Shown: positions 1 through 64,000 of the stretch, in pieces | Layout: the number at the start of each line of letters is the position of its first letter | How positions within the stretch are numbered: position 1 is the first letter of the stretch | DNA from: Chloroflexia bacterium | GTDB taxonomy: Bacteria; Chloroflexota; Chloroflexia; DTKN01 | Direction of reading: 5' to 3' | Length of the DNA: 64,000 nt | Assembly: GCA_034436115.1 (NCBI GenBank) | Contig: DAOTVY010000020.1 | Location: 604-64,603, forward strand | Notes under the pieces: generated by a model | What the model saw: the letters and a program-made list of their open reading frames with translations, nothing else | What the model was told of the DNA's origin: nothing | Databases searched by the model: none | Program-made: the position numbers and the translations under genes

Positions 1-17
1 CCCCCTTTGACGTCCAG

Positions 18-3000
18 GTGACCATCCCGACCGATGTCTGCCCTGGCGCAACGGACACGGTGGACATCCTGGTGCAGGCCCAGTCCTCGCCCTATACCGA
101 CACCGTCGTGGCGGAAACGCAGCTCTCCGCAAATACCAGCCCCACTTGGGAAGCTCGGGCCACCTCGCCCAACTCTTCGATGGATAACGTGGTCTACTAC
201 TGGGATGCCGGGGCCGGCCCGCGGGTCTACCGCATCGGCGGCTACGGCGCTGCCGGCACGGTCAACATCTATAACCCGGCCACCAACTCCTGGACCACCG
301 GCCCGACCGAGCCTTCCCCCGCCATCGCCTACACCGTGGACGGTTGCCTGGGGCAGAACGCCTCCGGCCAGGATGTGATCGCCATCTTTAACGACACCAC
401 CTCCGGGGCCACCACTTGGCACATCTACAACATCGACACGAACTCCTGGACGACGGCGGCGGTGCCCTCCGGCTTCCCCTCCAACGGCCTGTGGGCCACC
501 GATGTCGCTTCCGGTCTCCCCCACGGCGCGAACCTCTGCTACATCTCCGGCGGGGCCACCACCCCGGGCGGTGGAAACACCAGTGCCCTCTACCGCTACG
601 ACCCCGCGGCCCACACCGTCCAGAACCTGGGCAACTTTACCTTGCACCCGGCCGGCTTTGACTTCCACTCCTCCTGGTACATCCCGGCGGGCGTCCTCCC
701 CGGCCTTCCCAGCGGCGGGGTCTGTGTGGCCGGTGGGGTGGATTCGGCCAGCGTCGTCTTTGCTGACACCCAGTGCTACAACTTTGCCACCAACGCCTTC
801 AACGCCCCCAACGCCGACCTGGGGACGCTGCCCCTGGCCCACTGGGGCGGGGCCGACTTTGTCCTGGACCCGCCCGGCCCGGACTTTCAACTCTGGATCG
901 TGGCCGGGGTAGATTCCAGCTTTGCCCTCTGGCCGCACTCGATGTACTACAGCGTGCTGGACGGCCAGTGGCACTACGGCCCCGATCCCGTCGCCGGGGT
1001 CTACCGTGTCGAGGGCGATGCCTATGGGATGGATGCTTACGTCATCAACGGCTCCACGGGCGGGTTCTCCTATAGCAACCTGAACCAGCACCTCGAGCAG
1101 CCGTGTCCCTTCAACATGGGTGTCATCAACGGCTACGTGATGGATGCCCAGGAGGGCTGTGCTGCGGCCACCTGCACGCCGGCCGTGGTGCACCTGGAGC
1201 CGAGCGGCATCAACATCCCGGTGGGTGCGACCGGCTACTACACCGCCAGCGTGCCGGCCTGCACCTATGAGGCCACCGCATCGGCCCCCGGCTACGAGCC
1301 ACAGGGCCCCGTGTCGGTTCCGGTGACTCCGGGAGCTCCGGTACAGCAGGACTTTTGCCTGGCACGGCCGGATATCGAGGTCAACCCAACCGCCTTCGAG
1401 GTCTACTCTGCCGACCTCAACCCAATCACCCTGCCGCTGGAGATCACCAACGCCGGCAGCGGAGAGCTGACCTGGGAGATTCGGGAGATCCCGCCGGCCG
1501 TGGGGAAAGAGACCGACCTGATCTTCCGCCCGGCTTACTTTGGCGTGGATTCGTATATCGAGGAAGAGTTTGCTGCCTCGACCGACGGCAAGGCGGATGT
1601 CTTCCTGGCCTTCGCCGGCGAGGTGGACCTCAGCCCGGCTACCCGTATCAAGGACTGGGAGGCCCGCGGCCGCTGGGTGGTGGATACCCTGCAGGCCCTG
1701 GCCGACCGCTCCCAGGCAAATGTCCGCCGCTGGCTGGATAGCCAGGGGGTCGAGTACACCGTCAACCTGAACAACACCATCTTTGCCCGCCTGACCCGCG
1801 CGCAGCTCGAAGCGGCCCTGAAGTTCCCCGAGGTGGTTGGCGCCTTCGGCAACCGCACCTACACGATCGATCCGATCGTGGACCCGAATGCGCCGGTGCC
1901 CGAGGCCACGGTGGACTGGGGGCTGATTCAGGTTCACGCATCGGAGACCTGGGCCGACTTTGGCGCCCGCGGCCAGGGCATCGTGGTGGCCAACATCGAC
2001 ACCGGGGTGCAGTGGAACCACCCCGCCCTGGACCAGGCCTACAAGTGCCCCTCGAACCCCACCGATCCTTCCTGCTGGCTGGATCCCTCCAACGTCTGCG
2101 GCGGCAGCGTCTGCGACAACAACGGCCACGGCACCCACACCATGGGAACGATGGTTGGGGATGACGACGATACCCTCCAGTACATCGTCGGCATGGCCCC
2201 GGATGCCCAGTTCATCATGTGCAAGGGCTGCGAGTCCAGCTCCTGCTCCTCCACTGCCCTGACGGCTTGCGCGAACTGGGTGCTCCAGCCGGGCGGCAAC
2301 CCAGCCAACCGGCCGAACGTCGTGAACAACTCCTGGGGCGGCGGCGGGTGCAATACCTGGTACCAGTCGTATGTCACCGCCTGGCGGGCGGCCGGCATCT
2401 TCCCGGCCTTCTCCAACGGGAACTCCGGCCCCTCGTGCAGCACGTCCGGTTCTCCGGGAGACTATCCGGAATCCTTCTCCTCCGGAGCGACCGATTCCAG
2501 CGACGCCATCGCTTCCTTCTCCAGCCGTGGTCCCTCCTGCTGGAGCGAGATCAAGCCGGATGTCTCTGCCCCGGGGGTGAACATCTGCTCCTCCGTACCC
2601 ACCAACTCCTGGAACTGCGGTTACAGCGGCACCTCTATGGCCAGCCCGCACACTGCCGGCCTGGTGGCGATGCTTTGGTCGTGCAACCCGAACCTGGTGG
2701 GTAACATCGCTGCAACCGAGTACATCATCACCAGCACGGCCTCCTGCATCCAGGACCTCACCTGCGGCGGCACGGCCTGCCCCGACGGGGCGAACAACGT
2801 CTACGGCTGGGGCCGCATCGACGCGTATGCTGCGGCGGCGGTGGGCTGCATGCAGGACATCCCCTGGGTGTGGGAGTCCCCGATCACCGGCACGACCCCG
2901 GCGGGCGAGACCTCGATCGTGGACGTGACTTTCCAGTGCCCGACCACGGACACCGTCGACTTTACCGGGACGCTGCGCATCCTGAACAACGATCCGTGCG

Positions 3001-4391
3001 GCAATCCGGTGGATATCCCGCTCACGTTGCACTGTGGTGCAGCGGTACCGGATATCGCCGTCGACCCGACGAGCCTGTCCGCGGAAATCTGCCCGGATAG
3101 CACCGCCGAGGCGACGCTCTCCATCTGCAACAACGGCAATGCGCCGCTCGACTGGAGCCTGAGCGAGGTGACGTCGACGGTTATCTTGGGCCCCTCGACG
3201 CCGTTCGTACCGGCAGGCAAGCCCACGACGGGTCCAGTGCCGAATCTGCCCGTCAGCCCACTCGGCGGGAGCGCGAACCGCGTCCTTCCGGCTAATCCAG
3301 CCCCTGAGGACGTGCTCGTGGATCAGCCGGTCGGCAGCAACACGGCCTACGCGAATCAGGACTTTGAGACCATCTACGACGCCTATGACATCTTTATCGC
3401 CGACGACTTTACCAACGCCGACCCCTGGATCATCACCACGATCTTCGTCCCGGGCAACACCTGGAACTACGGTGGGGACCTGACCTGCGCCAACACCCTG
3501 AACTGGCAGATCTACGCCGATGCGGGTGGCGTACCAGCAGGAGACCCCTGGAGCGGGGGTGCGCTATGGAACCTCTCCTTGCCTCCGACCGACCCGCAGG
3601 TAGTCCTGAGCACCGGAGTGGGCGGCTACCTCTCCAACGTCACCCTGAACCTGAATACCCCCATCGTTCTGACGCCGGGGACCTACTGGCTGGTCTTCTA
3701 CCCGCAGATGGACTTTGACACCTGCTTCCAGTACGGCCGCCACGCCTCGAACACGACCAACGGCTACGACGCGCAGGTGATCAACCCGGGCGGCGGGTTC
3801 GGCTTCCCGACCACCTGGACCTCGGTGCGCGACCCGTCCACGTGGGGCCTGACGCTGCAGGACTTTGCCTTCCGCCTGGAGGGCACGGTCTATGCAGTGG
3901 ACGTCCCGTGGCTGAGCGAGAACCCGACGAGCGGAACGGTTGCGCCGGGTGCGTGCACGGCCGTCACCGTCCTCTTTGATTCCACCGGCCTGGCTCCCGG
4001 CACCTACACCGCCGGCCTGCTCATCTCGAGCAACGACCCCGACGAGCCCGAGGTAACCGTGCCGGTGACGATGACCGTGGATGCCCCGGCGAGCGACGCC
4101 GACTTCTCCTGGTCGCCGGTTAGCCCGGTGGTCGGCGAAGAGGTCCTGTTCCAGGGTACTGCGAGCGGGAGTGAGCCGCTCTCCTACGAGTGGGCCTTCG
4201 GCGACGGGAACTTCGGCAGCGGCCAGAGCGTCACCCACACCTACGCCGAGCCTGGCTCCTACGACGTGGTGCTCACGGTCACCAACGCCTGCGGCATCAG
4301 CACCGCAACGCACACCGTGGTCGTCCAGCCGGCGGGGCCGACCTACTTCTATATCTACCTGCCAATCGTCTTCAAGGGCTACAACCCCTAA
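18..4391 (+). CDS. Secreted multidomain S8 (subtilisin-like) serine peptidase: N-terminal Kelch-like beta-propeller repeats, S8 catalytic domain, C-terminal PKD domain. Probably 5'-truncated by the window edge, since the frame stays open upstream of 18.
   Basis: Catalytic triad motifs DTGVQWNHPAL (Asp), HGTHTMGTM (His), GTSMASPHTAGLVAML (Ser). PKD-like segment SYEWAFGDGNFGSGQSVTHTYAEPGSYDVVLTVTNACG. No stop between positions 3 and 18 in frame. Confidence 0.8.
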   Translation: MTIPTDVCPGATDTVDILVQAQSSPYTDTVVAETQLSANTSPTWEARATSPNSSMDNVVYYWDAGAGPRVYRIGGYGAAGTVNIYNPATNSWTTGPTEPSPAIAYTVDGCLGQNASGQDVIAIFNDTTSGATTWHIYNIDTNSWTTAAVPSGFPSNGLWATDVASGLPHGANLCYISGGATTPGGGNTSALYRYDPAAHTVQNLGNFTLHPAGFDFHSSWYIPAGVLPGLPSGGVCVAGGVDSASVVFADTQCYNFATNAFNAPNADLGTLPLAHWGGADFVLDPPGPDFQLWIVAGVDSSFALWPHSMYYSVLDGQWHYGPDPVAGVYRVEGDAYGMDAYVINGSTGGFSYSNLNQHLEQPCPFNMGVINGYVMDAQEGCAAATCTPAVVHLEPSGINIPVGATGYYTASVPACTYEATASAPGYEPQGPVSVPVTPGAPVQQDFCLARPDIEVNPTAFEVYSADLNPITLPLEITNAGSGELTWEIREIPPAVGKETDLIFRPAYFGVDSYIEEEFAASTDGKADVFLAFAGEVDLSPATRIKDWEARGRWVVDTLQALADRSQANVRRWLDSQGVEYTVNLNNTIFARLTRAQLEAALKFPEVVGAFGNRTYTIDPIVDPNAPVPEATVDWGLIQVHASETWADFGARGQGIVVANIDTGVQWNHPALDQAYKCPSNPTDPSCWLDPSNVCGGSVCDNNGHGTHTMGTMVGDDDDTLQYIVGMAPDAQFIMCKGCESSSCSSTALTACANWVLQPGGNPANRPNVVNNSWGGGGCNTWYQSYVTAWRAAGIFPAFSNGNSGPSCSTSGSPGDYPESFSSGATDSSDAIASFSSRGPSCWSEIKPDVSAPGVNICSSVPTNSWNCGYSGTSMASPHTAGLVAMLWSCNPNLVGNIAATEYIITSTASCIQDLTCGGTACPDGANNVYGWGRIDAYAAAAVGCMQDIPWVWESPITGTTPAGETSIVDVTFQCPTTDTVDFTGTLRILNNDPCGNPVDIPLTLHCGAAVPDIAVDPTSLSAEICPDSTAEATLSICNNGNAPLDWSLSEVTSTVILGPSTPFVPAGKPTTGPVPNLPVSPLGGSANRVLPANPAPEDVLVDQPVGSNTAYANQDFETIYDAYDIFIADDFTNADPWIITTIFVPGNTWNYGGDLTCANTLNWQIYADAGGVPAGDPWSGGALWNLSLPPTDPQVVLSTGVGGYLSNVTLNLNTPIVLTPGTYWLVFYPQMDFDTCFQYGRHASNTTNGYDAQVINPGGGFGFPTTWTSVRDPSTWGLTLQDFAFRLEGTVYAVDVPWLSENPTSGTVAPGACTAVTVLFDSTGLAPGTYTAGLLISSNDPDEPEVTVPVTMTVDAPASDADFSWSPVSPVVGEEVLFQGTASGSEPLSYEWAFGDGNFGSGQSVTHTYAEPGSYDVVLTVTNACGISTATHTVVVQPAGPTYFYIYLPIVFKGYNP

Positions 4392-4444
4392 AGGCAGGTA
4401 CCGCCTGGGGGACGTCCAGCCCTCCAGGGTGTGTGGCCCGACAG

Positions 4445-4484
4445 GATGCCGGGGAGGTTTCTCCCCGGCATCCTTGTTGGTTTC
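4445..4484 (+). terminator. Rho-independent terminator after the S8 peptidase gene
   Basis: Perfect 12-bp stem GATGCCGGGGAG / CTCCCCGGCATC with loop GTTT, followed by the T-rich run CTTGTTGGTTTC. Confidence 0.7.
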
Positions 4485-4558
4485 ACCCGCGGAAGTGCCC
4501 TCTGCTCCGCTAGGCTGAGCGGCCTTGGTCCCGGGCACAGCGGCTCCGGAAGTGGTCG

Positions 4559-4668
4559 CATGGAAAGGCGCAGAGCGTTGCCCAGCCTCGAAAACTCCAG
4601 ATTTTCGTTTTCGTGTATAGTGCATAGTTTCCATGGAAAGGCACGGAGCGTTGCCCAGCCTCGAAAAC
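4559..4668. repeat. Two 37-bp direct repeats (35/37 identical; 4559-4595 and 4632-4668) with 73-bp period, in an AT-richer intergenic region upstream of the hypA promoter
   Basis: CATGGAAAGGCGCAGAGCGTTGCCCAGCCTCGAAAAC versus CATGGAAAGGCACGGAGCGTTGCCCAGCCTCGAAAAC. The 73-bp period is not a multiple of 3, which argues against coding. Confidence 0.7.
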
Positions 4669-4706
4669 GGAAGGTCAAGTTTGGCACGGACAAGAACTCC
4701 CCCGAG

Positions 4707-4735
4707 TTGCGTTTTCGCGGAGGTTCGGATATAAT
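4707..4735 (+). promoter_or_regulatory. Sigma70-like promoter for hypAB (TTGCGT-17-TATAAT)
   Basis: -35 TTGCGT at 4707-4712, 17-nt spacer, -10 TATAAT at 4730-4735, about 40 nt upstream of the hypA ATG. Confidence 0.5.
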
Positions 4736-4775
4736 CCTACGCTACTGAACGGCCCATGCGTCAGTAGGGACACGG

Positions 4776-5120
4776 ATGCACGAGCTAGCTGTCACCCAGC
4801 GGATCCTTGAAATCGCCCTGGAACACGCGCACCAGGCTGGCGCGCAGCGAATCGGGGCCATCCATCTGGTGGTCGGGGACCTCTCCTCCATCGTCGACGA
4901 TTCGGTCCAGTTCTACTTCGACTACCTGACGCCGGGCACCATCGCCGAGGGGGCTCGCTTGACGTTTCAGCGCATCCCGCCGCGATGTCGCTGTCGCGAA
5001 TGCGGCACCGAATTCGCTCCTGAGCCGGGCATCCTGTGGCAGTGCCCTGCGTGCGGAGCCTGGGGGGGCGAGGTGCTCCAGGGACGGGAGTTCTACATCG
5101 AAAGCATCGAGGTGGAATAG
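4776..5120 (+). CDS. hypA: Hydrogenase nickel-insertion protein HypA
   Basis: N-terminal MHE, C-terminal zinc-ribbon CxxC...CxxC (CRCRECG...CPACG); length 114 aa; immediately followed by hypB. Confidence 0.85.
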   Translation: MHELAVTQRILEIALEHAHQAGAQRIGAIHLVVGDLSSIVDDSVQFYFDYLTPGTIAEGARLTFQRIPPRCRCRECGTEFAPEPGILWQCPACGAWGGEVLQGREFYIESIEVE

Positions 5121-5121
5121 C

Positions 5122-5793
5122 GTGCGCACCATACCGGTGATCCAGGAGATTCTGAGCGCAAACGACGAGCTGGCGCAGGAGAACCGCGAGCGCCTGAACC
5201 GCGCGGGGGTGCTGGCCGTCAACCTGATGTCCGCGCCGGGAGCGGGGAAGACGAGCCTCATCCTGCGTACGGCGCAAGCCCTTCGGGGCCAGCTCCGGTT
5301 GGGCGTTGTGGAGGGCGACGTGGCCTCCCAGGTGGATGCGGATCGGGTGGCGGCTGCAGGGTTGCCCGTGGTGCAAATCAACACGGGCGGAGGATGCCAC
5401 CTGGATGCAAACATGCTCCGGGCGGCGCTGGGCCGGCTCCCCCTGGAGCAGATGGACCTCCTGATCGTGGAAAATGTGGGGAACCTGATCTGCCCGGCAT
5501 CCTTCCGCCTGGGGGAGCACCTTCGGGTCGTCCTCACCAGCCTGGCGGAGGGGGACGACAAACCCCAAAAGTATCCCGATCTTTTCCTGCAGGCTGACGC
5601 TATCGTGGTCAACAAACTCGACCTGGAAGCCTACCTGGATTTCGACCGCCAGCGCTTCCGCAAACTGGTACAGGCGATGAATCCCCACGCGGCACTCTTT
5701 GAGCTATCCTGCCGCAACGGGGAGGGGGTGGAAGCCTGGACGACATGGCTGTACCAGCAGCGGCAAGCCTTGCTGGCGCGGCTGAACCCTTGA
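5122..5793 (+). CDS. hypB: Hydrogenase nickel-incorporation GTPase HypB
   Basis: P-loop GAGKTSL, EGD and NKLD-like motifs; CobW/HypB/UreG GTPase family features; translationally coupled to hypA. Confidence 0.85.
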   Translation: MRTIPVIQEILSANDELAQENRERLNRAGVLAVNLMSAPGAGKTSLILRTAQALRGQLRLGVVEGDVASQVDADRVAAAGLPVVQINTGGGCHLDANMLRAALGRLPLEQMDLLIVENVGNLICPASFRLGEHLRVVLTSLAEGDDKPQKYPDLFLQADAIVVNKLDLEAYLDFDRQRFRKLVQAMNPHAALFELSCRNGEGVEAWTTWLYQQRQALLARLNP

Positions 5794-5860
5794 CACAGAA
5801 ACGGGGATCGGATGTGCCCGGAAGAGGGATCCTGAACATCGCCGAACGGAGGAAGAGGCC

Positions 5861-6214
5861 ATGCTGAGCACAGAGGAACTGACGAGGCTGCGGCAGGATC
5901 TCGAGGCGGAGCGAGAGAGGATCCGGGCCCACATCGATGAGCTCCTCGACATGCTGCGTCTGGAAGATCGCGAGATCGGCTCCGGCGAGGACGACGCGGA
6001 CATCGCCGCCCGCGCCATCTCCTATAACGGCCTCCTGGCCCTGATGGAAAGCGAGCAGCAGACGCTGGCAGAGATCGAAAATGCCCTTCAGGCGATGGAG
6101 GAGGGCACCTACGGCCGCTGCTTGTCGTGCGGCCGGGAGATCGAACCAGCCCGCCTGCAGGCGAGACCCTTCGCCCGCCTGTGCATTACCTGCCAGGAAC
6201 GCGAGACCGGCTGA
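5861..6214 (+). CDS. DksA/TraR-family C4 zinc-finger protein
   Basis: C-terminal CLSCGREI...CITC four-Cys zinc finger preceded by a coiled-coil; about 117 aa. Confidence 0.7.
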   Translation: MLSTEELTRLRQDLEAERERIRAHIDELLDMLRLEDREIGSGEDDADIAARAISYNGLLALMESEQQTLAEIENALQAMEEGTYGRCLSCGREIEPARLQARPFARLCITCQERETG

Positions 6215-6242
6215 ACACCCTGCGCTTCAGACCGGGCTATCC

Positions 6243-6473
6243 TCAAGGGAGGAGGGGATATACCCCTTCGTAATCCAGGTTGGCCGCGCGTAACGTAGCC
6301 TCTACCTGATCCCGGTCGCTCCAGGGGATGCGAAGCGCGGTGCCACAATCGGAACTCAGCTGGCGCGGGGTCGGGATCAGTTTGCAGACGATACCCGCGC
6401 CGCGCACCAGGCTCTCCGCCCGCAGGGCGTGGCTCACCGAAGGCACCAACACCACCCCGTACGATGGCTCCAA
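6243..6473 (-). CDS. DUF3343 (putative Se/S carrier-like) small protein
   Basis: 76-aa protein last in the yedE/yedF/selD operon; reading-based resemblance to the DUF3343 family that co-occurs with YedE/YedF. Confidence 0.55.
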   Translation of the reverse strand: MEPSYGVVLVPSVSHALRAESLVRGAGIVCKLIPTPRQLSSDCGTALRIPWSDRDQVEATLRAANLDYEGVYPLLP

Positions 6474-6494
6474 CGGTGATCGCCTCCCACGCTC

Positions 6495-7088
6495 TCACAA
6501 GGATACCAGCCGGCCGGCCGTAAGCAGGGTCTCGGCAATGCTATACATGTTCGATACCGTGCCCACGGCAACCTTTTCTTTCAGTTCGTAATACCCCAGA
6601 CAGGTCCCACAGGCCAGGATCCGGATACCCCGCCCGGCAAGCTCCTGCAAGTCCTCGAGGATCGGCGATCCCTCGACCACCAGCTTGACCCCGCTGTTGA
6701 GAAAAACGATCACGTCGGGGCGCGGTTCCACCTCTAGAAGGGTGTGGAAGAAGGAGCGGATCAGCACTGCTCCCAGTTCGGCGTGCTCACCTCGTCCCAT
6801 CGTTTCCGAGGGCACGAGCAACACCCGTGGGCCCACAGACTCCTCGGGAGCCACCTCACACGTCTCAGGCTGAACCTCGGACCGGCGCACGAGATGCACG
6901 TACACCCCTTCTTCCTTGCCGTCCAACCGCACAACCCATCCCGCCTTCTCCGCCATCCGACGGACGTTCTCTGCCGAATCCGGTCCGTCCACGATGACAA
7001 TCACCTCATCGGCCTTTTGCATCGCTTCCCTGGCCCGCAGAACGGGTTGAGGGCAAGGCAACCCCCGCGCATCGACGATGCGTGCCAT
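6495..7088 (-). CDS. yedF: Selenium metabolism protein YedF (TusA-like N-domain with CPxP motif plus DsrE-like C-domain)
   Basis: N-terminal GLPCPQPVL (TusA CPxP motif), C-terminal DsrE/DsrF-like domain, about 197 aa; directly downstream of selD. Confidence 0.75.
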   Translation of the reverse strand: MARIVDARGLPCPQPVLRAREAMQKADEVIVIVDGPDSAENVRRMAEKAGWVVRLDGKEEGVYVHLVRRSEVQPETCEVAPEESVGPRVLLVPSETMGRGEHAELGAVLIRSFFHTLLEVEPRPDVIVFLNSGVKLVVEGSPILEDLQELAGRGIRILACGTCLGYYELKEKVAVGTVSNMYSIAETLLTAGRLVSL

Positions 7089-7114
7089 CGAACGCCTCCT
7101 ACCTCTGGCCTACT

Positions 7115-8170
7115 TTACGGGACCACCTCAATCCCCGCTCCTGGAACGGCTTCTCCGATCACCCACCCCTCCTCCCCCAGGGCCCTCAGCTGGGCGAGGA
7201 GCGTGTCCGCGCGCTCCGGGGCGACGGCCAGGAGAAGCCCACCGGAGGTCTCCGGGGTAAAAAGAAGCATCCGCATCTCGTCGGGGATCGAGGGGGCAAA
7301 GCGCACACGGTCCGTGTACGCATCGCGATTGCGGCAGCTCCCGCCCGGGAACAGCGACTGCTCCGCATACTCCCTCGCTCCCGGCAGCAGAGGCAGCGCC
7401 TCGAGATGGAAACGGAGGGCGACTTGGCTCTGATCCGCCATCTCCAATCCGTGCCCCAGGAGGGAGAAGCCGGTAATGTCCGTGCAAGCGTGTACTTCCG
7501 CCGCCCGGGCCGCCCGCGCGGCTCCGCGGTTCAGGCGCGCCATCGAGCGCACAGCTGCGGCCACGTGCTCCGGCTCGGCAACTTCCCCCTTCAATGCCGT
7601 GGTGATCAGTCCCACCCCGAGCGGCTTGGTCAGTACCAAGCGATCTCCTGCGCGTGCCCCGCCCTTGGTCCAAATGCGCTCCGGATGCACCAGTCCCATC
7701 ACGGCGAGACCATATTTCGGTTCCGGGTCCTCGATCGTGTGGCCGCCCGCGAGCACCGCTCCGGCCTCCGCCACCTTGTCTGCGCCGCCCCGCAGGATCG
7801 CCTGAACGACCTCCAGTGGCAGGTCTCGTGGGAAGGCGCAGATGTTCAAAGCCAGCACGACCTCGCCCCCCATCGCATATACGTCGCTCATCGCGTTGGC
7901 TGCGGCAACGGCCCCAAAATCGTAGGGGTCGTCGACGATGGGCGTGAAGAAGTCGAGCGTCTGGATGACGGCAACTTCCTCAGTGACCTGGTAGACGGCA
8001 GCATCGTCCGTGCCCTCCAGACCAACCAGCAGCTGCGGGTATTCCTCCGCGTGAAAGCGCTCCCGGAGTGGGCGCAGCACCTGCGCCAGGGCCGCCGGGC
8101 CCATCTTGGCCGCTCAGCCAGCTGCCGAAGCCATGCTCGTGAGGCGAATGCGTTCCCGTTCTTCCTCCAT
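7115..8170 (-). CDS. selD: Selenide, water dikinase SelD, a selenoprotein (Sec encoded by TGA at 8114-8116; the ORF caller started at 8104)
   Basis: Extending the minus-strand frame upstream of 8104 gives MEEERERIRLTSMASAAG-U(TGA)-AAKMGPAALAQVL. This matches the SelD N-terminal motif (E. coli ...SHGAGCGCK...), with Sec at the Cys17 position and the Lys conserved. ATG at 8168-8170 is preceded by GAGGAG. Confidence 0.85.
8058..8113 (-). ncRNA. Candidate bacterial SECIS hairpin immediately 3' of the selD UGA
   Basis: mRNA after the UGA reads GCGGCCAAGAUGG GCCCGG CGGCCCU GGCGCAG GUG CUGCGCC CACU CCGGG. Two nested stems (GGCGCAG/CUGCGCC and CCCGG/CCGGG) begin about 11-13 nt downstream of the UGA. 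Confidence 0.45.
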
Positions 8171-8261
8171 CGCTGCTCCTCAGTCCTTGTGCATGGGGCG
8201 GGGGCACTCAAACCCCCGCCCCATTTTCGCACACGATGCGCGCCCAGGCAAGTTGGCCGCA

Positions 8262-8474
8262 TCATCGCGTCAGCCGAAGCCGATACGCGGACCCTTCGAA
8301 AATGACCTCCGCCTGCCACCCCTCCCGCTCCGCTACGCGCAGGCAGTTCTCGCGCGCGGTGTCGGTGTCCACCAGTACTTCCACCTGGCCGCTCCCGGCA
8401 CGCCTCAACGCCTGGCGCGTGAGCAGCGCCGGATGGGGGCAGGCAAGGCCCCGAGCATCTACGACCGTGGTCAT
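8262..8474 (-). CDS. TusA-like sulfur/selenium carrier protein
   Basis: 70 aa with GLACPHP (CPxP motif) near the N-terminus. Confidence 0.7.
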   Translation of the reverse strand: MTTVVDARGLACPHPALLTRQALRRAGSGQVEVLVDTDTARENCLRVAEREGWQAEVIFEGSAYRLRLTR

Positions 8475-9610
8475 GGCTTTCCCTCCGTCGCACGCAAGCG
8501 CGCGGTCAACCCGAGGATCAGGCAGAAGGCCAGGCCAATCGCTACCGCGATCTGGCCATAGATGGTCGGGCCGCCGACCCGTAGCAGGCCGTTTTCCAGC
8601 CGCTGGTCCGGCACACCGGCGAGGGCAAAGTTGTGGGCAAAGCCGGCGCCCACGATCATCCCCAGAACAAAGACGGCCGCATCCCCATCTCCTTCTCCGG
8701 ACAGGAATAGCTGACGGCCAGGACAGCCGCCCGCCAGCGCAAAAGCGAGCCCGGCCAGCGCCATGCCCGCAAAGTTCCAGAAGTGGTTGCTGTGGGCGAC
8801 GGGCTGGTCAAGGAAGGACACACGGACGTAGGGCGTCCCGGTCGTCCAGGTGAGCACCAGGTTGGTGAGAAAGGCCGTCACCAGGAGCGCGATCACCCCT
8901 CCAAGAAGGTGGGTTTCGCCCATCAGGAAGAGGTCACGAAGCGCCCCCATGGTGCAAAAGCGGCTGCGCTGACCTAGGAAACCGACCACTAGCCCGACCA
9001 CGAGTGACACCACGAGCGCGGCGTGCGCGGCCCCCGGACCCTTGGTGCTGGCAAAGATCGGCAACCCTTCGCCGAAGACCGGGTGGAAGATGGCCAAGAG
9101 GAGCAGCCCGACCATCAAGCCCGGCATCAGCCATCCGATCACCGCGGGCTGGGGTGAAGCGCGGCCGAGCGCATAGCCCCCGCGCATGAGGAGGACCCCG
9201 ATCCCAACGCCCGTTGCCAGTCCTGCCAGGGCCAGAAGCGCGTTCAGGTCGCCCCCGGCCAGGCGAAGCAGGGCACGCCACGGGCACCCCAGGAAAACCA
9301 GGGCGCCGATCATAGCAAAGGCACCTAGAAGGAAGCGCGCAATCGGGGCCGAGCCGGCGCGTGGTCGGAACTCGCGAAAGAGCAGTGCGGCAATCGTAGA
9401 GCCGAGCACGAATCCGACGATCTCGGGCCGCAGGTACTGCGTGAGCGCGTTCCGGTGCAGTCCGAGCGCTCCGGCGATGTCCCGCTCGAAACAGGCCACG
9501 CACACCCCCATGTTTTTCGGATTGCCCCAATAGACGAGCAGCGCGGCCAGGATCCCGATGATCGCCCCGGCCACGATGGGGCCCCAGCGAGAGGCGAAGA
9601 AGCGCTTCAC
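8471..9610 (-). CDS. yedE: YedE/YeeE-family membrane protein (putative selenium transporter). Start set at the GTG preceded by AAGGAGG; the ORF track extends to 9739.
   Basis: Polytopic membrane protein with an AGGCPGRQLF segment; strong SD AAGGAGG 5 nt before the GTG at 9608-9610; lies in the Se operon. Confidence 0.7.
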   Translation of the reverse strand: MKRFFASRWGPIVAGAIIGILAALLVYWGNPKNMGVCVACFERDIAGALGLHRNALTQYLRPEIVGFVLGSTIAALLFREFRPRAGSAPIARFLLGAFAMIGALVFLGCPWRALLRLAGGDLNALLALAGLATGVGIGVLLMRGGYALGRASPQPAVIGWLMPGLMVGLLLLAIFHPVFGEGLPIFASTKGPGAAHAALVVSLVVGLVVGFLGQRSRFCTMGALRDLFLMGETHLLGGVIALLVTAFLTNLVLTWTTGTPYVRVSFLDQPVAHSNHFWNFAGMALAGLAFALAGGCPGRQLFLSGEGDGDAAVFVLGMIVGAGFAHNFALAGVPDQRLENGLLRVGGPTIYGQIAVAIGLAFCLILGLTARLRATEGKP

Positions 9611-9879
9611 AGCTACCTCCTTTTGTCCCGCAATCGATGCCCGAACAAGTCGATTCTTTCCCCGCTGCACCTCCTCTCTTCGCCCCCTGAGCGGCAAAAG
9701 GGCCACTGCCTCCCGACCCGGGACCGGGGTAGCCCACACGAAAGCCGGGGCGATCGAGCTTCGCTTGCAGGCTGCACCTCACCCGGTCGGGGGCGCAAGC
9801 AGACCCCGCTCCGCCCGGAGCCAACCGGCCCTTGGCGGAGAGGGTCATCGTTTCTCGTGAGGCCCGGTGCTGCGTCCGC

Positions 9880-11040
9880 TCATCCGCTTGTCCCGGAGGC
9901 CGCGAGCTCGGCAACTGCCTCAACCGCGGCCTCGATCTCTATACGCGTATGGAACGGCCCCAGGCTGAAGCGCACCGTGCCGGCCGGGAAGGTCCCCAGC
10001 GCCCGATGGGCGGCCGGCGCGCAATGCAGCCCGGGCCGGCACGCGATCCCGTAGCGTTCATCCAGCAGTTCCGCCACCTCCGAACACGGCCGGCCCACGA
10101 TGTTGAAGGAAACCACCGCCACCTGCTTTTCCGCCCGGCCGGTCCCATACACGACGACCCCCGGGATGCGCCCCAGGCCTTCCAACAGGAGCGCGGTCAA
10201 CGCCTCCTCGCGGGCGCGGATCTTCTCTACCCCCTCTTCCCGCAGGTAGCGGACCGCGGCCTGCAGTCCCGCCAAGCCGACGGCGTTCTGCGTCCCCGAT
10301 TCGAACCTGTCCGGAAGGAAATCCGGTTGCCTTTCCTCCTCCGAGCGGCTTCCCGTACCCCCGAACGTCAGGGGACGGAAACGGTCGAGCGGAACCCGCT
10401 CGCCAATGACCAGGCCCCCGGTGCCCGTGGGTCCCAGGAGCCCTTTGTGTCCAGCAAATGCCAGAAGATCGATCCCCAGCGCCTCTACCGCGATCGGGAT
10501 CGCTCCCGCTGTCTGAGCGGCGTCGACCAGTAGTAGCCGCCCTGCCTGCCGCACGATCTCGCCCACCTCGCCCACCGGCTGCAGGGTGCCGCAGACGTTG
10601 GACGCGTGGTTCAGGACGACCAGCACGGTCTCGGGGCGGATGGCGTCCGCAACTGCCGCTGGATCGAGTTCTCCCTGCGGGGATGCGGGCAAGACCGTGA
10701 GGCGTACACCGGTTGCTTCCAACGCACGCAGGGGGCGCATCACCGAGTTGTGTTGCATGGGCCCCACCACCACGTGATCTCCCGGGCGAAGCAACCCCTG
10801 CAACGCCAGGTTGAGGGCAAAGGTGGCACCAGGCGTGAGCACGACCCGCAAGGGGTCGCTTACGCCGAAGAGAGCCGCCAGCGCCTCGCGCGTCTGGTAG
10901 ACCACACGGCCGGCCTCTACAGACATCCGGTGTCCAGAACGGCCGGGGTTGGCACCGATATCTCTTAGGAAGGCGGCCATCGCTTCCAGTACCTGGGGCG
11001 GCTTGGGCCACGAAGTCGCGGCCTGATCCAGGTAGAGCAC
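9880..11040 (-). CDS. Class V aminotransferase-fold cysteine desulfurase / selenocysteine lyase (NifS/SufS/CsdA-like)
   Basis: 386 aa, aminotransferase class V features (MLYLDQAATSWPKP..., PLP Lys region ...AFAGHKGLLGPTGTGGL); first gene of the Se operon. Confidence 0.75.
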   Translation of the reverse strand: MLYLDQAATSWPKPPQVLEAMAAFLRDIGANPGRSGHRMSVEAGRVVYQTREALAALFGVSDPLRVVLTPGATFALNLALQGLLRPGDHVVVGPMQHNSVMRPLRALEATGVRLTVLPASPQGELDPAAVADAIRPETVLVVLNHASNVCGTLQPVGEVGEIVRQAGRLLLVDAAQTAGAIPIAVEALGIDLLAFAGHKGLLGPTGTGGLVIGERVPLDRFRPLTFGGTGSRSEEERQPDFLPDRFESGTQNAVGLAGLQAAVRYLREEGVEKIRAREEALTALLLEGLGRIPGVVVYGTGRAEKQVAVVSFNIVGRPCSEVAELLDERYGIACRPGLHCAPAAHRALGTFPAGTVRFSLGPFHTRIEIEAAVEAVAELAASGTSG

Positions 11041-11316
11041 CCGCTTCCTCCTTTCTCAACCATTTCACAAAAACAAGGCCGCCGGCAGGCTTCCTGCCGG
11101 CGGCCCGCTTCCGCGCATGGATGGCTCAGGGACCTGGGTCCCTCCCGGACTTGCGCACAGGAGGCCTGCACACCAAAAAGGCGGCTCCACTGGGGTGCCA
11201 CCCGGCACCCACGGGTCCGCCTCAAGTTCGCCGCTTCTCGCTATGCAGCCTGCGCATCGCGCTCTCCAACCTTGTTCGGTTTTACTTATTTTACGACCCG
11301 CAACGCGGGCTGTCAA
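11041..11316 (-). promoter_or_regulatory. Promoter (TTGACA-17-TAAAAT) plus ~230-nt structured leader ending in an intrinsic terminator directly before the csd SD. Candidate attenuator or riboswitch of unknown class for the Se operon.
   Basis: Minus strand: gtacTTGACAgcccgcgttgcgggtcgTAAAAT; then a leader containing a possible 11-codon uORF (AUG CGC AGG CUG CAU AGC GAG AAG CGG CGA ACU UGA) and the hairpin GGGUGCC-ggg-uGGCACCC; then the terminator GCCGCCGGCAGG-aagc-CUGCCGGCGGC + UUGUUUUUGUG only ~20 nt before AAGGAGG-GUG. Confidence 0.45.
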
Positions 11317-11347
11317 GTACCGCCGCGGCAGCCTCATTCCTGCACGC

Positions 11348-13072
11348 TCAGGCAGCTGCCCCAATGCCCTGGAGGAACTCTTCGGCGATCGCCTCAACCT
11401 CTGGCGCCCCGGGTTGCTGCATCGCCCTCTCCGCCAGACGCTGCGACTCGGGGATGGTCAGACGCCGAAGGAGCCCTTTGATTTCCGGGATTCGCTCCGG
11501 GGAAAGGCAGAACCCGTCGGCTCCCAGCCCCAGGAGGATCGCGGCCACCGCGGCATGGCCCGCGCTTTCCCCGCACACCTCCAACCGTTTGCCCACGCGG
11601 TGGACACCCCCGATCGCCTCCGCAACCAGCCGGAGCACCGTAGGATGAAGCGGCCGGAAGAGATGGGCGACACGGAGGTTATGGCGGTCGCAGGCGAGCA
11701 CGTACTCGGTCAGCCGGTCCATATCGAGGAAGAAGGCGTCGACCTCGTCCGCCATCGCGGCCAGGTTCAGAACCACCAGCGGAGTCTGGAGCAGAAGCCC
11801 GGTGCGGATATCTTGAGCGTGCGGCACGCCCGTCTTCTCCAGATCTTGACGCGCCCGTTTCAGCCATTCCAGCCCAGCACGCAGTTCGGCGAACGTCTCC
11901 ACCATGGGGAACACCACGAGCAACGGACGGCCCGCCGCGGCCCGCAGGATGGCCCGGAGCTGCTCCCGGAAGGCGGAAAGGTAAGCCAGAGAGAGCCGGA
12001 TCCCGCGCAATCCCAGCAGCGGATTGCGGATCTCAGGCTCCGCCGGGAAGGGAAGCGGTTCCTCCAGGCCCGCGGAAAGGGTACAGAAGCCCACCCGCCC
12101 CGGGGGAACCTGCTCCAGGAGTTCGCGATAGGCATCGACCTGCTCCTCCTCGCTCGGGGGCGTACGACGCCCACGGAAGAGGAAATCCGTGTGGGCCAGG
12201 CCGACTCCCTCGGCCCCGCGCGAGAAGGCGGCCAGCCATTCGTCGGGCCGATCCAACGCGGCACGCACATCCACTCGCCAGCCGTCGGCCGTTTGGGCGG
12301 GAAGGCTTGCGTCGTAACTGGGTTGCGCCGCACGTAGAACTTCCTGCCGCCTCTTGTAGCGAGCAAGGGTCTCGTCGTCCGGATGGACCTCCACGCTTCC
12401 CGTGCTCCCGTCAACGACCACCGTAGCCCCGTTCGGGATGGCTTCGAGGGCACTTTCGCCCAGGGCGATCACTGCCGGAAGCCCCAGGCGGCGGGCCACG
12501 GCGGCAACCGGGCTGGTCGGCACGCCTCGGGCGAGACACAACCCCAACGGCGGCTGAGCAGCCAGCTGCAGCGCCTCGGCAGGGCCCAGCATGGAGGCAA
12601 TCAGGATGGTGCCGCGGGCACCAGCGAACGGCATAGGCGAAGGCAACTGCAGCAAAGCTGCTAGCACCCGCTGCCCGACCTCCCGGAGGTCGGCGACCCG
12701 GGCTTCCAGATCTTCGTCCTGAATGGGGGTGAAGATGGAAAGATAGGCAGAGACCGCCTCCTGCCAGGCCGCTTCGGCACGCATACCGGTGCGAATGAGC
12801 GCGCGTGCGCGATCCACCAACCCCGGGTCCCCCAAGAGCAGGCTCTGTGCCTCTAGCAAGCGATCCGCCTCACGGCGCAGCACGCGATGCGCCGCGGCGT
12901 GAAGCGCCTCCACCTCTTGCCGCGCACGCTCCAGCGCGCTCTCGAGGCGCTCCAGTTCCTGCGCGATACGCCCTGGCTTTCCTGGGGGCACCGCCACTTC
13001 CGCCGGCCGATACCACAGGGCCGGCCCAATGGCGATCCCACGGGTAATCCCGGTCCCTCGTAGAACGGTCAT
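11348..13072 (-). CDS. PEP-utilising enzyme, PtsI (Enzyme I)-like paralog, apparently lacking the phospho-histidine (TSH to TSP)
   Basis: End-to-end similarity to Enzyme I (N-terminal LRGTGITRGIAIG, C-terminal AEGVGLAHTDFLFRGRRTPPSEEEQ, ...EVCGESAG...). The position aligned with the GGRTSH active site reads RGVPTSP. Start chosen at the internal M of MTVLRGTG. Confidence 0.6.
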   Translation of the reverse strand: MTVLRGTGITRGIAIGPALWYRPAEVAVPPGKPGRIAQELERLESALERARQEVEALHAAAHRVLRREADRLLEAQSLLLGDPGLVDRARALIRTGMRAEAAWQEAVSAYLSIFTPIQDEDLEARVADLREVGQRVLAALLQLPSPMPFAGARGTILIASMLGPAEALQLAAQPPLGLCLARGVPTSPVAAVARRLGLPAVIALGESALEAIPNGATVVVDGSTGSVEVHPDDETLARYKRRQEVLRAAQPSYDASLPAQTADGWRVDVRAALDRPDEWLAAFSRGAEGVGLAHTDFLFRGRRTPPSEEEQVDAYRELLEQVPPGRVGFCTLSAGLEEPLPFPAEPEIRNPLLGLRGIRLSLAYLSAFREQLRAILRAAAGRPLLVVFPMVETFAELRAGLEWLKRARQDLEKTGVPHAQDIRTGLLLQTPLVVLNLAAMADEVDAFFLDMDRLTEYVLACDRHNLRVAHLFRPLHPTVLRLVAEAIGGVHRVGKRLEVCGESAGHAAVAAILLGLGADGFCLSPERIPEIKGLLRRLTIPESQRLAERAMQQPGAPEVEAIAEEFLQGIGAAA

Positions 13073-13860
13073 CGGGACGCTCCTTCCTGCTCGGAGCGCG
13101 ACGCCTTGCACGCCGTCGCCAGGAGCATCGAACGAAGCGGCGGCACCACTTGGGCAATCGCCCAAAGTCCGAGCTTGGGAAAAGAACGGGCCAGGTGCCT
13201 TCGGGCGAGCCCCACTCCCTCCCGGGCCGCAACGTAGCGCAGCGTCACGTGATCAAATCCCGCTGTCCTCAAGAGCCAGCACACCTCCTCGGCCGTATAG
13301 AGCCGATGGTGCACCGTGTACCGACCCTCCCCCTCGAGGAGCATCCGGTGGCGAAACTCGGCTTCCGGTTCCAGACTCATCCAGCCGAGCAGCCGCGCGG
13401 CCAGCATCAGCCGGATACGCAGCGATCGCGCGTTCGGCGTACTGAGCACCAGAAGCCCTCCGGGAGCGAGCACCCGGTGGATTTCCCTTAGCGCAGGAAG
13501 GGGCGAGCCAGGCAGATGCTCCAGGACCTCCGAGAAAACGGCTGCGTCGAAGGTGTTGTCTTGGAAGGGGAGCGGATCGAACTCCAGGTTGCAGCGCCGC
13601 ACCTCTACTTCCAAGGCCTGCCAGAGGTCCGCGCGGTGCTCTGGGTCGAGGTCGATTCCATCGACGCGATAGCCGGCACGCACCAGCAGCTCCGTGAACT
13701 GCCCCGGGTTGCAGCCGATCTCCAGCACCCGGCTTCCCGTCGGCACCTGGAGCGCCTCCAGCAAGGCAACGTAACGGGTACGATGAAGGGCAAAATACTC
13801 CGGTTTGCGTTCTTGGGGAAGGAAGCGGCCGTAATCCTCCACCAGCCGGCGAGCATTCAT
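13069..13860 (-). CDS. Class I SAM-dependent methyltransferase
   Basis: Motif I VLEIGCNPGQFTELL; start taken at the internal M (MNARRLVEDY). Confidence 0.65.
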   Translation of the reverse strand: MNARRLVEDYGRFLPQERKPEYFALHRTRYVALLEALQVPTGSRVLEIGCNPGQFTELLVRAGYRVDGIDLDPEHRADLWQALEVEVRRCNLEFDPLPFQDNTFDAAVFSEVLEHLPGSPLPALREIHRVLAPGGLLVLSTPNARSLRIRLMLAARLLGWMSLEPEAEFRHRMLLEGEGRYTVHHRLYTAEEVCWLLRTAGFDHVTLRYVAAREGVGLARRHLARSFPKLGLWAIAQVVPPLRSMLLATACKASRSEQEGASR

Positions 13861-13862
13861 GC

Positions 13863-14516
13863 TCAACCTCCCGGCCGGACCGCGGCCGCAATCAGCCCGT
13901 TGCCCACGAGCGGTGGCCAAGGCAGGCCCACGGGCCAGCGCAGCGGAAGCCACAGGATCGGTTTTGCTCCCGCACGCAAGCGCACGTTCCCAAAGCCCGC
14001 CCGAAGCAGGGCCTGTCTCAGCTCCCACGGGCTATAGAGGTGGACGTGGCTGGGGTCCGCCCGGCCAGACCACCGCTGTCCCTGAAAGAACCGCCTGAAG
14101 TCCCAGCGGTTCACGGTGCTCAGGAGGAGATGCCCTCCTGGACGCAGCACGCGTCGACACTCCACAAGGAGGCCCCTGCTGTCGGACAAGTGCTCGATGA
14201 CATCCCCGAGCACCACCAGGTCAAAGGACGCTTCGGCAAACGGCAGGCCGGCCTGAAGGTCGGCCTGCACCAGCGCAGCTCCAGGAACCTGCCGGGACGC
14301 GCGCTGTAGCGCCACAGGCGAGCGGTCCAAGCCCACCACCCAGTGGCCACCTGCGGCAAAGAAACGCAGCCCCGGGCCGGCGCCGCAGCCGGCATCCAGC
14401 ACACGCAGCGGGCGATCGAGCTTCAGGCGGGCAAGCCGCAACAGCCGCCCATATTCCCAGGCGATCTTGCGCTCCGACTTTTGCTCCTGGGAGGCAAAGT
14501 AGGACGCCTCATCCAT
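13863..14516 (-). CDS. Class I SAM-dependent methyltransferase
   Basis: Motif I VLDAGCGAGPGLRFF; start chosen at MDEASYF, since the ORF is over-extended upstream. Confidence 0.6.
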   Translation of the reverse strand: MDEASYFASQEQKSERKIAWEYGRLLRLARLKLDRPLRVLDAGCGAGPGLRFFAAGGHWVVGLDRSPVALQRASRQVPGAALVQADLQAGLPFAEASFDLVVLGDVIEHLSDSRGLLVECRRVLRPGGHLLLSTVNRWDFRRFFQGQRWSGRADPSHVHLYSPWELRQALLRAGFGNVRLRAGAKPILWLPLRWPVGLPWPPLVGNGLIAAAVRPGG

Positions 14517-15750
14517 CGCGGCTTCCTCCCTCTTTGCGCACCCAGGCAATCGCTTCCTCATACGCCGCAACCACCTGACGGATGAGGCGTTCGCCATCAT
14601 ACCGTTCTCGCAAGGCGCGCTCGCCGCCCTCAACCAGGCGAGCTCGCAGCACCGGGTCGCCGAGCACACGCAGCAGGGCCGCTGCCAGTGCCTGGGGATC
14701 GTCTCGCGGCACCAGCAGGCCGTTCTCCCCGTCGCGCAAGATCTCGTGGATCACCGGTACATCGCTGGCCACGATGGGGGCGCCACAGGCCATCGCCTCC
14801 AACAGGGGAAGCCCGAATCCCTCGTAGCGCGACGGGAGGACGTAGACATCGCAGGCCCGCAGCAGGGCAACCTTTTCTTCTTCGGAGACCTGCCCCAGGA
14901 AATGGAGCGCTCCTCGTACACCGAGCGCCAACGCCCGCTGCTCGATTTCGGGCCAGCCGGTCGGGTTATGGCTGACGATCGCAAACGAGGCTGCGGGGTA
15001 GCGCCGAAGCACTCCCGGGATCGCCTCGAGCAGGACATCGGCCCCTTTGCGCCGGGTCAGCTGGCCAATGAAAAGGATCAAGGGCCGTGAGAAAAGCTGC
15101 TCCGGGGGACGCGCGGGCAAGGCTCGGATCTCCTCGGCCTCGATCCAGAGCGGGACAACCCGAATACGCTCCTGGGGCATCCCCAAGCGCGTTAGCTCGC
15201 GGGCTTCGTGCTCCGAACAGGCCAGGAAGAGATCGGCTTGCGCCAGGGGCCAGTGAAGGGCAAAGTTCCGCAGATTGTCCCGCAGGCCCTGGCCCTGCCA
15301 AAGCTGGCGCAGGAGTTTCCTGAGGGAGAAGATCGGGCGGTCATAGTGGGGAGGGGCCTCCAGCGGCGATTCGCGATCGTCCACCAGGTAGGGGTCGTGG
15401 AAAGGCCCGAGCCAGGTAAAGACCCGGGGGACATGCCATTGCCGCAGCAGGCGCGTGGCGGGAAAGGCGAGCACGTTGCGCGGGTGCATGAGATGGGCCA
15501 CATCCGGCATGAGGTTGCGCGCCATCTCCTTGCGCAGGGACCTCGCCGGCCAGAAACGCGGCGAAACCCGGCGCACCTGAATCCCCCCGATCTCTTCGCT
15601 ACGCTCTTTCAGGTGTGGAGACCGGGGATCGTGGTAGCCGTAAGCCACCACCGAATGGCCCAAACGAACCAGGCGCTCGCCGAGGACCCGCTCCGGCCAC
15701 TGGCGAAACGTGCGCGTGACCCCGCCGATCCCAAAGATCGCGACCTGCAT
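14509..15750 (-). CDS. GT4-family (GT-B) glycosyltransferase
   Basis: C-terminal EGFGLPLLEAMACGAPIVASDV motif typical of GT4/GT1 retaining glycosyltransferases. Confidence 0.75.
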   Translation of the reverse strand: MQVAIFGIGGVTRTFRQWPERVLGERLVRLGHSVVAYGYHDPRSPHLKERSEEIGGIQVRRVSPRFWPARSLRKEMARNLMPDVAHLMHPRNVLAFPATRLLRQWHVPRVFTWLGPFHDPYLVDDRESPLEAPPHYDRPIFSLRKLLRQLWQGQGLRDNLRNFALHWPLAQADLFLACSEHEARELTRLGMPQERIRVVPLWIEAEEIRALPARPPEQLFSRPLILFIGQLTRRKGADVLLEAIPGVLRRYPAASFAIVSHNPTGWPEIEQRALALGVRGALHFLGQVSEEEKVALLRACDVYVLPSRYEGFGLPLLEAMACGAPIVASDVPVIHEILRDGENGLLVPRDDPQALAAALLRVLGDPVLRARLVEGGERALRERYDGERLIRQVVAAYEEAIAWVRKEGGSRDG

Positions 15751-15863
15751 ACCACCCCCAAGGATTCCGGATGCATTCTATCACAGGAGAAGGTGGTTGC
15801 CAACCGCTGTGGACGTGGTATAATAAACTCGCAGGGCGCTCGGTGGCCCTCCGAGGTAATCCA

Positions 15864-18359
15864 ATGCGCCGTTGGTGGGAACTACCCGAAGGCTGGCTGT
15901 CCTTGCTCCTCCTGTTGCTGATCCTGCTCACGGTGGCGGGCTGCATGCAGCGATCCCAGTGGGCGCCGTCCCTCCAGGAGGCGCTGGGCATCCTGACGTG
16001 GGCGGCCGTCGTTGGGCTGGCGGCTGGCTTTGTCTTGACACGTTTGCGCTGGCTGCCACGGATCATTGCGCATCTACTGGGCCAGCTCGGCGGCGTGGCC
16101 TGGGTGGTCCACCTGAGCGGTTCGCTCCGGTCGGTGGAAGTGCCTGGCATGGCGCAGCCGGTTTCCTACCTGTCTCCCCTCCTGGAGGGTTGGAGAGACC
16201 TGGCGGCAGAACTCCTGATCCGTTCCATCCTGCTCGCTCGCACCTTCATTCGGGGAGGCACGGGCGAGGATGCCGTGCTCTTTGTCGTGGTCCTGGGGCT
16301 CGTGTTTTGGGAGCTTGGCTTCCTGGGCGCCTGGTTTGCCTTTCGGTCGCGGTTGCCGTGGCTGGCCGTCGGGCTTCCAGGGGTGGTGCTGGTGCTGGAT
16401 CTGATCTACGGCCCTGGAGTTGCGCCACGCTATTTTGACTACTACGCTTTCCTGGCCCTCCTTTTCCTTTTTTACTACCTCTGGAAACAACAGGAATGGC
16501 GCTGGGCTCAGGCGGACGTCCGTTATCCGGCGGAACTATCGCGCGCGGTGCTCTGGGCGGGACTGTTGTTTAGCGCGCTCCTGGTGCTGGGAACAGCCTT
16601 CCTTCCGGCCAGCGCTGCCAGCGAGGAATCGGCCAGCTTCTGGGATCGGATCATCCAGCCGTGGAAGGAAACGCGCGAGACGTGGGAACGGCTGTTCAGC
16701 GAGGTGGAAGGCACCGGGAGAGGCCGATATCGGGAGTTTGCTCCCACCTTCGAACTGGGCGGGGCACGCGTGGACCCCGAAGGGACGGCCTTCGAAGTCT
16801 ATGCGCAGCAGGCAGAGTACCTACGGGCGATCGTTTTCGACCAGTACGACGGGCGTGGTTGGACCAACACGGCCGAGCGCGGACCGGTGTGGCATTTGCC
16901 GGCACACCAGGGCCTTCCGGTCACGGCGCTGAGCCGGGAACCGGTCGCCCAGAGGATCGTCCCACGGCTCCAGGGCGGGAGCCTGCTCTTTGCCTACGCC
17001 GAACCGATCAGCCTGACCCTGCCGAGCGTGGTCGAGCTGGGGACAGCGGTCGAGCGGGCAGGGTTCGGGGACATCGTCTCGCTACGGGCTCGGAGCTCGC
17101 TTGGGGAAGGCCAGGCTTACCAAGTGGTGTCGCTGGTTCCTACGGTGGACAAGACGTCGCTACGCGGAGCGGGGCAAGAGTATCCAGCGTGGGTCCGCGA
17201 ACGCTACCTGCAGCTCCCTGAGAGGCTGCCCGAGCGCGTCCGGGCCTTGGCGGATACGATCCTGTTCGAGGCGGTGCGCGCTTCCGGCCGCCTTCCCCCG
17301 GAGGTCCAGGTCACCGAGGTTGCGCACGGTGTCTCCGGGGAACGCGAGGTGCACTTCCGCCTGCCCCAAGGGGCCGAGGTGGTTGCACGTCTCCAGGGGG
17401 AGCAACTGGTCGAGATCGCTCCGCCCGGTTCCCTCGTGCGCTCCGGTGTGATCAACCCTTACGACGCTGCAGAAGCCATCCAGGACTATTTGCGCAGCCA
17501 CTACTTCTACCGGACAGATATCGCTCCCCCGCCGACAGGGGTCGATGCCGTGGACTATTTCCTCTTCGAGAGCCGTGCGGGCTATTGCGACTACTTTGCC
17601 ACGGCAATGGCCGTGCTGCTGCGGGCCGAAGGGGTTCCCGCCCGCTTGGTGCGCGGATATGCCACGGGCCGGTACGACGGCCAGACCGGAGCCTATGTTG
17701 TGCCGCTACGCGCGGCCCACTCCTGGGTCGAGGTCTATTTCCCTGGCTATGAGTGGCAGCGTTTCGAGCCCACGCCGGCGGACTATACCTCGCTTCCCTA
17801 CAGGCCGGAGCGAGCTGTGGCCACGCCTCCGTCTGCGGCACGGACGCCTGGACCCAGGGTGGAGCGGGAAGAGCGCGACCCATTCGCTGATCTGGAGGAA
17901 GTCCAGCTGCCGCAAGGCGGGGCGTACGAACCGGCACCCACAAAGGTGCGCCTGAAGGCGATGGTGCTCGTTCCCACAACCGTTGCCGCCTTGCTGTTGG
18001 GTGGGCTCCTGGGGCTGACCGTGTGGAGCGGCCGGGGGTTGCGCGGACTGAGCCCCGTGGCCGCGCTCTACGAGCGGATGTGCCGCTGGGCACAGCTGGC
18101 GCGGCTCTACCCGGATGGACAGCCTACCCCGTATGAAACCGCCTGGAAGATCGCCGAAGCGTTGCCGGAGGAGCGAGCGGATGTCGCGCAGATCGTCACC
18201 TGGTATGTACAGGAGCGCTTCGGCCAGCGCCGGGCGCATGGTGAGGAGATCGCGCAGGTGAGGCGTGCCTGGTCACGCCTCCGCTGGGCGCTTTGGGGGC
18301 ATACCCTGCAACGGTTCAGGCACGTGTCCCCTCCCCAACTGGAGGAGGTTCAGGGATGA
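15864..18359 (+). CDS. Transglutaminase-like membrane protein (multi-TM N-terminus, transglutaminase core, DUF4129-like C-terminus)
   Basis: N-terminal hydrophobic segments; core AGYCDYFATAMAVLLRAEGVPARLVRGYA (Cys of the TGase triad); start at the ATG after a TTGCCA-16-TATAAT promoter. Confidence 0.7.
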   Translation: MRRWWELPEGWLSLLLLLLILLTVAGCMQRSQWAPSLQEALGILTWAAVVGLAAGFVLTRLRWLPRIIAHLLGQLGGVAWVVHLSGSLRSVEVPGMAQPVSYLSPLLEGWRDLAAELLIRSILLARTFIRGGTGEDAVLFVVVLGLVFWELGFLGAWFAFRSRLPWLAVGLPGVVLVLDLIYGPGVAPRYFDYYAFLALLFLFYYLWKQQEWRWAQADVRYPAELSRAVLWAGLLFSALLVLGTAFLPASAASEESASFWDRIIQPWKETRETWERLFSEVEGTGRGRYREFAPTFELGGARVDPEGTAFEVYAQQAEYLRAIVFDQYDGRGWTNTAERGPVWHLPAHQGLPVTALSREPVAQRIVPRLQGGSLLFAYAEPISLTLPSVVELGTAVERAGFGDIVSLRARSSLGEGQAYQVVSLVPTVDKTSLRGAGQEYPAWVRERYLQLPERLPERVRALADTILFEAVRASGRLPPEVQVTEVAHGVSGEREVHFRLPQGAEVVARLQGEQLVEIAPPGSLVRSGVINPYDAAEAIQDYLRSHYFYRTDIAPPPTGVDAVDYFLFESRAGYCDYFATAMAVLLRAEGVPARLVRGYATGRYDGQTGAYVVPLRAAHSWVEVYFPGYEWQRFEPTPADYTSLPYRPERAVATPPSAARTPGPRVEREERDPFADLEEVQLPQGGAYEPAPTKVRLKAMVLVPTTVAALLLGGLLGLTVWSGRGLRGLSPVAALYERMCRWAQLARLYPDGQPTPYETAWKIAEALPEERADVAQIVTWYVQERFGQRRAHGEEIAQVRRAWSRLRWALWGHTLQRFRHVSPPQLEEVQG

Positions 18360-19414
18360 AGGATACAACTCCGCTGGATGGGAATCTCTTGAAGGACATT
18401 CCCTTGCCTCGTCCGCTCAAAGAGATCCTGGTGGAAACGGACCGCAAGGTGGCAAGCGGAGACCTTGGATCGTATACGCCGCTTCCCACCGGGTTCCGGG
18501 AGCTCGACGAGATCATCGGCGGCGGCTTTAAACGGGGGGAGCTGATCCTGCTGGGTGGCGCGCAGGGGCTGGGGAAGACGATCTGGGCGCTCCAGGTGGC
18601 ACGGAACGTTGCCGCCCACACGCCGGCGATCGTGGTGTACCTGTCTTACGAGCACGACGAGGAACACATGATGTGCCGGCTGCTGGCCATGGAAAGCATC
18701 GACCCTACCGTGGATGGCCTGCAGCGGGGCCTGCGGCTGCGCGACCTGAACCGCGCCATCATCGCCTACCGCCAGCGCAACCCGAAAGCCGGGTTCTTCG
18801 ATGTGCTCCGGTCGCTGCCTCAGGCGGCCCCCTGCTTCGACAAGATGCAGCTCTATCTGAACAAGCTGTACCTCCTCAAAGCGAGCCCACAGAAAACCAC
18901 CCTTCCCGTCGTGCAGGCTATGGTGCAGCACATCCAGCAACAGCACAGCGGGGCGCCGCTCTTGCTGGTGGTCGACTACCTGCAGAAAATCCCCCTGCCG
19001 TACCTCACCGAGAACGAAGCGGAAAAGGTCACCATCGTGGTGGAGGGATTGAAGAATATTGCCCTCGCGCACGGCATCTCGGTGCTTTCGATCGTCGCCG
19101 CAGACCGGGAAGGGCTAAAGGCCCCCCGGCTGCACCTTCGTCACCTCCGGGGCAGCTCCGCCCTGGACTATGAATGCGACATCGCGATCATCATGAACCA
19201 GAAGTGGAAGATCCTCTCCAAGAAGCACATCACCTTCAACATCCAGCAGGCGGAAAAGTGGAAAAGCTGGGTGGTGTTCAGCATCGAGAAGAACCGCTCG
19301 GGTCGCGCGGAGATCGATCTGGAGTTCGAACTGCGCGCCGAGTACTTCTGCTTTAACCCCCACGGAGGGATCGTGGAGCAGACGCTGATCGACGAGAAGG
19401 TGATTGCGGAGTAA
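18356..19414 (+). CDS. RecA-superfamily ATPase consisting only of a DnaB-helicase C-terminal-like domain; translationally coupled to the transglutaminase-like gene
   Basis: Walker A GAQGLGKT; DnaB-C-like blocks (ALQVARNVA..., SYEHDEEHMMCRLLA, LSIVAADREG...LRGSSALDYECDIAIIM); ATG overlaps the upstream TGA (ATGA) with GGAGGAGG SD. Confidence 0.6.
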   Translation: MKDTTPLDGNLLKDIPLPRPLKEILVETDRKVASGDLGSYTPLPTGFRELDEIIGGGFKRGELILLGGAQGLGKTIWALQVARNVAAHTPAIVVYLSYEHDEEHMMCRLLAMESIDPTVDGLQRGLRLRDLNRAIIAYRQRNPKAGFFDVLRSLPQAAPCFDKMQLYLNKLYLLKASPQKTTLPVVQAMVQHIQQQHSGAPLLLVVDYLQKIPLPYLTENEAEKVTIVVEGLKNIALAHGISVLSIVAADREGLKAPRLHLRHLRGSSALDYECDIAIIMNQKWKILSKKHITFNIQQAEKWKSWVVFSIEKNRSGRAEIDLEFELRAEYFCFNPHGGIVEQTLIDEKVIAE

Positions 19415-19474
19415 CCACCGGGGGCCGGCCCAGATGTGCCGGCCCCAAAGTGCGAACGCGGAAGGGAAAACCTC

Positions 19475-20593
19475 TTAGGAAGCAGGAATCCCGGCAGCGC
19501 TGGTCACCTTCCAGCGCAGGTAGGCTTCGATAAAGTCGTCCAGATCGCCGTCCAGCACGGCCTCGGTGTCGCTCGTTTCATAGCCGGTACGCAGGTCTTT
19601 CACCAGGCGATAGGGGTGAAGGACATAGGAACGGATCTGGTTGCCCCAGCCGGCGGAGACGTGTTCCCCCTTCAGACGGGCCCGTTCCTCCTCCTGCTTG
19701 CGCTTCTCCAGCTCGTAGAGGCGTGAGCGAAGCACCTTTAAGGCGATTTCCTTGTTCCGCAGCTGGGAACGCTCGTTTTGGCAGGAGACCACAATTCCCG
19801 TAGGGAGGTGCGTGATGCGCACCGCGCTGTCGGTCGTGTTCACGCTCTGGCCCCCGTGGCCGGTCGAGCGGAAGACTTCGATCCGTAGGTCCTCCGGATC
19901 GATCTCCACCTCGATGGAGTCGTCCAGGGCCGGAATCACCTCCACTAAGGCGAAGGAGGTGTGGCGCCGGTGCGCCGCGTCAAAGGGGGAAAGGCGCACC
20001 AGGCGATGCACGCCGGCCTCGGCACGCGCATAGCCATAGGCATACTCCCCGCGGATCTCGATCGTCGCCGTCTTGATCCCGGCCTCCTCTCCGGGGAGGA
20101 TCTCGAGGATGTCGGTTTCAAAACCCCGGCGCTCAGCCCAGCGCAGGTACATCCGCAGGAGCATCTCGGCCCAGTCCTGGGCCTCCGTGCCGCCCGCTCC
20201 GGCGTGGATGGAAAGGAGCGCATCGTGGTCGTCGTACTCGCCGTTCAGCATCAGGCGAAGCTCCGCACGCTCGAGCTCGGCCTCGAGCCGACGCGCCTCC
20301 TGCTCCACCTCGGCGATCACGGCGGCATCGTCCTCCTGACGGGCCAGATCGTACAGCGCTTGCAGCTCCTCGACCTGGTGGGAGAGGGTTTGCTGCCGCT
20401 CGATCTCCTCGCGCAGGCGGGTCAACCGGCGCATCGTCTCTTGTGCACGGATGGGATCGTCCCAGAATCCCGGTTGCAGCGTGCTCTCTTCCAGGCGCGC
20501 GGCCTCTTCCTGCTTGCGGGGCAGGTCAAAGGTGCCTCCCGAGGGCCTCCACACGGATGCGCAAGTCCTGCAAAAGGCTCGCCGTTTCCGTCA
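19475..20593 (-). CDS. prfB: Peptide chain release factor 2 with programmed +1 frameshift (frame 0: 20593..20528; after shift: 20526..19475)
   Basis: Minus strand: AGGAGG-ATG ACG GAA ... CUC GGG AGG CAC CUU UGA C (MTETASLLQDLRIRVEALGRHL*). The canonical CUU UGA C slip site has an SD-like GGGAGG 3 nt upstream, and the +1 frame continues DLPRKQEE... into the 359-aa RF2 body (SPF motif, GGQSVNTTDSAVRITHLPTG). Confidence 0.9.
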
Positions 20594-20615
20594 TCCGATC
20601 CTCCTGTATCCCACA

Positions 20616-21260
20616 CTACAAGTTGCGCAGCACGTAGGGGCTGGATTCCTCCAGCATCGCCAGGATGCGTGCGACCACCATCTCCACGGCGATGGTATTG
20701 AAACCGCCCTCCGGGATGATCACGTCGGCATAGCGTTTGCTCGGCTCGACGAACTCCAGGTGCATCGGGCGCACGGTCTCCAGGTACTGGCGGATCACCG
20801 ACTCCATGGTGCGCCCCCGCTCGGCAATGTCGCGCTGGAGGCGACGGATGAAGCGGATGTCGGCGTCGGTGTCCACAAAGATCTTGACGTCCATCATGTC
20901 CCGCAACGTCTTGTCCGCAAAGATCAGGATCCCCTCCACCAGGATCACGCGGTGCGGGTAGACCGTGCGTGTCTCCGGACGCCGGGTATGGGTGGTAAAG
21001 TCGTAGATCGGCACTTCCGCCGGCCGGCCAGCGCACAACTGACGCAGGTGTTGCACGAGGAGCTCGTTCTCCAATGCGTCGGGATGATCGAAATTCACCC
21101 GCGCCCGCTCTTCCAGCGGCAGGTGGGACAAGTCCCGGTAATAGGAATCGTGCTGGATATAGGCGATGCGGTCGCGACCGACGCGTTCCAGGATCGCCTG
21201 GGCGACGGTCGTCTTGCCGGAACCGGTACCACCAGCCACCCCAACGATAATCGGCTTCAC
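20616..21260 (-). CDS. udk: Uridine kinase
   Basis: P-loop VAGGTGSGKTT and uridine-kinase blocks (IIEGILIF, DTDADIRFIRRLQRD). Confidence 0.85.
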   Translation of the reverse strand: MKPIIVGVAGGTGSGKTTVAQAILERVGRDRIAYIQHDSYYRDLSHLPLEERARVNFDHPDALENELLVQHLRQLCAGRPAEVPIYDFTTHTRRPETRTVYPHRVILVEGILIFADKTLRDMMDVKIFVDTDADIRFIRRLQRDIAERGRTMESVIRQYLETVRPMHLEFVEPSKRYADVIIPEGGFNTIAVEMVVARILAMLEESSPYVLRNL

Positions 21261-21414
21261 GCTGCGCCCCCATCATTCCTGTGCTAAATCGTAATTGTAC
21301 CATAAGGAAAGACGAACGGCAACTTGTCAGGACGTCCTCCCGGTGCTATACTCTCCCGCGCACAGTGAGGTGCTGCGCCCATGTCGATGACGAGAGCGAA
21401 CCCAAGGAGGAGCG

Positions 21415-22617
21415 ATGAGGAGCGAGGAGCTCATCCGCCTGGAGGAACAGTACGGCGCGCAGAATTACAAGCCGCTGGACGTCGTGATCGCGCGCGCACA
21501 AGGGGTGTGGATGTGGGACGTCGAAGGGAACCGCTACCTGGATTTCCTGAGCGCCTATTCGGCGGTGAACCAGGGCCACTGCCACCCACGCATCCTGCGC
21601 GCGCTGATCGAGCAGGCCGGCCGGGTCACCCTGACCTCGCGGGCGTTCCGCAACGACCAGCTCCCCTTACTGGAAAAGGAGCTGTGCGAACTTGCCGGCT
21701 ACGAGATGACCCTCCTGATGAACTCGGGAGCAGAAGCCGTGGAGACGGCGATCAAGGCGGCGCGCAAATGGGGATACACCGTCAAGGGGGTGGCCCGAGA
21801 CCGGGCAGAGATCCTCGTCTGCGCGGGGAACTTTCATGGGCGCACCACGACCATCGTGGGGTTTTCCACCGAACCTCAGTACCAGGACGGATTTGGTCCG
21901 TTCACCCCCGGTTTCCGCATCATCCCCTATGGCGACCCCCAGGCGTTGGAAGCGGCCATCACCCCGAACACGGTCGCCTTCCTGGTGGAGCCGATCCAGG
22001 GGGAAGGCGGCGTGATCGTCCCGCCGGCAGGATACCTGAAGGCGGTGCGTGAGATCTGCACGGCACACCACGTGCTTTGGATGGCCGACGAGATCCAGAC
22101 TGGGCTTGGGCGCACCGGGCGGCTGTTTGCCTGCGATTGGGAAAAAGTCCGCCCAGATGTCCTGATCATCGGCAAGGCGCTTTCCGGCGGCTTCTACCCG
22201 GTTTCCGCGGTGCTGGCCTCGCGGGAAGTGCTGGGCGTATTTCGTCCGGGCGACCACGGCTCCACCTTTGGGGGAAACCCGCTTGCGTGTGCCGTGGCGC
22301 GGGAGGCGCTGCGGGTGATCATCGAGGAAGACCTTCCGGCTCGGGCCGAGCAACTGGGCCGCTATTTCCTGGGACGGCTTTCGCGCATCGAAAGCGAGCA
22401 CATCCGGGAGGTACGCGGCCGGGGTCTCCTGGTCGGGGTAGAACTGAAGCCGGAGGCCGGCGGCGCCCGCCGCTTCTGCGAGATGCTCCTGGAAAAGGGT
22501 CTCCTTTGCAAGGAAACCCACCAACATGTGATCCGCTTTGCGCCTCCGCTCGTGATCAGCCAAGGAGAACTCGACTGGGCTTTGGAGCGGATCGAAGGCG
22601 TGCTCAGCCGGGCGTAA
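21415..22617 (+). CDS. rocD: Ornithine--oxo-acid aminotransferase
   Basis: Near end-to-end similarity to OAT/RocD ([42 protein letters not shown]); promoter TTGTCA-17-TATACT upstream. Confidence 0.85.
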
Positions 22618-22638
22618 CAGTACCGAAAGGGGAAGCAG

Positions 22639-23361
22639 ATGGGCCTCATCCGCATCGGTACCGCCGGATGGTCCATCCCGAAGGCGTATGCGGAAGCGTT
22701 CCCGGGCGAGGGGACACACCTGGAGCGCTATGCCCGGCGCCTGAACGCGACCGAGATCAACTCGTCTTTCTACCGCTCCCACCGGCCGGAAACCTACGCC
22801 CGGTGGGCAGAAGCCGTCCCTCCTGACTTTGCGTTCTCGGTCAAAGTGCCCCGAGAGATCACCCACCGGGCACGGCTCCGGGGATTCGAGGAAGCGCTGG
22901 CCGGTTTCCTCTACGAGGCATCGGCCTTGGGAGAGAAACTCGGGCCGCTCCTGGTCCAGCTTCCACCGAGCCTGGCCTTTGAGCCCGAGGTGGCAGCTGC
23001 CTTTTTTGCCTGGTTTCGAGCGCGCTTCGACAGGGGCATCGCCTGCGAGCCACGCCATCGGAGCTGGTTTTCTCCCGAAGCGGATGAGACGCTTTGGCGT
23101 TTCCGGGTGGCGCGGGTGGCGGCGGATCCGGCCCCCGAGGGTTGCTCGAGCGAGCCCGGAGGATGGCCTGGCCTGGTGTACTTCCGGCTGCACGGTTCAC
23201 CCCAGATCTATCGCTCCGCCTATGAACCCGCCTTCCTGGAGGAGCTGGCCGGCCGGCTGCACGCGGCATCGTCCGCCGGTGCTGAAGTCTGGTGCATCTT
23301 CGACAACACGGCCTCGGGAGCAGCCCTCGGCAACGCGGTGTTCCTACGGGAGCGTTGCTGA
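22639..23361 (+). CDS. DUF72-family protein
   Basis: GTAGWSIPKAY...YARRLNATEINSSFYR is the typical DUF72 N-terminus. Confidence 0.6.
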   Translation: MGLIRIGTAGWSIPKAYAEAFPGEGTHLERYARRLNATEINSSFYRSHRPETYARWAEAVPPDFAFSVKVPREITHRARLRGFEEALAGFLYEASALGEKLGPLLVQLPPSLAFEPEVAAAFFAWFRARFDRGIACEPRHRSWFSPEADETLWRFRVARVAADPAPEGCSSEPGGWPGLVYFRLHGSPQIYRSAYEPAFLEELAGRLHAASSAGAEVWCIFDNTASGAALGNAVFLRERC

Positions 23362-23410
23362 CACAGGATCAGCGCACTTCTTGACCCGTTCCCACGCAGG
23401 GGAAAAAGAA

Positions 23411-23442
23411 GCGGCAGGGGCATCTCCTTACGCCCCTGCCGC
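23411..23442. terminator. Bidirectional terminator hairpin between convergent DUF72 and AOR genes
   Basis: GCGGCAGGGGC-atctccttac-GCCCCTGCCGC (11-bp stem), with a U-run (UUCUUUUUCC) on the minus-strand side. Confidence 0.6.
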
Positions 23443-23456
23443 GGATTTCGCGAGAG

Positions 23457-25328
23457 TTAGCGGACCAGTTCGGTCAACCCGAGCTCGGCGAGTTTTTCCG
23501 GCGTGGGGATGCCGTTCTTGTCCCAGCCGCGCTGCTCATAGTACATATCGAGCAGCTGCTGCACTGCCTCGAAGGGCGTAAGCTGCCCCTTGGTCGGCCC
23601 CCCCGTGGAGGGGTGTTTATAGAAACGCGGGGCGGGATAGTCCCAGGTGCGGCCAAAGCCCTCGACCTCGCGGATCCAGTACATACGGGTCAGGTTCCAG
23701 GTTCGCTCCGAGATCTTCAGGAGGTCTTCCCAGGAGCGTTCGATCCCGGTAACCGCGGCCATCATCGGCGCATACTGGGTCACGTCGATGCCCAGTTCGA
23801 CCCACTGCAACCGGCAGGCGCCCATCGAATCGAAGAGTGGCCGGATGTGCTGCAGGAGGATCACCCGGGCGACTTTCTCTGGAGCCACCCGGTCCCGGCC
23901 AACCTGCAGGTCGTACGTGATCGCCCAGGCGCGGTTGTGGTGGGCGCCGACGTCCGCGGTCATGTAGGCGAGCAGCATGGCCGTGGCGTTGTGGGTCTCG
24001 TAGCCGCTCTGCTCCATCCCCTTGACCTGCACCGCGAACTCCTCGCTCCCCTGGCCGATCCGCTGGGAGGCGACCTTCACTCCCTCGGCGAGCAGGTTAC
24101 CGAGCCCCTCACGGCGGGCGATCTTTTCCAGAAGAGCGAAGGCCGCCTGCGCGTTTCCGAAGCGCAGGTCCAGGCCACCGGTATCCTCCGGGGTGAGCAG
24201 GCCGCGCTCGTAGCACTCCATGGCGAAAGCAACGGCGTTGCCCGCGGAGATGCTGTCGATGCCGAGCTCGTCGCACAGGTAGTTCCCGTAGGCGACGTCC
24301 TCGATGTCCCCCAGGGCGCAGTTGGAGCCCACGAGGGCGATCGTCTCGTACTCCGGTCCCTCGACAAAGACGCCGTGCTTCTTCGTGTAGGAGTACTTGC
24401 CGCAGGGGGAAGGGCAAGCGAAGCACCCCTTGTCGGTGATCACGATGCGCTCGCGCATGACCTGGCCGTAGAGGTTCGGGCCCTGCTCAAAGGACCCTTG
24501 CTGGAAGTTGCGCGTCGGGAGCGCACCGACTTCGTCACACCAGGAGGTGACGATCGTGGTGCCATACCGCTGCCAGGGGCCGAGACCTTCGGCTTCCTTG
24601 CAGGCGCGGAACATCGCATGAGCCAGTTCCCAGAAGCGCTCGGGGTCGGCCACCGGGATCGTCTTGCTACCCCGCACCGCCACCGCCTTGACCTTCTTGG
24701 CCCCCATCACGGCGCCCACGCCCCCGCGACCGGCCTGGCGGCCAAAGTCGTGGGTGATGCAGGCATACTTGACCAGGTTCTCTCCCCCCGGGCCAATGGT
24801 CGCGATCTGGAACTCCTCGCCCAGTCGCTTTTTCAGGATTTCTTCGGTGGTGATGGAGCCTTTGCCCCAGAGGTCGGAGGCGTCCCGCAGCTCCACCCGG
24901 TCGTCATCGATGAAGAGGTAGACCGGCTTGGGCGAGATGCCCTCGAAGATGATCGCATCGTAGCCGGCGTACTTGATCTCCGCCGTCAGGTGGCCTCCGA
25001 CGCTCGCGCCGGCATACCCTCCGGTCAGCGGCGACTTGCAGGCCCAATCCATCTTCCCTGCGCCCGGGACGAGCAGCCCGGAGAGCGGCCCGGTCGAGGC
25101 AACGAGTTTGTTTTCCGGCCCCAGTGGATCAGCCCCCTTAGGGACCTCCGTCCAGAGGTAGTAGATGCCCAGGCCTCGGCCGCCGAGGAAATCGCGAGCC
25201 ACCTTCTCGTCCAGCGGCTCTTTTCGGATTTCACTTGTGGTCAGGTTCACCCGCAGGATCGTACCGGCATATCCGTTCATGGTCGCTCCTCCGTCTGATT
25301 CGTCCCTATTCTGCGATGGACAGGACAT
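23457..25328 (-). CDS. Tungsten-type aldehyde:ferredoxin oxidoreductase (AOR family)
   Basis: 623 aa; AOR N-terminal MNGYAGTILRVNLTT...FLGGRGLG and overall AOR-family architecture. Confidence 0.8.
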   Translation of the reverse strand: MSCPSQNRDESDGGATMNGYAGTILRVNLTTSEIRKEPLDEKVARDFLGGRGLGIYYLWTEVPKGADPLGPENKLVASTGPLSGLLVPGAGKMDWACKSPLTGGYAGASVGGHLTAEIKYAGYDAIIFEGISPKPVYLFIDDDRVELRDASDLWGKGSITTEEILKKRLGEEFQIATIGPGGENLVKYACITHDFGRQAGRGGVGAVMGAKKVKAVAVRGSKTIPVADPERFWELAHAMFRACKEAEGLGPWQRYGTTIVTSWCDEVGALPTRNFQQGSFEQGPNLYGQVMRERIVITDKGCFACPSPCGKYSYTKKHGVFVEGPEYETIALVGSNCALGDIEDVAYGNYLCDELGIDSISAGNAVAFAMECYERGLLTPEDTGGLDLRFGNAQAAFALLEKIARREGLGNLLAEGVKVASQRIGQGSEEFAVQVKGMEQSGYETHNATAMLLAYMTADVGAHHNRAWAITYDLQVGRDRVAPEKVARVILLQHIRPLFDSMGACRLQWVELGIDVTQYAPMMAAVTGIERSWEDLLKISERTWNLTRMYWIREVEGFGRTWDYPAPRFYKHPSTGGPTKGQLTPFEAVQQLLDMYYEQRGWDKNGIPTPEKLAELGLTELVR

Positions 25329-25692
25329 TCATCCCGCAGAAGTTGACGCACTCGCCGCACAGGTCGCACTCGAACGGCTGATCGCGTCCCGGGATCTTGA
25401 AGATCACGTGCTCCGGGCAGGCGTCGATGCAGGCGTCGCAGGCGATGCAGAGCTCGGGATCGATGTAGTAGGCCCCCTTGTCATTCTGCGGGATCGCATC
25501 CACGGGGCAGACCTTGGCGCACTCGCCACATTGGGTGCAGACCCGTACTTCGTACTTCCCCGGGCTGGGGAAATGGGGAACGATGGCCAGGGCCGCCTTG
25601 CGGATGTTGTTCTCGCGGAAGTGGCTGAAGGCGCACGCAAGCAGGCAGGCCTTGCATCCGCTGCATTTGGAACTGTCGGCGTAGAGTCGCAT
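25306..25692 (-). CDS. 4Fe-4S dicluster ferredoxin-like protein (AOR partner)
   Basis: Multiple CxxCxxC...CP motifs in 128 aa; overlaps the AOR start by 23 nt. Confidence 0.75.
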   Translation of the reverse strand: MRLYADSSKCSGCKACLLACAFSHFRENNIRKAALAIVPHFPSPGKYEVRVCTQCGECAKVCPVDAIPQNDKGAYYIDPELCIACDACIDACPEHVIFKIPGRDQPFECDLCGECVNFCGMNVLSIAE

Positions 25693-25896
25693 GGTGCTCC
25701 TCCTGTGGGTGTGCGGGCATTGCCCATCCTCAGGGAACCAGGGGTAACAAGAAAGGCCGCCGGCCCCCGGAGAGGGGGCACCTCCGAAAACCGGCTGGCC
25801 CCAAGCTGCGACGTCTGGTCATCCGTGACCCCTTTGTCGCGTGACCCCATCGACGGCCAAGACTTTAGCATAAGAAAATCCGTTTGTCAAACCCTC

Positions 25897-25925
25897 TTGA
25901 CTTTGGTCTGCCCGTGCGCTATAAT
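25897..25925 (+). promoter_or_regulatory. Sigma70-like promoter of the lacI-family regulator (TTGACT-17-TATAAT) with an adjacent imperfect palindrome TGTGAACGATCAC (possible operator)
   Basis: TTGACT 25897-25902, TATAAT 25920-25925; the palindrome-like TGTGAACG/ATCAC lies immediately downstream. Confidence 0.5.
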
Positions 25926-25972
25926 GTGAACGATCACGAGACCGATCACATCGGTCCAATGCGAGGCCAGGG

Positions 25973-26998
25973 ATGCATTCTCGGCCCACCATCCGTGATG
26001 TTGCCGAGCGGGCGGGGGTTTCTCGCCAGACGGTTTCCCGGGTGATCAACGGCAAACCGGAAGTCAGCCCCCAGACGCGGCTCCGTGTACTCGGGGTAAT
26101 TGAAGAGCTCGGGTACCGGCCCAGCGCGGTAGCGCGCAGCATGGTGACAGGGCGCACCTGCCTGCTCGGCTGCATTTCCCCCAACCTGGTGGACTATACC
26201 TTCGCGTGCATGATCGAGAACGCTCAGGCGGAAGCGCGGCGCCTGGGCTATTTCGTGCTTACCGGGAGCGCGCCCGCGGTCGCCGACGTGGAGCCGCTCC
26301 TGGAAGAGATGCTAAACCGCCACATCGATGGGCTGCTGGTCATGAACCCGCACGCCGATGAGCGCTATCGTTTCGTCCTTCCCCTCGTGAAACGCGGCCT
26401 GCCCATCGCTTACCTGAACGACCGACCCCGGGAGGAGCCTGTTTCCTCCGTGCGTTGCGACGACGTAGACGGCGGCTATCAGGCGACCCGCTACCTGATC
26501 GGGCTCGGGCACCGCGCGATCGCTACCATCCACGGTCCGACGCGCGAAACCTGTACGACCGATCGCCTACTGGGCTACCGGCAGGCGCTTGCGGAGGCCG
26601 GCCTAAAGGTCGATCCGGCGCTTGTGGTAGAAGGTGACTGGTCCCCCGAATCCGGCCATCGGGCGGTCCAGCGCCTGCTTGCTTCCCAACGGCCTTTTAC
26701 CGCCATCTTTGCCCAAAACGACCGTATGGCGATCGGGGCGATCCGCGCCCTGCAGGATGCCGGGCTTGGGGTTCCGGAGGACGTCTCCGTGATCGGGTTC
26801 GATGACATCCCGCTGGCTGCCTATTGCCATCCACCCCTAACCACCCTCTACCAGCCCATGGAGGAGTGCGGACGACGCGCCGTCCGCCTGCTCGTGGAGA
26901 CGATTGGGAACCCACACCGGTCTCCGGAGCAGGTACTGCTCAGGGCGCGTTTGGTGGAGCGGGGCTCGTGCGCTCCACCACCCCCTGAAAGGAGGTGA
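25973..26998 (+). CDS. LacI-family transcriptional regulator
   Basis: N-terminal HTH (TIRDVAERAGVSRQTVSRVING) followed by a periplasmic-binding-fold sugar-binding domain. Confidence 0.85.
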   Translation: MHSRPTIRDVAERAGVSRQTVSRVINGKPEVSPQTRLRVLGVIEELGYRPSAVARSMVTGRTCLLGCISPNLVDYTFACMIENAQAEARRLGYFVLTGSAPAVADVEPLLEEMLNRHIDGLLVMNPHADERYRFVLPLVKRGLPIAYLNDRPREEPVSSVRCDDVDGGYQATRYLIGLGHRAIATIHGPTRETCTTDRLLGYRQALAEAGLKVDPALVVEGDWSPESGHRAVQRLLASQRPFTAIFAQNDRMAIGAIRALQDAGLGVPEDVSVIGFDDIPLAAYCHPPLTTLYQPMEECGRRAVRLLVETIGNPHRSPEQVLLRARLVERGSCAPPPPERR

Positions 26999-27073
26999 TG
27001 TGCAGGGAACGAAATCGGCTCATCCTTTGCCCCGGCAGAGCGATGGTGCCTGCCGCAAGCGAGGAGGAATGCG

Positions 27074-28108
27074 ATGAACGCCCGAAAGTTCGCTCTCTTG
27101 GCCTGCATCGGCGTGCTGCTGCCGCTGATCCTGTTGGCCTGCGGCCCGACACCGACCGCGGCCCCCGGTGGCGCCACCCCCGCAGCGCCGACCGGCCGGC
27201 TGTGTGAGGGGGTAAAGATCGTCTTCTTCCCCGGCGGCCCGCCCGGCTGACCGTTCGCCACCGTGGTATACAACGGCGCGGTCGCTGCCGCTTCAGACCT
27301 CGGTGCGAACGTAGAGTACGTCTTCTCGGACTGGGATCCAGAAAAGATGGTCCGCCAGTGCAAGGAGGCCATCGCCACCAACCCGGACGGGATCGCGATC
27401 ATGGGCCACCCCGGTGACGAAGCCCTCTCTGCCTGTGTCGATGAGGCCGAGAGCAAGGGGATCATCGTCACCAGCCAGAACACCACCCTGCCGAAACTGG
27501 AAGCCAAGTACAAGTCGAAGGGCTTTGGCTATGTGGGACAGGAGCTCTACCAGTCGGGTTACCTGCTGGGCCAGGAGGCCGTCAAGCGAGGGAACCTGAA
27601 GCCCGGCGACCGGGCGATGGTGTGGGGCCTTCTGTCTCAGCCCACGCGGGGCCTGCGCACCCAGGGAGTCATTGATGCCCTGAAGGAGGCCGGCCTGGTG
27701 GTCGACTATATCGAGATCGACCCGGCCACCAACGCGGACCCGACGAACGGTACTCCCGTCTTCACCGGGTACGTATCGGCCCATCCGGATGTCAAGGTCG
27801 TCTGCACGGATCACGGCGGGCTGACCTCTACCATGGAGACCTACCTCAAGGCGGCCGGCAAGGGGCCCGATGACATCTACGCCATCGGCTTCGACCTGTC
27901 CTCGGCCACCCTGGCGGCTATCCGCGGCGGCTGGACGGACCTTGTGCTCGACCAGCAGCCGTGGCTGCAGGGCTACCTGCCGATCGTGCAGATCTGCCTG
28001 ACCAAGAAGTACGGCTTCTCCGGGTTGCACATCGACACTGGCTCCGGCTTTGCCGATAAGAGCAACATCGAGATGCTCGCGCCGCTCGTGGAGAAGCAGA
28101 TCCGCTGA
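27074..28108 (+). pseudogene. Sugar ABC transporter substrate-binding lipoprotein interrupted by an in-frame TGA (27248-27250) between the lipoprotein signal peptide and the mature domain
   Basis: ATG at 27074 (SD GAGGAGG) encodes MNARKFALLACIGVLLPLILLACGP... (lipobox LLAC). The same frame continues after the TGA as PFATVVYNGAVAAAS... (ribose/galactose-type SBP fold). The stop falls at the position of the conserved x-PFF motif. Confidence 0.6.
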
Positions 28109-28151
28109 GCCGGATCCGTCCGGGAGTCCACCGGGCGGCTCATAGGACGCC

Positions 28152-28222
28152 GGGGCAAACGGCGCCAGGCCCGCCGGCGAGCCCGGCCCGTTGCCGCGGA
28201 GGCACCTGGCGTCGTTTGCCCC
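28152..28222 (+). other. Long intercistronic stem-loop (18-bp arms with one G-U, 34-nt loop) between the SBP and ABC ATPase genes
   Basis: GGGGCAAACGGCGCCAGG ... CCTGGCGTCGTTTGCCCC; no strong U-tract follows. Confidence 0.5.
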
Positions 28223-28303
28223 CATTTACGGGGAGCCATCTTCAGCTCCCCAGCCGTCGACGTGGCTCGTCGGCGAGGGCGGGCCACAAGGGGGTTCAGT
28301 GGT

Positions 28304-29110
28304 ATGGAATACCTACTCGAAATGCGGAATATCTCCAAGAGGTTCGGAGAGGTTCAAGCGCTCCGGAACGTGAACTTTTGCGTTCGCTACAACGAGGTCG
28401 TCGGCCTGCTCGGCGACAACGGGGCCGGGAAATCGACCCTGATCAAGATCGTCACCGGCTACCACCAGCCCGATAGCGGCGAGATCTATTTCAACGGCCG
28501 CAAGATCGAACGGCTTTCGGTCTCGGAAGCACGCCGATTGGGAATCGAAACGGTCTATCAGGAACGTGCTCTGGCCAACCTGCAGAGCCTCTGGCGCAAC
28601 ATCTTCATGGGACGCGAACTCACCACGATGCTGGGCTTCCTGGATGTCGCCAAGATGCGCCGCGAAACCGAAAAGCTGATGGTCGGCTCCATGGGCTTTA
28701 CCTCGGCGGCCGTGGTTCCCGATTCCGTGGTGGGGACATTTTCGGGGGGCGAAAAGCAGGGCGTGGCGATCGTACGCGCCCTTTACTTCGAGGCCGAACT
28801 GATCATCCTGGACGAGCCCACCATGGGCCTTTCGCTTTCGGAAACCCGCAAACTCCTGGATTTTGTCCGGGGCATCAAAGAGGCCGGCAAGTCGTGCATC
28901 TTTATCGACCACAATGTCTTCCACGTCTACTCGGTCGCAGACCGGGTGGTCGTTCTGGACCGCGGCGCTGTCGCAGGCGAGTTCTTGACAAAGGATATCA
29001 CCCTGGAGCAGCTGATGGACATGATGTACCGGGTCGCTCAGACGGGCAGGCTTTCCGAGAACAACACCGAATGCCTCCCTGCTGCTCCGATAGGTACGGA
29101 AACACCGTAA
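28304..29110 (+). CDS. Sugar ABC transporter ATP-binding protein (single ABC domain)
   Basis: Walker A GDNGAGKST, signature FSGGEKQ, Walker B LIILDEPT. Confidence 0.85.
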   Translation: MEYLLEMRNISKRFGEVQALRNVNFCVRYNEVVGLLGDNGAGKSTLIKIVTGYHQPDSGEIYFNGRKIERLSVSEARRLGIETVYQERALANLQSLWRNIFMGRELTTMLGFLDVAKMRRETEKLMVGSMGFTSAAVVPDSVVGTFSGGEKQGVAIVRALYFEAELIILDEPTMGLSLSETRKLLDFVRGIKEAGKSCIFIDHNVFHVYSVADRVVVLDRGAVAGEFLTKDITLEQLMDMMYRVAQTGRLSENNTECLPAAPIGTETP

Positions 29111-29120
29111 GGAGCCACTG

Positions 29121-30179
29121 ATGACAATGGACAAGCGAAACCCCGCCGCCACGGGAGCGAACGCCCATGCGGAAGCGCCGGCCGCCCTCGCCCGCCGCGT
29201 TGCGCCGCAAGCTGGGGGGGTCCCGCGCTGGATACGACGGAACGCCCTTCAGATCGGCATCACCTGTGTCTTGCTGCTCCTTTGGGGGCTGTTCCTCGTG
29301 CGCGCGCCGGCTACCTTCTTCAGCAAGAACATCTACGCCGCCTTGATGTCTACGGTGCCCTTCTTTGCCATCATGGCGCTCCCCCTGACGATGGTGGTCA
29401 TCGCCGGCGAGATGGACCTCTCGTTTCCTTCCATCATGGGGTTCGGCATGGTCGTTTTCGTGCACGTGTTGGAGGCCACGAAGAGCCCAGGCCTAGCGTT
29501 CCTGACCTGCCTGCTCTCCGGCTTTCTGGCAGGCCTCCTGAACGGCACGATCGTCGTGCGATTGGGGCTCCCCTCCCTGGTCGCCACCATCGGTACCCAG
29601 TTCTTCTGGCGCGGCGTCGTGGACGTGATCACCCAGGGACAGCCGGCCTCCCTTGTGTCGGTGAAACCCACCTTGCTCCAGCGACTGCTTGTCGGGCGTG
29701 TGGGCGGGTACGTTCCGGCTCAGGTGCTGTGGATGATCTTTGTGGCGGTCGTGGTGTGGGTCTTCCTGAACCGCCACCGCTTCGGCGCTCACGTCTACCT
29801 GATCGGAGATAACCGCGAGAGCGCCCGACTGATGGGTGTCAACGTCGACCGCGTCCGCATGCTCGTCTTTGCCGTCGTAGGCCTGGCGGCAGCGTTCGCT
29901 GGTGTGCTGGCAAGCCTCGAGGTCTCCTACTTCTGGGTGACCCTGGGCGAGGGATACTTGATGCGCACTCTGGCTTCCGTTTTCCTCGGCGGTACTTCCG
30001 TCTTCGGCGGCCAGGGAACGATCTACGGCACCTTCATCGGTTGCTTTATCATCGCGATCATCGAGCCCGGCCTGGTGGCCATGGGGTTGACCGGCTTCTG
30101 GACCAAGCTGATCTATGGCTTCATCATTACCGCCTCCGTCGCCATGCACGCCGTGCTGAGCCGCCGTCTCGCCCGGTAA
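29121..30179 (+). CDS. Sugar ABC transporter permease (ribose/branched-chain type, about 9 TM)
   Basis: Hydrophobic 352-aa protein with the conserved permease loop pattern. Confidence 0.8.
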   Translation: MTMDKRNPAATGANAHAEAPAALARRVAPQAGGVPRWIRRNALQIGITCVLLLLWGLFLVRAPATFFSKNIYAALMSTVPFFAIMALPLTMVVIAGEMDLSFPSIMGFGMVVFVHVLEATKSPGLAFLTCLLSGFLAGLLNGTIVVRLGLPSLVATIGTQFFWRGVVDVITQGQPASLVSVKPTLLQRLLVGRVGGYVPAQVLWMIFVAVVVWVFLNRHRFGAHVYLIGDNRESARLMGVNVDRVRMLVFAVVGLAAAFAGVLASLEVSYFWVTLGEGYLMRTLASVFLGGTSVFGGQGTIYGTFIGCFIIAIIEPGLVAMGLTGFWTKLIYGFIITASVAMHAVLSRRLAR

Positions 30180-30216
30180 CACGCAGGCCCATGGGCCGGC
30201 ACGCAGGAGGCCCACG

Positions 30217-31326
30217 GTGAAACACCGCGAACGGGTCTGGCTCGCCCTCCATCACGAGGAACCGGACCGTTGCCCGATGCAAATCAGCTTCACCCCGGAG
30301 TTCGCCGCCCGCTTGCGGGAGCAATTGGGCATCCGCGACGAGGAACTGTATAACCCCCACGGTGGCGGAAACACCTACATCCTGGAGCGCATGCTCGACG
30401 AGGACATGCTCCTCACCTCCGTCGGTTGGGCCAACTCCTATTACGCGACCGAGCGGTACAGCCAGGACGGCATTTCCTATACCGACGAATGGGGGGTGGG
30501 GTGGCGGAACGTTCCCTACCGGACGCGCTTCGGGATCGGCCACTACACCGAGATGGTCCACCACCCGCTTTCTGACGACGCCGCGATCGCCTCCTACCGT
30601 CCGCCGGATCCCAACCGGCCGGAGCTCTACGAAGAGGCCGCGCGTGTCGTGCGGGAGTTCAAGGACGAGTATTGGATCGTTGGGGTCACCGTGACGACGA
30701 TCTTCGAGACGGCCTGGGCCCTGCGCGGCTATGAACGGCTACTGATGGACCTGGTGGAGGACCCGGATCGGGCCGAGTACATTCTCGATATCCCGTTCCG
30801 TTTCCACCTCACTGCTGCGCAAAGGCTGGTCGAACTCGGGGTGGATATGATCTGGATCGGGGACGACGTGGGGGCCCAAGACCGGATGCTCATCTCACCG
30901 CGGATGTGGCGCCGCTTCCTCAAGCCGCGTATGGCCACCTTCATCGCTACCCTGAAAGCGATCCGGCCGGAGCTCCAGGTCGCCTACCACTCCGACGGCT
31001 ACATCTACCCGATCATCCCCGACCTCATCGAGATCGGGCTGGACGTGCTGAACCCGGTGCAACCACGCTGCATGGACCCGGAGCAGTTGAAGAAGGAGTT
31101 CGGGGCCCATCTTTCGTTCTGGGGCTCGCTGGACGAACAGCATACCTTGCCCTTCGGTACCCCGGAAGAGGTAGAGGCCGAGGTACTTGCCCGCCTGAAG
31201 ACGCTTGGCAAAGGCGGGGGCCTCATCCTGGGGCCCACCCATCACGTGCAGCTGGACACGCCTCTGGAGAACTTCTGGGCCATGGTACACACGATCACCC
31301 GCACGCCCTACCGTTCCCTTAGCTAG
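30217..31326 (+). CDS. Uroporphyrinogen decarboxylase (URO-D) family protein, paralog 1
   Basis: MKHRERVWLALHHEEPDRCPMQISF... and URO-D/MtaA-like TIM-barrel blocks (MIWIGDDVGAQDRMLISP, GLDVLNPVQP); 369 aa. Confidence 0.7.
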   Translation: MKHRERVWLALHHEEPDRCPMQISFTPEFAARLREQLGIRDEELYNPHGGGNTYILERMLDEDMLLTSVGWANSYYATERYSQDGISYTDEWGVGWRNVPYRTRFGIGHYTEMVHHPLSDDAAIASYRPPDPNRPELYEEAARVVREFKDEYWIVGVTVTTIFETAWALRGYERLLMDLVEDPDRAEYILDIPFRFHLTAAQRLVELGVDMIWIGDDVGAQDRMLISPRMWRRFLKPRMATFIATLKAIRPELQVAYHSDGYIYPIIPDLIEIGLDVLNPVQPRCMDPEQLKKEFGAHLSFWGSLDEQHTLPFGTPEEVEAEVLARLKTLGKGGGLILGPTHHVQLDTPLENFWAMVHTITRTPYRSLS

Positions 31327-31414
31327 CCCGTCGCCGCATCCCGAGTGGCGGTCTGGCCCGGGAGATCGCAAGGACCGTGGAACACCAAAAACACCGGTTT
31401 GCCCGGAGGAGGCA

Positions 31415-32452
31415 TTGGCTTTCCAGACGACCTTGACCCCCCGAGAACGTGTGCGCCGAGCGCTGGCGCGGGAACCCGTCGATCGGCTGCCGACTCAGGT
31501 GAACGTCACCGCGGCCTTGGGCCAGCGGCTGTGCAATGCCTGGGGCATTCCTCCAGAGGCCCTCGCTGCCCGGCTGGACAACCACCTCTTGAGGTTGGAA
31601 CTCACGTTTCCCAGCCGGAAAAGCCCGGACGGCCGCGTCGTCTACGACTGGTGGGGAGTGGGCTGGAGCACGGAGACCGAGGGCTATTGGCCTGTATACT
31701 CGCCCCTGGCGGAATCGAAGGACCTCGACCGATACCCCTGGCCCGATCCCAACGATCCGCATTTGCTGGACGAGGCCGCACGCGCACTAGCCTCGGACGC
31801 GGGGGAGCATTTCTCCTTGCCCAATTTCGGCTTCTGTCTCTTCGAGCGCGCCTGGGCGTTGCGCGGCTTCGAGCGTTTCCTTCTGGACCTCGTGGACGAT
31901 CCGGCGTTTGCGGAGGAACTGCTGGAGCGGATCGCCGAAATCCAACTGGTGCTGGCGCGCCGCTTCTTAGCCTTGGGGGTAGATGGGGGCTACTTCGGGG
32001 ACGATTACGGAGGGCAAAACGGCCCGCTCTTTTCGCCGCGCCTCTGGAGGAAACTGATCCAGCCCCGACTGGCCCGCCTGTTTGCGGTCTTTCGTGAGGC
32101 TGGCCGGCCGGTCATCCTGCATTCGGATGGCGACATCGCCCCGATTCTGCCCGACCTCGTGGAGATCGGCCTTTCAGCGCTGAACCCCGTCCAGCCCGAG
32201 GTGCTTGACCATGTCTGGCTCCAGGAGACCTTTGGGCACAGGCTGGCTTTCTATGGGGGCATCTCGAGCCAAAGCGTCCTCCCCCAGGGGACTCCGGACC
32301 AGGTGCGGGCTGCCGTCTACGCCTGCCGAACCAGCCTCGCCCCCGAGGGGACCGGACTGATCCTGGCGCCTTCCCATCGGCTGACCAGCGATGTCCCCGT
32401 AGCGAATGTGGAAGCGTTACTCGCCGCTTTCCGCGAAGGAGCTGAGATATGA
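31415..32452 (+). CDS. URO-D family protein, paralog 2 (start uncertain: TTG 31415, TTG 31433 or GTG 31451)
   Basis: LTPRERVRRALAREPVDRLP aligns with the N-termini of paralogs 1 and 3; conserved GLSALNPVQP block. Confidence 0.6.
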   Translation: MAFQTTLTPRERVRRALAREPVDRLPTQVNVTAALGQRLCNAWGIPPEALAARLDNHLLRLELTFPSRKSPDGRVVYDWWGVGWSTETEGYWPVYSPLAESKDLDRYPWPDPNDPHLLDEAARALASDAGEHFSLPNFGFCLFERAWALRGFERFLLDLVDDPAFAEELLERIAEIQLVLARRFLALGVDGGYFGDDYGGQNGPLFSPRLWRKLIQPRLARLFAVFREAGRPVILHSDGDIAPILPDLVEIGLSALNPVQPEVLDHVWLQETFGHRLAFYGGISSQSVLPQGTPDQVRAAVYACRTSLAPEGTGLILAPSHRLTSDVPVANVEALLAAFREGAEI

Positions 32453-33642
32453 CCGCTGGCGCTGCCCGAAGAAAACGGGTCACCGAGGCCTTCGAGGCTG
32501 CGTATGGAGATCGGCCGACCCTTTGGGTCCGCGCTCCGGGCCGCGTGGACCTCATGGGAAGCCACACGGACTATAACCAGGGGTTCGTGCTCACCCTCCC
32601 GATCCGCCGGGACACCTGGATCGCTGCGCGGCCGCGGCCGGACCAGATCGTGCGCATCCGCTCGCTCAACCTGGGGGGAGAAAGTTGCTTCGAGCTGCAT
32701 ACGATCGAACGAGACGAAGAGCACCGCTGGGCGAACTACGTGCGCGGTGTCGCTTTCGTCCTTCAGCGGGAAGGGCTTCCCCTGGTGGGGTTCGACGGAC
32801 TCGTCCATAGCACCGTCCCTCTGAGCAGCGGACTGTCCTCTTCGGCCGCGTTGGAAGTGGCCACCGCGGTTCTGTTCCGAGCGCTCGGGGGCTGGGAAAT
32901 CGAACCGCTTCGCCTTGCCCTCCTCTGCCAGCGGGCGGAGAACGAGTTCGTGGGGATGAACTGCGGCATCCTGGACCAGTATACCTCCCTCCTGGGGCAG
33001 GAGGGGTACGCCCTGCTGCTCGATTGCCGGGCGTTGACCCACCGCCCAATCCCGCTGCCCCAGGAACTGAGCGTGGTCATCTGCGACACCCGCGCCCGAA
33101 GGGAGCTCACTGGCTCCGAGTACGGACAGCGGCGGGCGCAGTGCGAGGAAGGGGTACGCATCCTTTCCGGTTTTCTTCCCGGCGTGAGGGCCCTGCGGGA
33201 TGTCTCGCGCGAGCAGTTCCTGCGGTATGAAGCGCAGCTTCCCCCCGTGGTCGCCCGCCGCTGTCGGTTTGTGATCGAGGAGAACGAGCGCGTGCTCCGG
33301 CTCGCCGAGGCGCTCGGGACTCACGACCGGGGGCAGATCCGAGAGCTGATGGTCGCTTCCTACCAGGGAGCACGGGACCTTTACGAGATCGGCTCGCCCG
33401 AGATGGCCGCGATGATCGAGGCGATGGAAAGCGCTCCGGGCGTCGTGGGAGCACGGCAGGCCGGGGCTGGTTTCGGCGGGTGCATGGTCGCGCTCGTGGA
33501 GCCAGCCCAGGTACCCGCGTTCGCGGAAGCGGTGCGCCGGCAATACCGCGCGATCACCGGAATCGAACCCGAGATCTACCCCGAGGGGGCAGGGGCCGGT
33601 GCCGGCCTACTGGCCGAATCGGCTGAGGAGGAAAGGGCATGA
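32449..33642 (+). CDS. GHMP kinase, galactokinase-like sugar-1-kinase
   Basis: Galactokinase signature GRVDLMGSHTDYNQGFVL, GHMP motif PLSSGLSSSAALEVA, C-terminal GAGFGGCMVALV. Confidence 0.8.
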   Translation: MTAGAARRKRVTEAFEAAYGDRPTLWVRAPGRVDLMGSHTDYNQGFVLTLPIRRDTWIAARPRPDQIVRIRSLNLGGESCFELHTIERDEEHRWANYVRGVAFVLQREGLPLVGFDGLVHSTVPLSSGLSSSAALEVATAVLFRALGGWEIEPLRLALLCQRAENEFVGMNCGILDQYTSLLGQEGYALLLDCRALTHRPIPLPQELSVVICDTRARRELTGSEYGQRRAQCEEGVRILSGFLPGVRALRDVSREQFLRYEAQLPPVVARRCRFVIEENERVLRLAEALGTHDRGQIRELMVASYQGARDLYEIGSPEMAAMIEAMESAPGVVGARQAGAGFGGCMVALVEPAQVPAFAEAVRRQYRAITGIEPEIYPEGAGAGAGLLAESAEEERA

Positions 33643-34787
33643 AGCCACGCGAGCGTGTCTTGTTGGCGCTGAACCACCGCGAACCGGACCGGGTCCCCAT
33701 CGACCTGGGCGGGACCATCTGTTCGTCCATCCATCGCCAGGCTTACGTGGCACTCAAAGAGCACCTGGGCATGGAAGTCGAGCCCCTACGGCTGGTCGAC
33801 TATGTGCAGCAACTTCCCTACCTGGACGAGGCGCTGCTGGAGCGACTGGCGGTGGACTTTCGCATGGTCCAGCTCCCCGCGGCAACCGCACCCCAAGTGG
33901 AGATCTTCCAGGAGGGCGACTACGAGGCGTTTTACGACCGCTGGGGATCCAAGCTCCGCCGGCCCAAGAGAGGGGGATTGTACTTCGACTGGGTCGAATT
34001 CCCGATCCGCGAGCCCACGCCAGAGGCACTAGAGGCTTACCGGTGGCCGGATCTCGATCCGCCGGAGCAGCTCGCGGAGCTACGCCGCCAGGCGGAGTAC
34101 CTTTACCATCACACCGACTATGCCCTAGTCGGGAGCGCCATCATCGGTGGGGGCATCTTCGAGCAGCCGGCCCGCATGATGGGGCTGGAGAACTTTTTCA
34201 TGGCCCTGGTCACCGAACCCCGGTTTGCCGACCGGCTGATGGAACAGATCACGGACCTGTATATCGAGTCGTGCGACCGCTACCTGGACCAGGTAGGGGA
34301 ATTCCTTCAGGTGTTCACCTATTGGGACGACCTGTGCGGCCAGGACGGATGGCTGATCTCTCCGGAGCTGTACCGCAAGATGATCAAGCCGAAACAGCGT
34401 CGGCTGCTGGAAGCCATCCGGAAAAAGACGCAGGCTAAGGTCTATTTCCACTCCTGCGGTGCGGTGTACGACCTTGTCCCGGATCTGATTGAGCTGGGGT
34501 TCGATATCCTGAACCCGGTCCAGGTGTCGGCACGGGGCATGGACACGCGGCGCCTGAAGCAAGAATACGGCCAAGACATCGTCTTTTGGGGCGGAGGCGT
34601 GGACACACAACACATCCTGCCGTTCGGCACCCCGCAACAGGTCCGCGACGAGGTGCGGCGGCGCATCGAGGACCTGGCCCCCGGCGGCGGTTTCATCTTT
34701 GCCGCCGTCCATAACATCCAGGCCGGAGTCCCTCCGGAGAACATCGTCGCAGCCTTCGAGGCAGCTCTCGAATACGGCAGGTACTGA
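33639..34787 (+). CDS. URO-D family protein, paralog 3
   Basis: MKPRERVLLALNHREPDRVPIDLGG..., GFDILNPVQV; 382 aa. Confidence 0.7.
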   Translation: MKPRERVLLALNHREPDRVPIDLGGTICSSIHRQAYVALKEHLGMEVEPLRLVDYVQQLPYLDEALLERLAVDFRMVQLPAATAPQVEIFQEGDYEAFYDRWGSKLRRPKRGGLYFDWVEFPIREPTPEALEAYRWPDLDPPEQLAELRRQAEYLYHHTDYALVGSAIIGGGIFEQPARMMGLENFFMALVTEPRFADRLMEQITDLYIESCDRYLDQVGEFLQVFTYWDDLCGQDGWLISPELYRKMIKPKQRRLLEAIRKKTQAKVYFHSCGAVYDLVPDLIELGFDILNPVQVSARGMDTRRLKQEYGQDIVFWGGGVDTQHILPFGTPQQVRDEVRRRIEDLAPGGGFIFAAVHNIQAGVPPENIVAAFEAALEYGRY

Positions 34788-34798
34788 GGCCTAGTCCC

Positions 34799-35458
34799 CT
34801 ACGATTGCGCCCGCGCCTCGAGGGCATCGGGCCGCAGGACCACCACCCTTCCCCGCTCCACGCGGACGATCCCTTCCTCCTGCCAGGTGCGGAGCACCCG
34901 CCCGACCATCTCCCGGACCGTCCCCAGCTGGGCAGCGATCTCCTCGTGCGTCCACCGCCGGCCGGGCGTGGCGTGTGCCTCGGTAAGCAGGAAGCGGGCC
35001 AGCCGGCCGCTCACTGTGCGGAAGGAAAGATCCTCGACCAGATCGACCAGTCGTCGCAGTTTCCCAGCAAAGTCCGCCAGTACGTTGATAGCCATCTGGG
35101 GGATCTCGCGGAGCAACCGCAAGAAGTCGCTGCAGGCAAGGGAGTACGCCACAACTTCGGTCAACGCCTCCGCGCTCGCCGGATTCGGCCCACCATCCAG
35201 CGCTGGGACCAAGTTCAGCCCTTCCCCGGGCCCAAGCAATGCAAGCACCTGGAGCCGTCCCTCCGGGGAGAGCTTGCTCACCCGCACGCGGCCCCGGGCG
35301 ATCCAGTAGACGGCCTCGCACGCCTCTCCTTCCCGCAGGAGAAAAACACCGCGCACGAACTGCTGACGGCGGGCCATCCGCGTGACTCGCGCCAAGTCGC
35401 GTTCCTCCAGGCCGCGAAACGGGGGGAATTGGGACAATGGAGGAAGGCACTCAGGCAT
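34799..35458 (-). CDS. Crp/Fnr-family transcriptional regulator
   Basis: cNMP-binding domain (RGVFLLREGEACEAVYWIARGRVRV) plus C-terminal HTH (THEEIAAQLGTVREMVGRVLRTW); start taken at the internal MPECLPP. Confidence 0.75.
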   Translation of the reverse strand: MPECLPPLSQFPPFRGLEERDLARVTRMARRQQFVRGVFLLREGEACEAVYWIARGRVRVSKLSPEGRLQVLALLGPGEGLNLVPALDGGPNPASAEALTEVVAYSLACSDFLRLLREIPQMAINVLADFAGKLRRLVDLVEDLSFRTVSGRLARFLLTEAHATPGRRWTHEEIAAQLGTVREMVGRVLRTWQEEGIVRVERGRVVVLRPDALEARAQS

Positions 35459-36392
35459 ACATTCCCTCCGCAAGCGCCTGCCGCGCCAGCCTCTCCAGGC
35501 GTTCCCGCCTTTCCTGCCACAGCGGATCTTGGGTCTCCAGGAGCACCGGGGCGCGAGAACCGGTTCCCAGTCGTACACGCAACGGTTCGGCACTTTCGGG
35601 TATCGTCACTTCGGCTTCGACCCCCATTTCCCCTACGCGAAAGCCCAGCAAGAAGAGCTCGTCTTCCCGCCACAAAGCCCGCTGGAATTCGATCAGAAAG
35701 GGCAGCCTTTTCCTGCGGGCCAGCCGACGCTGCGCGCGCGGCGATACCACCAGCCTCTGATCGAAGAGCGCCGTCACCCGGGCCTCCACCCGCGCCGCCA
35801 CCTGCTCGATGGTACCGGTGCCATCCACCGGCTGGATCGCCTCCTGTGGCTGCATGCGCTTGATCGCACGGTGATAATTCAGGCGAACCTGTTCCAGCGC
35901 CTCCCTCCGCTCGAAGAGTTCCTGCCGTTCCCCCTGCCGGTTTCCGATCCGTTCGAGACAGGTCGACACCGGCACGCGGAGAAAAACGGTCAGGTCCGGG
36001 AACAAGGCCAGGCGGTTGATTTGGTATACCCACGAGAAGGGCGGGTCGAGCGTCTGGTAGGCGAGGGAGGAGAGATAGTAGCGGTCGCACACCACCCAGG
36101 TGCCTTCACGAAGGCGAGTCAGAACCCCTTCCGGGCCGTAGAGGTGATCCAGGCGGTCGGCGGCAAAGAGGAGCGCCAGCGCCCGCAGGTCCGTGGCGAT
36201 CTCCCCTTGGAGCACCTTTCGGATCAAACGACCGGCCGGCCGGTCCGTGGGTTCGGCCGTCACCCAGACCGGAACCCGGCGCGCCAGCCATTCCCCCACT
36301 CGGCGCGTCTGCGTCGTGGTACCGGCACCGTCCAGCCCCTCGATCACGATCAGCCTGCCAGGTCCGGGGTTCGGACGCACGATCACCTCCAC
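35451..36392 (-). CDS. tmk: Thymidylate kinase with ~100-aa C-terminal extension of unknown function
   Basis: N-terminal IVIEGLDGAGTTTQ (P-loop) and dTMP-kinase blocks (AEPTDRPAGRLIR, LLFAADRLDH, VVCDRYYLSSLAYQ); 313 aa, whereas about 210 aa is typical. Confidence 0.7.
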   Translation of the reverse strand: MEVIVRPNPGPGRLIVIEGLDGAGTTTQTRRVGEWLARRVPVWVTAEPTDRPAGRLIRKVLQGEIATDLRALALLFAADRLDHLYGPEGVLTRLREGTWVVCDRYYLSSLAYQTLDPPFSWVYQINRLALFPDLTVFLRVPVSTCLERIGNRQGERQELFERREALEQVRLNYHRAIKRMQPQEAIQPVDGTGTIEQVAARVEARVTALFDQRLVVSPRAQRRLARRKRLPFLIEFQRALWREDELFLLGFRVGEMGVEAEVTIPESAEPLRVRLGTGSRAPVLLETQDPLWQERRERLERLARQALAEGMYA

Positions 36393-36414
36393 GGGCCCGA
36401 GGTGCCCCCAAGCC

Positions 36415-38097
36415 TTACCCTGAAAGAGGCTCGGCCAGCGCTTCTTCGGCCGCCCGGAGTACCTCTCCCCGGTGCACCAGTTCGGTCAATACCTCGATAT
36501 CCGGCTGGAGGAATCGATCCCGTTCCAGGAAAGGCACGTGGGAGCGAATCAGCCGGTACACGGCAGCGGTCCCCCGGCCCAGGGCGGGCGGCCCCTGCTC
36601 CGGGCCCAACAGGTCCACCGCCTGGGCAGCGCACAGGAGCTCGATGGCAACCACGTACTCTACGTTCCGAACCACCCGGCGGGCGTGCAGGGCCGCGTTG
36701 GCGCTCATGCTGACATGGTCCTCCTGATCCTCGCAGGTCGGGATGGAATCGACGCTATCCGGGTGGGCCAGGGTCTTGTTCTCGGACACAAGGGCTGCCG
36801 CAATGTACTGAGGGATCATCAATCCCGTGTTCAGCCCGCTTTCCCGGACCAGCATCGGAGGAAGCCCATCGCTCAGCTGCCGCGTGAGGAGCCGGAAGAT
36901 GCGTCGCTCGGCGATGCTGCCTACCTCGGCGATCGCAATCGCCAAAATATCCGCAGCCAGGGCAACCGGCTCCCCGTGGAAGTTGCCGCCCGAAAGGGCC
37001 TTGTTCTCCCGCTCCAGCTCGGGGAAGAGGAGCGGGTTGTCCGTCACCGCGTTCAGCTCCCGCTCCAACACCTGGCTCACGAACTTCAGGACGTCGGCTA
37101 CCGCGCCCAGCACCTGCGGGGCACAACGGAGGGAATAGGCGTCCTGCACCCGGAGAGCCGAGCCAACCAGGCGGCTTCCCTCGAGCAGCCGCCGCACCCG
37201 CGCGGCACAAGCTACCTGCCCAGGCTGGTTGCGCAGATGGTGGATTCGGTCGTCGTAGGCATCGGCCGCCGCCCGCAACGCCTCCAGAGAAAGGGCCAGC
37301 GCGATCTCGGACTGGAGCAGCAGCTGCTGCGCGTCGCAGAGCGCCAGCGCGGCGATCGCGGTGGAAACCGCGGTGCCGTTGTTCAATGCCAGACCTTCCT
37401 TGGCCCCCAAGACCACGCGCGAGAGGCCGGCCCGTCGCATGGCTTCCGCGCCGCTCACGCGCTCGCCGCGGTAGATGGCTTCACCGCTAGGTTCCTCCGA
37501 ACCCTCCGGATCCCGCGCGAGCACCAGCACCAGGTGCGAAAGGGGCGCCAGGTCCCCGCTCGCGCCCAGCGAACCCATCGCCGGAATCACCGGGTGCACT
37601 CCCCGGTTCAGCATCTCGAGAAGCGTCTCCAACGTTTCCAGCCGGATCCCGGAGTATCCCCGGGCCAGGGTGTTGGCACGGATGAGCATCGCCGCCCGCA
37701 CCACTTCCTCCGGCAGCGGATCGCCGACCCCACAGGCGTGGCTCACGATCAGGTTGTAGGACAGGCGATCGGCATGGTCCGCCGGGACCGACACGTTGGC
37801 CAGAGAGCCAAACCCGGTGTTCAGCCCGTACACCAACGGTTCCCCACGGCCGGCCACTTCGTCTACCCAGGCGCGACAGCGCCGGACTGCCCGCCGTGCC
37901 CCCTCCGCGAGGGCCACCGGGCGGCCGAAACGCGAGACCGCAACCAAGTCCTCCAACGTCAGGTGCTCGCCGTCGAGCAGAAGCGGGGCTTCGGAACGCT
38001 CCAGAGCCAAATTCGTACCTCCTCGTAGCGGATCGGCCCGCAGGAAAAGGCCTGGAACTATTCTACTATACCTGACGGGTGGCCGCAAACCGGGCAC
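36415..38097 (-). CDS. hutH: Histidine/aromatic amino acid ammonia-lyase (MIO-dependent)
   Basis: MIO-forming ASG triad in GSLGASGDLAPLSHL, and GLNTGFGSLANV; 560 aa. The histidine/phenylalanine/tyrosine specificity is not resolved. Confidence 0.75.
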   Translation of the reverse strand: MPGLRPPVRYSRIVPGLFLRADPLRGGTNLALERSEAPLLLDGEHLTLEDLVAVSRFGRPVALAEGARRAVRRCRAWVDEVAGRGEPLVYGLNTGFGSLANVSVPADHADRLSYNLIVSHACGVGDPLPEEVVRAAMLIRANTLARGYSGIRLETLETLLEMLNRGVHPVIPAMGSLGASGDLAPLSHLVLVLARDPEGSEEPSGEAIYRGERVSGAEAMRRAGLSRVVLGAKEGLALNNGTAVSTAIAALALCDAQQLLLQSEIALALSLEALRAAADAYDDRIHHLRNQPGQVACAARVRRLLEGSRLVGSALRVQDAYSLRCAPQVLGAVADVLKFVSQVLERELNAVTDNPLLFPELERENKALSGGNFHGEPVALAADILAIAIAEVGSIAERRIFRLLTRQLSDGLPPMLVRESGLNTGLMIPQYIAAALVSENKTLAHPDSVDSIPTCEDQEDHVSMSANAALHARRVVRNVEYVVAIELLCAAQAVDLLGPEQGPPALGRGTAAVYRLIRSHVPFLERDRFLQPDIEVLTELVHRGEVLRAAEEALAEPLSG

Positions 38098-38208
38098 CCC
38101 GGGTACAGCCTGAAATCCCGGGGCTCAGCCCGGTTTGACAGGGAGCGGAATCGGCTACATCATGGCGGAGAAATGCCTGGGCTAGCTGGCTCGGCAAGGA
38201 GGTAAAGC

Positions 38209-38619
38209 ATGGCGCGAACCTTCCGTTTGCTGGCCGTTCTCGGGCTGCTCTTCCTGCCCCTGGCCTGCGGCTCCGCACCAACCCTATCCTACACCGTCGG
38301 GCCGTGCCAGGAAAGCGCCTGGTCGCCGAGCATGCAGAACCGTGTGGAGGTCTTCGCACGCGGTTCGGACCTCTACCTTGAGCAGGACGTGGCCTATGTG
38401 TGTTGCGCCCGAATCGCGCTGCGCCTGGAATCTGAGGGCAACTTGCTGAAGGTCATCGAGACCAACGAGGGAGAGGTCTGCCGCTGTATGTGCGCCTACC
38501 ATGTGAGCGCTCGGGTGAGCGGCCTTGCCCGGGGAAGATACCGGGTGCAGGTATGGGGCATCCAGTACCAAGACATCCACCCGCTCGAACTGTTGGGAGA
38601 AGAGACCGTCGATCTCTAG
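38209..38619 (+). CDS. Small Cys-rich secreted lipoprotein, function unknown
   Basis: Signal peptide plus lipobox LPLACGS; 8 Cys in 136 aa. Confidence 0.5.
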   Translation: MARTFRLLAVLGLLFLPLACGSAPTLSYTVGPCQESAWSPSMQNRVEVFARGSDLYLEQDVAYVCCARIALRLESEGNLLKVIETNEGEVCRCMCAYHVSARVSGLARGRYRVQVWGIQYQDIHPLELLGEETVDL

Positions 38620-38689
38620 CCTGGCTTGACAGGAGCCCCTCGTCCGTGTATCGTTCCCGGCGCGAAAACATTGCCCCGAAAGGAGGCAC

Positions 38690-39778
38690 ATGGCCAGACG
38701 TGTCGCCTTCCCGCCGTTGGGCGTCCTGAGCCTGGTGGCAGAAAAGTATCTCCAGGTCCTCGGGACAGAAGTGGTTTCCACTCCCCCGGTGTCCCGGCGC
38801 ACCCTGGACATCGGAATCCAGCACACGCCCGAGATGCTCTGCATCCCGTGCAAGCTTCTGTTCGGGAGCTACCTCGAGGCTGCGGAACGCGGTGCGACCG
38901 AGCTGGTGATGCTCGGGGGTGCCGGCACCTGCCGCCTGGGCTACTCGGCGCTTCAACACGCCCGACAGCTGCGGGCACTTGGGTTCGACGTCCGGGTCCA
39001 CACCCTGGACCTCTACCACGTGCACCGGGATCTGCTCCGACTGACGCGTGCCTTCAGCGGGGGCCGGCCACTGCGCGAGCTGTTGACGCCTATCCGGTTC
39101 CTGTTGGGCCTGCTGGAACTGACCGACGCCATCGAAACGGAGACCCTCCGGCTGCGGCCCCGGGAATGTGTGCCCGGGGCGACGGATGCTGCCCGTGTCA
39201 GGGCGCTTGAGCAAGTCGCCCGGTTGCAGAACTACAGGGAATTGAAGGCGGAACAGGATGCGATCCTCGATCTCCTGCGCCGGGTAGAACACGAACCGGA
39301 CCGACCGGTGCTCCGGATCGGGCTGGTTGGAGATGTCTATACGATCCTCACCCCGTTCCTCAACCACAACCTGGAGCGGGAACTCGCCCGAATGAACGTA
39401 GAGGTGCGGCGGTGGTTCCACTATACCGGGCGTATCGTCCCGCCGCTGCCCGCCTGGTTGCGGCGAGACCGGAGAGCGCGGGCGCGGCTGGCCGGGAAGC
39501 GCTACCTGAAGCGGGATGTCGGCGGGTTCGCCCGTTCGGCGGTGGGGGAAGCAGCCCTTATGGCGCAAGAAGGGGAAGTCGACGGCTTGATCCACGTGGC
39601 GCCCTTCAACTGTACCCCGGAGCTGGTGGCCCAGAGCGCGCTGGTGGCGCTCCATCGCGACCGTGGCATGCCGGTGCTGAACCTGCTGTTCGACGAGCAG
39701 ACAGGCCGGGCAGGTGTATTGACCCGCCTGGAGGCGTTTGTGGACATGCTCTGGACAGCGCGTAGGGCGAGGGGGTGA
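38690..39778 (+). CDS. DUF2229-like protein (acyl-CoA dehydratase activase-associated family), paralog A
   Basis: 362 aa; shares conserved blocks with the downstream paralog (LDxGIQxTPExLCxPCKLLFG; GLVGDVYTILTPFLNHNLERELARMNVEV; GLIHVAPFNCTPE...RLEAFVDML). Confidence 0.55.
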   Translation: MARRVAFPPLGVLSLVAEKYLQVLGTEVVSTPPVSRRTLDIGIQHTPEMLCIPCKLLFGSYLEAAERGATELVMLGGAGTCRLGYSALQHARQLRALGFDVRVHTLDLYHVHRDLLRLTRAFSGGRPLRELLTPIRFLLGLLELTDAIETETLRLRPRECVPGATDAARVRALEQVARLQNYRELKAEQDAILDLLRRVEHEPDRPVLRIGLVGDVYTILTPFLNHNLERELARMNVEVRRWFHYTGRIVPPLPAWLRRDRRARARLAGKRYLKRDVGGFARSAVGEAALMAQEGEVDGLIHVAPFNCTPELVAQSALVALHRDRGMPVLNLLFDEQTGRAGVLTRLEAFVDMLWTARRARG

Positions 39779-39781
39779 ACC

Positions 39782-40735
39782 ATGCGCGTGGGTGTTCCTC
39801 GAGCGCTGGCCTTCTTCCGCTTCCACCCCGGGTGGGACGGCTTCCTGCGCTCCCTGGGGATCGAGGTGGTGGTCTCGCCGCCCAGCAACCGCTCTATCCT
39901 GGAAGCCGGGTTGCCCTACACGGTCCCGGAGGCCTGCCTCCCCCTCAAGCTCTTCTTCGGCCATGTGCGGGCACTGGTGGGAAAGGTGGACGCGCTCCTT
40001 GTCCCTTCCATCCAGCGCTTTGCCGCGGGTTCCACGAACTGCGCCAAACTGATCGGATTGCCGGACCTGCTGCAAGCCACGATGGAGGACTTGCCGCCGC
40101 TGATCGCCCCGGACATCGACCTGAGCGCGGGCTCTGCTGGCCTGTGGAAAGCGGCGTTCGAGGTGGGGAAGGTGTTGGGCCGCAATCCCATCCAGCTCCG
40201 CGAAGCGGCCCAGGCCGGGTGGGCCGCCTATCTGCGTGCCCGCGCGGCGATGCTCGAGGGCAGCCTGACCCCTGCGGCCTTTGACCAGCCCATCCGTGCG
40301 CCCTCGCCTCCCCCGGGCGGTCCTACCGTGGCTGTCGTAGGACACCCATACAACCTCTACGATCCCTTTGTCAACCACAACCTGCTGGCCCGTTTGACGC
40401 GACTGGGCGTGGATGTGCTGACCCCCGAACGGCTGGGCCCCTGGCCATCGGCCGAGTATTGGACCTTCGAGTACGAACTGGTCGGGGCCACCCGGTTGGC
40501 GATGGAGCGGGAACAGGTGGAAGGACTGATCGCCGTCGCTGCTTTCGGCTGCGGGCCCGACGGGGTGATCCTGGAGGAAGTGCGTTCCCTGGCGGGGCAG
40601 GCTGGCCTTCCGGCGATGGTGCTCACGGTCGACGAGCATAGCGGCGAGGCTGGCTGGGTCACGCGCGTCGAGGCCTTTGTGGATATGCTCCTTTGGCGCC
40701 GGCGAGGCGAGCATGTCCGGGCATCGGAGGGATGA
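39782..40735 (+). CDS. DUF2229-like protein, paralog B
   Basis: AVVGHPYNLYDPFVNHNLLARLTRLGVDVL; LIAVAAFGCGPDGV...RVEAFVDMLL; start 4 nt after the upstream stop. Confidence 0.55.
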   Translation: MRVGVPRALAFFRFHPGWDGFLRSLGIEVVVSPPSNRSILEAGLPYTVPEACLPLKLFFGHVRALVGKVDALLVPSIQRFAAGSTNCAKLIGLPDLLQATMEDLPPLIAPDIDLSAGSAGLWKAAFEVGKVLGRNPIQLREAAQAGWAAYLRARAAMLEGSLTPAAFDQPIRAPSPPPGGPTVAVVGHPYNLYDPFVNHNLLARLTRLGVDVLTPERLGPWPSAEYWTFEYELVGATRLAMEREQVEGLIAVAAFGCGPDGVILEEVRSLAGQAGLPAMVLTVDEHSGEAGWVTRVEAFVDMLLWRRRGEHVRASEG

Positions 40736-40738
40736 AGC

Positions 40739-41695
40739 GTGGGCAAAAAGATCTACCTGGGCATCGACGTAGGCTCGGTAACGACCAAGATCGTCGCTAT
40801 GGACGAGGCAGGAACTCTGGTGAGCTCGCTCTACCGGCGGACGGCCGGCCGCCCGATCGAGACCATCCAGGAGGGATTGCGTTGGCTGCAGGGGCACCTT
40901 CCGCCCCAGGTGGAAGTGGCCGGTGTGGGGACGACCGGAAGCGGCCGCCAGTTGTGCGGCGTGATCGTCGGCGCCGACGTCGTGAAGAACGAGATCACCG
41001 CCCATGCGGTGGCCGCCTTGCACTGTGTTCCCAACGTTCGCACGGTCATCGACATCGGGGGACAGGACTCCAAACTGATCGTGCTCGAGAACGGGGTCGT
41101 GGTCGATTTCGCGATGAACTCGGTCTGTGCCGCCGGCACCGGCTCCTTCCTGGAGCAACAGGCGAACCGGCTGGGCATCACGCTGCAGGAGCTTGGGCAG
41201 CGGGCCTTGCGCTCGCACCACCCGGTGCGGATCGCCGGGCGCTGCACGGTCTTTGCGGAATCGGACATGATCCACAAGCAGCAGATGGGCTTCCCTCTAG
41301 ATGACATCCTCTATGGGTTGTGCCAGGCCCTGGTGCGCAACTACCTGAACAACCTGGCCCTTGGCAAGACACTCCACCCACCGGTCGTGTTCCAGGGAGG
41401 AGTGGCTGCGAATGTCGGGGTGGTCCGCGCCTTTCAGGAAGCGCTGGGAACCGAGGTGATCGTACCCCAACACCACGAGGTCATGGGTGCAATCGGGGCC
41501 GCCCTGCTGGCACGGGAGTGGGTGGACGGCCGGCCTACCCGCTTTCGCGGGTTCGACGCAGCCTGGAGCGACTATCGCGCCTCTTCCTTCGAATGCCGTG
41601 CCTGCCCGAACCGTTGTGAGATCGTACAGATCCAGATGGGCGGGGAGATCGTTGCCCGCTGGGGCGGCCGCTGCGAGCGGTGGGACGTGAGCTGA
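40739..41695 (+). CDS. BadF/BadG/BcrA/BcrD (HgdC-like) ATPase, a CoA-substrate-specific enzyme activase homolog
   Basis: N-terminal YLGIDVGSVTTKIVAMDE (actin-fold ATPase), FAMNSVCAAGTGSFLE, C-terminal Cys motifs CRACPNRC. Confidence 0.7.
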   Translation: MGKKIYLGIDVGSVTTKIVAMDEAGTLVSSLYRRTAGRPIETIQEGLRWLQGHLPPQVEVAGVGTTGSGRQLCGVIVGADVVKNEITAHAVAALHCVPNVRTVIDIGGQDSKLIVLENGVVVDFAMNSVCAAGTGSFLEQQANRLGITLQELGQRALRSHHPVRIAGRCTVFAESDMIHKQQMGFPLDDILYGLCQALVRNYLNNLALGKTLHPPVVFQGGVAANVGVVRAFQEALGTEVIVPQHHEVMGAIGAALLAREWVDGRPTRFRGFDAAWSDYRASSFECRACPNRCEIVQIQMGGEIVARWGGRCERWDVS

Positions 41696-41721
41696 GGTAG
41701 GTTGGGGATAGAACCTGTCCG

Positions 41722-42528
41722 CTATTGCGCCCCGTCCGCAGAAAGGTCGCCGGAGGCGCGGCAAAGCCGCTGGCCCGCGCGCATGGCGAGGGGATCTCCT
41801 GGGCAGGGCGCGGCAGCGAACGCGCATCCCCCCAACAACGGGCAGCCCTCGCAGCGCGGCACCCGCTTGCGGCAGCGTTCTTTCCCGTGCCGCACGATGA
41901 GGGCATGGTACTCGTTGAACATAGCCGCATCGGGCGGGAGGTGCGCCATAAAGAGGGCGCGGAGCGCCTGGTAACTCGCCTTTTCTTGTGCAAGCCCAAG
42001 CCGCGCCAAGAGCCGCGCGGTATAGCCATCGACGACGAAAGTCGGCTGTCCTGCCCCGTACAGCAGGATGCTATCTGCCGTCTCCGGACCGATGCCAGGC
42101 ACCGCAAGCAGTTCGTTGCGCAACGTTTTCAGATCGCCAATCGCAAGCCTTTGCGGGTCCCCTGCGTGCACGCGAAACAGGTAGTCGAGGAAAGCGCGCA
42201 AGCGAACCGCCTTCACCCGGTAGGTCCCCGCCGGACGGAGGCGCTCTGTCAGTTCTTCCACCGGAAGTGTGTACAGCGCCCCCGGGGAAAGAAGCCCTTC
42301 GGTTTTCAGCCGCTCGAGCGCGCGCTCCACGTTGCGCCAGGAGGTGTTCTGGGCCAGGATGGCACCGACCATCACCTCGAACGGGGTCTCCCCGGGCCAC
42401 CAGCCCTGAGGGCCGTAGGCGTCCAACAGCTGCCGGTAGATCTCCAGAAGGCGTTCCCCGACTTCCACCGCCTCACCTCCGGCGCCGCACCCAGAACCAA
42501 AGCGCCAGGAGCAGAAGGAGCATCCCAC
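41722..42528 (-). CDS. Endonuclease III-like HhH-GPD DNA glycosylase-family protein with C-terminal Cys cluster
   Basis: LAVPGIGPETADSILLY (HhH-GPD motif) and C-terminal CEGCPLLGGCAFAAAPC. Confidence 0.6.
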   Translation of the reverse strand: MGCSFCSWRFGSGCGAGGEAVEVGERLLEIYRQLLDAYGPQGWWPGETPFEVMVGAILAQNTSWRNVERALERLKTEGLLSPGALYTLPVEELTERLRPAGTYRVKAVRLRAFLDYLFRVHAGDPQRLAIGDLKTLRNELLAVPGIGPETADSILLYGAGQPTFVVDGYTARLLARLGLAQEKASYQALRALFMAHLPPDAAMFNEYHALIVRHGKERCRKRVPRCEGCPLLGGCAFAAAPCPGDPLAMRAGQRLCRASGDLSADGAQ

Positions 42529-43267
42529 CGAATGCCCAGGCCTCGGGTGAAACCCTTAAAGATCCGCTGGCCTCGGTCGTGCTTGGAGGAGGGAAGGGAT
42601 AGGCAGCCGTTGCCGATGCCGATGCAGAGGGCAGAGGCGAAGGAGTCGCTGTCGCGGGGAGGATCGTACGGGCCGGCACCGGGCTCGCCAGGGCAGGCGT
42701 AATCGAAGGCAAGGGACTAGGGGCAGACGAGGGGGTGGGAGTGGGGGAAGGAGACGGCGCGGTTGTGGCGGGAACGTCCGCCCCGGCCCGCGCCAGGATC
42801 TCCTCCCAACCGCCGATGGCAGGAGGCGTCCGTCCATCTCCCCAAACCCAGCCGTCGATATCCCCATCCCGCAGCCACCGGTCGCCCGCCCCGACCGGCG
42901 AATAAAGCCAGCGGCCGTCGCTCCACTGGAAGTAGCTCCAGTAATGGCAGGGTGTCCCCCGACAGGCGCAGAAGCATTCCTGGGGCGTCGGAGGACACCC
43001 TACCCCTTCGATCGCGCACAGCGCCGTGCCCGTGCCAAAGCCTGGAAGCAGGGCCACCTCAAGCCCGGAGCGCTCCAGGAGATCGACCCCACGGATCGAC
43101 TCTTCGGCGAATTCGACCAGACGCACGAGCACCCGGCCATCCCCGAAGTCGACCACCAGCGCCGCCCGATGGGGCGCCTGAGCACGCAGCGGCCCCGGAA
43201 ACGCGAGTCCTGCCAGGCCCAGGAACAGGAGCACGATCGTCCACCGGATGCGCTTCTGTAGGGCCAC
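42473..43267 (-). CDS. Secreted, C-terminally membrane-anchored protein with ~150-aa globular domain and a Pro/Ser/Thr-rich linker; proposed corrinoid-binding partner (transcobalamin beta-domain/DUF4430-like?)
   Basis: Signal peptide MALQKRIRWTIVLLFLGLAGLA; PSPSPTPTPSSAPSPLP linker; C-terminal hydrophobic anchor followed by RRRR; lies in the riboswitch-controlled operon. Confidence 0.45.
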   Translation of the reverse strand: MALQKRIRWTIVLLFLGLAGLAFPGPLRAQAPHRAALVVDFGDGRVLVRLVEFAEESIRGVDLLERSGLEVALLPGFGTGTALCAIEGVGCPPTPQECFCACRGTPCHYWSYFQWSDGRWLYSPVGAGDRWLRDGDIDGWVWGDGRTPPAIGGWEEILARAGADVPATTAPSPSPTPTPSSAPSPLPSITPALASPVPARTILPATATPSPLPSASASATAAYPFPPPSTTEASGSLRVSPEAWAFGGMLLLLLALWFWVRRRR

Positions 43268-43281
43268 CGATCCCCCCGCGG

Positions 43282-43824
43282 CTAGTACTCGATCCCCGCC
43301 CGCGCAGGCACTCCGGCGGCATAGGGGTGCCGGATCTCCCGCATCTCGGTCACCAGGTCGGCCCGTTCGAGCAATTCCTGCGGCGCGCGCCGGCCGGTAA
43401 GGATCAACTCGACCCCCTGCGGCCGCTCATCCAATAGCGCCAGGACCTCTTCCAGCGAGAGCAGCCCGAAGTAGACGGCCACACAGACCTCGTCCAGCAC
43501 CACGATGTCATACTGCCCGCTGTGGAGAGCCTCCCGCGCCCGTGCCAGGCCGTCGTGGGCACAGCGGATGTCTTCGGGGGTGGCGCGCTCGACGTGGACG
43601 AAGGAAGGCCGCCCGTACTGTTCGATCGTCAAATACGGTGCGAGCCGCCGCGCCGCCTCCAACTCCCCGTAGGGGAGGCCCTTCATGAACTGGCCGATGT
43701 AGGTGTACAGGCCGTGGCCGGCCGCGCGCAACGCCAACCCCAGGGCGGCGGTCGTCTTGCCCTTACCGTCCCCGGTGTACACCTGCACAAGCCCACGACG
43801 CTTCGTCTCCTTGCTTTCGGACAC
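43282..43824 (-). CDS. cobO: Cob(I)yrinic acid a,c-diamide / cob(I)alamin adenosyltransferase (CobO/BtuR type)
   Basis: GLVQVYTGDGKGKTTAALGLALRAAGHG P-loop and DEV...YGLL blocks typical of CobA/CobO. Confidence 0.8.
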   Translation of the reverse strand: MSESKETKRRGLVQVYTGDGKGKTTAALGLALRAAGHGLYTYIGQFMKGLPYGELEAARRLAPYLTIEQYGRPSFVHVERATPEDIRCAHDGLARAREALHSGQYDIVVLDEVCVAVYFGLLSLEEVLALLDERPQGVELILTGRRAPQELLERADLVTEMREIRHPYAAGVPARAGIEY

Positions 43825-43848
43825 GGGACCCTCCAGTGCCGGGCCGGG

Positions 43849-44931
43849 TCAATGGCGCGTGCGGGCGTACCAACGCAAGGCCAGACCTAGCAAGACGGCT
43901 ACACCGCCCCCGACCCATGCGGGCATCGCCGATCCTCGTTCGGGCAAGCCGGTCTTGGGAAGGAGTGCCGGCGCCGAAACGACCGTGCGGGCGAGCGGGA
44001 ACGGTCGCAACATGAGCGCGACAATCGCCTGATAGGTAGCCAGCGCGTTTTCACCCGGGACGGCCGCTTGCCACTGCAGGGCCCCGCTGGGCAATTGCAG
44101 GCTCAGGAGCGCGCTCAGCGGCGTCTTCCCCTGCCGGGTCCAGGCCGGCCCTTCGGGGTCCTCCCCGGCCGCGACCAGCGCCTGGACGACGTAGGCGGTG
44201 GAGTTGGCGTCGGTGTCCGTACCCCACGGGCTGGGCTTCTGATAGGGGAAGCCTCCGTCGTCGTTCTGCTGCGTATGGAGATAGGCGAGGGCGCGCTGGA
44301 TGGAGGCGTCCCCCGACGGCACGCCGGCCTCCACGAGCGCCTGGATGGCCAGCGCGGTGGAATTCGTGTCCGCGCTGCCAGGCGAAGCGTCCCCGCTCCA
44401 GGACCAGCCTCCCTCCGGGGTCTGCGCCTGGCGAAGCCAGACGATCGCCGCTTCGGGAATCGGCCGTCCTACGGACGCCAGCGCCAGCAGTGCGAAGGCG
44501 TGGCCGGCCAGATCGCTTCCGTAACGCCCGGTTGCCGGATCATAGGCCTGTTCCAGGGCAGCGATCAGATCTACTCCGCCAAACGCCCGTGGGTCCTTGC
44601 CGGCGCAGACCGCTGCCAGGATGGTCTTGCCCGCGCTGCCCGCGTTTTTGGCCATCTCGGACGCGTGTGCGCCGAGGAAGGAGATCGGGGACTGTCCATC
44701 CCGAAGGAATCCGTTCGGGTCGCCGCCTACAGCGCAAATCGCAAAGACGGCATCCGCCGTGGATCCGGCCCCGAATCCGGGGAAACTTCCGTCCGGGAGT
44801 TGCTGGGTTGCCACCCAGGCCAGGGCGCCCAGCGCCGCATCTCGGTAGGGGCCGGCCGCCCCTGCGATGCCCGCCGGGGCGATCGCGGCCACCAGGAGCA
44901 CCGCAACAAGGAGAACACGATGGGTGCGCAT
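43849..44931 (-). CDS. Secreted prenyltransferase/squalene-oxidase-repeat (alpha-alpha toroid) protein with C-terminal TM anchor; first gene downstream of the cobalamin riboswitch
   Basis: Signal peptide MRTHRVLLVAVLLVAAIAPAGIAG; repeated QxxDGG[WF] motifs (TQQLPDGSFPG, RQAQTPEGGWSW, HTQQNDDGGFPY); C-terminal hydrophobic helix. Start at the ATG 8 nt after AGGAGG (the ORF track over-extends to 45015). Confidence 0.65.
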   Translation of the reverse strand: MRTHRVLLVAVLLVAAIAPAGIAGAAGPYRDAALGALAWVATQQLPDGSFPGFGAGSTADAVFAICAVGGDPNGFLRDGQSPISFLGAHASEMAKNAGSAGKTILAAVCAGKDPRAFGGVDLIAALEQAYDPATGRYGSDLAGHAFALLALASVGRPIPEAAIVWLRQAQTPEGGWSWSGDASPGSADTNSTALAIQALVEAGVPSGDASIQRALAYLHTQQNDDGGFPYQKPSPWGTDTDANSTAYVVQALVAAGEDPEGPAWTRQGKTPLSALLSLQLPSGALQWQAAVPGENALATYQAIVALMLRPFPLARTVVSAPALLPKTGLPERGSAMPAWVGGGVAVLLGLALRWYARTRH

Positions 44932-44947
44932 GCGGGATCCTCCTGTT

Positions 44948-45165
44948 TGCGAAACAAAATAACCCCCTCCTTTCGGAGGGGGAAGGACAGCCAACCAGTT
45001 CTTCTGCTCTCTCACCCCCTTTCCGCGAAGGTGGAGAAGAGATCGGGCGAAGGTGGGCGACCTGGCTTGGACGGTAGCCTTACGGCCCCGCCCTTACAGT
45101 TGCGGGACAGCACCGGACTCGCACCGGTTTCCCCCTGGGTAGCCCTAGCATCCGGGCATCGGGCG
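44948..45165 (-). ncRNA. Cobalamin (AdoCbl) riboswitch with intrinsic-terminator expression platform
   Basis: Minus strand: ...CCCAGGGGGAAACCGGUGCGAGUCCGGUGCUGUCCCGCAACUGUAAGGGCGGGG...CCAAGCCAGGUCGCC.... Compared from memory with the E. coli btuB aptamer core (GGGAAUCCAGUGCGAAUCUGG...CGCAGCGGUAAGG / CAAGCCCGAAGACCUGCC), it carries the B12-box-like GCAACUGUAAGGG. It is followed by the terminator CCCCCUCCGAAAGGAGGGGG + UUAUUUUGUUU right before the SD. Confidence 0.8.
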
Positions 45166-45253
45166 CCTTCGCCGGCCTACTTGCCAAGGTGCCAAGCATT
45201 GCAGAGGTTACTTTAGCACAAGAGCGGCCCTCTGTCAAACGGCAGCCACGGAT

Positions 45254-45282
45254 TTGACAAAGGGCCCTACCTCTGTTATCAT
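45254..45282 (+). promoter_or_regulatory. Promoter of the rplU-rpmA-rpmE cluster (TTGACA-17-TATCAT)
   Basis: TTGACA 45254-45259; TATCAT 45277-45282. Confidence 0.5.
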
Positions 45283-45325
45283 AACGGCTTGCGAAAAGAA
45301 CTCAACGGAATACGAGGAGTGGGCG

Positions 45326-45637
45326 GTGTTCGCGATTGTTCGAACGGGGGGAAAGCAATATCGGGTCGAACCCGGGCAGACGATCCTGGTGGAACGGATG
45401 CCTTTTGAGGCCGGACAGCAGATCGAGCTCGACCAGGTGCTGCTGGTCTCCGGCGCTGAAGGGGTAAGGACCGGTTCTCCGGTGGTTCCCGGAGCACGGG
45501 TGCGCGCGACCGTTCTGGCCCACGAACGCGGGCCCAAGATCGTGGTCTTTAAGTACAAGCCCAAGAAGCGGTACCGGGTCCGCTCCGGGCACCGACAGGA
45601 ATTGACCCGCTTGCTCATCGACACCATCGAGGCCTAG
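45326..45637 (+). CDS. rplU: 50S ribosomal protein L21
   Basis: GTG start after GAGGAG; (V)[17 protein letters not shown] is the typical L21 N-terminus; the ORF track over-extends to 45254. Confidence 0.85.
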
Positions 45638-45655
45638 CAGGCGAGGAGGGAAACG

Positions 45656-45913
45656 ATGGCCCATAAGAAAGGCGTAGGCAGCACGCGGAACGGTCGGGAC
45701 AGCCACTCCAAACGGCTGGGCGTAAAGCGCTTCGGCGGACAGTGGGTGCGCGCCGGCACGATTCTCGTCCGCCAGCGGGGAACCAAAATCAAGCCCGGCA
45801 ACAACGTCGGTCTGGGGCGCGATTATACCATTTACGCGCTGATCGATGGCTATGTGCGCTTTGAGCCGCACTCGCGCCAGCAAAAGCGCGTCAGCGTCTA
45901 CCCGACTGCCTGA
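45656..45913 (+). CDS. rpmA: 50S ribosomal protein L27
   Basis: [29 protein letters not shown] is the canonical L27 N-terminus. Confidence 0.9.
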
Positions 45914-45924
45914 GGAGGGTTCCT

Positions 45925-46239
45925 TTGAAACCAGGGATTCACCCGGAATATGTAGAAGCAACCGTCATCTGCGCCTGTGGCAACACCTGGAAGACGCGTT
46001 CCACACGCCCGGTGCTCAAGACGGACATTTGCTCCAAGTGCCATCCTTTCTATACCGGTGAACAGCGCATCGTCGATACGGCCGGACAGGTGGAACGCTT
46101 CATGCAGCGCGTCGAGACCAGCCAGCGCTTGCAGCAGGTTTCCGACGAGCGCCGCCGGGCAAAGGAGGAACGGCGCCGGGCACGGCAGATCATCGAACTT
46201 CCAGACGAGCAGCGCTCGCCTGCGGAGGAGGCCGACTAG
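45925..46239 (+). CDS. rpmE: 50S ribosomal protein L31 (Zn-ribbon type) with basic C-terminal extension
   Basis: MKPGIHPEY..., four Cys (CACG...[10 protein letters not shown]); about 30 extra Arg/Glu-rich C-terminal residues. Confidence 0.85.
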
Positions 46240-46352
46240 TTGCCTCCTGCCGATTGGAAGCACCCAGAAGGAGGAGGCAGTGTAGCCCAAAGCCTCCTCC
46301 TTTTCTTTAGGCTTTGGCTGGGGCGCTGACGGTCAAGGAGAGGAGCCGGACA

Positions 46353-46937
46353 ATGAGCGGCACACCCCACCGCGGCCAAATCGAGGTGATCTGTGGCAGC
46401 ATGTTCAGTGGCAAGACGGAGGAGTTGATCCGGCGCGTGCGCCGGGCTCAGATCGCCCGCCAGAAGGTCCAGGTCTTCAAGCCCAGCCTGGACGCTCGCT
46501 ATACCACCGAACAAATTGCCTCCCATAACGGACTTCGGGCCGCTGCGGTGCCCGTGGACAACGCCGGCGAGATCGCTTCCCGGGTAGAGCCCGACACCGA
46601 CGTGGTCGCCATCGACGAAGCGCAGTTCTTCGACGATACCATTGTGGAGGTCTGTGAGGAGCTGGCCAACCGTGGCATCCGCGTCATCGTGGCTGGCTTG
46701 GACATGGACTTTCGCGGTGAACCGTTCGGGCCGATGCCGTTCCTGATGGCCCGGGCGGAGGAGGTCGACAAGCTACGGGCGATCTGCGTGCGGTGTGGCG
46801 CTCCGGCCAGCCGTACCCAACGCCTGATCGACGGCGAACCGGCCTCCTATGATGATCCGGTCATTCTGGTCGGCGCCGCCGAACGCTACGAGGCCCGCTG
46901 CCGGCACTGCCACGAGGTGCGGCGGAGCCAGCCTTAG
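46353..46937 (+). CDS. tdk: Thymidine kinase
   Basis: [15 protein letters not shown]-loop, [11 protein letters not shown]-terminal Zn-ribbon CVRCG...CRHCH; start at the ATG after AAGGAGAGGAG. Confidence 0.85.
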
Positions 46938-46953
46938 GAGGAGCAGGCGGCCG

Positions 46954-47463
46954 ATGCCGGAGGCACGGGTACACGATGCGCTCACCCTGGCAGGAGCAGC
47001 ACTGCTCATCCCGGCAACGTGGGCCGTGCCATCCGATCATCGTTGGCTTTCCTGCGCGATGGTGAGTGGCGGGCACCTCCTTTCCGGATGGATGTTCTCC
47101 TGCGACCTGGATGTCTCGGGAGAGCTGGCACACCGCTGGGGACCGTTGCGTTGGATCTGGTGGCCCTACGAGCGCTGGATCGCGCATCGAAGCTGGCTTT
47201 CCCACGGGCTGGTCGTGGGGCCGCTGCTGCGGGCGCTGTACCTTGCGGCGCTGGTGGAAACCGCTCTCCTCGGGCTGTGTCTGGCGTTAGAGGCGGTGGG
47301 CGGCCCGGGACTCCTGTGGCTGCAGGAGTGGCACCGTTTCTGGGGGAATCTTGGGCTGCGCTATCCGCGCCGCTTTCTGGAGTTCGCGGTGGGATTCGTG
47401 CTTGCCGGAGCGTCCCACTCCCTGTTGGACTGGATCCAGACAGGGATCCGGCGGGCCATTTGA
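46954..47463 (+). CDS. Membrane-bound metal-dependent hydrolase (YdjM/DUF457-like)
   Basis: Multi-TM 170-aa protein with conserved His residues (SHGLVVGPLL); start at the ATG after GGAGGA. Confidence 0.5.
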   Translation: MPEARVHDALTLAGAALLIPATWAVPSDHRWLSCAMVSGGHLLSGWMFSCDLDVSGELAHRWGPLRWIWWPYERWIAHRSWLSHGLVVGPLLRALYLAALVETALLGLCLALEAVGGPGLLWLQEWHRFWGNLGLRYPRRFLEFAVGFVLAGASHSLLDWIQTGIRRAI

Positions 47464-47510
47464 AAGGGGACCGTCCGACCCTTTGACCAAGGCAACCGGA
47501 GGGTAGAAGG

Positions 47511-48935
47511 ATGGCACAGAAGGTCACTCCAAGAAGCAAGGACTATTCGCGTTGGTATACCGACGTGGTGCAGATGGCAGAACTGGCCGACTATGCCCCG
47601 GTGCGCGGCTGCATGATCATTCGCCCTTACGGCTACGCGTTGTGGGAGAACATCCAGCAGGGCCTCGACCGGCGGTTCAAGGCCACCGGCCATCAGAACG
47701 CCTACTTCCCACTCTTCATTCCCATGGGCTTTATCCAGAAAGAATCCCAGCACGTGGAGGGCTTTTCGCCTCAACTCGCGGTGGTCACGCACGGCGGTGG
47801 GGAAAAGCTGGAAGAGCCTCTGGTCGTGCGGCCGACTTCGGAGACGATCATCAATGCGATGTTCGCCCAATGGATTCGCTCCTATCGCGACCTGCCCCTG
47901 CTGATTAACCAGTGGTGCAACGTGGTGCGCTGGGAGATGCGCACGCGCCTCTTCCTGCGCACAACCGAGTTCCTCTGGCAGGAAGGCCACACCGCACACG
48001 CCACCGAACAGGAGGCGCGCGAGGAAACACTGCGCATCCTCGAGCTCTACCGTGACTTTACCGAAAACGAGGCCGCCATCCCGGTAATCACCGGCCGCAA
48101 GAGCGAGTCGGAAAAGTTCGCCGGAGCAGTAGAAAGCTACTCCATCGAGGCCATGATGGGGAATGGTTGGGCCCTACAGGCCGGAACCTCCCACTTCCTC
48201 GGTCAAAACTTTGCCCGGGCGTTCGGCACGCAGTTCCTGAACGAGCGCAACGAACAAGAGTATGTCTGGCAAACCTCCTGGGGCGTGAGCACGCGGATGA
48301 TCGGGGCAATCGTCATGGTCCACGGGGATGACCAGGGGCTGATGCTGCCGCCGCGCCTGGCGCCGATCCAGGCGGTGCTCGTCCCGATCTGGAAGAACGA
48401 AGCGGAGCGGACCCAGGTCCTGGAGGTGGCTCACCGGGTAAAGAGCATCCTGGAGGGAGTGCGGTTCCGCTTGGACGACCGCGAGGGCTACACTCCGGGT
48501 TGGAAATTCAACGACTGGGAGATGCGCGGGGTGCCGCTGCGCCTGGAACTCGGCCCGCGCGATGCTGCGGCCAACCAGGTCACGCTTGTCCGGCGCGATC
48601 TCCAGGGTGTCCGGGAGGCCGTCCCACTCGAGGGGCTCCGGGAGCGGGTCCTGAGCCTGCTCGACGAGGTACAGAAGAGCCTCTTTGAGCGCGCGCTGCG
48701 CTTCCGGGAGGAGCACACCCACTACCCCGACGACTATGGCGGGCTGGTCGAGGCGGTAGAAGACGGCTTTGCGTGGGCGTGGTGGTGTGGTTCCGCCGAG
48801 TGCGAAACCAAAGTCAAGGAAGAAACCAAGGCCACGATTCGCAATATCCCGCTGAATCAGCCCGGGGGAAGCGGTCGGTGCGTCGTTTGCGGGGCACTGG
48901 CCCGGGAGCAGGCCGTTTTCGCCCGAGCCTATTGA
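47511..48935 (+). CDS. proS: Prolyl-tRNA synthetase, archaeal/eukaryotic-type (class IIa, no editing insertion)
   Basis: 474 aa; class II motifs (MIIRPYGYALWE, FRAE..., WQTSWGVSTRMIGAIVMVHGDDQGL) and the C-terminal Zn-binding domain typical of ProRS-A. Confidence 0.85.
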   Translation: MAQKVTPRSKDYSRWYTDVVQMAELADYAPVRGCMIIRPYGYALWENIQQGLDRRFKATGHQNAYFPLFIPMGFIQKESQHVEGFSPQLAVVTHGGGEKLEEPLVVRPTSETIINAMFAQWIRSYRDLPLLINQWCNVVRWEMRTRLFLRTTEFLWQEGHTAHATEQEAREETLRILELYRDFTENEAAIPVITGRKSESEKFAGAVESYSIEAMMGNGWALQAGTSHFLGQNFARAFGTQFLNERNEQEYVWQTSWGVSTRMIGAIVMVHGDDQGLMLPPRLAPIQAVLVPIWKNEAERTQVLEVAHRVKSILEGVRFRLDDREGYTPGWKFNDWEMRGVPLRLELGPRDAAANQVTLVRRDLQGVREAVPLEGLRERVLSLLDEVQKSLFERALRFREEHTHYPDDYGGLVEAVEDGFAWAWWCGSAECETKVKEETKATIRNIPLNQPGGSGRCVVCGALAREQAVFARAY

Positions 48936-48948
48936 TGGCCGGAACGCG

Positions 48949-49290
48949 ATGGCACGAGAAAAGGTCCTCTGGATCCGGGAGCCATACCTGGCGCAGATCC
49001 TCTCGGGATTTAAGACCGTCGAGGTGCGGGTAGCCTACACGAATATCGCCCGGCTGGAGCCCGGGGACATGTTGCGCCTGAACGATCGCTACCGTGCGCG
49101 CATCCGCCGTATCGGGCGCTACCGTTCGTTCGAGGAACTTCTGGCGCACGAGGACCCTCAGGCCATCGCACCTGGCCTGGGATGCAGCGAGCTGCTTGCT
49201 GCTTTGCGGGAGCTCTACCCGCCAGAAAAGGAAGCCCTCGGGGCGGTCGCGCTCGAACTGGAGCTTTTGGAAGGCGCGGAATGTCCGTAG
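48949..49290 (+). CDS. ASCH-domain protein
   Basis: REPYLAQILSGFKTVEVR is the typical ASCH beta-barrel start; 113 aa. Confidence 0.6.
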   Translation: MAREKVLWIREPYLAQILSGFKTVEVRVAYTNIARLEPGDMLRLNDRYRARIRRIGRYRSFEELLAHEDPQAIAPGLGCSELLAALRELYPPEKEALGAVALELELLEGAECP

Positions 49291-50309
49291 AACGCTTCGG
49301 CCTAGAGGAACGGGAGCGCTGGGATGCTTTTGTGGCCGGCCACCCGGAGGGACACCTGCTGCAGTCGTTCGCCTGGGGGGAGCTGAAGGCACGCTTTGGC
49401 TGGGAACCGGTACGGCTCGCCTTGGTGGAAGCAGGGCAAATCCGTGCCACCGCTCAGATCCTGCTGCGGCGGTGGCCCTTCTTCACGATTGCCTACGTGC
49501 CCCGCGGTCCGGTCGTCGACTGGGGGGACGAAGGTGCGGTGCGGGCCCTGCTCCGGGCGCTCGCGGACGTCGCCCGGAGGCGAAACGCCCTGTTCCTGCG
49601 CATCGAACCGAACCACCCGCATCCGCTCCCCGTTCCCCTGGACGTCCACGGCTTCCGCCCGGGGAGGGCGGTGCAACCTCAAAGCAGCCTCGTGGTCGAC
49701 CTGACGGCGGATGAGGAGGCCCTTCTGGCACGCATGAAGCCCAAAACACGCTACAACATCCGCCTGGCTCTCCGCCGCGCGGTAACCGTACGGTCGGCCA
49801 CGGGCCCCGCAGAGGTCCCGACCTTTTACCAGCTACTCCAGGAGACCGCGCGGCGCGACCGCTTCGGCATCCATACCCTGGCCTATTACCAGGCCTTCTA
49901 CCGGCTGTTTAACCAGGCTGGCAACGCAGAGCTCTTCTTTGCCGAGCGGGAGGGGGTCGTGCTGGCCAGCTTGTGGGTGGCCGGCTTCGGTCCCGAGGCG
50001 ATCTACATGTACGGCGCCTCCCGCACCGAGGGCCAGGAACATATGCCCTCCTACCTCCTGCAATGGGAAGCCATGCGCTGGGCACGGGCACGCGGCTGCA
50101 CGCGTTACGACCTTTGGGGGATCCCGGACAGTGTGCTGCGGGGCCAGGACCCACGGGAGCAGCGGCGCAAAAAGAACGTGCGGGACGGTCTGTGGGGGGT
50201 GTACCGTTTCAAGCAGGGCTTCGGGGGAAACCTGGTGCGCACCGTCGGTGCCTGGGACCTTCCCCTCTCTCCCGTGCTCTACCGCCTCTACCGCTGCACC
50301 GGGCGGTAA
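49281..50309 (+). CDS. FemAB/FemX-family aminoacyl-tRNA-dependent transferase homolog
   Basis: FemAB-like tandem GNAT fold blocks (FLQSFAWGELKARFGWEP, YVPRGPV, YQLLQETARRDRFGIH, MYGASRTEGQEHMPSYLLQWEAMRWA); ATG overlaps the ASCH stop. Confidence 0.7.
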   Translation: MSVERFGLEERERWDAFVAGHPEGHLLQSFAWGELKARFGWEPVRLALVEAGQIRATAQILLRRWPFFTIAYVPRGPVVDWGDEGAVRALLRALADVARRRNALFLRIEPNHPHPLPVPLDVHGFRPGRAVQPQSSLVVDLTADEEALLARMKPKTRYNIRLALRRAVTVRSATGPAEVPTFYQLLQETARRDRFGIHTLAYYQAFYRLFNQAGNAELFFAEREGVVLASLWVAGFGPEAIYMYGASRTEGQEHMPSYLLQWEAMRWARARGCTRYDLWGIPDSVLRGQDPREQRRKKNVRDGLWGVYRFKQGFGGNLVRTVGAWDLPLSPVLYRLYRCTGR

Positions 50310-50351
50310 CCCCCCGTGTGCGCTGTCCGCCTTTCTGGGGCGCCCGATGTC

Positions 50352-51428
50352 TCACGTCACAGGAGGCAGGGTGTCCCCCGATTCGGGCACCTCGGCGGCA
50401 GGCGCACGGCCGCGGAATGTCGGCAGAGAACGCGTGAGGAAGAAACCAGCCAGAAGAGGAATCCAGAACGCCACCCCCCGGTACGCCAGCGTGACGGCCC
50501 AGGCACCGTCCCGTGGGAGGCCCAGGGAGCGCAGGACGGTCACCATGGCGCCTTCCGTGAACCCGATGCCTTGGGGGGTCGGGGAGATGTTGGTGACCAC
50601 ACTGCTCAGGCTGTAGCCAACCAGCACGAGCGGCACGGTGGTGGGTTGTCCAAGTGCGCGCAGGACGAGGAAGAGGACGAGCGCGCTCGCCCCTTGTCCC
50701 AGCAGCGCCCAAAGGGACGCCCATGCGAGCCGCCGCGGCTGCCCGGCGATCTCCCGCACCGCCTGGTGGAGCTGTCCCACGGCGAGCCGGGCACTACGGA
50801 ACGGACGTCGGGACGGACGGCCCATCCGTTCCCTCAGACGGCGGAACGCCCTTTGCACCCCGTCGAAAAGGCCGATCAGCCACCCCGGAGCCCACCCGGC
50901 CAGCCCCAGGAGCGCAATCAGCGCGGCCAGTCCCAGCCCCAATACCAGGCCCGACCATTTCTGATAGGAACGCAGCAGCCCCTGCTGATAGAGGTCCACC
51001 AGCGCGATCGCAAAGACCACGCCCAGGCTGCCGTAACAGAAGGCAACGTAGGTGACTCCGGCGATGATCGCCCGCTCTGCCCGCATCCCGCGCTGACGAG
51101 CATCGTCGGCCAGAAGCGCGATCGCCGAAACCCCGCTGCTCGGAGCCACCACGCTCATAAACGGCATCACGATCACGAGCGGCAAGAGATGACGGTAGCG
51201 GTAGGAGAGTCCCACCGACCGGCTGATCTCCCCGTAGAGGCCAGCCTGGGCGAGGTAATAGCCGAACTGCGCCACACAGGCTAGCACGAGGAGGTCGGGA
51301 GCACAGCGGACAAGCACCCGGCTGACGCGCACCGCCTCGTCCCAGCGGATGACCACAGCCAGCGCGAACAACACCAGCACGGCCATATAGAGGAGCGAGC
51401 GAAGGGGGAAGGCCTTGCGCTCGGCCAT
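50352..51428 (-). CDS. Flippase-like / lysyl-phosphatidylglycerol-synthase-TM-region (UPF0104) membrane protein
   Basis: 358-aa polytopic membrane protein with the UPF0104 pattern (Arg-rich loops, GIGFTEGAMV). Confidence 0.6.
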   Translation of the reverse strand: MAERKAFPLRSLLYMAVLVLFALAVVIRWDEAVRVSRVLVRCAPDLLVLACVAQFGYYLAQAGLYGEISRSVGLSYRYRHLLPLVIVMPFMSVVAPSSGVSAIALLADDARQRGMRAERAIIAGVTYVAFCYGSLGVVFAIALVDLYQQGLLRSYQKWSGLVLGLGLAALIALLGLAGWAPGWLIGLFDGVQRAFRRLRERMGRPSRRPFRSARLAVGQLHQAVREIAGQPRRLAWASLWALLGQGASALVLFLVLRALGQPTTVPLVLVGYSLSSVVTNISPTPQGIGFTEGAMVTVLRSLGLPRDGAWAVTLAYRGVAFWIPLLAGFFLTRSLPTFRGRAPAAEVPESGDTLPPVT

Positions 51429-51431
51429 CGG

Positions 51432-52280
51432 CTACTCCAGTCCGGCAAAGAGGTCATCCTCGGCCCCGCCGAACGAGACGCCCCGGCCTGATGCCAAGGT
51501 AAACCACTCGTAACCCCATAGTTCAACCATCTCTTCGGGTGGCAACCGGAGCCAAGGGCTGTTCGGCGGCAGCTGGGTGCGATGGCAGCGCAGCGCCTGG
51601 CGTTTGACCTCTAGATAGGGACGGATGTCGAGCTGGGTCGTCACCTGGTCGTCCGGGAGGCCGAAACGTTCTATCTCCTCTTCATCCGGCGGGCGATCGA
51701 TCAACCCCAATTCCCACATCTTGAGCCGCAGCCGTCGCAACGCCCCGCGGGGGCGGGCCAGGTAATAGAGCTTGCGCGGCGGTCTCTCGAGCGCGTCGGC
51801 GCGCTCCCAGGCCACACGGGTGTGGTTGTGGATGGCGATATGGTCCGGGTGTCCATAGCCTCCGTCCGGACCGAAGGTGACAACCACTTCCGGGCGGAAC
51901 TCGCGAAAAAGCGCCACAATGCGGGACACGACCTCCTCCGGATCAGCCCGGATGAGCGCCCGGGGATGGTCGTTGTCCGGAGCGCCCGCTATGCCGGAAT
52001 CGCGGTAATCCAGGAAACGCAGCTCCTCTACCCCAAGCACCCGGCAGGCGCAGCGCAGTTCCTCCTCCCGCACCTTTCCCATGTCCTTCGGAGGAGGGAC
52101 TCCTTCCTCGTGCACGATCCCGGCTTCCCCACGGGTAGCGCAGGCGAGCACTACCCGTACGCCCGCCTGCGCATATCGCGCCAGGGTGCCGCCGGTGGCA
52201 AAAGATTCGTCGTCGGGATGGGCAAAGACGGCCAGAAGCGTCCTCCGCATCGCGCCTCGCCTCATTTCAGATCCCCCCAA
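51432..52280 (-). CDS. PIG-L/LmbE-family N-acetylglucosaminyl deacetylase-like protein
   Basis: AHPDDESF... zinc-binding motif, HPDH; translationally coupled to the flippase-like gene. Confidence 0.75.
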   Translation of the reverse strand: MGGSEMRRGAMRRTLLAVFAHPDDESFATGGTLARYAQAGVRVVLACATRGEAGIVHEEGVPPPKDMGKVREEELRCACRVLGVEELRFLDYRDSGIAGAPDNDHPRALIRADPEEVVSRIVALFREFRPEVVVTFGPDGGYGHPDHIAIHNHTRVAWERADALERPPRKLYYLARPRGALRRLRLKMWELGLIDRPPDEEEIERFGLPDDQVTTQLDIRPYLEVKRQALRCHRTQLPPNSPWLRLPPEEMVELWGYEWFTLASGRGVSFGGAEDDLFAGLE

Positions 52281-55063
52281 GTGGGGCCGGTATGCGCCTC
52301 CACCCGCAACGGGGCCTCCAGCGGATAGGCGCCTTCCATGATTTCGACCACCATGGGGACCACGGTCTCCGCCTCGTCCTCGGGGACCTCGAGCACCAGC
52401 TCGTCGTGCACCTGGAGCAGCATGCGGCTGCGCAGTCCGCCTTCCTTGAGCGCACGATGGAGGCGCACCATGGCGATCTTGATGATGTCCGCCGCACTCC
52501 CCTGGATCGGCGCGTTGATCGCCTCGCGCTCGGCGGCGGCACGCACGTTGCGGTTGCTCGCGTTCAGTTCGGGGATGTAGCGGCGCCGCCCCAAGATCGT
52601 GGAAACATAGCCCAGCTGCCTCCCCTGGCGTACGGTCTCTTCCAGGTAGCGCCGCACCGCCGGATAGCGGTTGAAATAGGTCGCAATGAAGCGCGCTGCT
52701 TCTTCCTGCTCGATGCCCAGCCGCTGAGCCAGCCCGTACTCGCTCATCCCGTACATCAAGCCGAAATTCACCGTCTTGGCCACGCGGCGCTGTTCGGGAG
52801 TGACCTGATCCGTCGGGACACCGAAAAGGGTGGAAGCGGTGCTCGCGTGGATGTCCTCTCCGCGGGCAAAGGCCTCCAGCAGGCCCGGATCCCGGGAAAG
52901 GTGAGCCAGGATGCGCAGTTCCACCTGGGAGTAATCGGCGGAAAGGAGCACCCAGCCCGGATCGGCGATGAACGCCCGCCGTACCTGCCTTCCCATTTCG
53001 CCGCGAACGGGGATGTTCTGCAGGTTCGGATCGGAGGAAGAAAGCCTGCCCGTGGCGGTAATCGTCTGGTTGAAGGAGGTGTGTACCCGGCCCGTGCGCC
53101 GGTTGACCAGCAGAGGGAGCGCATCCACATAGGTCGACTTGAGTTTGGCCAGTTCCCGATAGTTCAACACCGCCTCCACGATCGGGTGCGCGCCCCGAAG
53201 CTTCTCCAGGACGTCACTCGCCGTGGAGTAGCCCCCGGACTTGAGGCGGCTCCTGGCGCTCGTCGGAAGCCCCAATTCCTGGAAGAGCACCTCGCCGAGC
53301 TGCTGCGTGGAGTTGATGTTGAACGGATGGCCGGCCATCCGGAAGATCTCCGCCTCCAGGGCGGACATCTCCTCGTACAGGCGCCGCGACATCTCGTGAA
53401 GGAACGGGACGTCCAGCCGCACCCCGGTGCGCTCCATCTCCATCAGCACTTCTACCAGCGGCATCTCCAAGTCCGTGAAGAGCCGCTCGAGTTCCGGCTC
53501 CTCGGCCATCCGGGCTGCCAGGACCCGCTGCAGGCGGCAGGTCATGTCCGCATCGGCGCAGGCGTAGGGACCGACCTCCTCGATCGCCGCGCGGTCCATC
53601 GTGCGCTGGCCCTTCCCTTTGCCCAGGATGTCTCCGATCTCCTGCATCTGGACGCCCAGATAGAGGAAAGCCAGGTTCTTCAGCCCCACCGAGCGATCGG
53701 CCCGCTGCGCCGCACCGAGCGCGGGTTCGCCTTCTTCCGCCGGAAGCCCCGGACGCCCTCCCAGGAGGTAGGCAGCGATCATCGTGTCGAACACCACGCC
53801 ACGCACGGGTAGCCCATGCTCCAGCAGGACCAGCATGTCGAACTTGGCATGGTGTGCATACTTGGGCACCGCCGGGTCGCCTAGGAGCGGCTCCAGCGCT
53901 TCCCGCACCTCCTCCCACGGGAGCTGCCCGGGGACCAACCGGCCGGCTGGGTCCCGATGGCCCACAGGGATGTACCAAGCCCGGCCGTCCGGAGCCGCCA
54001 GTGAGAGGCCCACCAGGTCAGCCAGAAGCGGCTGAAGCGAAGTGGTCTCCGTGTCCAGCGCCAGCGGTCCGCGACCGAGGCCAGCCAGCATCTCCCCGAG
54101 TGCCTGCCGATCCCGTACGATGTGGTAGGGCGGCGGGGCCCCTTCCGGGGCAAAGAGCGGCAACTGCCGTGTGGTCGGGGGCTGCTCCCTTTCCTTCGGC
54201 TTGGGCAAGCGGCTTAAGAGGCTGCGGAACTCCAGTTCGCGAAAGATCTCGAGTGCCGTGGCCTGGTCGTAAACGCCGAAGCGGCTTTGCTCCAGCTCCA
54301 GTTTCACCGGCGCATCCGTACGGATGGTCGCCAGATCCCGGCTAAGGAAGGCCTGGTCGCGATGCGCCTCCAGCATCTTCCGGTAGCGTTCGGGCACCTG
54401 CTCCAGGTTCCGGTAAACCCCGTCCAGGTCCCCAAACCGCAACACAAGCTCCTGGGCGGTCTTGTCACCGATGCCGGGAACGCCCGGGATGTTGTCCGAA
54501 GGGTCGCCCTTGAGCGCCTTGAATTCGATCAGCTGGCGCGGGGAAAAGCCGTAGCGCTCGCGTACGGCCTCGGGGTCGTAGCGTTGGGTATCCGCGTACT
54601 TGCGACCGGGCACCAGGACAAACGTCTGCTCATCCACGAGCTGCAGCGCATCGGCATCTCCGGTGACGATAAGCGTCTGCAGGCCGGCCTCCCTCGCCTG
54701 ACGCGCCAGGGTGCCGATCAGGTCATCCGCCTCGTAGCCGTCGAGGCCACAGACCCGGATGCCAAGCGCCTGGAGCACTTGCTCGGTGCGTTCGACCTGA
54801 GGGCGGAGGTCATCCGGCATCTTGGCGCGGTGGGCCTTGTACTCGGGGTACAGGTCGTGGCGGAAGGTCGGTCCCCGGTCCATACAGACGATCACATACT
54901 CGGGATTCTCCTCGGCCAGCACCTTCAACACGGTAGAAAGAAAGCCGTAGATGGCGTTCGTCGGCTCGCCTTTGGAGGTGATCATCGTTGCCGGAAGCGC
55001 ATGGTAGGCCCGGTAGAGCAGGGCATGCCCATCGATCAGCACCAGCTTCGCACGCTCGGCCAT
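52262..55063 (-). CDS. polA: DNA polymerase I (5'-3' exonuclease, 3'-5' exonuclease-like and polymerase domains)
   Basis: N-terminal LVLIDGHALLYRAYHALP, C-terminal motifs (RRAAKTVNFGLMYGMS, LLQVHDELVLE); start at the internal MAERAKL. Confidence 0.9.
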   Translation of the reverse strand: MAERAKLVLIDGHALLYRAYHALPATMITSKGEPTNAIYGFLSTVLKVLAEENPEYVIVCMDRGPTFRHDLYPEYKAHRAKMPDDLRPQVERTEQVLQALGIRVCGLDGYEADDLIGTLARQAREAGLQTLIVTGDADALQLVDEQTFVLVPGRKYADTQRYDPEAVRERYGFSPRQLIEFKALKGDPSDNIPGVPGIGDKTAQELVLRFGDLDGVYRNLEQVPERYRKMLEAHRDQAFLSRDLATIRTDAPVKLELEQSRFGVYDQATALEIFRELEFRSLLSRLPKPKEREQPPTTRQLPLFAPEGAPPPYHIVRDRQALGEMLAGLGRGPLALDTETTSLQPLLADLVGLSLAAPDGRAWYIPVGHRDPAGRLVPGQLPWEEVREALEPLLGDPAVPKYAHHAKFDMLVLLEHGLPVRGVVFDTMIAAYLLGGRPGLPAEEGEPALGAAQRADRSVGLKNLAFLYLGVQMQEIGDILGKGKGQRTMDRAAIEEVGPYACADADMTCRLQRVLAARMAEEPELERLFTDLEMPLVEVLMEMERTGVRLDVPFLHEMSRRLYEEMSALEAEIFRMAGHPFNINSTQQLGEVLFQELGLPTSARSRLKSGGYSTASDVLEKLRGAHPIVEAVLNYRELAKLKSTYVDALPLLVNRRTGRVHTSFNQTITATGRLSSSDPNLQNIPVRGEMGRQVRRAFIADPGWVLLSADYSQVELRILAHLSRDPGLLEAFARGEDIHASTASTLFGVPTDQVTPEQRRVAKTVNFGLMYGMSEYGLAQRLGIEQEEAARFIATYFNRYPAVRRYLEETVRQGRQLGYVSTILGRRRYIPELNASNRNVRAAAEREAINAPIQGSAADIIKIAMVRLHRALKEGGLRSRMLLQVHDELVLEVPEDEAETVVPMVVEIMEGAYPLEAPLRVEAHTGPTWGDLK

Positions 55064-55404
55064 CGTACACCTCCTGGCTTCCCGCCGTAGGCGCATTGTA
55101 CACCATCGGCGCGGGGTGCGCAAACGGGTCGGTTGACTTTTGGGGCGCCCCCGCTACATGAAGGCGTCTTTCCCTTGGGAAGGGCAAGCCGCCTGAAAAC
55201 GCTGGCTTGTGCCCGAGGGGAAAGCCTGGGGGCGTAAGAGCAACCCAGGACGGCCCCATGGTGAGAGCGGTGATGTCGGGAATGGTAGGACTGCGGGCCT
55301 GCGCCTCTCCGCGGTCCAGATGCGGGGAAACAGGCCCCGTCCCGGTCGGCTGATGACGCCGGAGAGCAGCGCTTTGAGCTGCGGTAGCAAAAGGAGCCTT
55401 TCCT

Positions 55405-56127
55405 ATGCAACCTTCCTTCGCTAAATGCCTTGCGGACATCCGGCACCTCCTGAGCGAGGGCAAAAAGGACCAGGCCCTTGCCGTGGTAGAATCGTTCCTC
55501 ACAGAACACCCCGATAGCATCCCGGCCCTGCTGTGGTACGCCGCCCTGACCCCGAACCTGGAAAAGGGCGTGCGGGCCCTGGAACACGTCCTTCAGCTGG
55601 ATCCGGGGAATGCGAGAGCTCAGGCCGGCCTGAAGGAGCTGCGAGCACGGCTGGCGGCCCAAGCGGCTGCGCCAATGTCCGCTCCAACGGAACCCCCGGC
55701 GCTTGCCCCTTGCCAGCCTCCTTCGCGAGAGGCAACCGGGGGACCCCCTTCGGGAGGGAGGCCCGGTACGGAAGGGATCAGCACAGGCGAAGCCCCACAA
55801 CCCGTATCGACCATCCAAGCGGAAACCATCCTGGACGCGGCAAGAAGCATCCTCTGGCCCTTCCGCGGACTGAATCGCCCGATTGGACAGCTACTGTCAG
55901 AAGGCCGGATCCAGAACAAAGACCTGGCCTGGGCCGCGCAGCACGCTCAGGACCCTTCCGTCCGCTGGGCGGCAGGGATCTTGTTGCGCCAGGAGGAGCT
56001 CGAGGGACGGCAGTTCCGTCTGGAGCAGGTCACGACGACTGTCTGGCCGTACAGGGGTCTGAAGCGGCCGGTAGGGGAACTTGTGCGCACAGGGACGGTG
56101 GATCTGGGGACCTGGCCTATGCCCTGA
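55405..56127 (+). CDS. TPR-like protein with internal duplicated 19-aa motif WP[FY]RGL[NK]RP[IV]G[QE]L
   Basis: N-terminal helical repeats; ILWPFRGLNRPIGQLLSEGRI and TVWPYRGLKRPVGELVRTGTV occur about 65 aa apart. Confidence 0.5.
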   Translation: MQPSFAKCLADIRHLLSEGKKDQALAVVESFLTEHPDSIPALLWYAALTPNLEKGVRALEHVLQLDPGNARAQAGLKELRARLAAQAAAPMSAPTEPPALAPCQPPSREATGGPPSGGRPGTEGISTGEAPQPVSTIQAETILDAARSILWPFRGLNRPIGQLLSEGRIQNKDLAWAAQHAQDPSVRWAAGILLRQEELEGRQFRLEQVTTTVWPYRGLKRPVGELVRTGTVDLGTWPMP

Positions 56128-56183
56128 TGCGGAGCTAGGACGTCTCCCTGCGACACGCCGCCGCTGTCCTGGGCTATTCCATC

Positions 56184-57155
56184 GTGGCATCGGCGCCGCT
56201 CGCTGCCAGCTCCCCACGCTTGGCAGACCCGTCTCTCCCCTTGAGCACTGCGGTGGACAGCCAAGCAGGGCGTGTCGGGAACGCCTTTGAGGCCGGCGTG
56301 CCGGCCCGGGGTGTGGCGAAACCACAAAGACCCTCCGCTCCCTCCAAGGCGGAAGGCAGCGCGCCCCAGCGTTCTCCAGCCCCGGGAACGCTCGAGGTCG
56401 TCCTGGGAAGCGGTTACCTGGAGAAGCAACGAAAGTTTCTTAAGGAAAAGCGCAGGAGTACCAGGCGGCGGCTGATCACCCTCGTCCTGGTGCCGGTTAT
56501 CGGGGTGATGGTGACCGCGGTGCTTCTCGTGACGCGCAGGATCCCCCTTTGGGTTCCCGTGGTGTCGCTGTTCGCTTTGTGGGGAATCGGCGCGGTAGTG
56601 GAGCGAATCGGGTTTCCACTCCTGGACCGACTGCGGGAGGAAGAAGAGTCCTACGCGCGCGGGAAGGCGGCCGAGGATCGTCTGACGGAAATCCTGAGCC
56701 GTCACCTGGACTCCCGCTGGACGCTCTTCCGCAACGTCGTCCTTCCGGATCGGCCGGACGACATCGATGCGATCCTCTTGGGCCCTCCCGGAGTGTTGGC
56801 GCTTGAGGTCAAGGCCTATCGGGGGCTGTACCGCAACATCGGGGATCGGTGGGAAACGCGTAGAGGACGCCAGTGGCAAGCGGCGAGCTCCAACCCCACC
56901 ACCCAGGCGCTCGGAAACGCGGCCCGCCTGCGCGCGTATCTGCGGGGCATCGTGGGGGAAGAAGTCTGGGTAGAACCGCGAGTGGTCTGGGCAGGCACCC
57001 GTCGGTTGATCTACGAGCGGCCGCGGGTGTATATCTGGCAGCTGGAACGATCGGAAGACTGGCTGCGGGAACTAAGCAACGACCGGGCTCTGGCCGAGGA
57101 GACGTTGGCTCGGATCCGGGTAGCGTTAAGGGCGCTCTGCTCCACGCTGCGCTAG
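56184..57155 (+). CDS. NERD-domain (nuclease-related) protein with low-complexity N-terminus and two TM helices; start uncertain
   Basis: WTLFRNVVLPDRPDDIDAILLGPPGVLALEVKAYRG matches the NERD core; the hydrophobic segment LITLVLVPVIGVMVTAVLLV precedes it. Confidence 0.55.
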   Translation: MASAPLAASSPRLADPSLPLSTAVDSQAGRVGNAFEAGVPARGVAKPQRPSAPSKAEGSAPQRSPAPGTLEVVLGSGYLEKQRKFLKEKRRSTRRRLITLVLVPVIGVMVTAVLLVTRRIPLWVPVVSLFALWGIGAVVERIGFPLLDRLREEEESYARGKAAEDRLTEILSRHLDSRWTLFRNVVLPDRPDDIDAILLGPPGVLALEVKAYRGLYRNIGDRWETRRGRQWQAASSNPTTQALGNAARLRAYLRGIVGEEVWVEPRVVWAGTRRLIYERPRVYIWQLERSEDWLRELSNDRALAEETLARIRVALRALCSTLR

Positions 57156-57213
57156 AGGAGACTGCCGCTTTGTGGTATAATAGGAATTGTCCAGCATGTC
57201 CAGCCCGAGGTTG

Positions 57214-57253
57214 GGGCACCCAGCTGGTTTTCGGCTGGGTGCCCGTTCTTTGC
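57214..57253 (+). terminator. Hairpin (11-bp perfect stem) plus weak U-run between the NERD gene and the downstream SBP gene, downstream of a TGn-TATAAT -10 element
   Basis: GGGCACCCAGC-tggttttcg-GCTGGGTGCCC GTTCTTTGC; extended -10 TGGTATAAT at about 57168-57178. Confidence 0.45.
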
Positions 57254-57271
57254 AAACAGGAGGAAGCAGAA

Positions 57272-58231
57272 ATGGCCAGGACTCTGGGAATCCTCATCCT
57301 CTCTGTGCTGCTCCTTGCCGCCTGCGGGCGGGCGCAACCGGTCGCTCCACTCCAGATCGGCGTCCGTACCGCAAACGACCACGTCCCCTTTTACATCGCC
57401 GACCGGGAAGGCCTCTACCGACAGGTGGGTCTGGAAGCGAAGGTGCATCTGATCCCCAGCAACACGGAAATCGTCGAAGCGCTACAGCGCGGGGACCTCC
57501 AGGTCGGCGCCATCCCGGTCACCACCGCGATCACCGCCATCGATCACGGCGCCGACCTGCGGATCATCGCCATGACCGGCCGCGGCAGCGACGGCCTGCT
57601 CGTGCGCCGCGATAGCGGGATCACGAGCTGGACCGACTTGAAAGGGAAGCGCATCGCGACCATCCGCGCCTCCATCCTGGATGTGCTTCTCCTCCAGGCG
57701 CTCGAAGCCCATGGCCTCGACCCGAGCCGCGATGTCTCCTTGGTCTACTTCCAGAAGTTGGGCGACATGATCAGCGCGCTGAAAACCGGCCAGGTCGATG
57801 CCACATCGAACACCGAGCCCTTCATGACCGACGCCGTCCGCCAGGGGTGGGGCCAGATCCTGGGATACTACACCGAGCAGTGGCCCGACCATCCCTGTTG
57901 CGTGGTCGTAGCCCGCGGCGACCTGCTGCGAGAGCACCCCGAAACCGTGGAACAGGTGCTGAAGGCACACGTCCTCGCCGTAGAACGGGCCTGCGCCGAC
58001 CCGGCCTATACGGCGCGCGTGATCGTGGAATACCTCCAGTCCTTCGACCCGGAGCTGGTAGAGGCCTCGCTGGCCCCGGAAAAGATGCGCGTGGACTATC
58101 ACCTCACGCAGGAGGAGATCGCCCGTATGGCGGAGCTGATGTACCGACAGGGCCTGCTGGAGCATCGTCCGGAAGAGACCGAATTCACCGACCTCAGGCC
58201 GCTGGAGCAGGTGCTGGAGGGGCAAAAATGA
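57272..58231 (+). CDS. NitT/TauT-family ABC transporter substrate-binding lipoprotein (aliphatic sulfonate/nitrate/bicarbonate type)
   Basis: Signal peptide plus lipobox LLAACG; SsuA/NMT1-like fold; start at the ATG after AGGAGGAAG. Confidence 0.7.
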   Translation: MARTLGILILSVLLLAACGRAQPVAPLQIGVRTANDHVPFYIADREGLYRQVGLEAKVHLIPSNTEIVEALQRGDLQVGAIPVTTAITAIDHGADLRIIAMTGRGSDGLLVRRDSGITSWTDLKGKRIATIRASILDVLLLQALEAHGLDPSRDVSLVYFQKLGDMISALKTGQVDATSNTEPFMTDAVRQGWGQILGYYTEQWPDHPCCVVVARGDLLREHPETVEQVLKAHVLAVERACADPAYTARVIVEYLQSFDPELVEASLAPEKMRVDYHLTQEEIARMAELMYRQGLLEHRPEETEFTDLRPLEQVLEGQK

Positions 58232-59010
58232 GGCTGCGGCTCGCCCGATGGCGAGGGGGGGTGCTGCTCGCAGGCCTGCTGGTCTGCTGGGAATCGCTTC
58301 CCCGACTGGGGTGGGTCGACCCGATCCTCCTCCCGCCCTTCTCGCGCGTGGCCGGCCGGCTGATCTCGCTCGCCCTCTCCGGGGACCTGGTGCAGCACGC
58401 TGTCGCAAGCCTGGGACGGGTGCTCGCAGGGTACGGCCTGGCCCTAGCCGCGGCCCTCCCACTCGGTTTCTTCCTGGGGCTGAGCGAGCCGGCGGAGCAG
58501 TACGCGCGTCTGGCCGTCCAGCTGCTACGGCCGCTTTCGCCCCCTGCGTGGATCCCGCTCGCCATCCTCTGGTTCGGGATCGGCAATGCGCCCGCGATCT
58601 TTATCATCTTCGTGGGGACGTTTCTTACCCTACTCACGGGCACGATCGCCGCCGTTCGCGGGGTGGACCGGCGTCTGGTGCAGGCGGCTCGTACACTGGG
58701 CTGTAGCCGTCGGGGCACCGTCGTGCGGGTGGTGCTGCCTGCCGCCCTCCCCGAGCTGCTGACACTGATCCGCCTGGGCCTGGGGCTCGCATGGATGTGC
58801 GTGATGGCCGCCGAGATGGTCGCCGTCTCGCGCGGCCTCGGCTTCCTGATGCTGGAGGCACGCAACTTGTTTCGCACCGACACCGTACTTGCGGGCATGC
58901 TGACCGTGGGAAGCCTCGGCCTGCTCCTGGACGGGCTGCTGCGCCTCGTCCAGGGGCGCCTCTTGCGTTGGCAGGTGGGAAGGAAGGCCTATGAAATGTC
59001 TCGAGATTGA
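58228..59010 (+). CDS. NitT/TauT-family ABC transporter permease
   Basis: Six-TM permease with the EAA-like loop (ARTLGCSRRGTVVRVVLPAALP); ATGA overlap with the SBP stop. Confidence 0.8.
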   Translation: MRLRLARWRGGVLLAGLLVCWESLPRLGWVDPILLPPFSRVAGRLISLALSGDLVQHAVASLGRVLAGYGLALAAALPLGFFLGLSEPAEQYARLAVQLLRPLSPPAWIPLAILWFGIGNAPAIFIIFVGTFLTLLTGTIAAVRGVDRRLVQAARTLGCSRRGTVVRVVLPAALPELLTLIRLGLGLAWMCVMAAEMVAVSRGLGFLMLEARNLFRTDTVLAGMLTVGSLGLLLDGLLRLVQGRLLRWQVGRKAYEMSRD

Positions 59011-59761
59011 GGCTCTCTCCAAAGTGTACGCCGGGCCGGATGGTCCGATCGAGGCGATCCGACGTGTGGACCTGGTGGTTCGCGAGGGCGACTTTGTGGC
59101 TATCGTGGGCCCCAGCGGGTGCGGCAAGACCACGCTGCTCCAGATTGTGGCCGGCCTGGAACCGCCGACGAGCGGCCGGGTGCTCTTCCGGGGCCGCCCT
59201 GTACGGGGAAGTAGCCATGAACGCACGCTGATTTTCCAGGAGAGCGCCCTCTTCCCCTGGCTTACGGCCCAGGGGAACATCGAGTTCGGGCTGCGCAGCC
59301 TGGGCCTGCCGGCCTCCGAGCGCCGCGAGCGTGCCCGAGAGGCGTTGCACTGGCTCGGACTGGAGGGGTTTGCCGGGCTGTACCCTCACCAGCTCTCCGG
59401 GGGAATGCAACAGCGCGTGGCGCTCGCCCGCGCGCTGGCGGTCGACCCCGTGCTCCTGCTCATGGACGAACCGTTCGCCGCATTGGACGCCCTCACCCGA
59501 AGACGCCTCCAGCAGGAGGTACGGCGCATCCAGGAGGCGCGCCGCCAGACGGTCCTTCTGGTCACCCACAGCGTACGGGAAGCGCTCTCGCTGGCCGATC
59601 AGGTGGTCGTGCTGAGCAGCCGGCCGGCCGAGGTGCGCATGGTGCTTCCGGTTCCCCGGCCGCTCTCCCCAGCGGCGCTGGCGGAGTGGGAAGAGGCAAT
59701 CCACCGGTGCCTGACCGAGGAGAACGGCGAGCCGGGCACCTGGACCCCGTCTTCCTTTTGA
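58991..59761 (+). CDS. NitT/TauT-family ABC transporter ATP-binding protein
   Basis: Walker A GPSGCGKTT, signature LSGGMQQR, Walker B LLLMDEPF. Confidence 0.85.
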   Translation: MKCLEIEALSKVYAGPDGPIEAIRRVDLVVREGDFVAIVGPSGCGKTTLLQIVAGLEPPTSGRVLFRGRPVRGSSHERTLIFQESALFPWLTAQGNIEFGLRSLGLPASERRERAREALHWLGLEGFAGLYPHQLSGGMQQRVALARALAVDPVLLLMDEPFAALDALTRRRLQQEVRRIQEARRQTVLLVTHSVREALSLADQVVVLSSRPAEVRMVLPVPRPLSPAALAEWEEAIHRCLTEENGEPGTWTPSSF

Positions 59762-60092
59762 CCGAGGCCGTCCGCGGACGGGGGTGAATCCCGGAACACG
59801 GTCGGCGAGGGAGACCTTCCAACGCGCTTCCGACAGCCGCGTGGGAGATCGCCTCGGGCCCAGCTGCGTCACGGGATCTTCTTACGGGAGGTAGGAAGCC
59901 CTTCGCTCCATTGCCGCGCAGGCAAGAGGTCGTCTGGCCCTCCTTTGCCTGGCCGGAAAGGGAAAAAACGGGGTTTGTCGGGTCCAGGCCAGGATCGGGG
60001 TTGCCCTGGAACAAGAGGGTTTTGCGCGATGGGGAGTGTTCGGGTAAAATAGTTTCATCACGTGCTCCGGATGGCGCATCCGAGGAGGAACG

Positions 60093-63317
<3,225 letters not shown>

Positions 63318-63322
63318 GGCGC

Positions 63323-64000
63323 TCAACGGTCGTTGGCAAAGCGCCGTCGGAGTACCGCCCACGCTTCCGCGGGCTCCGGGCTGCGCACCAGGACGGCCAC
63401 CAGGAGGTACACAGCCGCTCCTGTGGCCGCGGCTCCCGCCAGTTGCACAAGCTCTGCTGAACTCGCTCCAGGCAGCAAGCGCTCCAGCATCGGGAGCGCG
63501 ATGCTTGCAGCCAGGCCCGCCAGTGCGGCGGCAAGCGTCCCCCGTACCGCACTGCGCAAGAGTGTTTCTTCCTCGAGCCCGGCCGTCCGCTTACGGAGCA
63601 AAAGCAGCAAGATCCCCATCTCAGCGGTATTGGTGACGCTGAAGGCGAGCGCCAGGCCGGCCGCTCCCAAAAGCGGCAACAGCCCAGCTCCCAGGGCGAT
63701 GTTCGCCGTGACGATCCCCGTTCCCACCCACACCGGCGTGCGCGTGTCGTGCAGCGCGTAGAAGGAACGGAGGACGATCTCGGTCACACAGGCCGCAGGT
63801 AACCCCAGGGCAAAGAACAGGAAGACATGGGCCGTCGCCCGGGTGTCGGCGGCAGTGAACGCCCCGTGCTGGAAGAGAAAGGCAACGAGCGATGTACGGA
63901 GCGCCATCATGAGGGCAGCCAGGGGCAACGCCAGAAAGAGCGTCACCCGAAGCAGGCGGCTGAGCGTGTGCCGAAAGTCGTCTTGCCGACCCTCGTTCGC
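63323..64000 (-). CDS. murJ: Lipid II flippase MurJ/MviN, C-terminal portion (the gene's 5' end lies beyond the window)
   Basis: C-terminal TM helices with SFYALHDTRTPVWVG (conserved MurJ block). Confidence 0.65.
   Translation of the reverse strand, partial: ANEGRQDDFRHTLSRLLRVTLFLALPLAALMMALRTSLVAFLFQHGAFTAADTRATAHVFLFFALGLPAACVTEIVLRSFYALHDTRTPVWVGTGIVTANIALGAGLLPLLGAAGLALAFSVTNTAEMGILLLLLRKRTAGLEEETLLRSAVRGTLAAALAGLAASIALPMLERLLPGASSAELVQLAGAAATGAAVYLLVAVLVRSPEPAEAWAVLRRRFANDR

Follow-up and report, generated by a model that had tools for sequence, protein, structure and literature searches.

Burroughs, Balaji, Iyer and Aravind predicted in 2007 that bacterial transcobalamin-like SLBB proteins scavenge B12; a β-hairpin following the helix is the defining trait of this SLBB clade, and SLBB-toroid fusions in both orders occur in other bacteria (PMC1796856). 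In Lactobacillus sakei, secreted transcobalamin α-like and β-like proteins are separately encoded at lsa1836-1840 together with an ECF transporter (bioRxiv 10.1101/864751). ECF-CbrT of Lactobacillus delbrueckii (PDB 6FNP) is a proven importer of cobalamin and cobinamide, and hemin does not inhibit it (PMC5997447). The concept is thus not new, being predicted by Burroughs et al. and, as a split pair with an ECF transporter, known from L. sakei. Here we describe a riboswitch-controlled operon on the minus strand of a 64-kb stretch of Chloroflexota DNA, referred to as the window, and we consider it likely that this is a cobalamin-repressed corrinoid-salvage operon with a split transcobalamin-like surface binder.

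The operon leader contains a cobalamin riboswitch aptamer at 45035-45185 (minus strand). It matched RF00174 over the full length of the model (positions 1-189) with 59.7 bits (E 2.9e-12) against the gathering score of 31.5, and was the sole Rfam match in the whole 64 kb. The score against the family riboswitch model R1 was 130.9 bits. The sequence-only reading of this DNA had already named a cobalamin riboswitch, quoting the leader strings GGGAAACCGGUGCGAGUCCGGUGCUGUCCCGCAACUGUAAGGG and CAAGCCAGGUCGCC, and both strings were found in the sequence. On the other hand, the B12 box, following the Vitreschak/Franklund consensus, is the AAGCCAGGUCGCC segment, and the GCAACUG that this reading had called a B12-box variant belongs to a different motif, the GCCACUG core, of which it is a variant. 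A promoter-like, sigma-70-like TTGACA-17 nt-TAAAGT site, assigned by consensus match only, was located at 45210-45238 (minus), about 25 nt 5' of the aptamer; it agrees with the consensus at 10 of 12 positions and is TG extended, and three promoter-like sites were observed in the region against 0.4 expected. The riboswitch operon proposed earlier is therefore real, but its limit at 45165 was too short, as the aptamer reaches 45185 and the putative promoter 45238. At 44953-44982 (minus), 53 nt 3' of the aptamer, lies a strong intrinsic terminator, CCCCCTCC-GAAA-GGAGGGGG followed by TTATTTTGTT, with an 8-bp stem including 7 G-C pairs, a GAAA loop and a U-rich tail. The hairpin was also obtained in the MFE and centroid folds of the leader, and the MFE of the leader was no better than those of shuffled sequences (z -0.22). 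This terminator is the predicted expression platform, a transcriptional OFF switch. As read directly from the sequence, the Shine-Dalgarno AGGAGG is at 44939-44944 (minus), 7 nt 5' of the ATG at 44931, so that terminator, ribosome site and start codon all follow the riboswitch as described before.

The first gene (43849-44931, minus) encodes a 360-aa secreted, SCO2321-like (α/α)6-toroid protein with PF13243/PF00432 toroid repeats. It begins with MRTHRVLLVAVLLVAAIAPAGIAGAAG, and has an N-terminal signal peptide and four QxxxDG[GS][FW]-type repeats. The toroid and the signal peptide had been recognized from the outset, but the C-terminal segment, then described as a transmembrane anchor, is more than that, namely a sortase signal, in which LPKTG (residues 324-328, nt 43948-43962) is followed by the hydrophobic AWVGGGVAVLLGLAL and the basic RWYARTRH. 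Motif, hydrophobic stretch, basic tail and signal peptide together make up the LPXTG sortase-substrate pattern, and an LPXTG-type C-terminal arrangement was present in 106 of 120 homologues. In the toroid family alignment (A2), P325 is invariant and T327 almost invariant. The LPXTG model TIGR01167 gave no score for this protein at E<=0.1, and the score of 118.5 against NCBIfam SCO2321_fam (NF053823) fell far short of the curated cut-off of 300. The fold match of the toroid to transcobalamin was non-specific, as terpene cyclases outscored transcobalamin. The product of gene 1 could be conceived as an extracellular enzyme (a terpenoid cyclase, a prenyltransferase or a glycan-active toroid), with gene 3 encoding a wall-polysaccharide-binding SLBB protein and the B12 link being regulatory only, which we regard as highly improbable. 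We predict instead that gene 1 encodes the α half of a split transcobalamin-like binder.

Gene 2 (43282-43824, minus), placed between the toroid gene and the SLBB gene, encodes a 180-aa ATP:cob(I)alamin (corrinoid) adenosyltransferase of the CobO/CobA type. It matched PF02572 with 217 bits (E 2.5e-64) over 171 of 172 positions, and exceeded the equivalog cut-offs of NCBIfam models TIGR00708 (185 against 167.75) and NF004637 (198 against 185), in full agreement with the earlier identification as CobO. Corrinoid import is not proven by the presence of a B12 riboswitch and CobO alone, since both are also associated with de novo synthesis and with cobalt uptake. The operon had been presented as one of three genes. 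Genes 1 to 3 are as described, but a fourth gene, encoding a 248-aa HhH-GPD DNA glycosylase (JGI call; 41722-42468, minus), begins 4 nt past the stop of gene 3 and is probably co-transcribed with them. The adjacency of SLBB and HhH-GPD genes was found at loci L002-L006, and gene 4 is most likely a passenger, with a synteny confined to close Chloroflexia relatives.

Gene 3 (42473-43267, minus) encodes a 264-aa SCO2322-type transcobalamin-β-like SLBB/β-grasp protein, composed of a signal peptide, the SLBB domain, a linker, a C-terminal transmembrane helix and an RRRR tail, without LPXTG. The linker and the anchor correspond to the first description, but the folded domain, given there as about 150 aa, comprises about 120 aa (residues ~31-150, nt 42818-43177) and carries a six-Cys insert. 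Across 91 aa past the WVWG motif, the linker is about 52% Pro, Ser or Thr. The structure model (pLDDT 92.3) has a β-hairpin (E71-77/E80-86) after the helix, as in the transcobalamin-like SLBB clade, and this predicted combination of a β-grasp (SLBB) fold with a post-helix hairpin insert is that of a transcobalamin β domain. Homologues of gene 3 amounted to 2176 representatives at E<=1e-3. The protein had no match in the Pfam copy searched, which apparently lacks PF28005, as even homologues with a precomputed PF28005 assignment had no score in it; precomputed PF28005 assignments are found on homologues 63-65% identical to gene 3, and absent from gene 3 itself. Its score against NCBIfam SCO2322_fam (NF040672) was 19.5, far short of the curated cut-off of 85. 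In Pfam, neither surface protein matched PF01122 or DUF4430 (PF14478) at E<=0.1, and transcobalamin, intrinsic factor and haptocorrin were all absent from the results of PDB profile searches with either family (A1, A2, A3). It is therefore only by fold that the two proteins are linked to transcobalamin. Earlier proposed as its possible analogues, they are more likely homologues.

The locus was compared with 80 related Chloroflexota loci, of which 73 have the toroid gene immediately 5' of its SLBB partner. A cobalamin riboswitch preceded the cluster in 64 loci, at a distance of 103-610 nt, and in a 65th locus it was internal, before the second of two toroid-SLBB pairs. The nine weakest plus-strand cluster-upstream R1 matches all reached Rfam gathering scores. 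Ten of the 16 loci without a cluster-upstream riboswitch are on truncated contigs, and only SLBB-only loci lacked the riboswitch despite adequate upstream sequence. Thus, the linkage of orthologues to the riboswitch, suggested for checking by the sequence-only reading, was observed at essentially every locus with both toroid and SLBB genes and adequate upstream sequence. In five loci (L003-5, L050, L053) the SLBB gene has neither an adjacent toroid gene nor a riboswitch, and the pair is therefore not obligatory. The toroid:SLBB stoichiometry is not fixed either, as in some loci the toroid gene is present in two or three paralogous copies, or the SLBB gene in two. These two observations, together with the non-specific fold match of the toroid, would suit an arrangement in which the SLBB protein alone binds or shuttles the corrinoid, while the toroid serves as a wall-associated store or a scaffold or has another ligand, and no α/β sandwich is formed. 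This is unlikely in view of the direct adjacency in most loci, of the natural SLBB-toroid fusions, which were found in P0087 and in a five-locus cluster in addition to those in other bacteria (PMC1796856), and of one toroid homologue that passes the PF01122 cut. Adenosyltransferase genes of the CobO or PduO type were present in 16 of the 80 loci. In the actinobacterial locus L082, a 337-aa protein, SCO2322, T, AA' and S are encoded in matching order.

An ECF module consisting of CbiQ, a PF12822 S component and a fused ATPase follows the cluster in 57 of the 80 loci, and the complete arrangement, the toroid-SLBB pair and then ECF T, AA' and S, was found in 47-57. When the proteins of the relatives were used as tblastn queries, no ECF T or S gene was detected in the 64-kb window, and the matches were generic ABC ATPases of 32-34% identity only. 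The original remark that the operon contains no ECF transporter is thus correct for the window, but not for most relatives. At the related ECF loci L005, L084 and L088, riboswitch, EcfT, AA' and S form a separate operon. The absence of an ECF transporter from the window operon is not characteristic of the system but a rearrangement specific to the lineage. The profile of the S component had a sole match in the PDB, 6FNP_A (E 7.3e-6), which is ECF-CbrT. In another reading, the pair would supply B12 synthesis with cobalt or a different metal, and the riboswitch would regulate this supply as for cbiMNQO. Against it, the S component belongs to the PF12822 type and is akin to CbrT, which is specific for cobalamin, and not to CbiM/CbiN. 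Moreover, neither the region of the window nor the set of conserved cluster genes contained other cob/cbi genes, the folds match domains that sandwich corrinoids, and just two cysteines are invariant or nearly so in the SLBB family alignment, the actinobacterial members shown having two only, which fits a disulfide. Metal capture is very unlikely on these grounds. The uptake of haem or another tetrapyrrole has been proposed for the homologous lsa1836-1840 of L. sakei, which encode a split α/β pair with an ECF transporter and for which docking and mutant data are reported to favour haem (bioRxiv 10.1101/864751). For the loci analysed here we find this hardly credible, because the cobalamin riboswitch accompanies the pair at essentially every locus with adequate upstream sequence, corrinoid adenosyltransferase genes are inside the operons, and the S component is similar to that of CbrT, a transporter not inhibited by hemin.

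The split transcobalamin-like reading is supported by fold and genomic context. Neither of the two outcomes that the sequence-only reading had named as refuting it was obtained, the leader being recognized by Rfam as a cobalamin riboswitch and the orthologues being linked to such riboswitches as given above. Further support comes from the conserved neighbourhood of the toroid and SLBB genes, from their naturally occurring fusions, and from genes for CbrT-like ECF importers and adenosyltransferases in the same operons. We propose that transcription begins near 45205 (minus). With ample cobalamin, ligand binding by the RF00174 aptamer would let the terminator (44982-44953) form and end transcription, while scarcity would allow read-through and expression of the operon genes. 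The adenosylated coenzyme is the usual ligand of cobalamin riboswitches, and may be the form sensed here. The toroid protein would be joined to the cell wall by sortase via LPKTG, and the SLBB domain would be tethered by the C-terminal membrane helix on a leash of ~90 residues, about half of them Pro, Ser or Thr. At the cell surface, the toroid (α) and SLBB (β) halves would sandwich a corrinoid from outside (cobalamin or cobinamide) between them and hand it to an importer of the ECF type whose S component is CbrT-like. Most relatives encode this importer within the operon itself, and the three related ECF loci in a separate riboswitch-controlled operon. Once inside the cell and reduced, the corrinoid would be converted by CobO into the adenosylated coenzyme, closing the feedback loop. 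More tentatively, Chloroflexota, and probably Actinobacteria with SCO2321/SCO2322, might use a two-piece transcobalamin with a peptidoglycan-linked toroid and a leashed β domain, the leash carrying the corrinoid to the CbrT-like S component. If true, an ECF transporter would for the first time be seen to depend on extracytoplasmic substrate-binding proteins, and two further phyla would offer experimentally tractable bacterial kin of the B12 carriers of animals.

The (α/α)6 toroid and the β-grasp SLBB domain with the clade-specific hairpin are shared with mammalian transcobalamin, intrinsic factor and haptocorrin. As in transcobalamin, both parts are located outside the cytoplasm, where they are predicted to capture corrinoids with high affinity and pass them to an uptake system. 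However, mammalian transcobalamin joins a PF01122 α and a DUF4430-type β domain in one polypeptide, whereas the window has separate genes with CobO between them, differently anchored halves (LPXTG versus a transmembrane helix on a long linker) and an extra Cys-rich loop of ~20 residues in the β domain; delivery is proposed to be to an ECF transporter instead of an endocytosis receptor. Lsa1839/Lsa1840 and Lsa1836-1838 (EcfS, EcfAA', EcfT) of L. sakei follow the operon logic of most Chloroflexota relatives, but are assigned to haem uptake, and the cited portion of that report gives neither a riboswitch nor an adenosyltransferase (bioRxiv 10.1101/864751), while the window operon has both a cobalamin riboswitch and CobO without ECF genes. 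The SLBB proteins of Burroughs et al. (PDB 3U7Z) are alike in signal peptide, surface anchoring and toroid fusion or pairing, and their operons contain CbiO/CbiQ-type ECF genes; that study is centred on Firmicutes and does not mention riboswitch control (PMC1796856), whereas the window represents a Chloroflexota lineage and its SCO2322-type domain escapes the DUF4430 HMM of the Pfam copy searched. ECF-CbrT (6FNP), a distant homologue of the S component of the relatives with fitting cobalamin and cobinamide substrates, operates without an extracytoplasmic binding protein (PMC5997447), and the window itself has no ECF gene. The best family-specific matches of genes 1 and 3 are the adjacent-gene families SCO2321_fam and SCO2322_fam (Pfam PF28005), whose names, as seen, have no function attached, and a literature search on these families returned nothing relevant; in the window this pair is split by CobO and lacks ECF genes. 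BtuG/BtuH of Bacteroides and BtuF of E. coli also capture corrinoids extracytoplasmically with high affinity for a B12 importer under B12-riboswitch control. They (BtuG is mentioned in PMC12713380) are functional analogues with unrelated folds, a β-propeller and a class III periplasmic binding protein, and belong to diderm systems using TonB-dependent BtuB and BtuCD. Among the split systems, the window locus is a variant in that CobO is part of the operon and the ECF module is not; in L005, L084 and L088 this module stands apart, preceded by a riboswitch of its own.

The whole 64-kb window was scanned with Rfam at the gathering threshold, and the cobalamin riboswitch RF00174 was the sole match. 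Its match spans the full model at 45035-45185 (minus strand), scoring 59.7 bits (E 2.9e-12; gathering score 31.5), which bears out the sequence-only reading of this leader as a cobalamin riboswitch, and the leader strings quoted there are present in the sequence. The aptamer reaches 45185, past position 45165 at which the feature had been ended, and the B12 box, previously read as GCAACUG, corresponds to AAGCCAGGUCGCC by the published consensus. A sigma-70-like site, TTGACA-17-TAAAGT, lies upstream of the aptamer (45238-45210, minus). Between the aptamer and the AGGAGG (44939-44944, minus) preceding the ATG of gene 1 (44931, minus) is a G+C-rich stem of 8 bp, CCCCCTCC-GAAA-GGAGGGGG, followed by a U-rich tail (44982-44953, minus); this hairpin is also present in the MFE and centroid folds of the leader. 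Judged from the sequence, a leader with this layout would act as a transcriptional OFF switch. When the whole leader was folded, the MFE structure contained no clear antiterminator and was no more stable than those of shuffled sequences (z -0.22), and therefore the terminator is the sole basis of the platform mechanism proposed here. A second, strong promoter-like site (TTGACA-17-TATCAT, 11/12; 45254-45282, plus) points away from the riboswitch promoter and has an intergenic region of about 70 bp in common with it; genes for the ribosomal proteins L21, L27 and L31 are located downstream of this site (region 45254-46239).

The ORFs of the window agreed with independent JGI gene calls on a sibling contig. 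Gene 1 (43849-44931, minus) encodes a 360-aa protein whose N-terminus resembles a signal peptide and which contains prenyltransferase/squalene-cyclase repeats (PF13243, E 3.3e-9). Among family-specific models it matched the NCBIfam 'SCO2321 family membrane protein' best, with a score far under the cut-off. The C-terminal transmembrane anchor proposed previously is more than a transmembrane helix: LPKTG (nt 43948-43962) precedes a hydrophobic stretch and RWYARTRH follows it, forming a sortase sorting signal. In the family alignment P325 is invariant and T327 nearly so, an LPXTG-like motif occupies this position in 106 of 120 homologues, and several homologues are annotated at source as LPXTG-anchored. 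AlphaFold2 modelling on the family alignment gave a confident structure (pLDDT 93.1), whose fold matches included intrinsic factor (20.8), haptocorrin (19.8) and transcobalamin (19.2). Because these matches sit among many other toroids, the modelled fold is compatible with a transcobalamin alpha domain and not diagnostic of it. One homologue of 49% identity was barely above the Pfam threshold of the eukaryotic Cobalamin_bind family. An enzymatic toroid of the terpene cyclase type was rejected, since the protein lacks a DxDD motif and consists of one exported domain anchored to the wall. In some Chloroflexales clusters, a tandem double toroid of about 780 aa with an extra C-terminal region replaces the single one (L073 5398-7731 and nine other loci, e.g. 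L066, L071, L074, L075 and L079); in other loci, consecutive paralogues occur, either two or three of the toroid or two of the SLBB gene.

Gene 3 (42473-43267, minus) encodes 264 aa, consisting of a signal peptide, a domain of about 120 residues with six cysteines, a linker and a hydrophobic helix. The linker is rich in Pro/Ser/Thr (about 52% across the 91 residues after the WVWG motif) and the helix ends in RRRR without LPXTG (linker and anchor, window 42473-42817). The same anchor type, a transmembrane helix plus basic tail without LPXTG, was found in 81 of 93 homologues, with a median linker of about 110 aa. Gene 3 had no match in the local Pfam copy; its homologues carry PF28005 'SCO2322', a recent Pfam entry. 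Residues 1-165 were modelled confidently with AlphaFold2 on the family alignment (pLDDT 92.3). In a Foldseek search with the domain, the top 18 matches were all transcobalamin, haptocorrin, intrinsic factor or 3u7z, with probabilities of 0.97-1.00, and beyond them the probabilities fell below 0.5. For this domain, the comparison with transcobalamin and intrinsic factor, suggested at the outset as a check, came out in favor of the reading. In the model, the helix is also followed at once by a beta-hairpin, the feature by which Burroughs et al. (2007, PMC1796856) define the transcobalamin-like SLBB clade. A Cys-rich loop of about 20 residues is inserted after this hairpin; its cysteines at 84, 91, 98, 100, 102 and 107, including a CxCxC, lie in residues 84-107 (window 42947-43018). 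C84 is invariant and C98 nearly invariant across the family, and the actinobacterial relatives shown retain just two cysteines. In an exported protein, these cysteines are most simply explained as disulfides, the alternative being a metal site. A phmmer search with the domain against 1.84 billion representatives found 2,176 relatives at E<=1e-3, where each of these roughly 2,200 is a cluster representative at 50% identity.

At the sequence level, neither protein matched DUF4430 or PF01122 in Pfam at E<=0.1. Sequence-profile searches of the PDB with the full gene 3 alignment, the toroid alignment and the trimmed SLBB-domain alignment identified no solved cobalamin binder for either family: the first output was swamped by Pro/Thr linkers, the second consisted of squalene cyclase repeats, and the domain-only search gave only chance CtBP matches (E about 0.6). 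A literature search on SCO2321/2/3 returned nothing relevant, and no published test of corrinoid binding by any bacterial member was found, including in the DUF4430 papers.

The second gene (43282-43824, minus) had been named CobO, and it scored above the NCBI equivalog cut-offs for that enzyme. Gene 4, an HhH-GPD glycosylase (41722-42468, minus), starts 4 nt past gene 3 and is probably co-transcribed with the operon. Since the SLBB-HhH-GPD adjacency is confined to close Chloroflexia relatives (L002-L006), we treat gene 4 as a passenger. Convergent with the operon is a three-gene cluster (38690-41695, plus) of DUF2229/HGD-D-like proteins and a BcrAD/BadFG-type ATPase, an activator-like module of 2-hydroxyacyl-CoA dehydratases. 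The same part of the window contains a histidine/aromatic ammonia-lyase gene (36415-38097, minus) and a 136-aa ORF (38209-38619, plus) with a lipoprotein-like signal (LFLPLACGS), several cysteines and no Pfam match in the JGI annotation.

A genome scan with the trimmed SLBB-domain alignment yielded 80 loci, all from Chloroflexota. A covariance model built from the window aptamer and ten Rfam-verified aptamers of relatives was run on all loci; the nine lowest-scoring plus-strand matches upstream of clusters were re-tested in Rfam, and all nine reached a cobalamin-clan gathering score. Downstream ORFs were clustered at 70% mutual coverage, avoiding merging via low-complexity linkers. In 73/80 loci, the SLBB gene is immediately preceded by a toroid gene in the same orientation. 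The first cluster gene has a cobalamin riboswitch 103-610 nt ahead of it in 64 loci, and in one more the switch precedes the second of two pairs. The 15 remaining loci are ten with less than 410 nt of upstream sequence and five with SLBB only; therefore, every toroid+SLBB locus with adequate upstream sequence has the switch, the linkage that had been proposed for checking in orthologues. The SLBB-only loci (L003, L004, L005, L050 and L053) have no adjacent toroid gene and no upstream riboswitch, and L003-L005 retain the SLBB-HhH-GPD adjacency of the window. The existence of such loci would fit an SLBB protein that binds the corrinoid alone, which is unlikely in view of the near-universal toroid-SLBB adjacency and the natural SLBB+toroid fusions (P0087 and a five-locus cluster).

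ECF importer genes follow on the same strand in 57 of the 80 loci, and 47 have the complete set of a CbiQ-family T, a PF12822 S component and a fused double ATPase (AA'). Ten loci carry CobO and six a PduO-type adenosyltransferase. The S-component profile had a single significant match in the PDB, 6FNP chain A (E 7.3e-6); from its length of 182 residues, we infer that this chain is CbrT. The substrates of the transporter in 6FNP, ECF-CbrT, are cobalamin and cobinamide, and hemin has no inhibitory effect on transport (PMC5997447). Haem uptake, as put forward for L. sakei (bioRxiv 10.1101/864751), is extremely unlikely for this family given the cobalamin riboswitch, the adenosyltransferase genes and the CbrT relationship of the S component; these argue that the substrate here is a corrinoid, not haem. 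Capture of cobalt by the pair is highly unlikely as well: B12 riboswitches and CobO also fit biosynthesis, and 3u7z carries the label 'metal binding' from its deposition, but the cluster is not accompanied by cob/cbi genes, and the S component resembles CbrT and not CbiM/N. Outside Chloroflexota, the genes are ordered alike in L082, an actinobacterial locus (SCO2321-like, SCO2322, T, AA', S). No riboswitch reached the Rfam gathering score in L082; a sub-threshold cobalamin-riboswitch core just upstream of the SCO2321-like gene (7718-7875; Rfam 22.8 versus 31.5, family model 32.2 bits) was left out of the riboswitch counts. A divergent aptamer may likewise place the actinobacterial systems under B12 control. 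Among neighboring RNA features, a molybdenum-cofactor riboswitch (RF01055, 73.8 bits) is found at L016 103-222, about 5.7 kb before the B12 cluster of that locus, and a tRNA-Sec gene (L011 6-101) adjoins the L011 cluster.

No EcfT or S homologue was found in a search of the window, in agreement with the earlier statement that the operon contains no ECF transporter. The toroid-CobO-SLBB arrangement without ECF genes also occurs in the closest genome relatives (L002, L006 and L007), and L009, L011 and L016 have the order toroid-CobO-SLBB-T-AA'-S. L005, whose SLBB domain is 71% identical to that of the window, encodes riboswitch-EcfT-EcfAA'-S as a stand-alone operon (9443-13259, minus). Such operons are also present at L084 1447-5104 and L088 4042-7711, metagenome contigs with the S components closest to that of L005. 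These stand-alone operons probably show where the importer of the window organism is encoded. Most simply, an ancestral operon would have been divided in this lineage into two units of one B12 regulon, with capture and adenosylation in the window and import elsewhere. A third combination of the same modules, riboswitch-CobO-EcfT-AA'-S without toroid or SLBB genes, was seen at L093 43-4290, on contig Ga0123519_10036054 from the same JGI sample as the sibling contig of the window. The GC contents of the two ECF contigs from this sample, L093 (0.60) and L157 (0.64), compared with 0.655 for the window, and the sequence identities suggest that they belong to other Chloroflexota.

We propose that low cobalamin would lead to read-through of the terminator. 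The toroid would be exported and sortase-linked to the wall, and the SLBB domain would be exported and tethered by its membrane helix via the long flexible linker. The two would close around a corrinoid like the alpha and beta domains of transcobalamin and hand it to a CbrT-like ECF importer; CobO would adenosylate it, and the product would feed back on the riboswitch. Because the anchoring consistently differs, with LPXTG in the toroids and a transmembrane leash in the SLBB proteins, it suggests, speculatively, a wall-to-membrane relay of the ligand.

ECF transporters are the textbook case of ABC import that needs no soluble or surface binding protein, and the competition of monoderm bacteria for scarce corrinoids is poorly understood. 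The window locus and its roughly 80 relatives provide unusually clean comparative evidence for the pair as a standard front end; on this basis, we predict that a transcobalamin-like alpha/beta pair is the front end of CbrT-like B12 importers in Chloroflexota. This gives a predicted function to families with uninformative database names (SCO2321/SCO2322 and PF28005). The results also speak for an origin of animal B12 carriers from bacterial surface proteins, as proposed in 2007.

The interpretation as a split transcobalamin-like system holds, while its novelty had been overestimated. Burroughs et al. 2007 (PMC1796856) defined the transcobalamin-like SLBB clade, predicted B12 scavenging, and described signal peptides, Gram-positive anchors, toroid fusions in both orders and operons with CbiO/CbiQ. 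In L. sakei (bioRxiv 10.1101/864751), alpha-like and beta-like secreted proteins are encoded separately, together with an ECF transporter. The concept is thus already published, and the window locus is a particular version of it. The pair in the window is of the Chloroflexota SCO2321/SCO2322 type and escapes the DUF4430 and PF01122 HMMs. Particular to this locus are the Cys-rich insert in the beta domain, the LPXTG versus transmembrane-leash anchoring of the two halves, the CobO gene embedded between them, the probable separation from the importer, and the very tight riboswitch linkage across the family.
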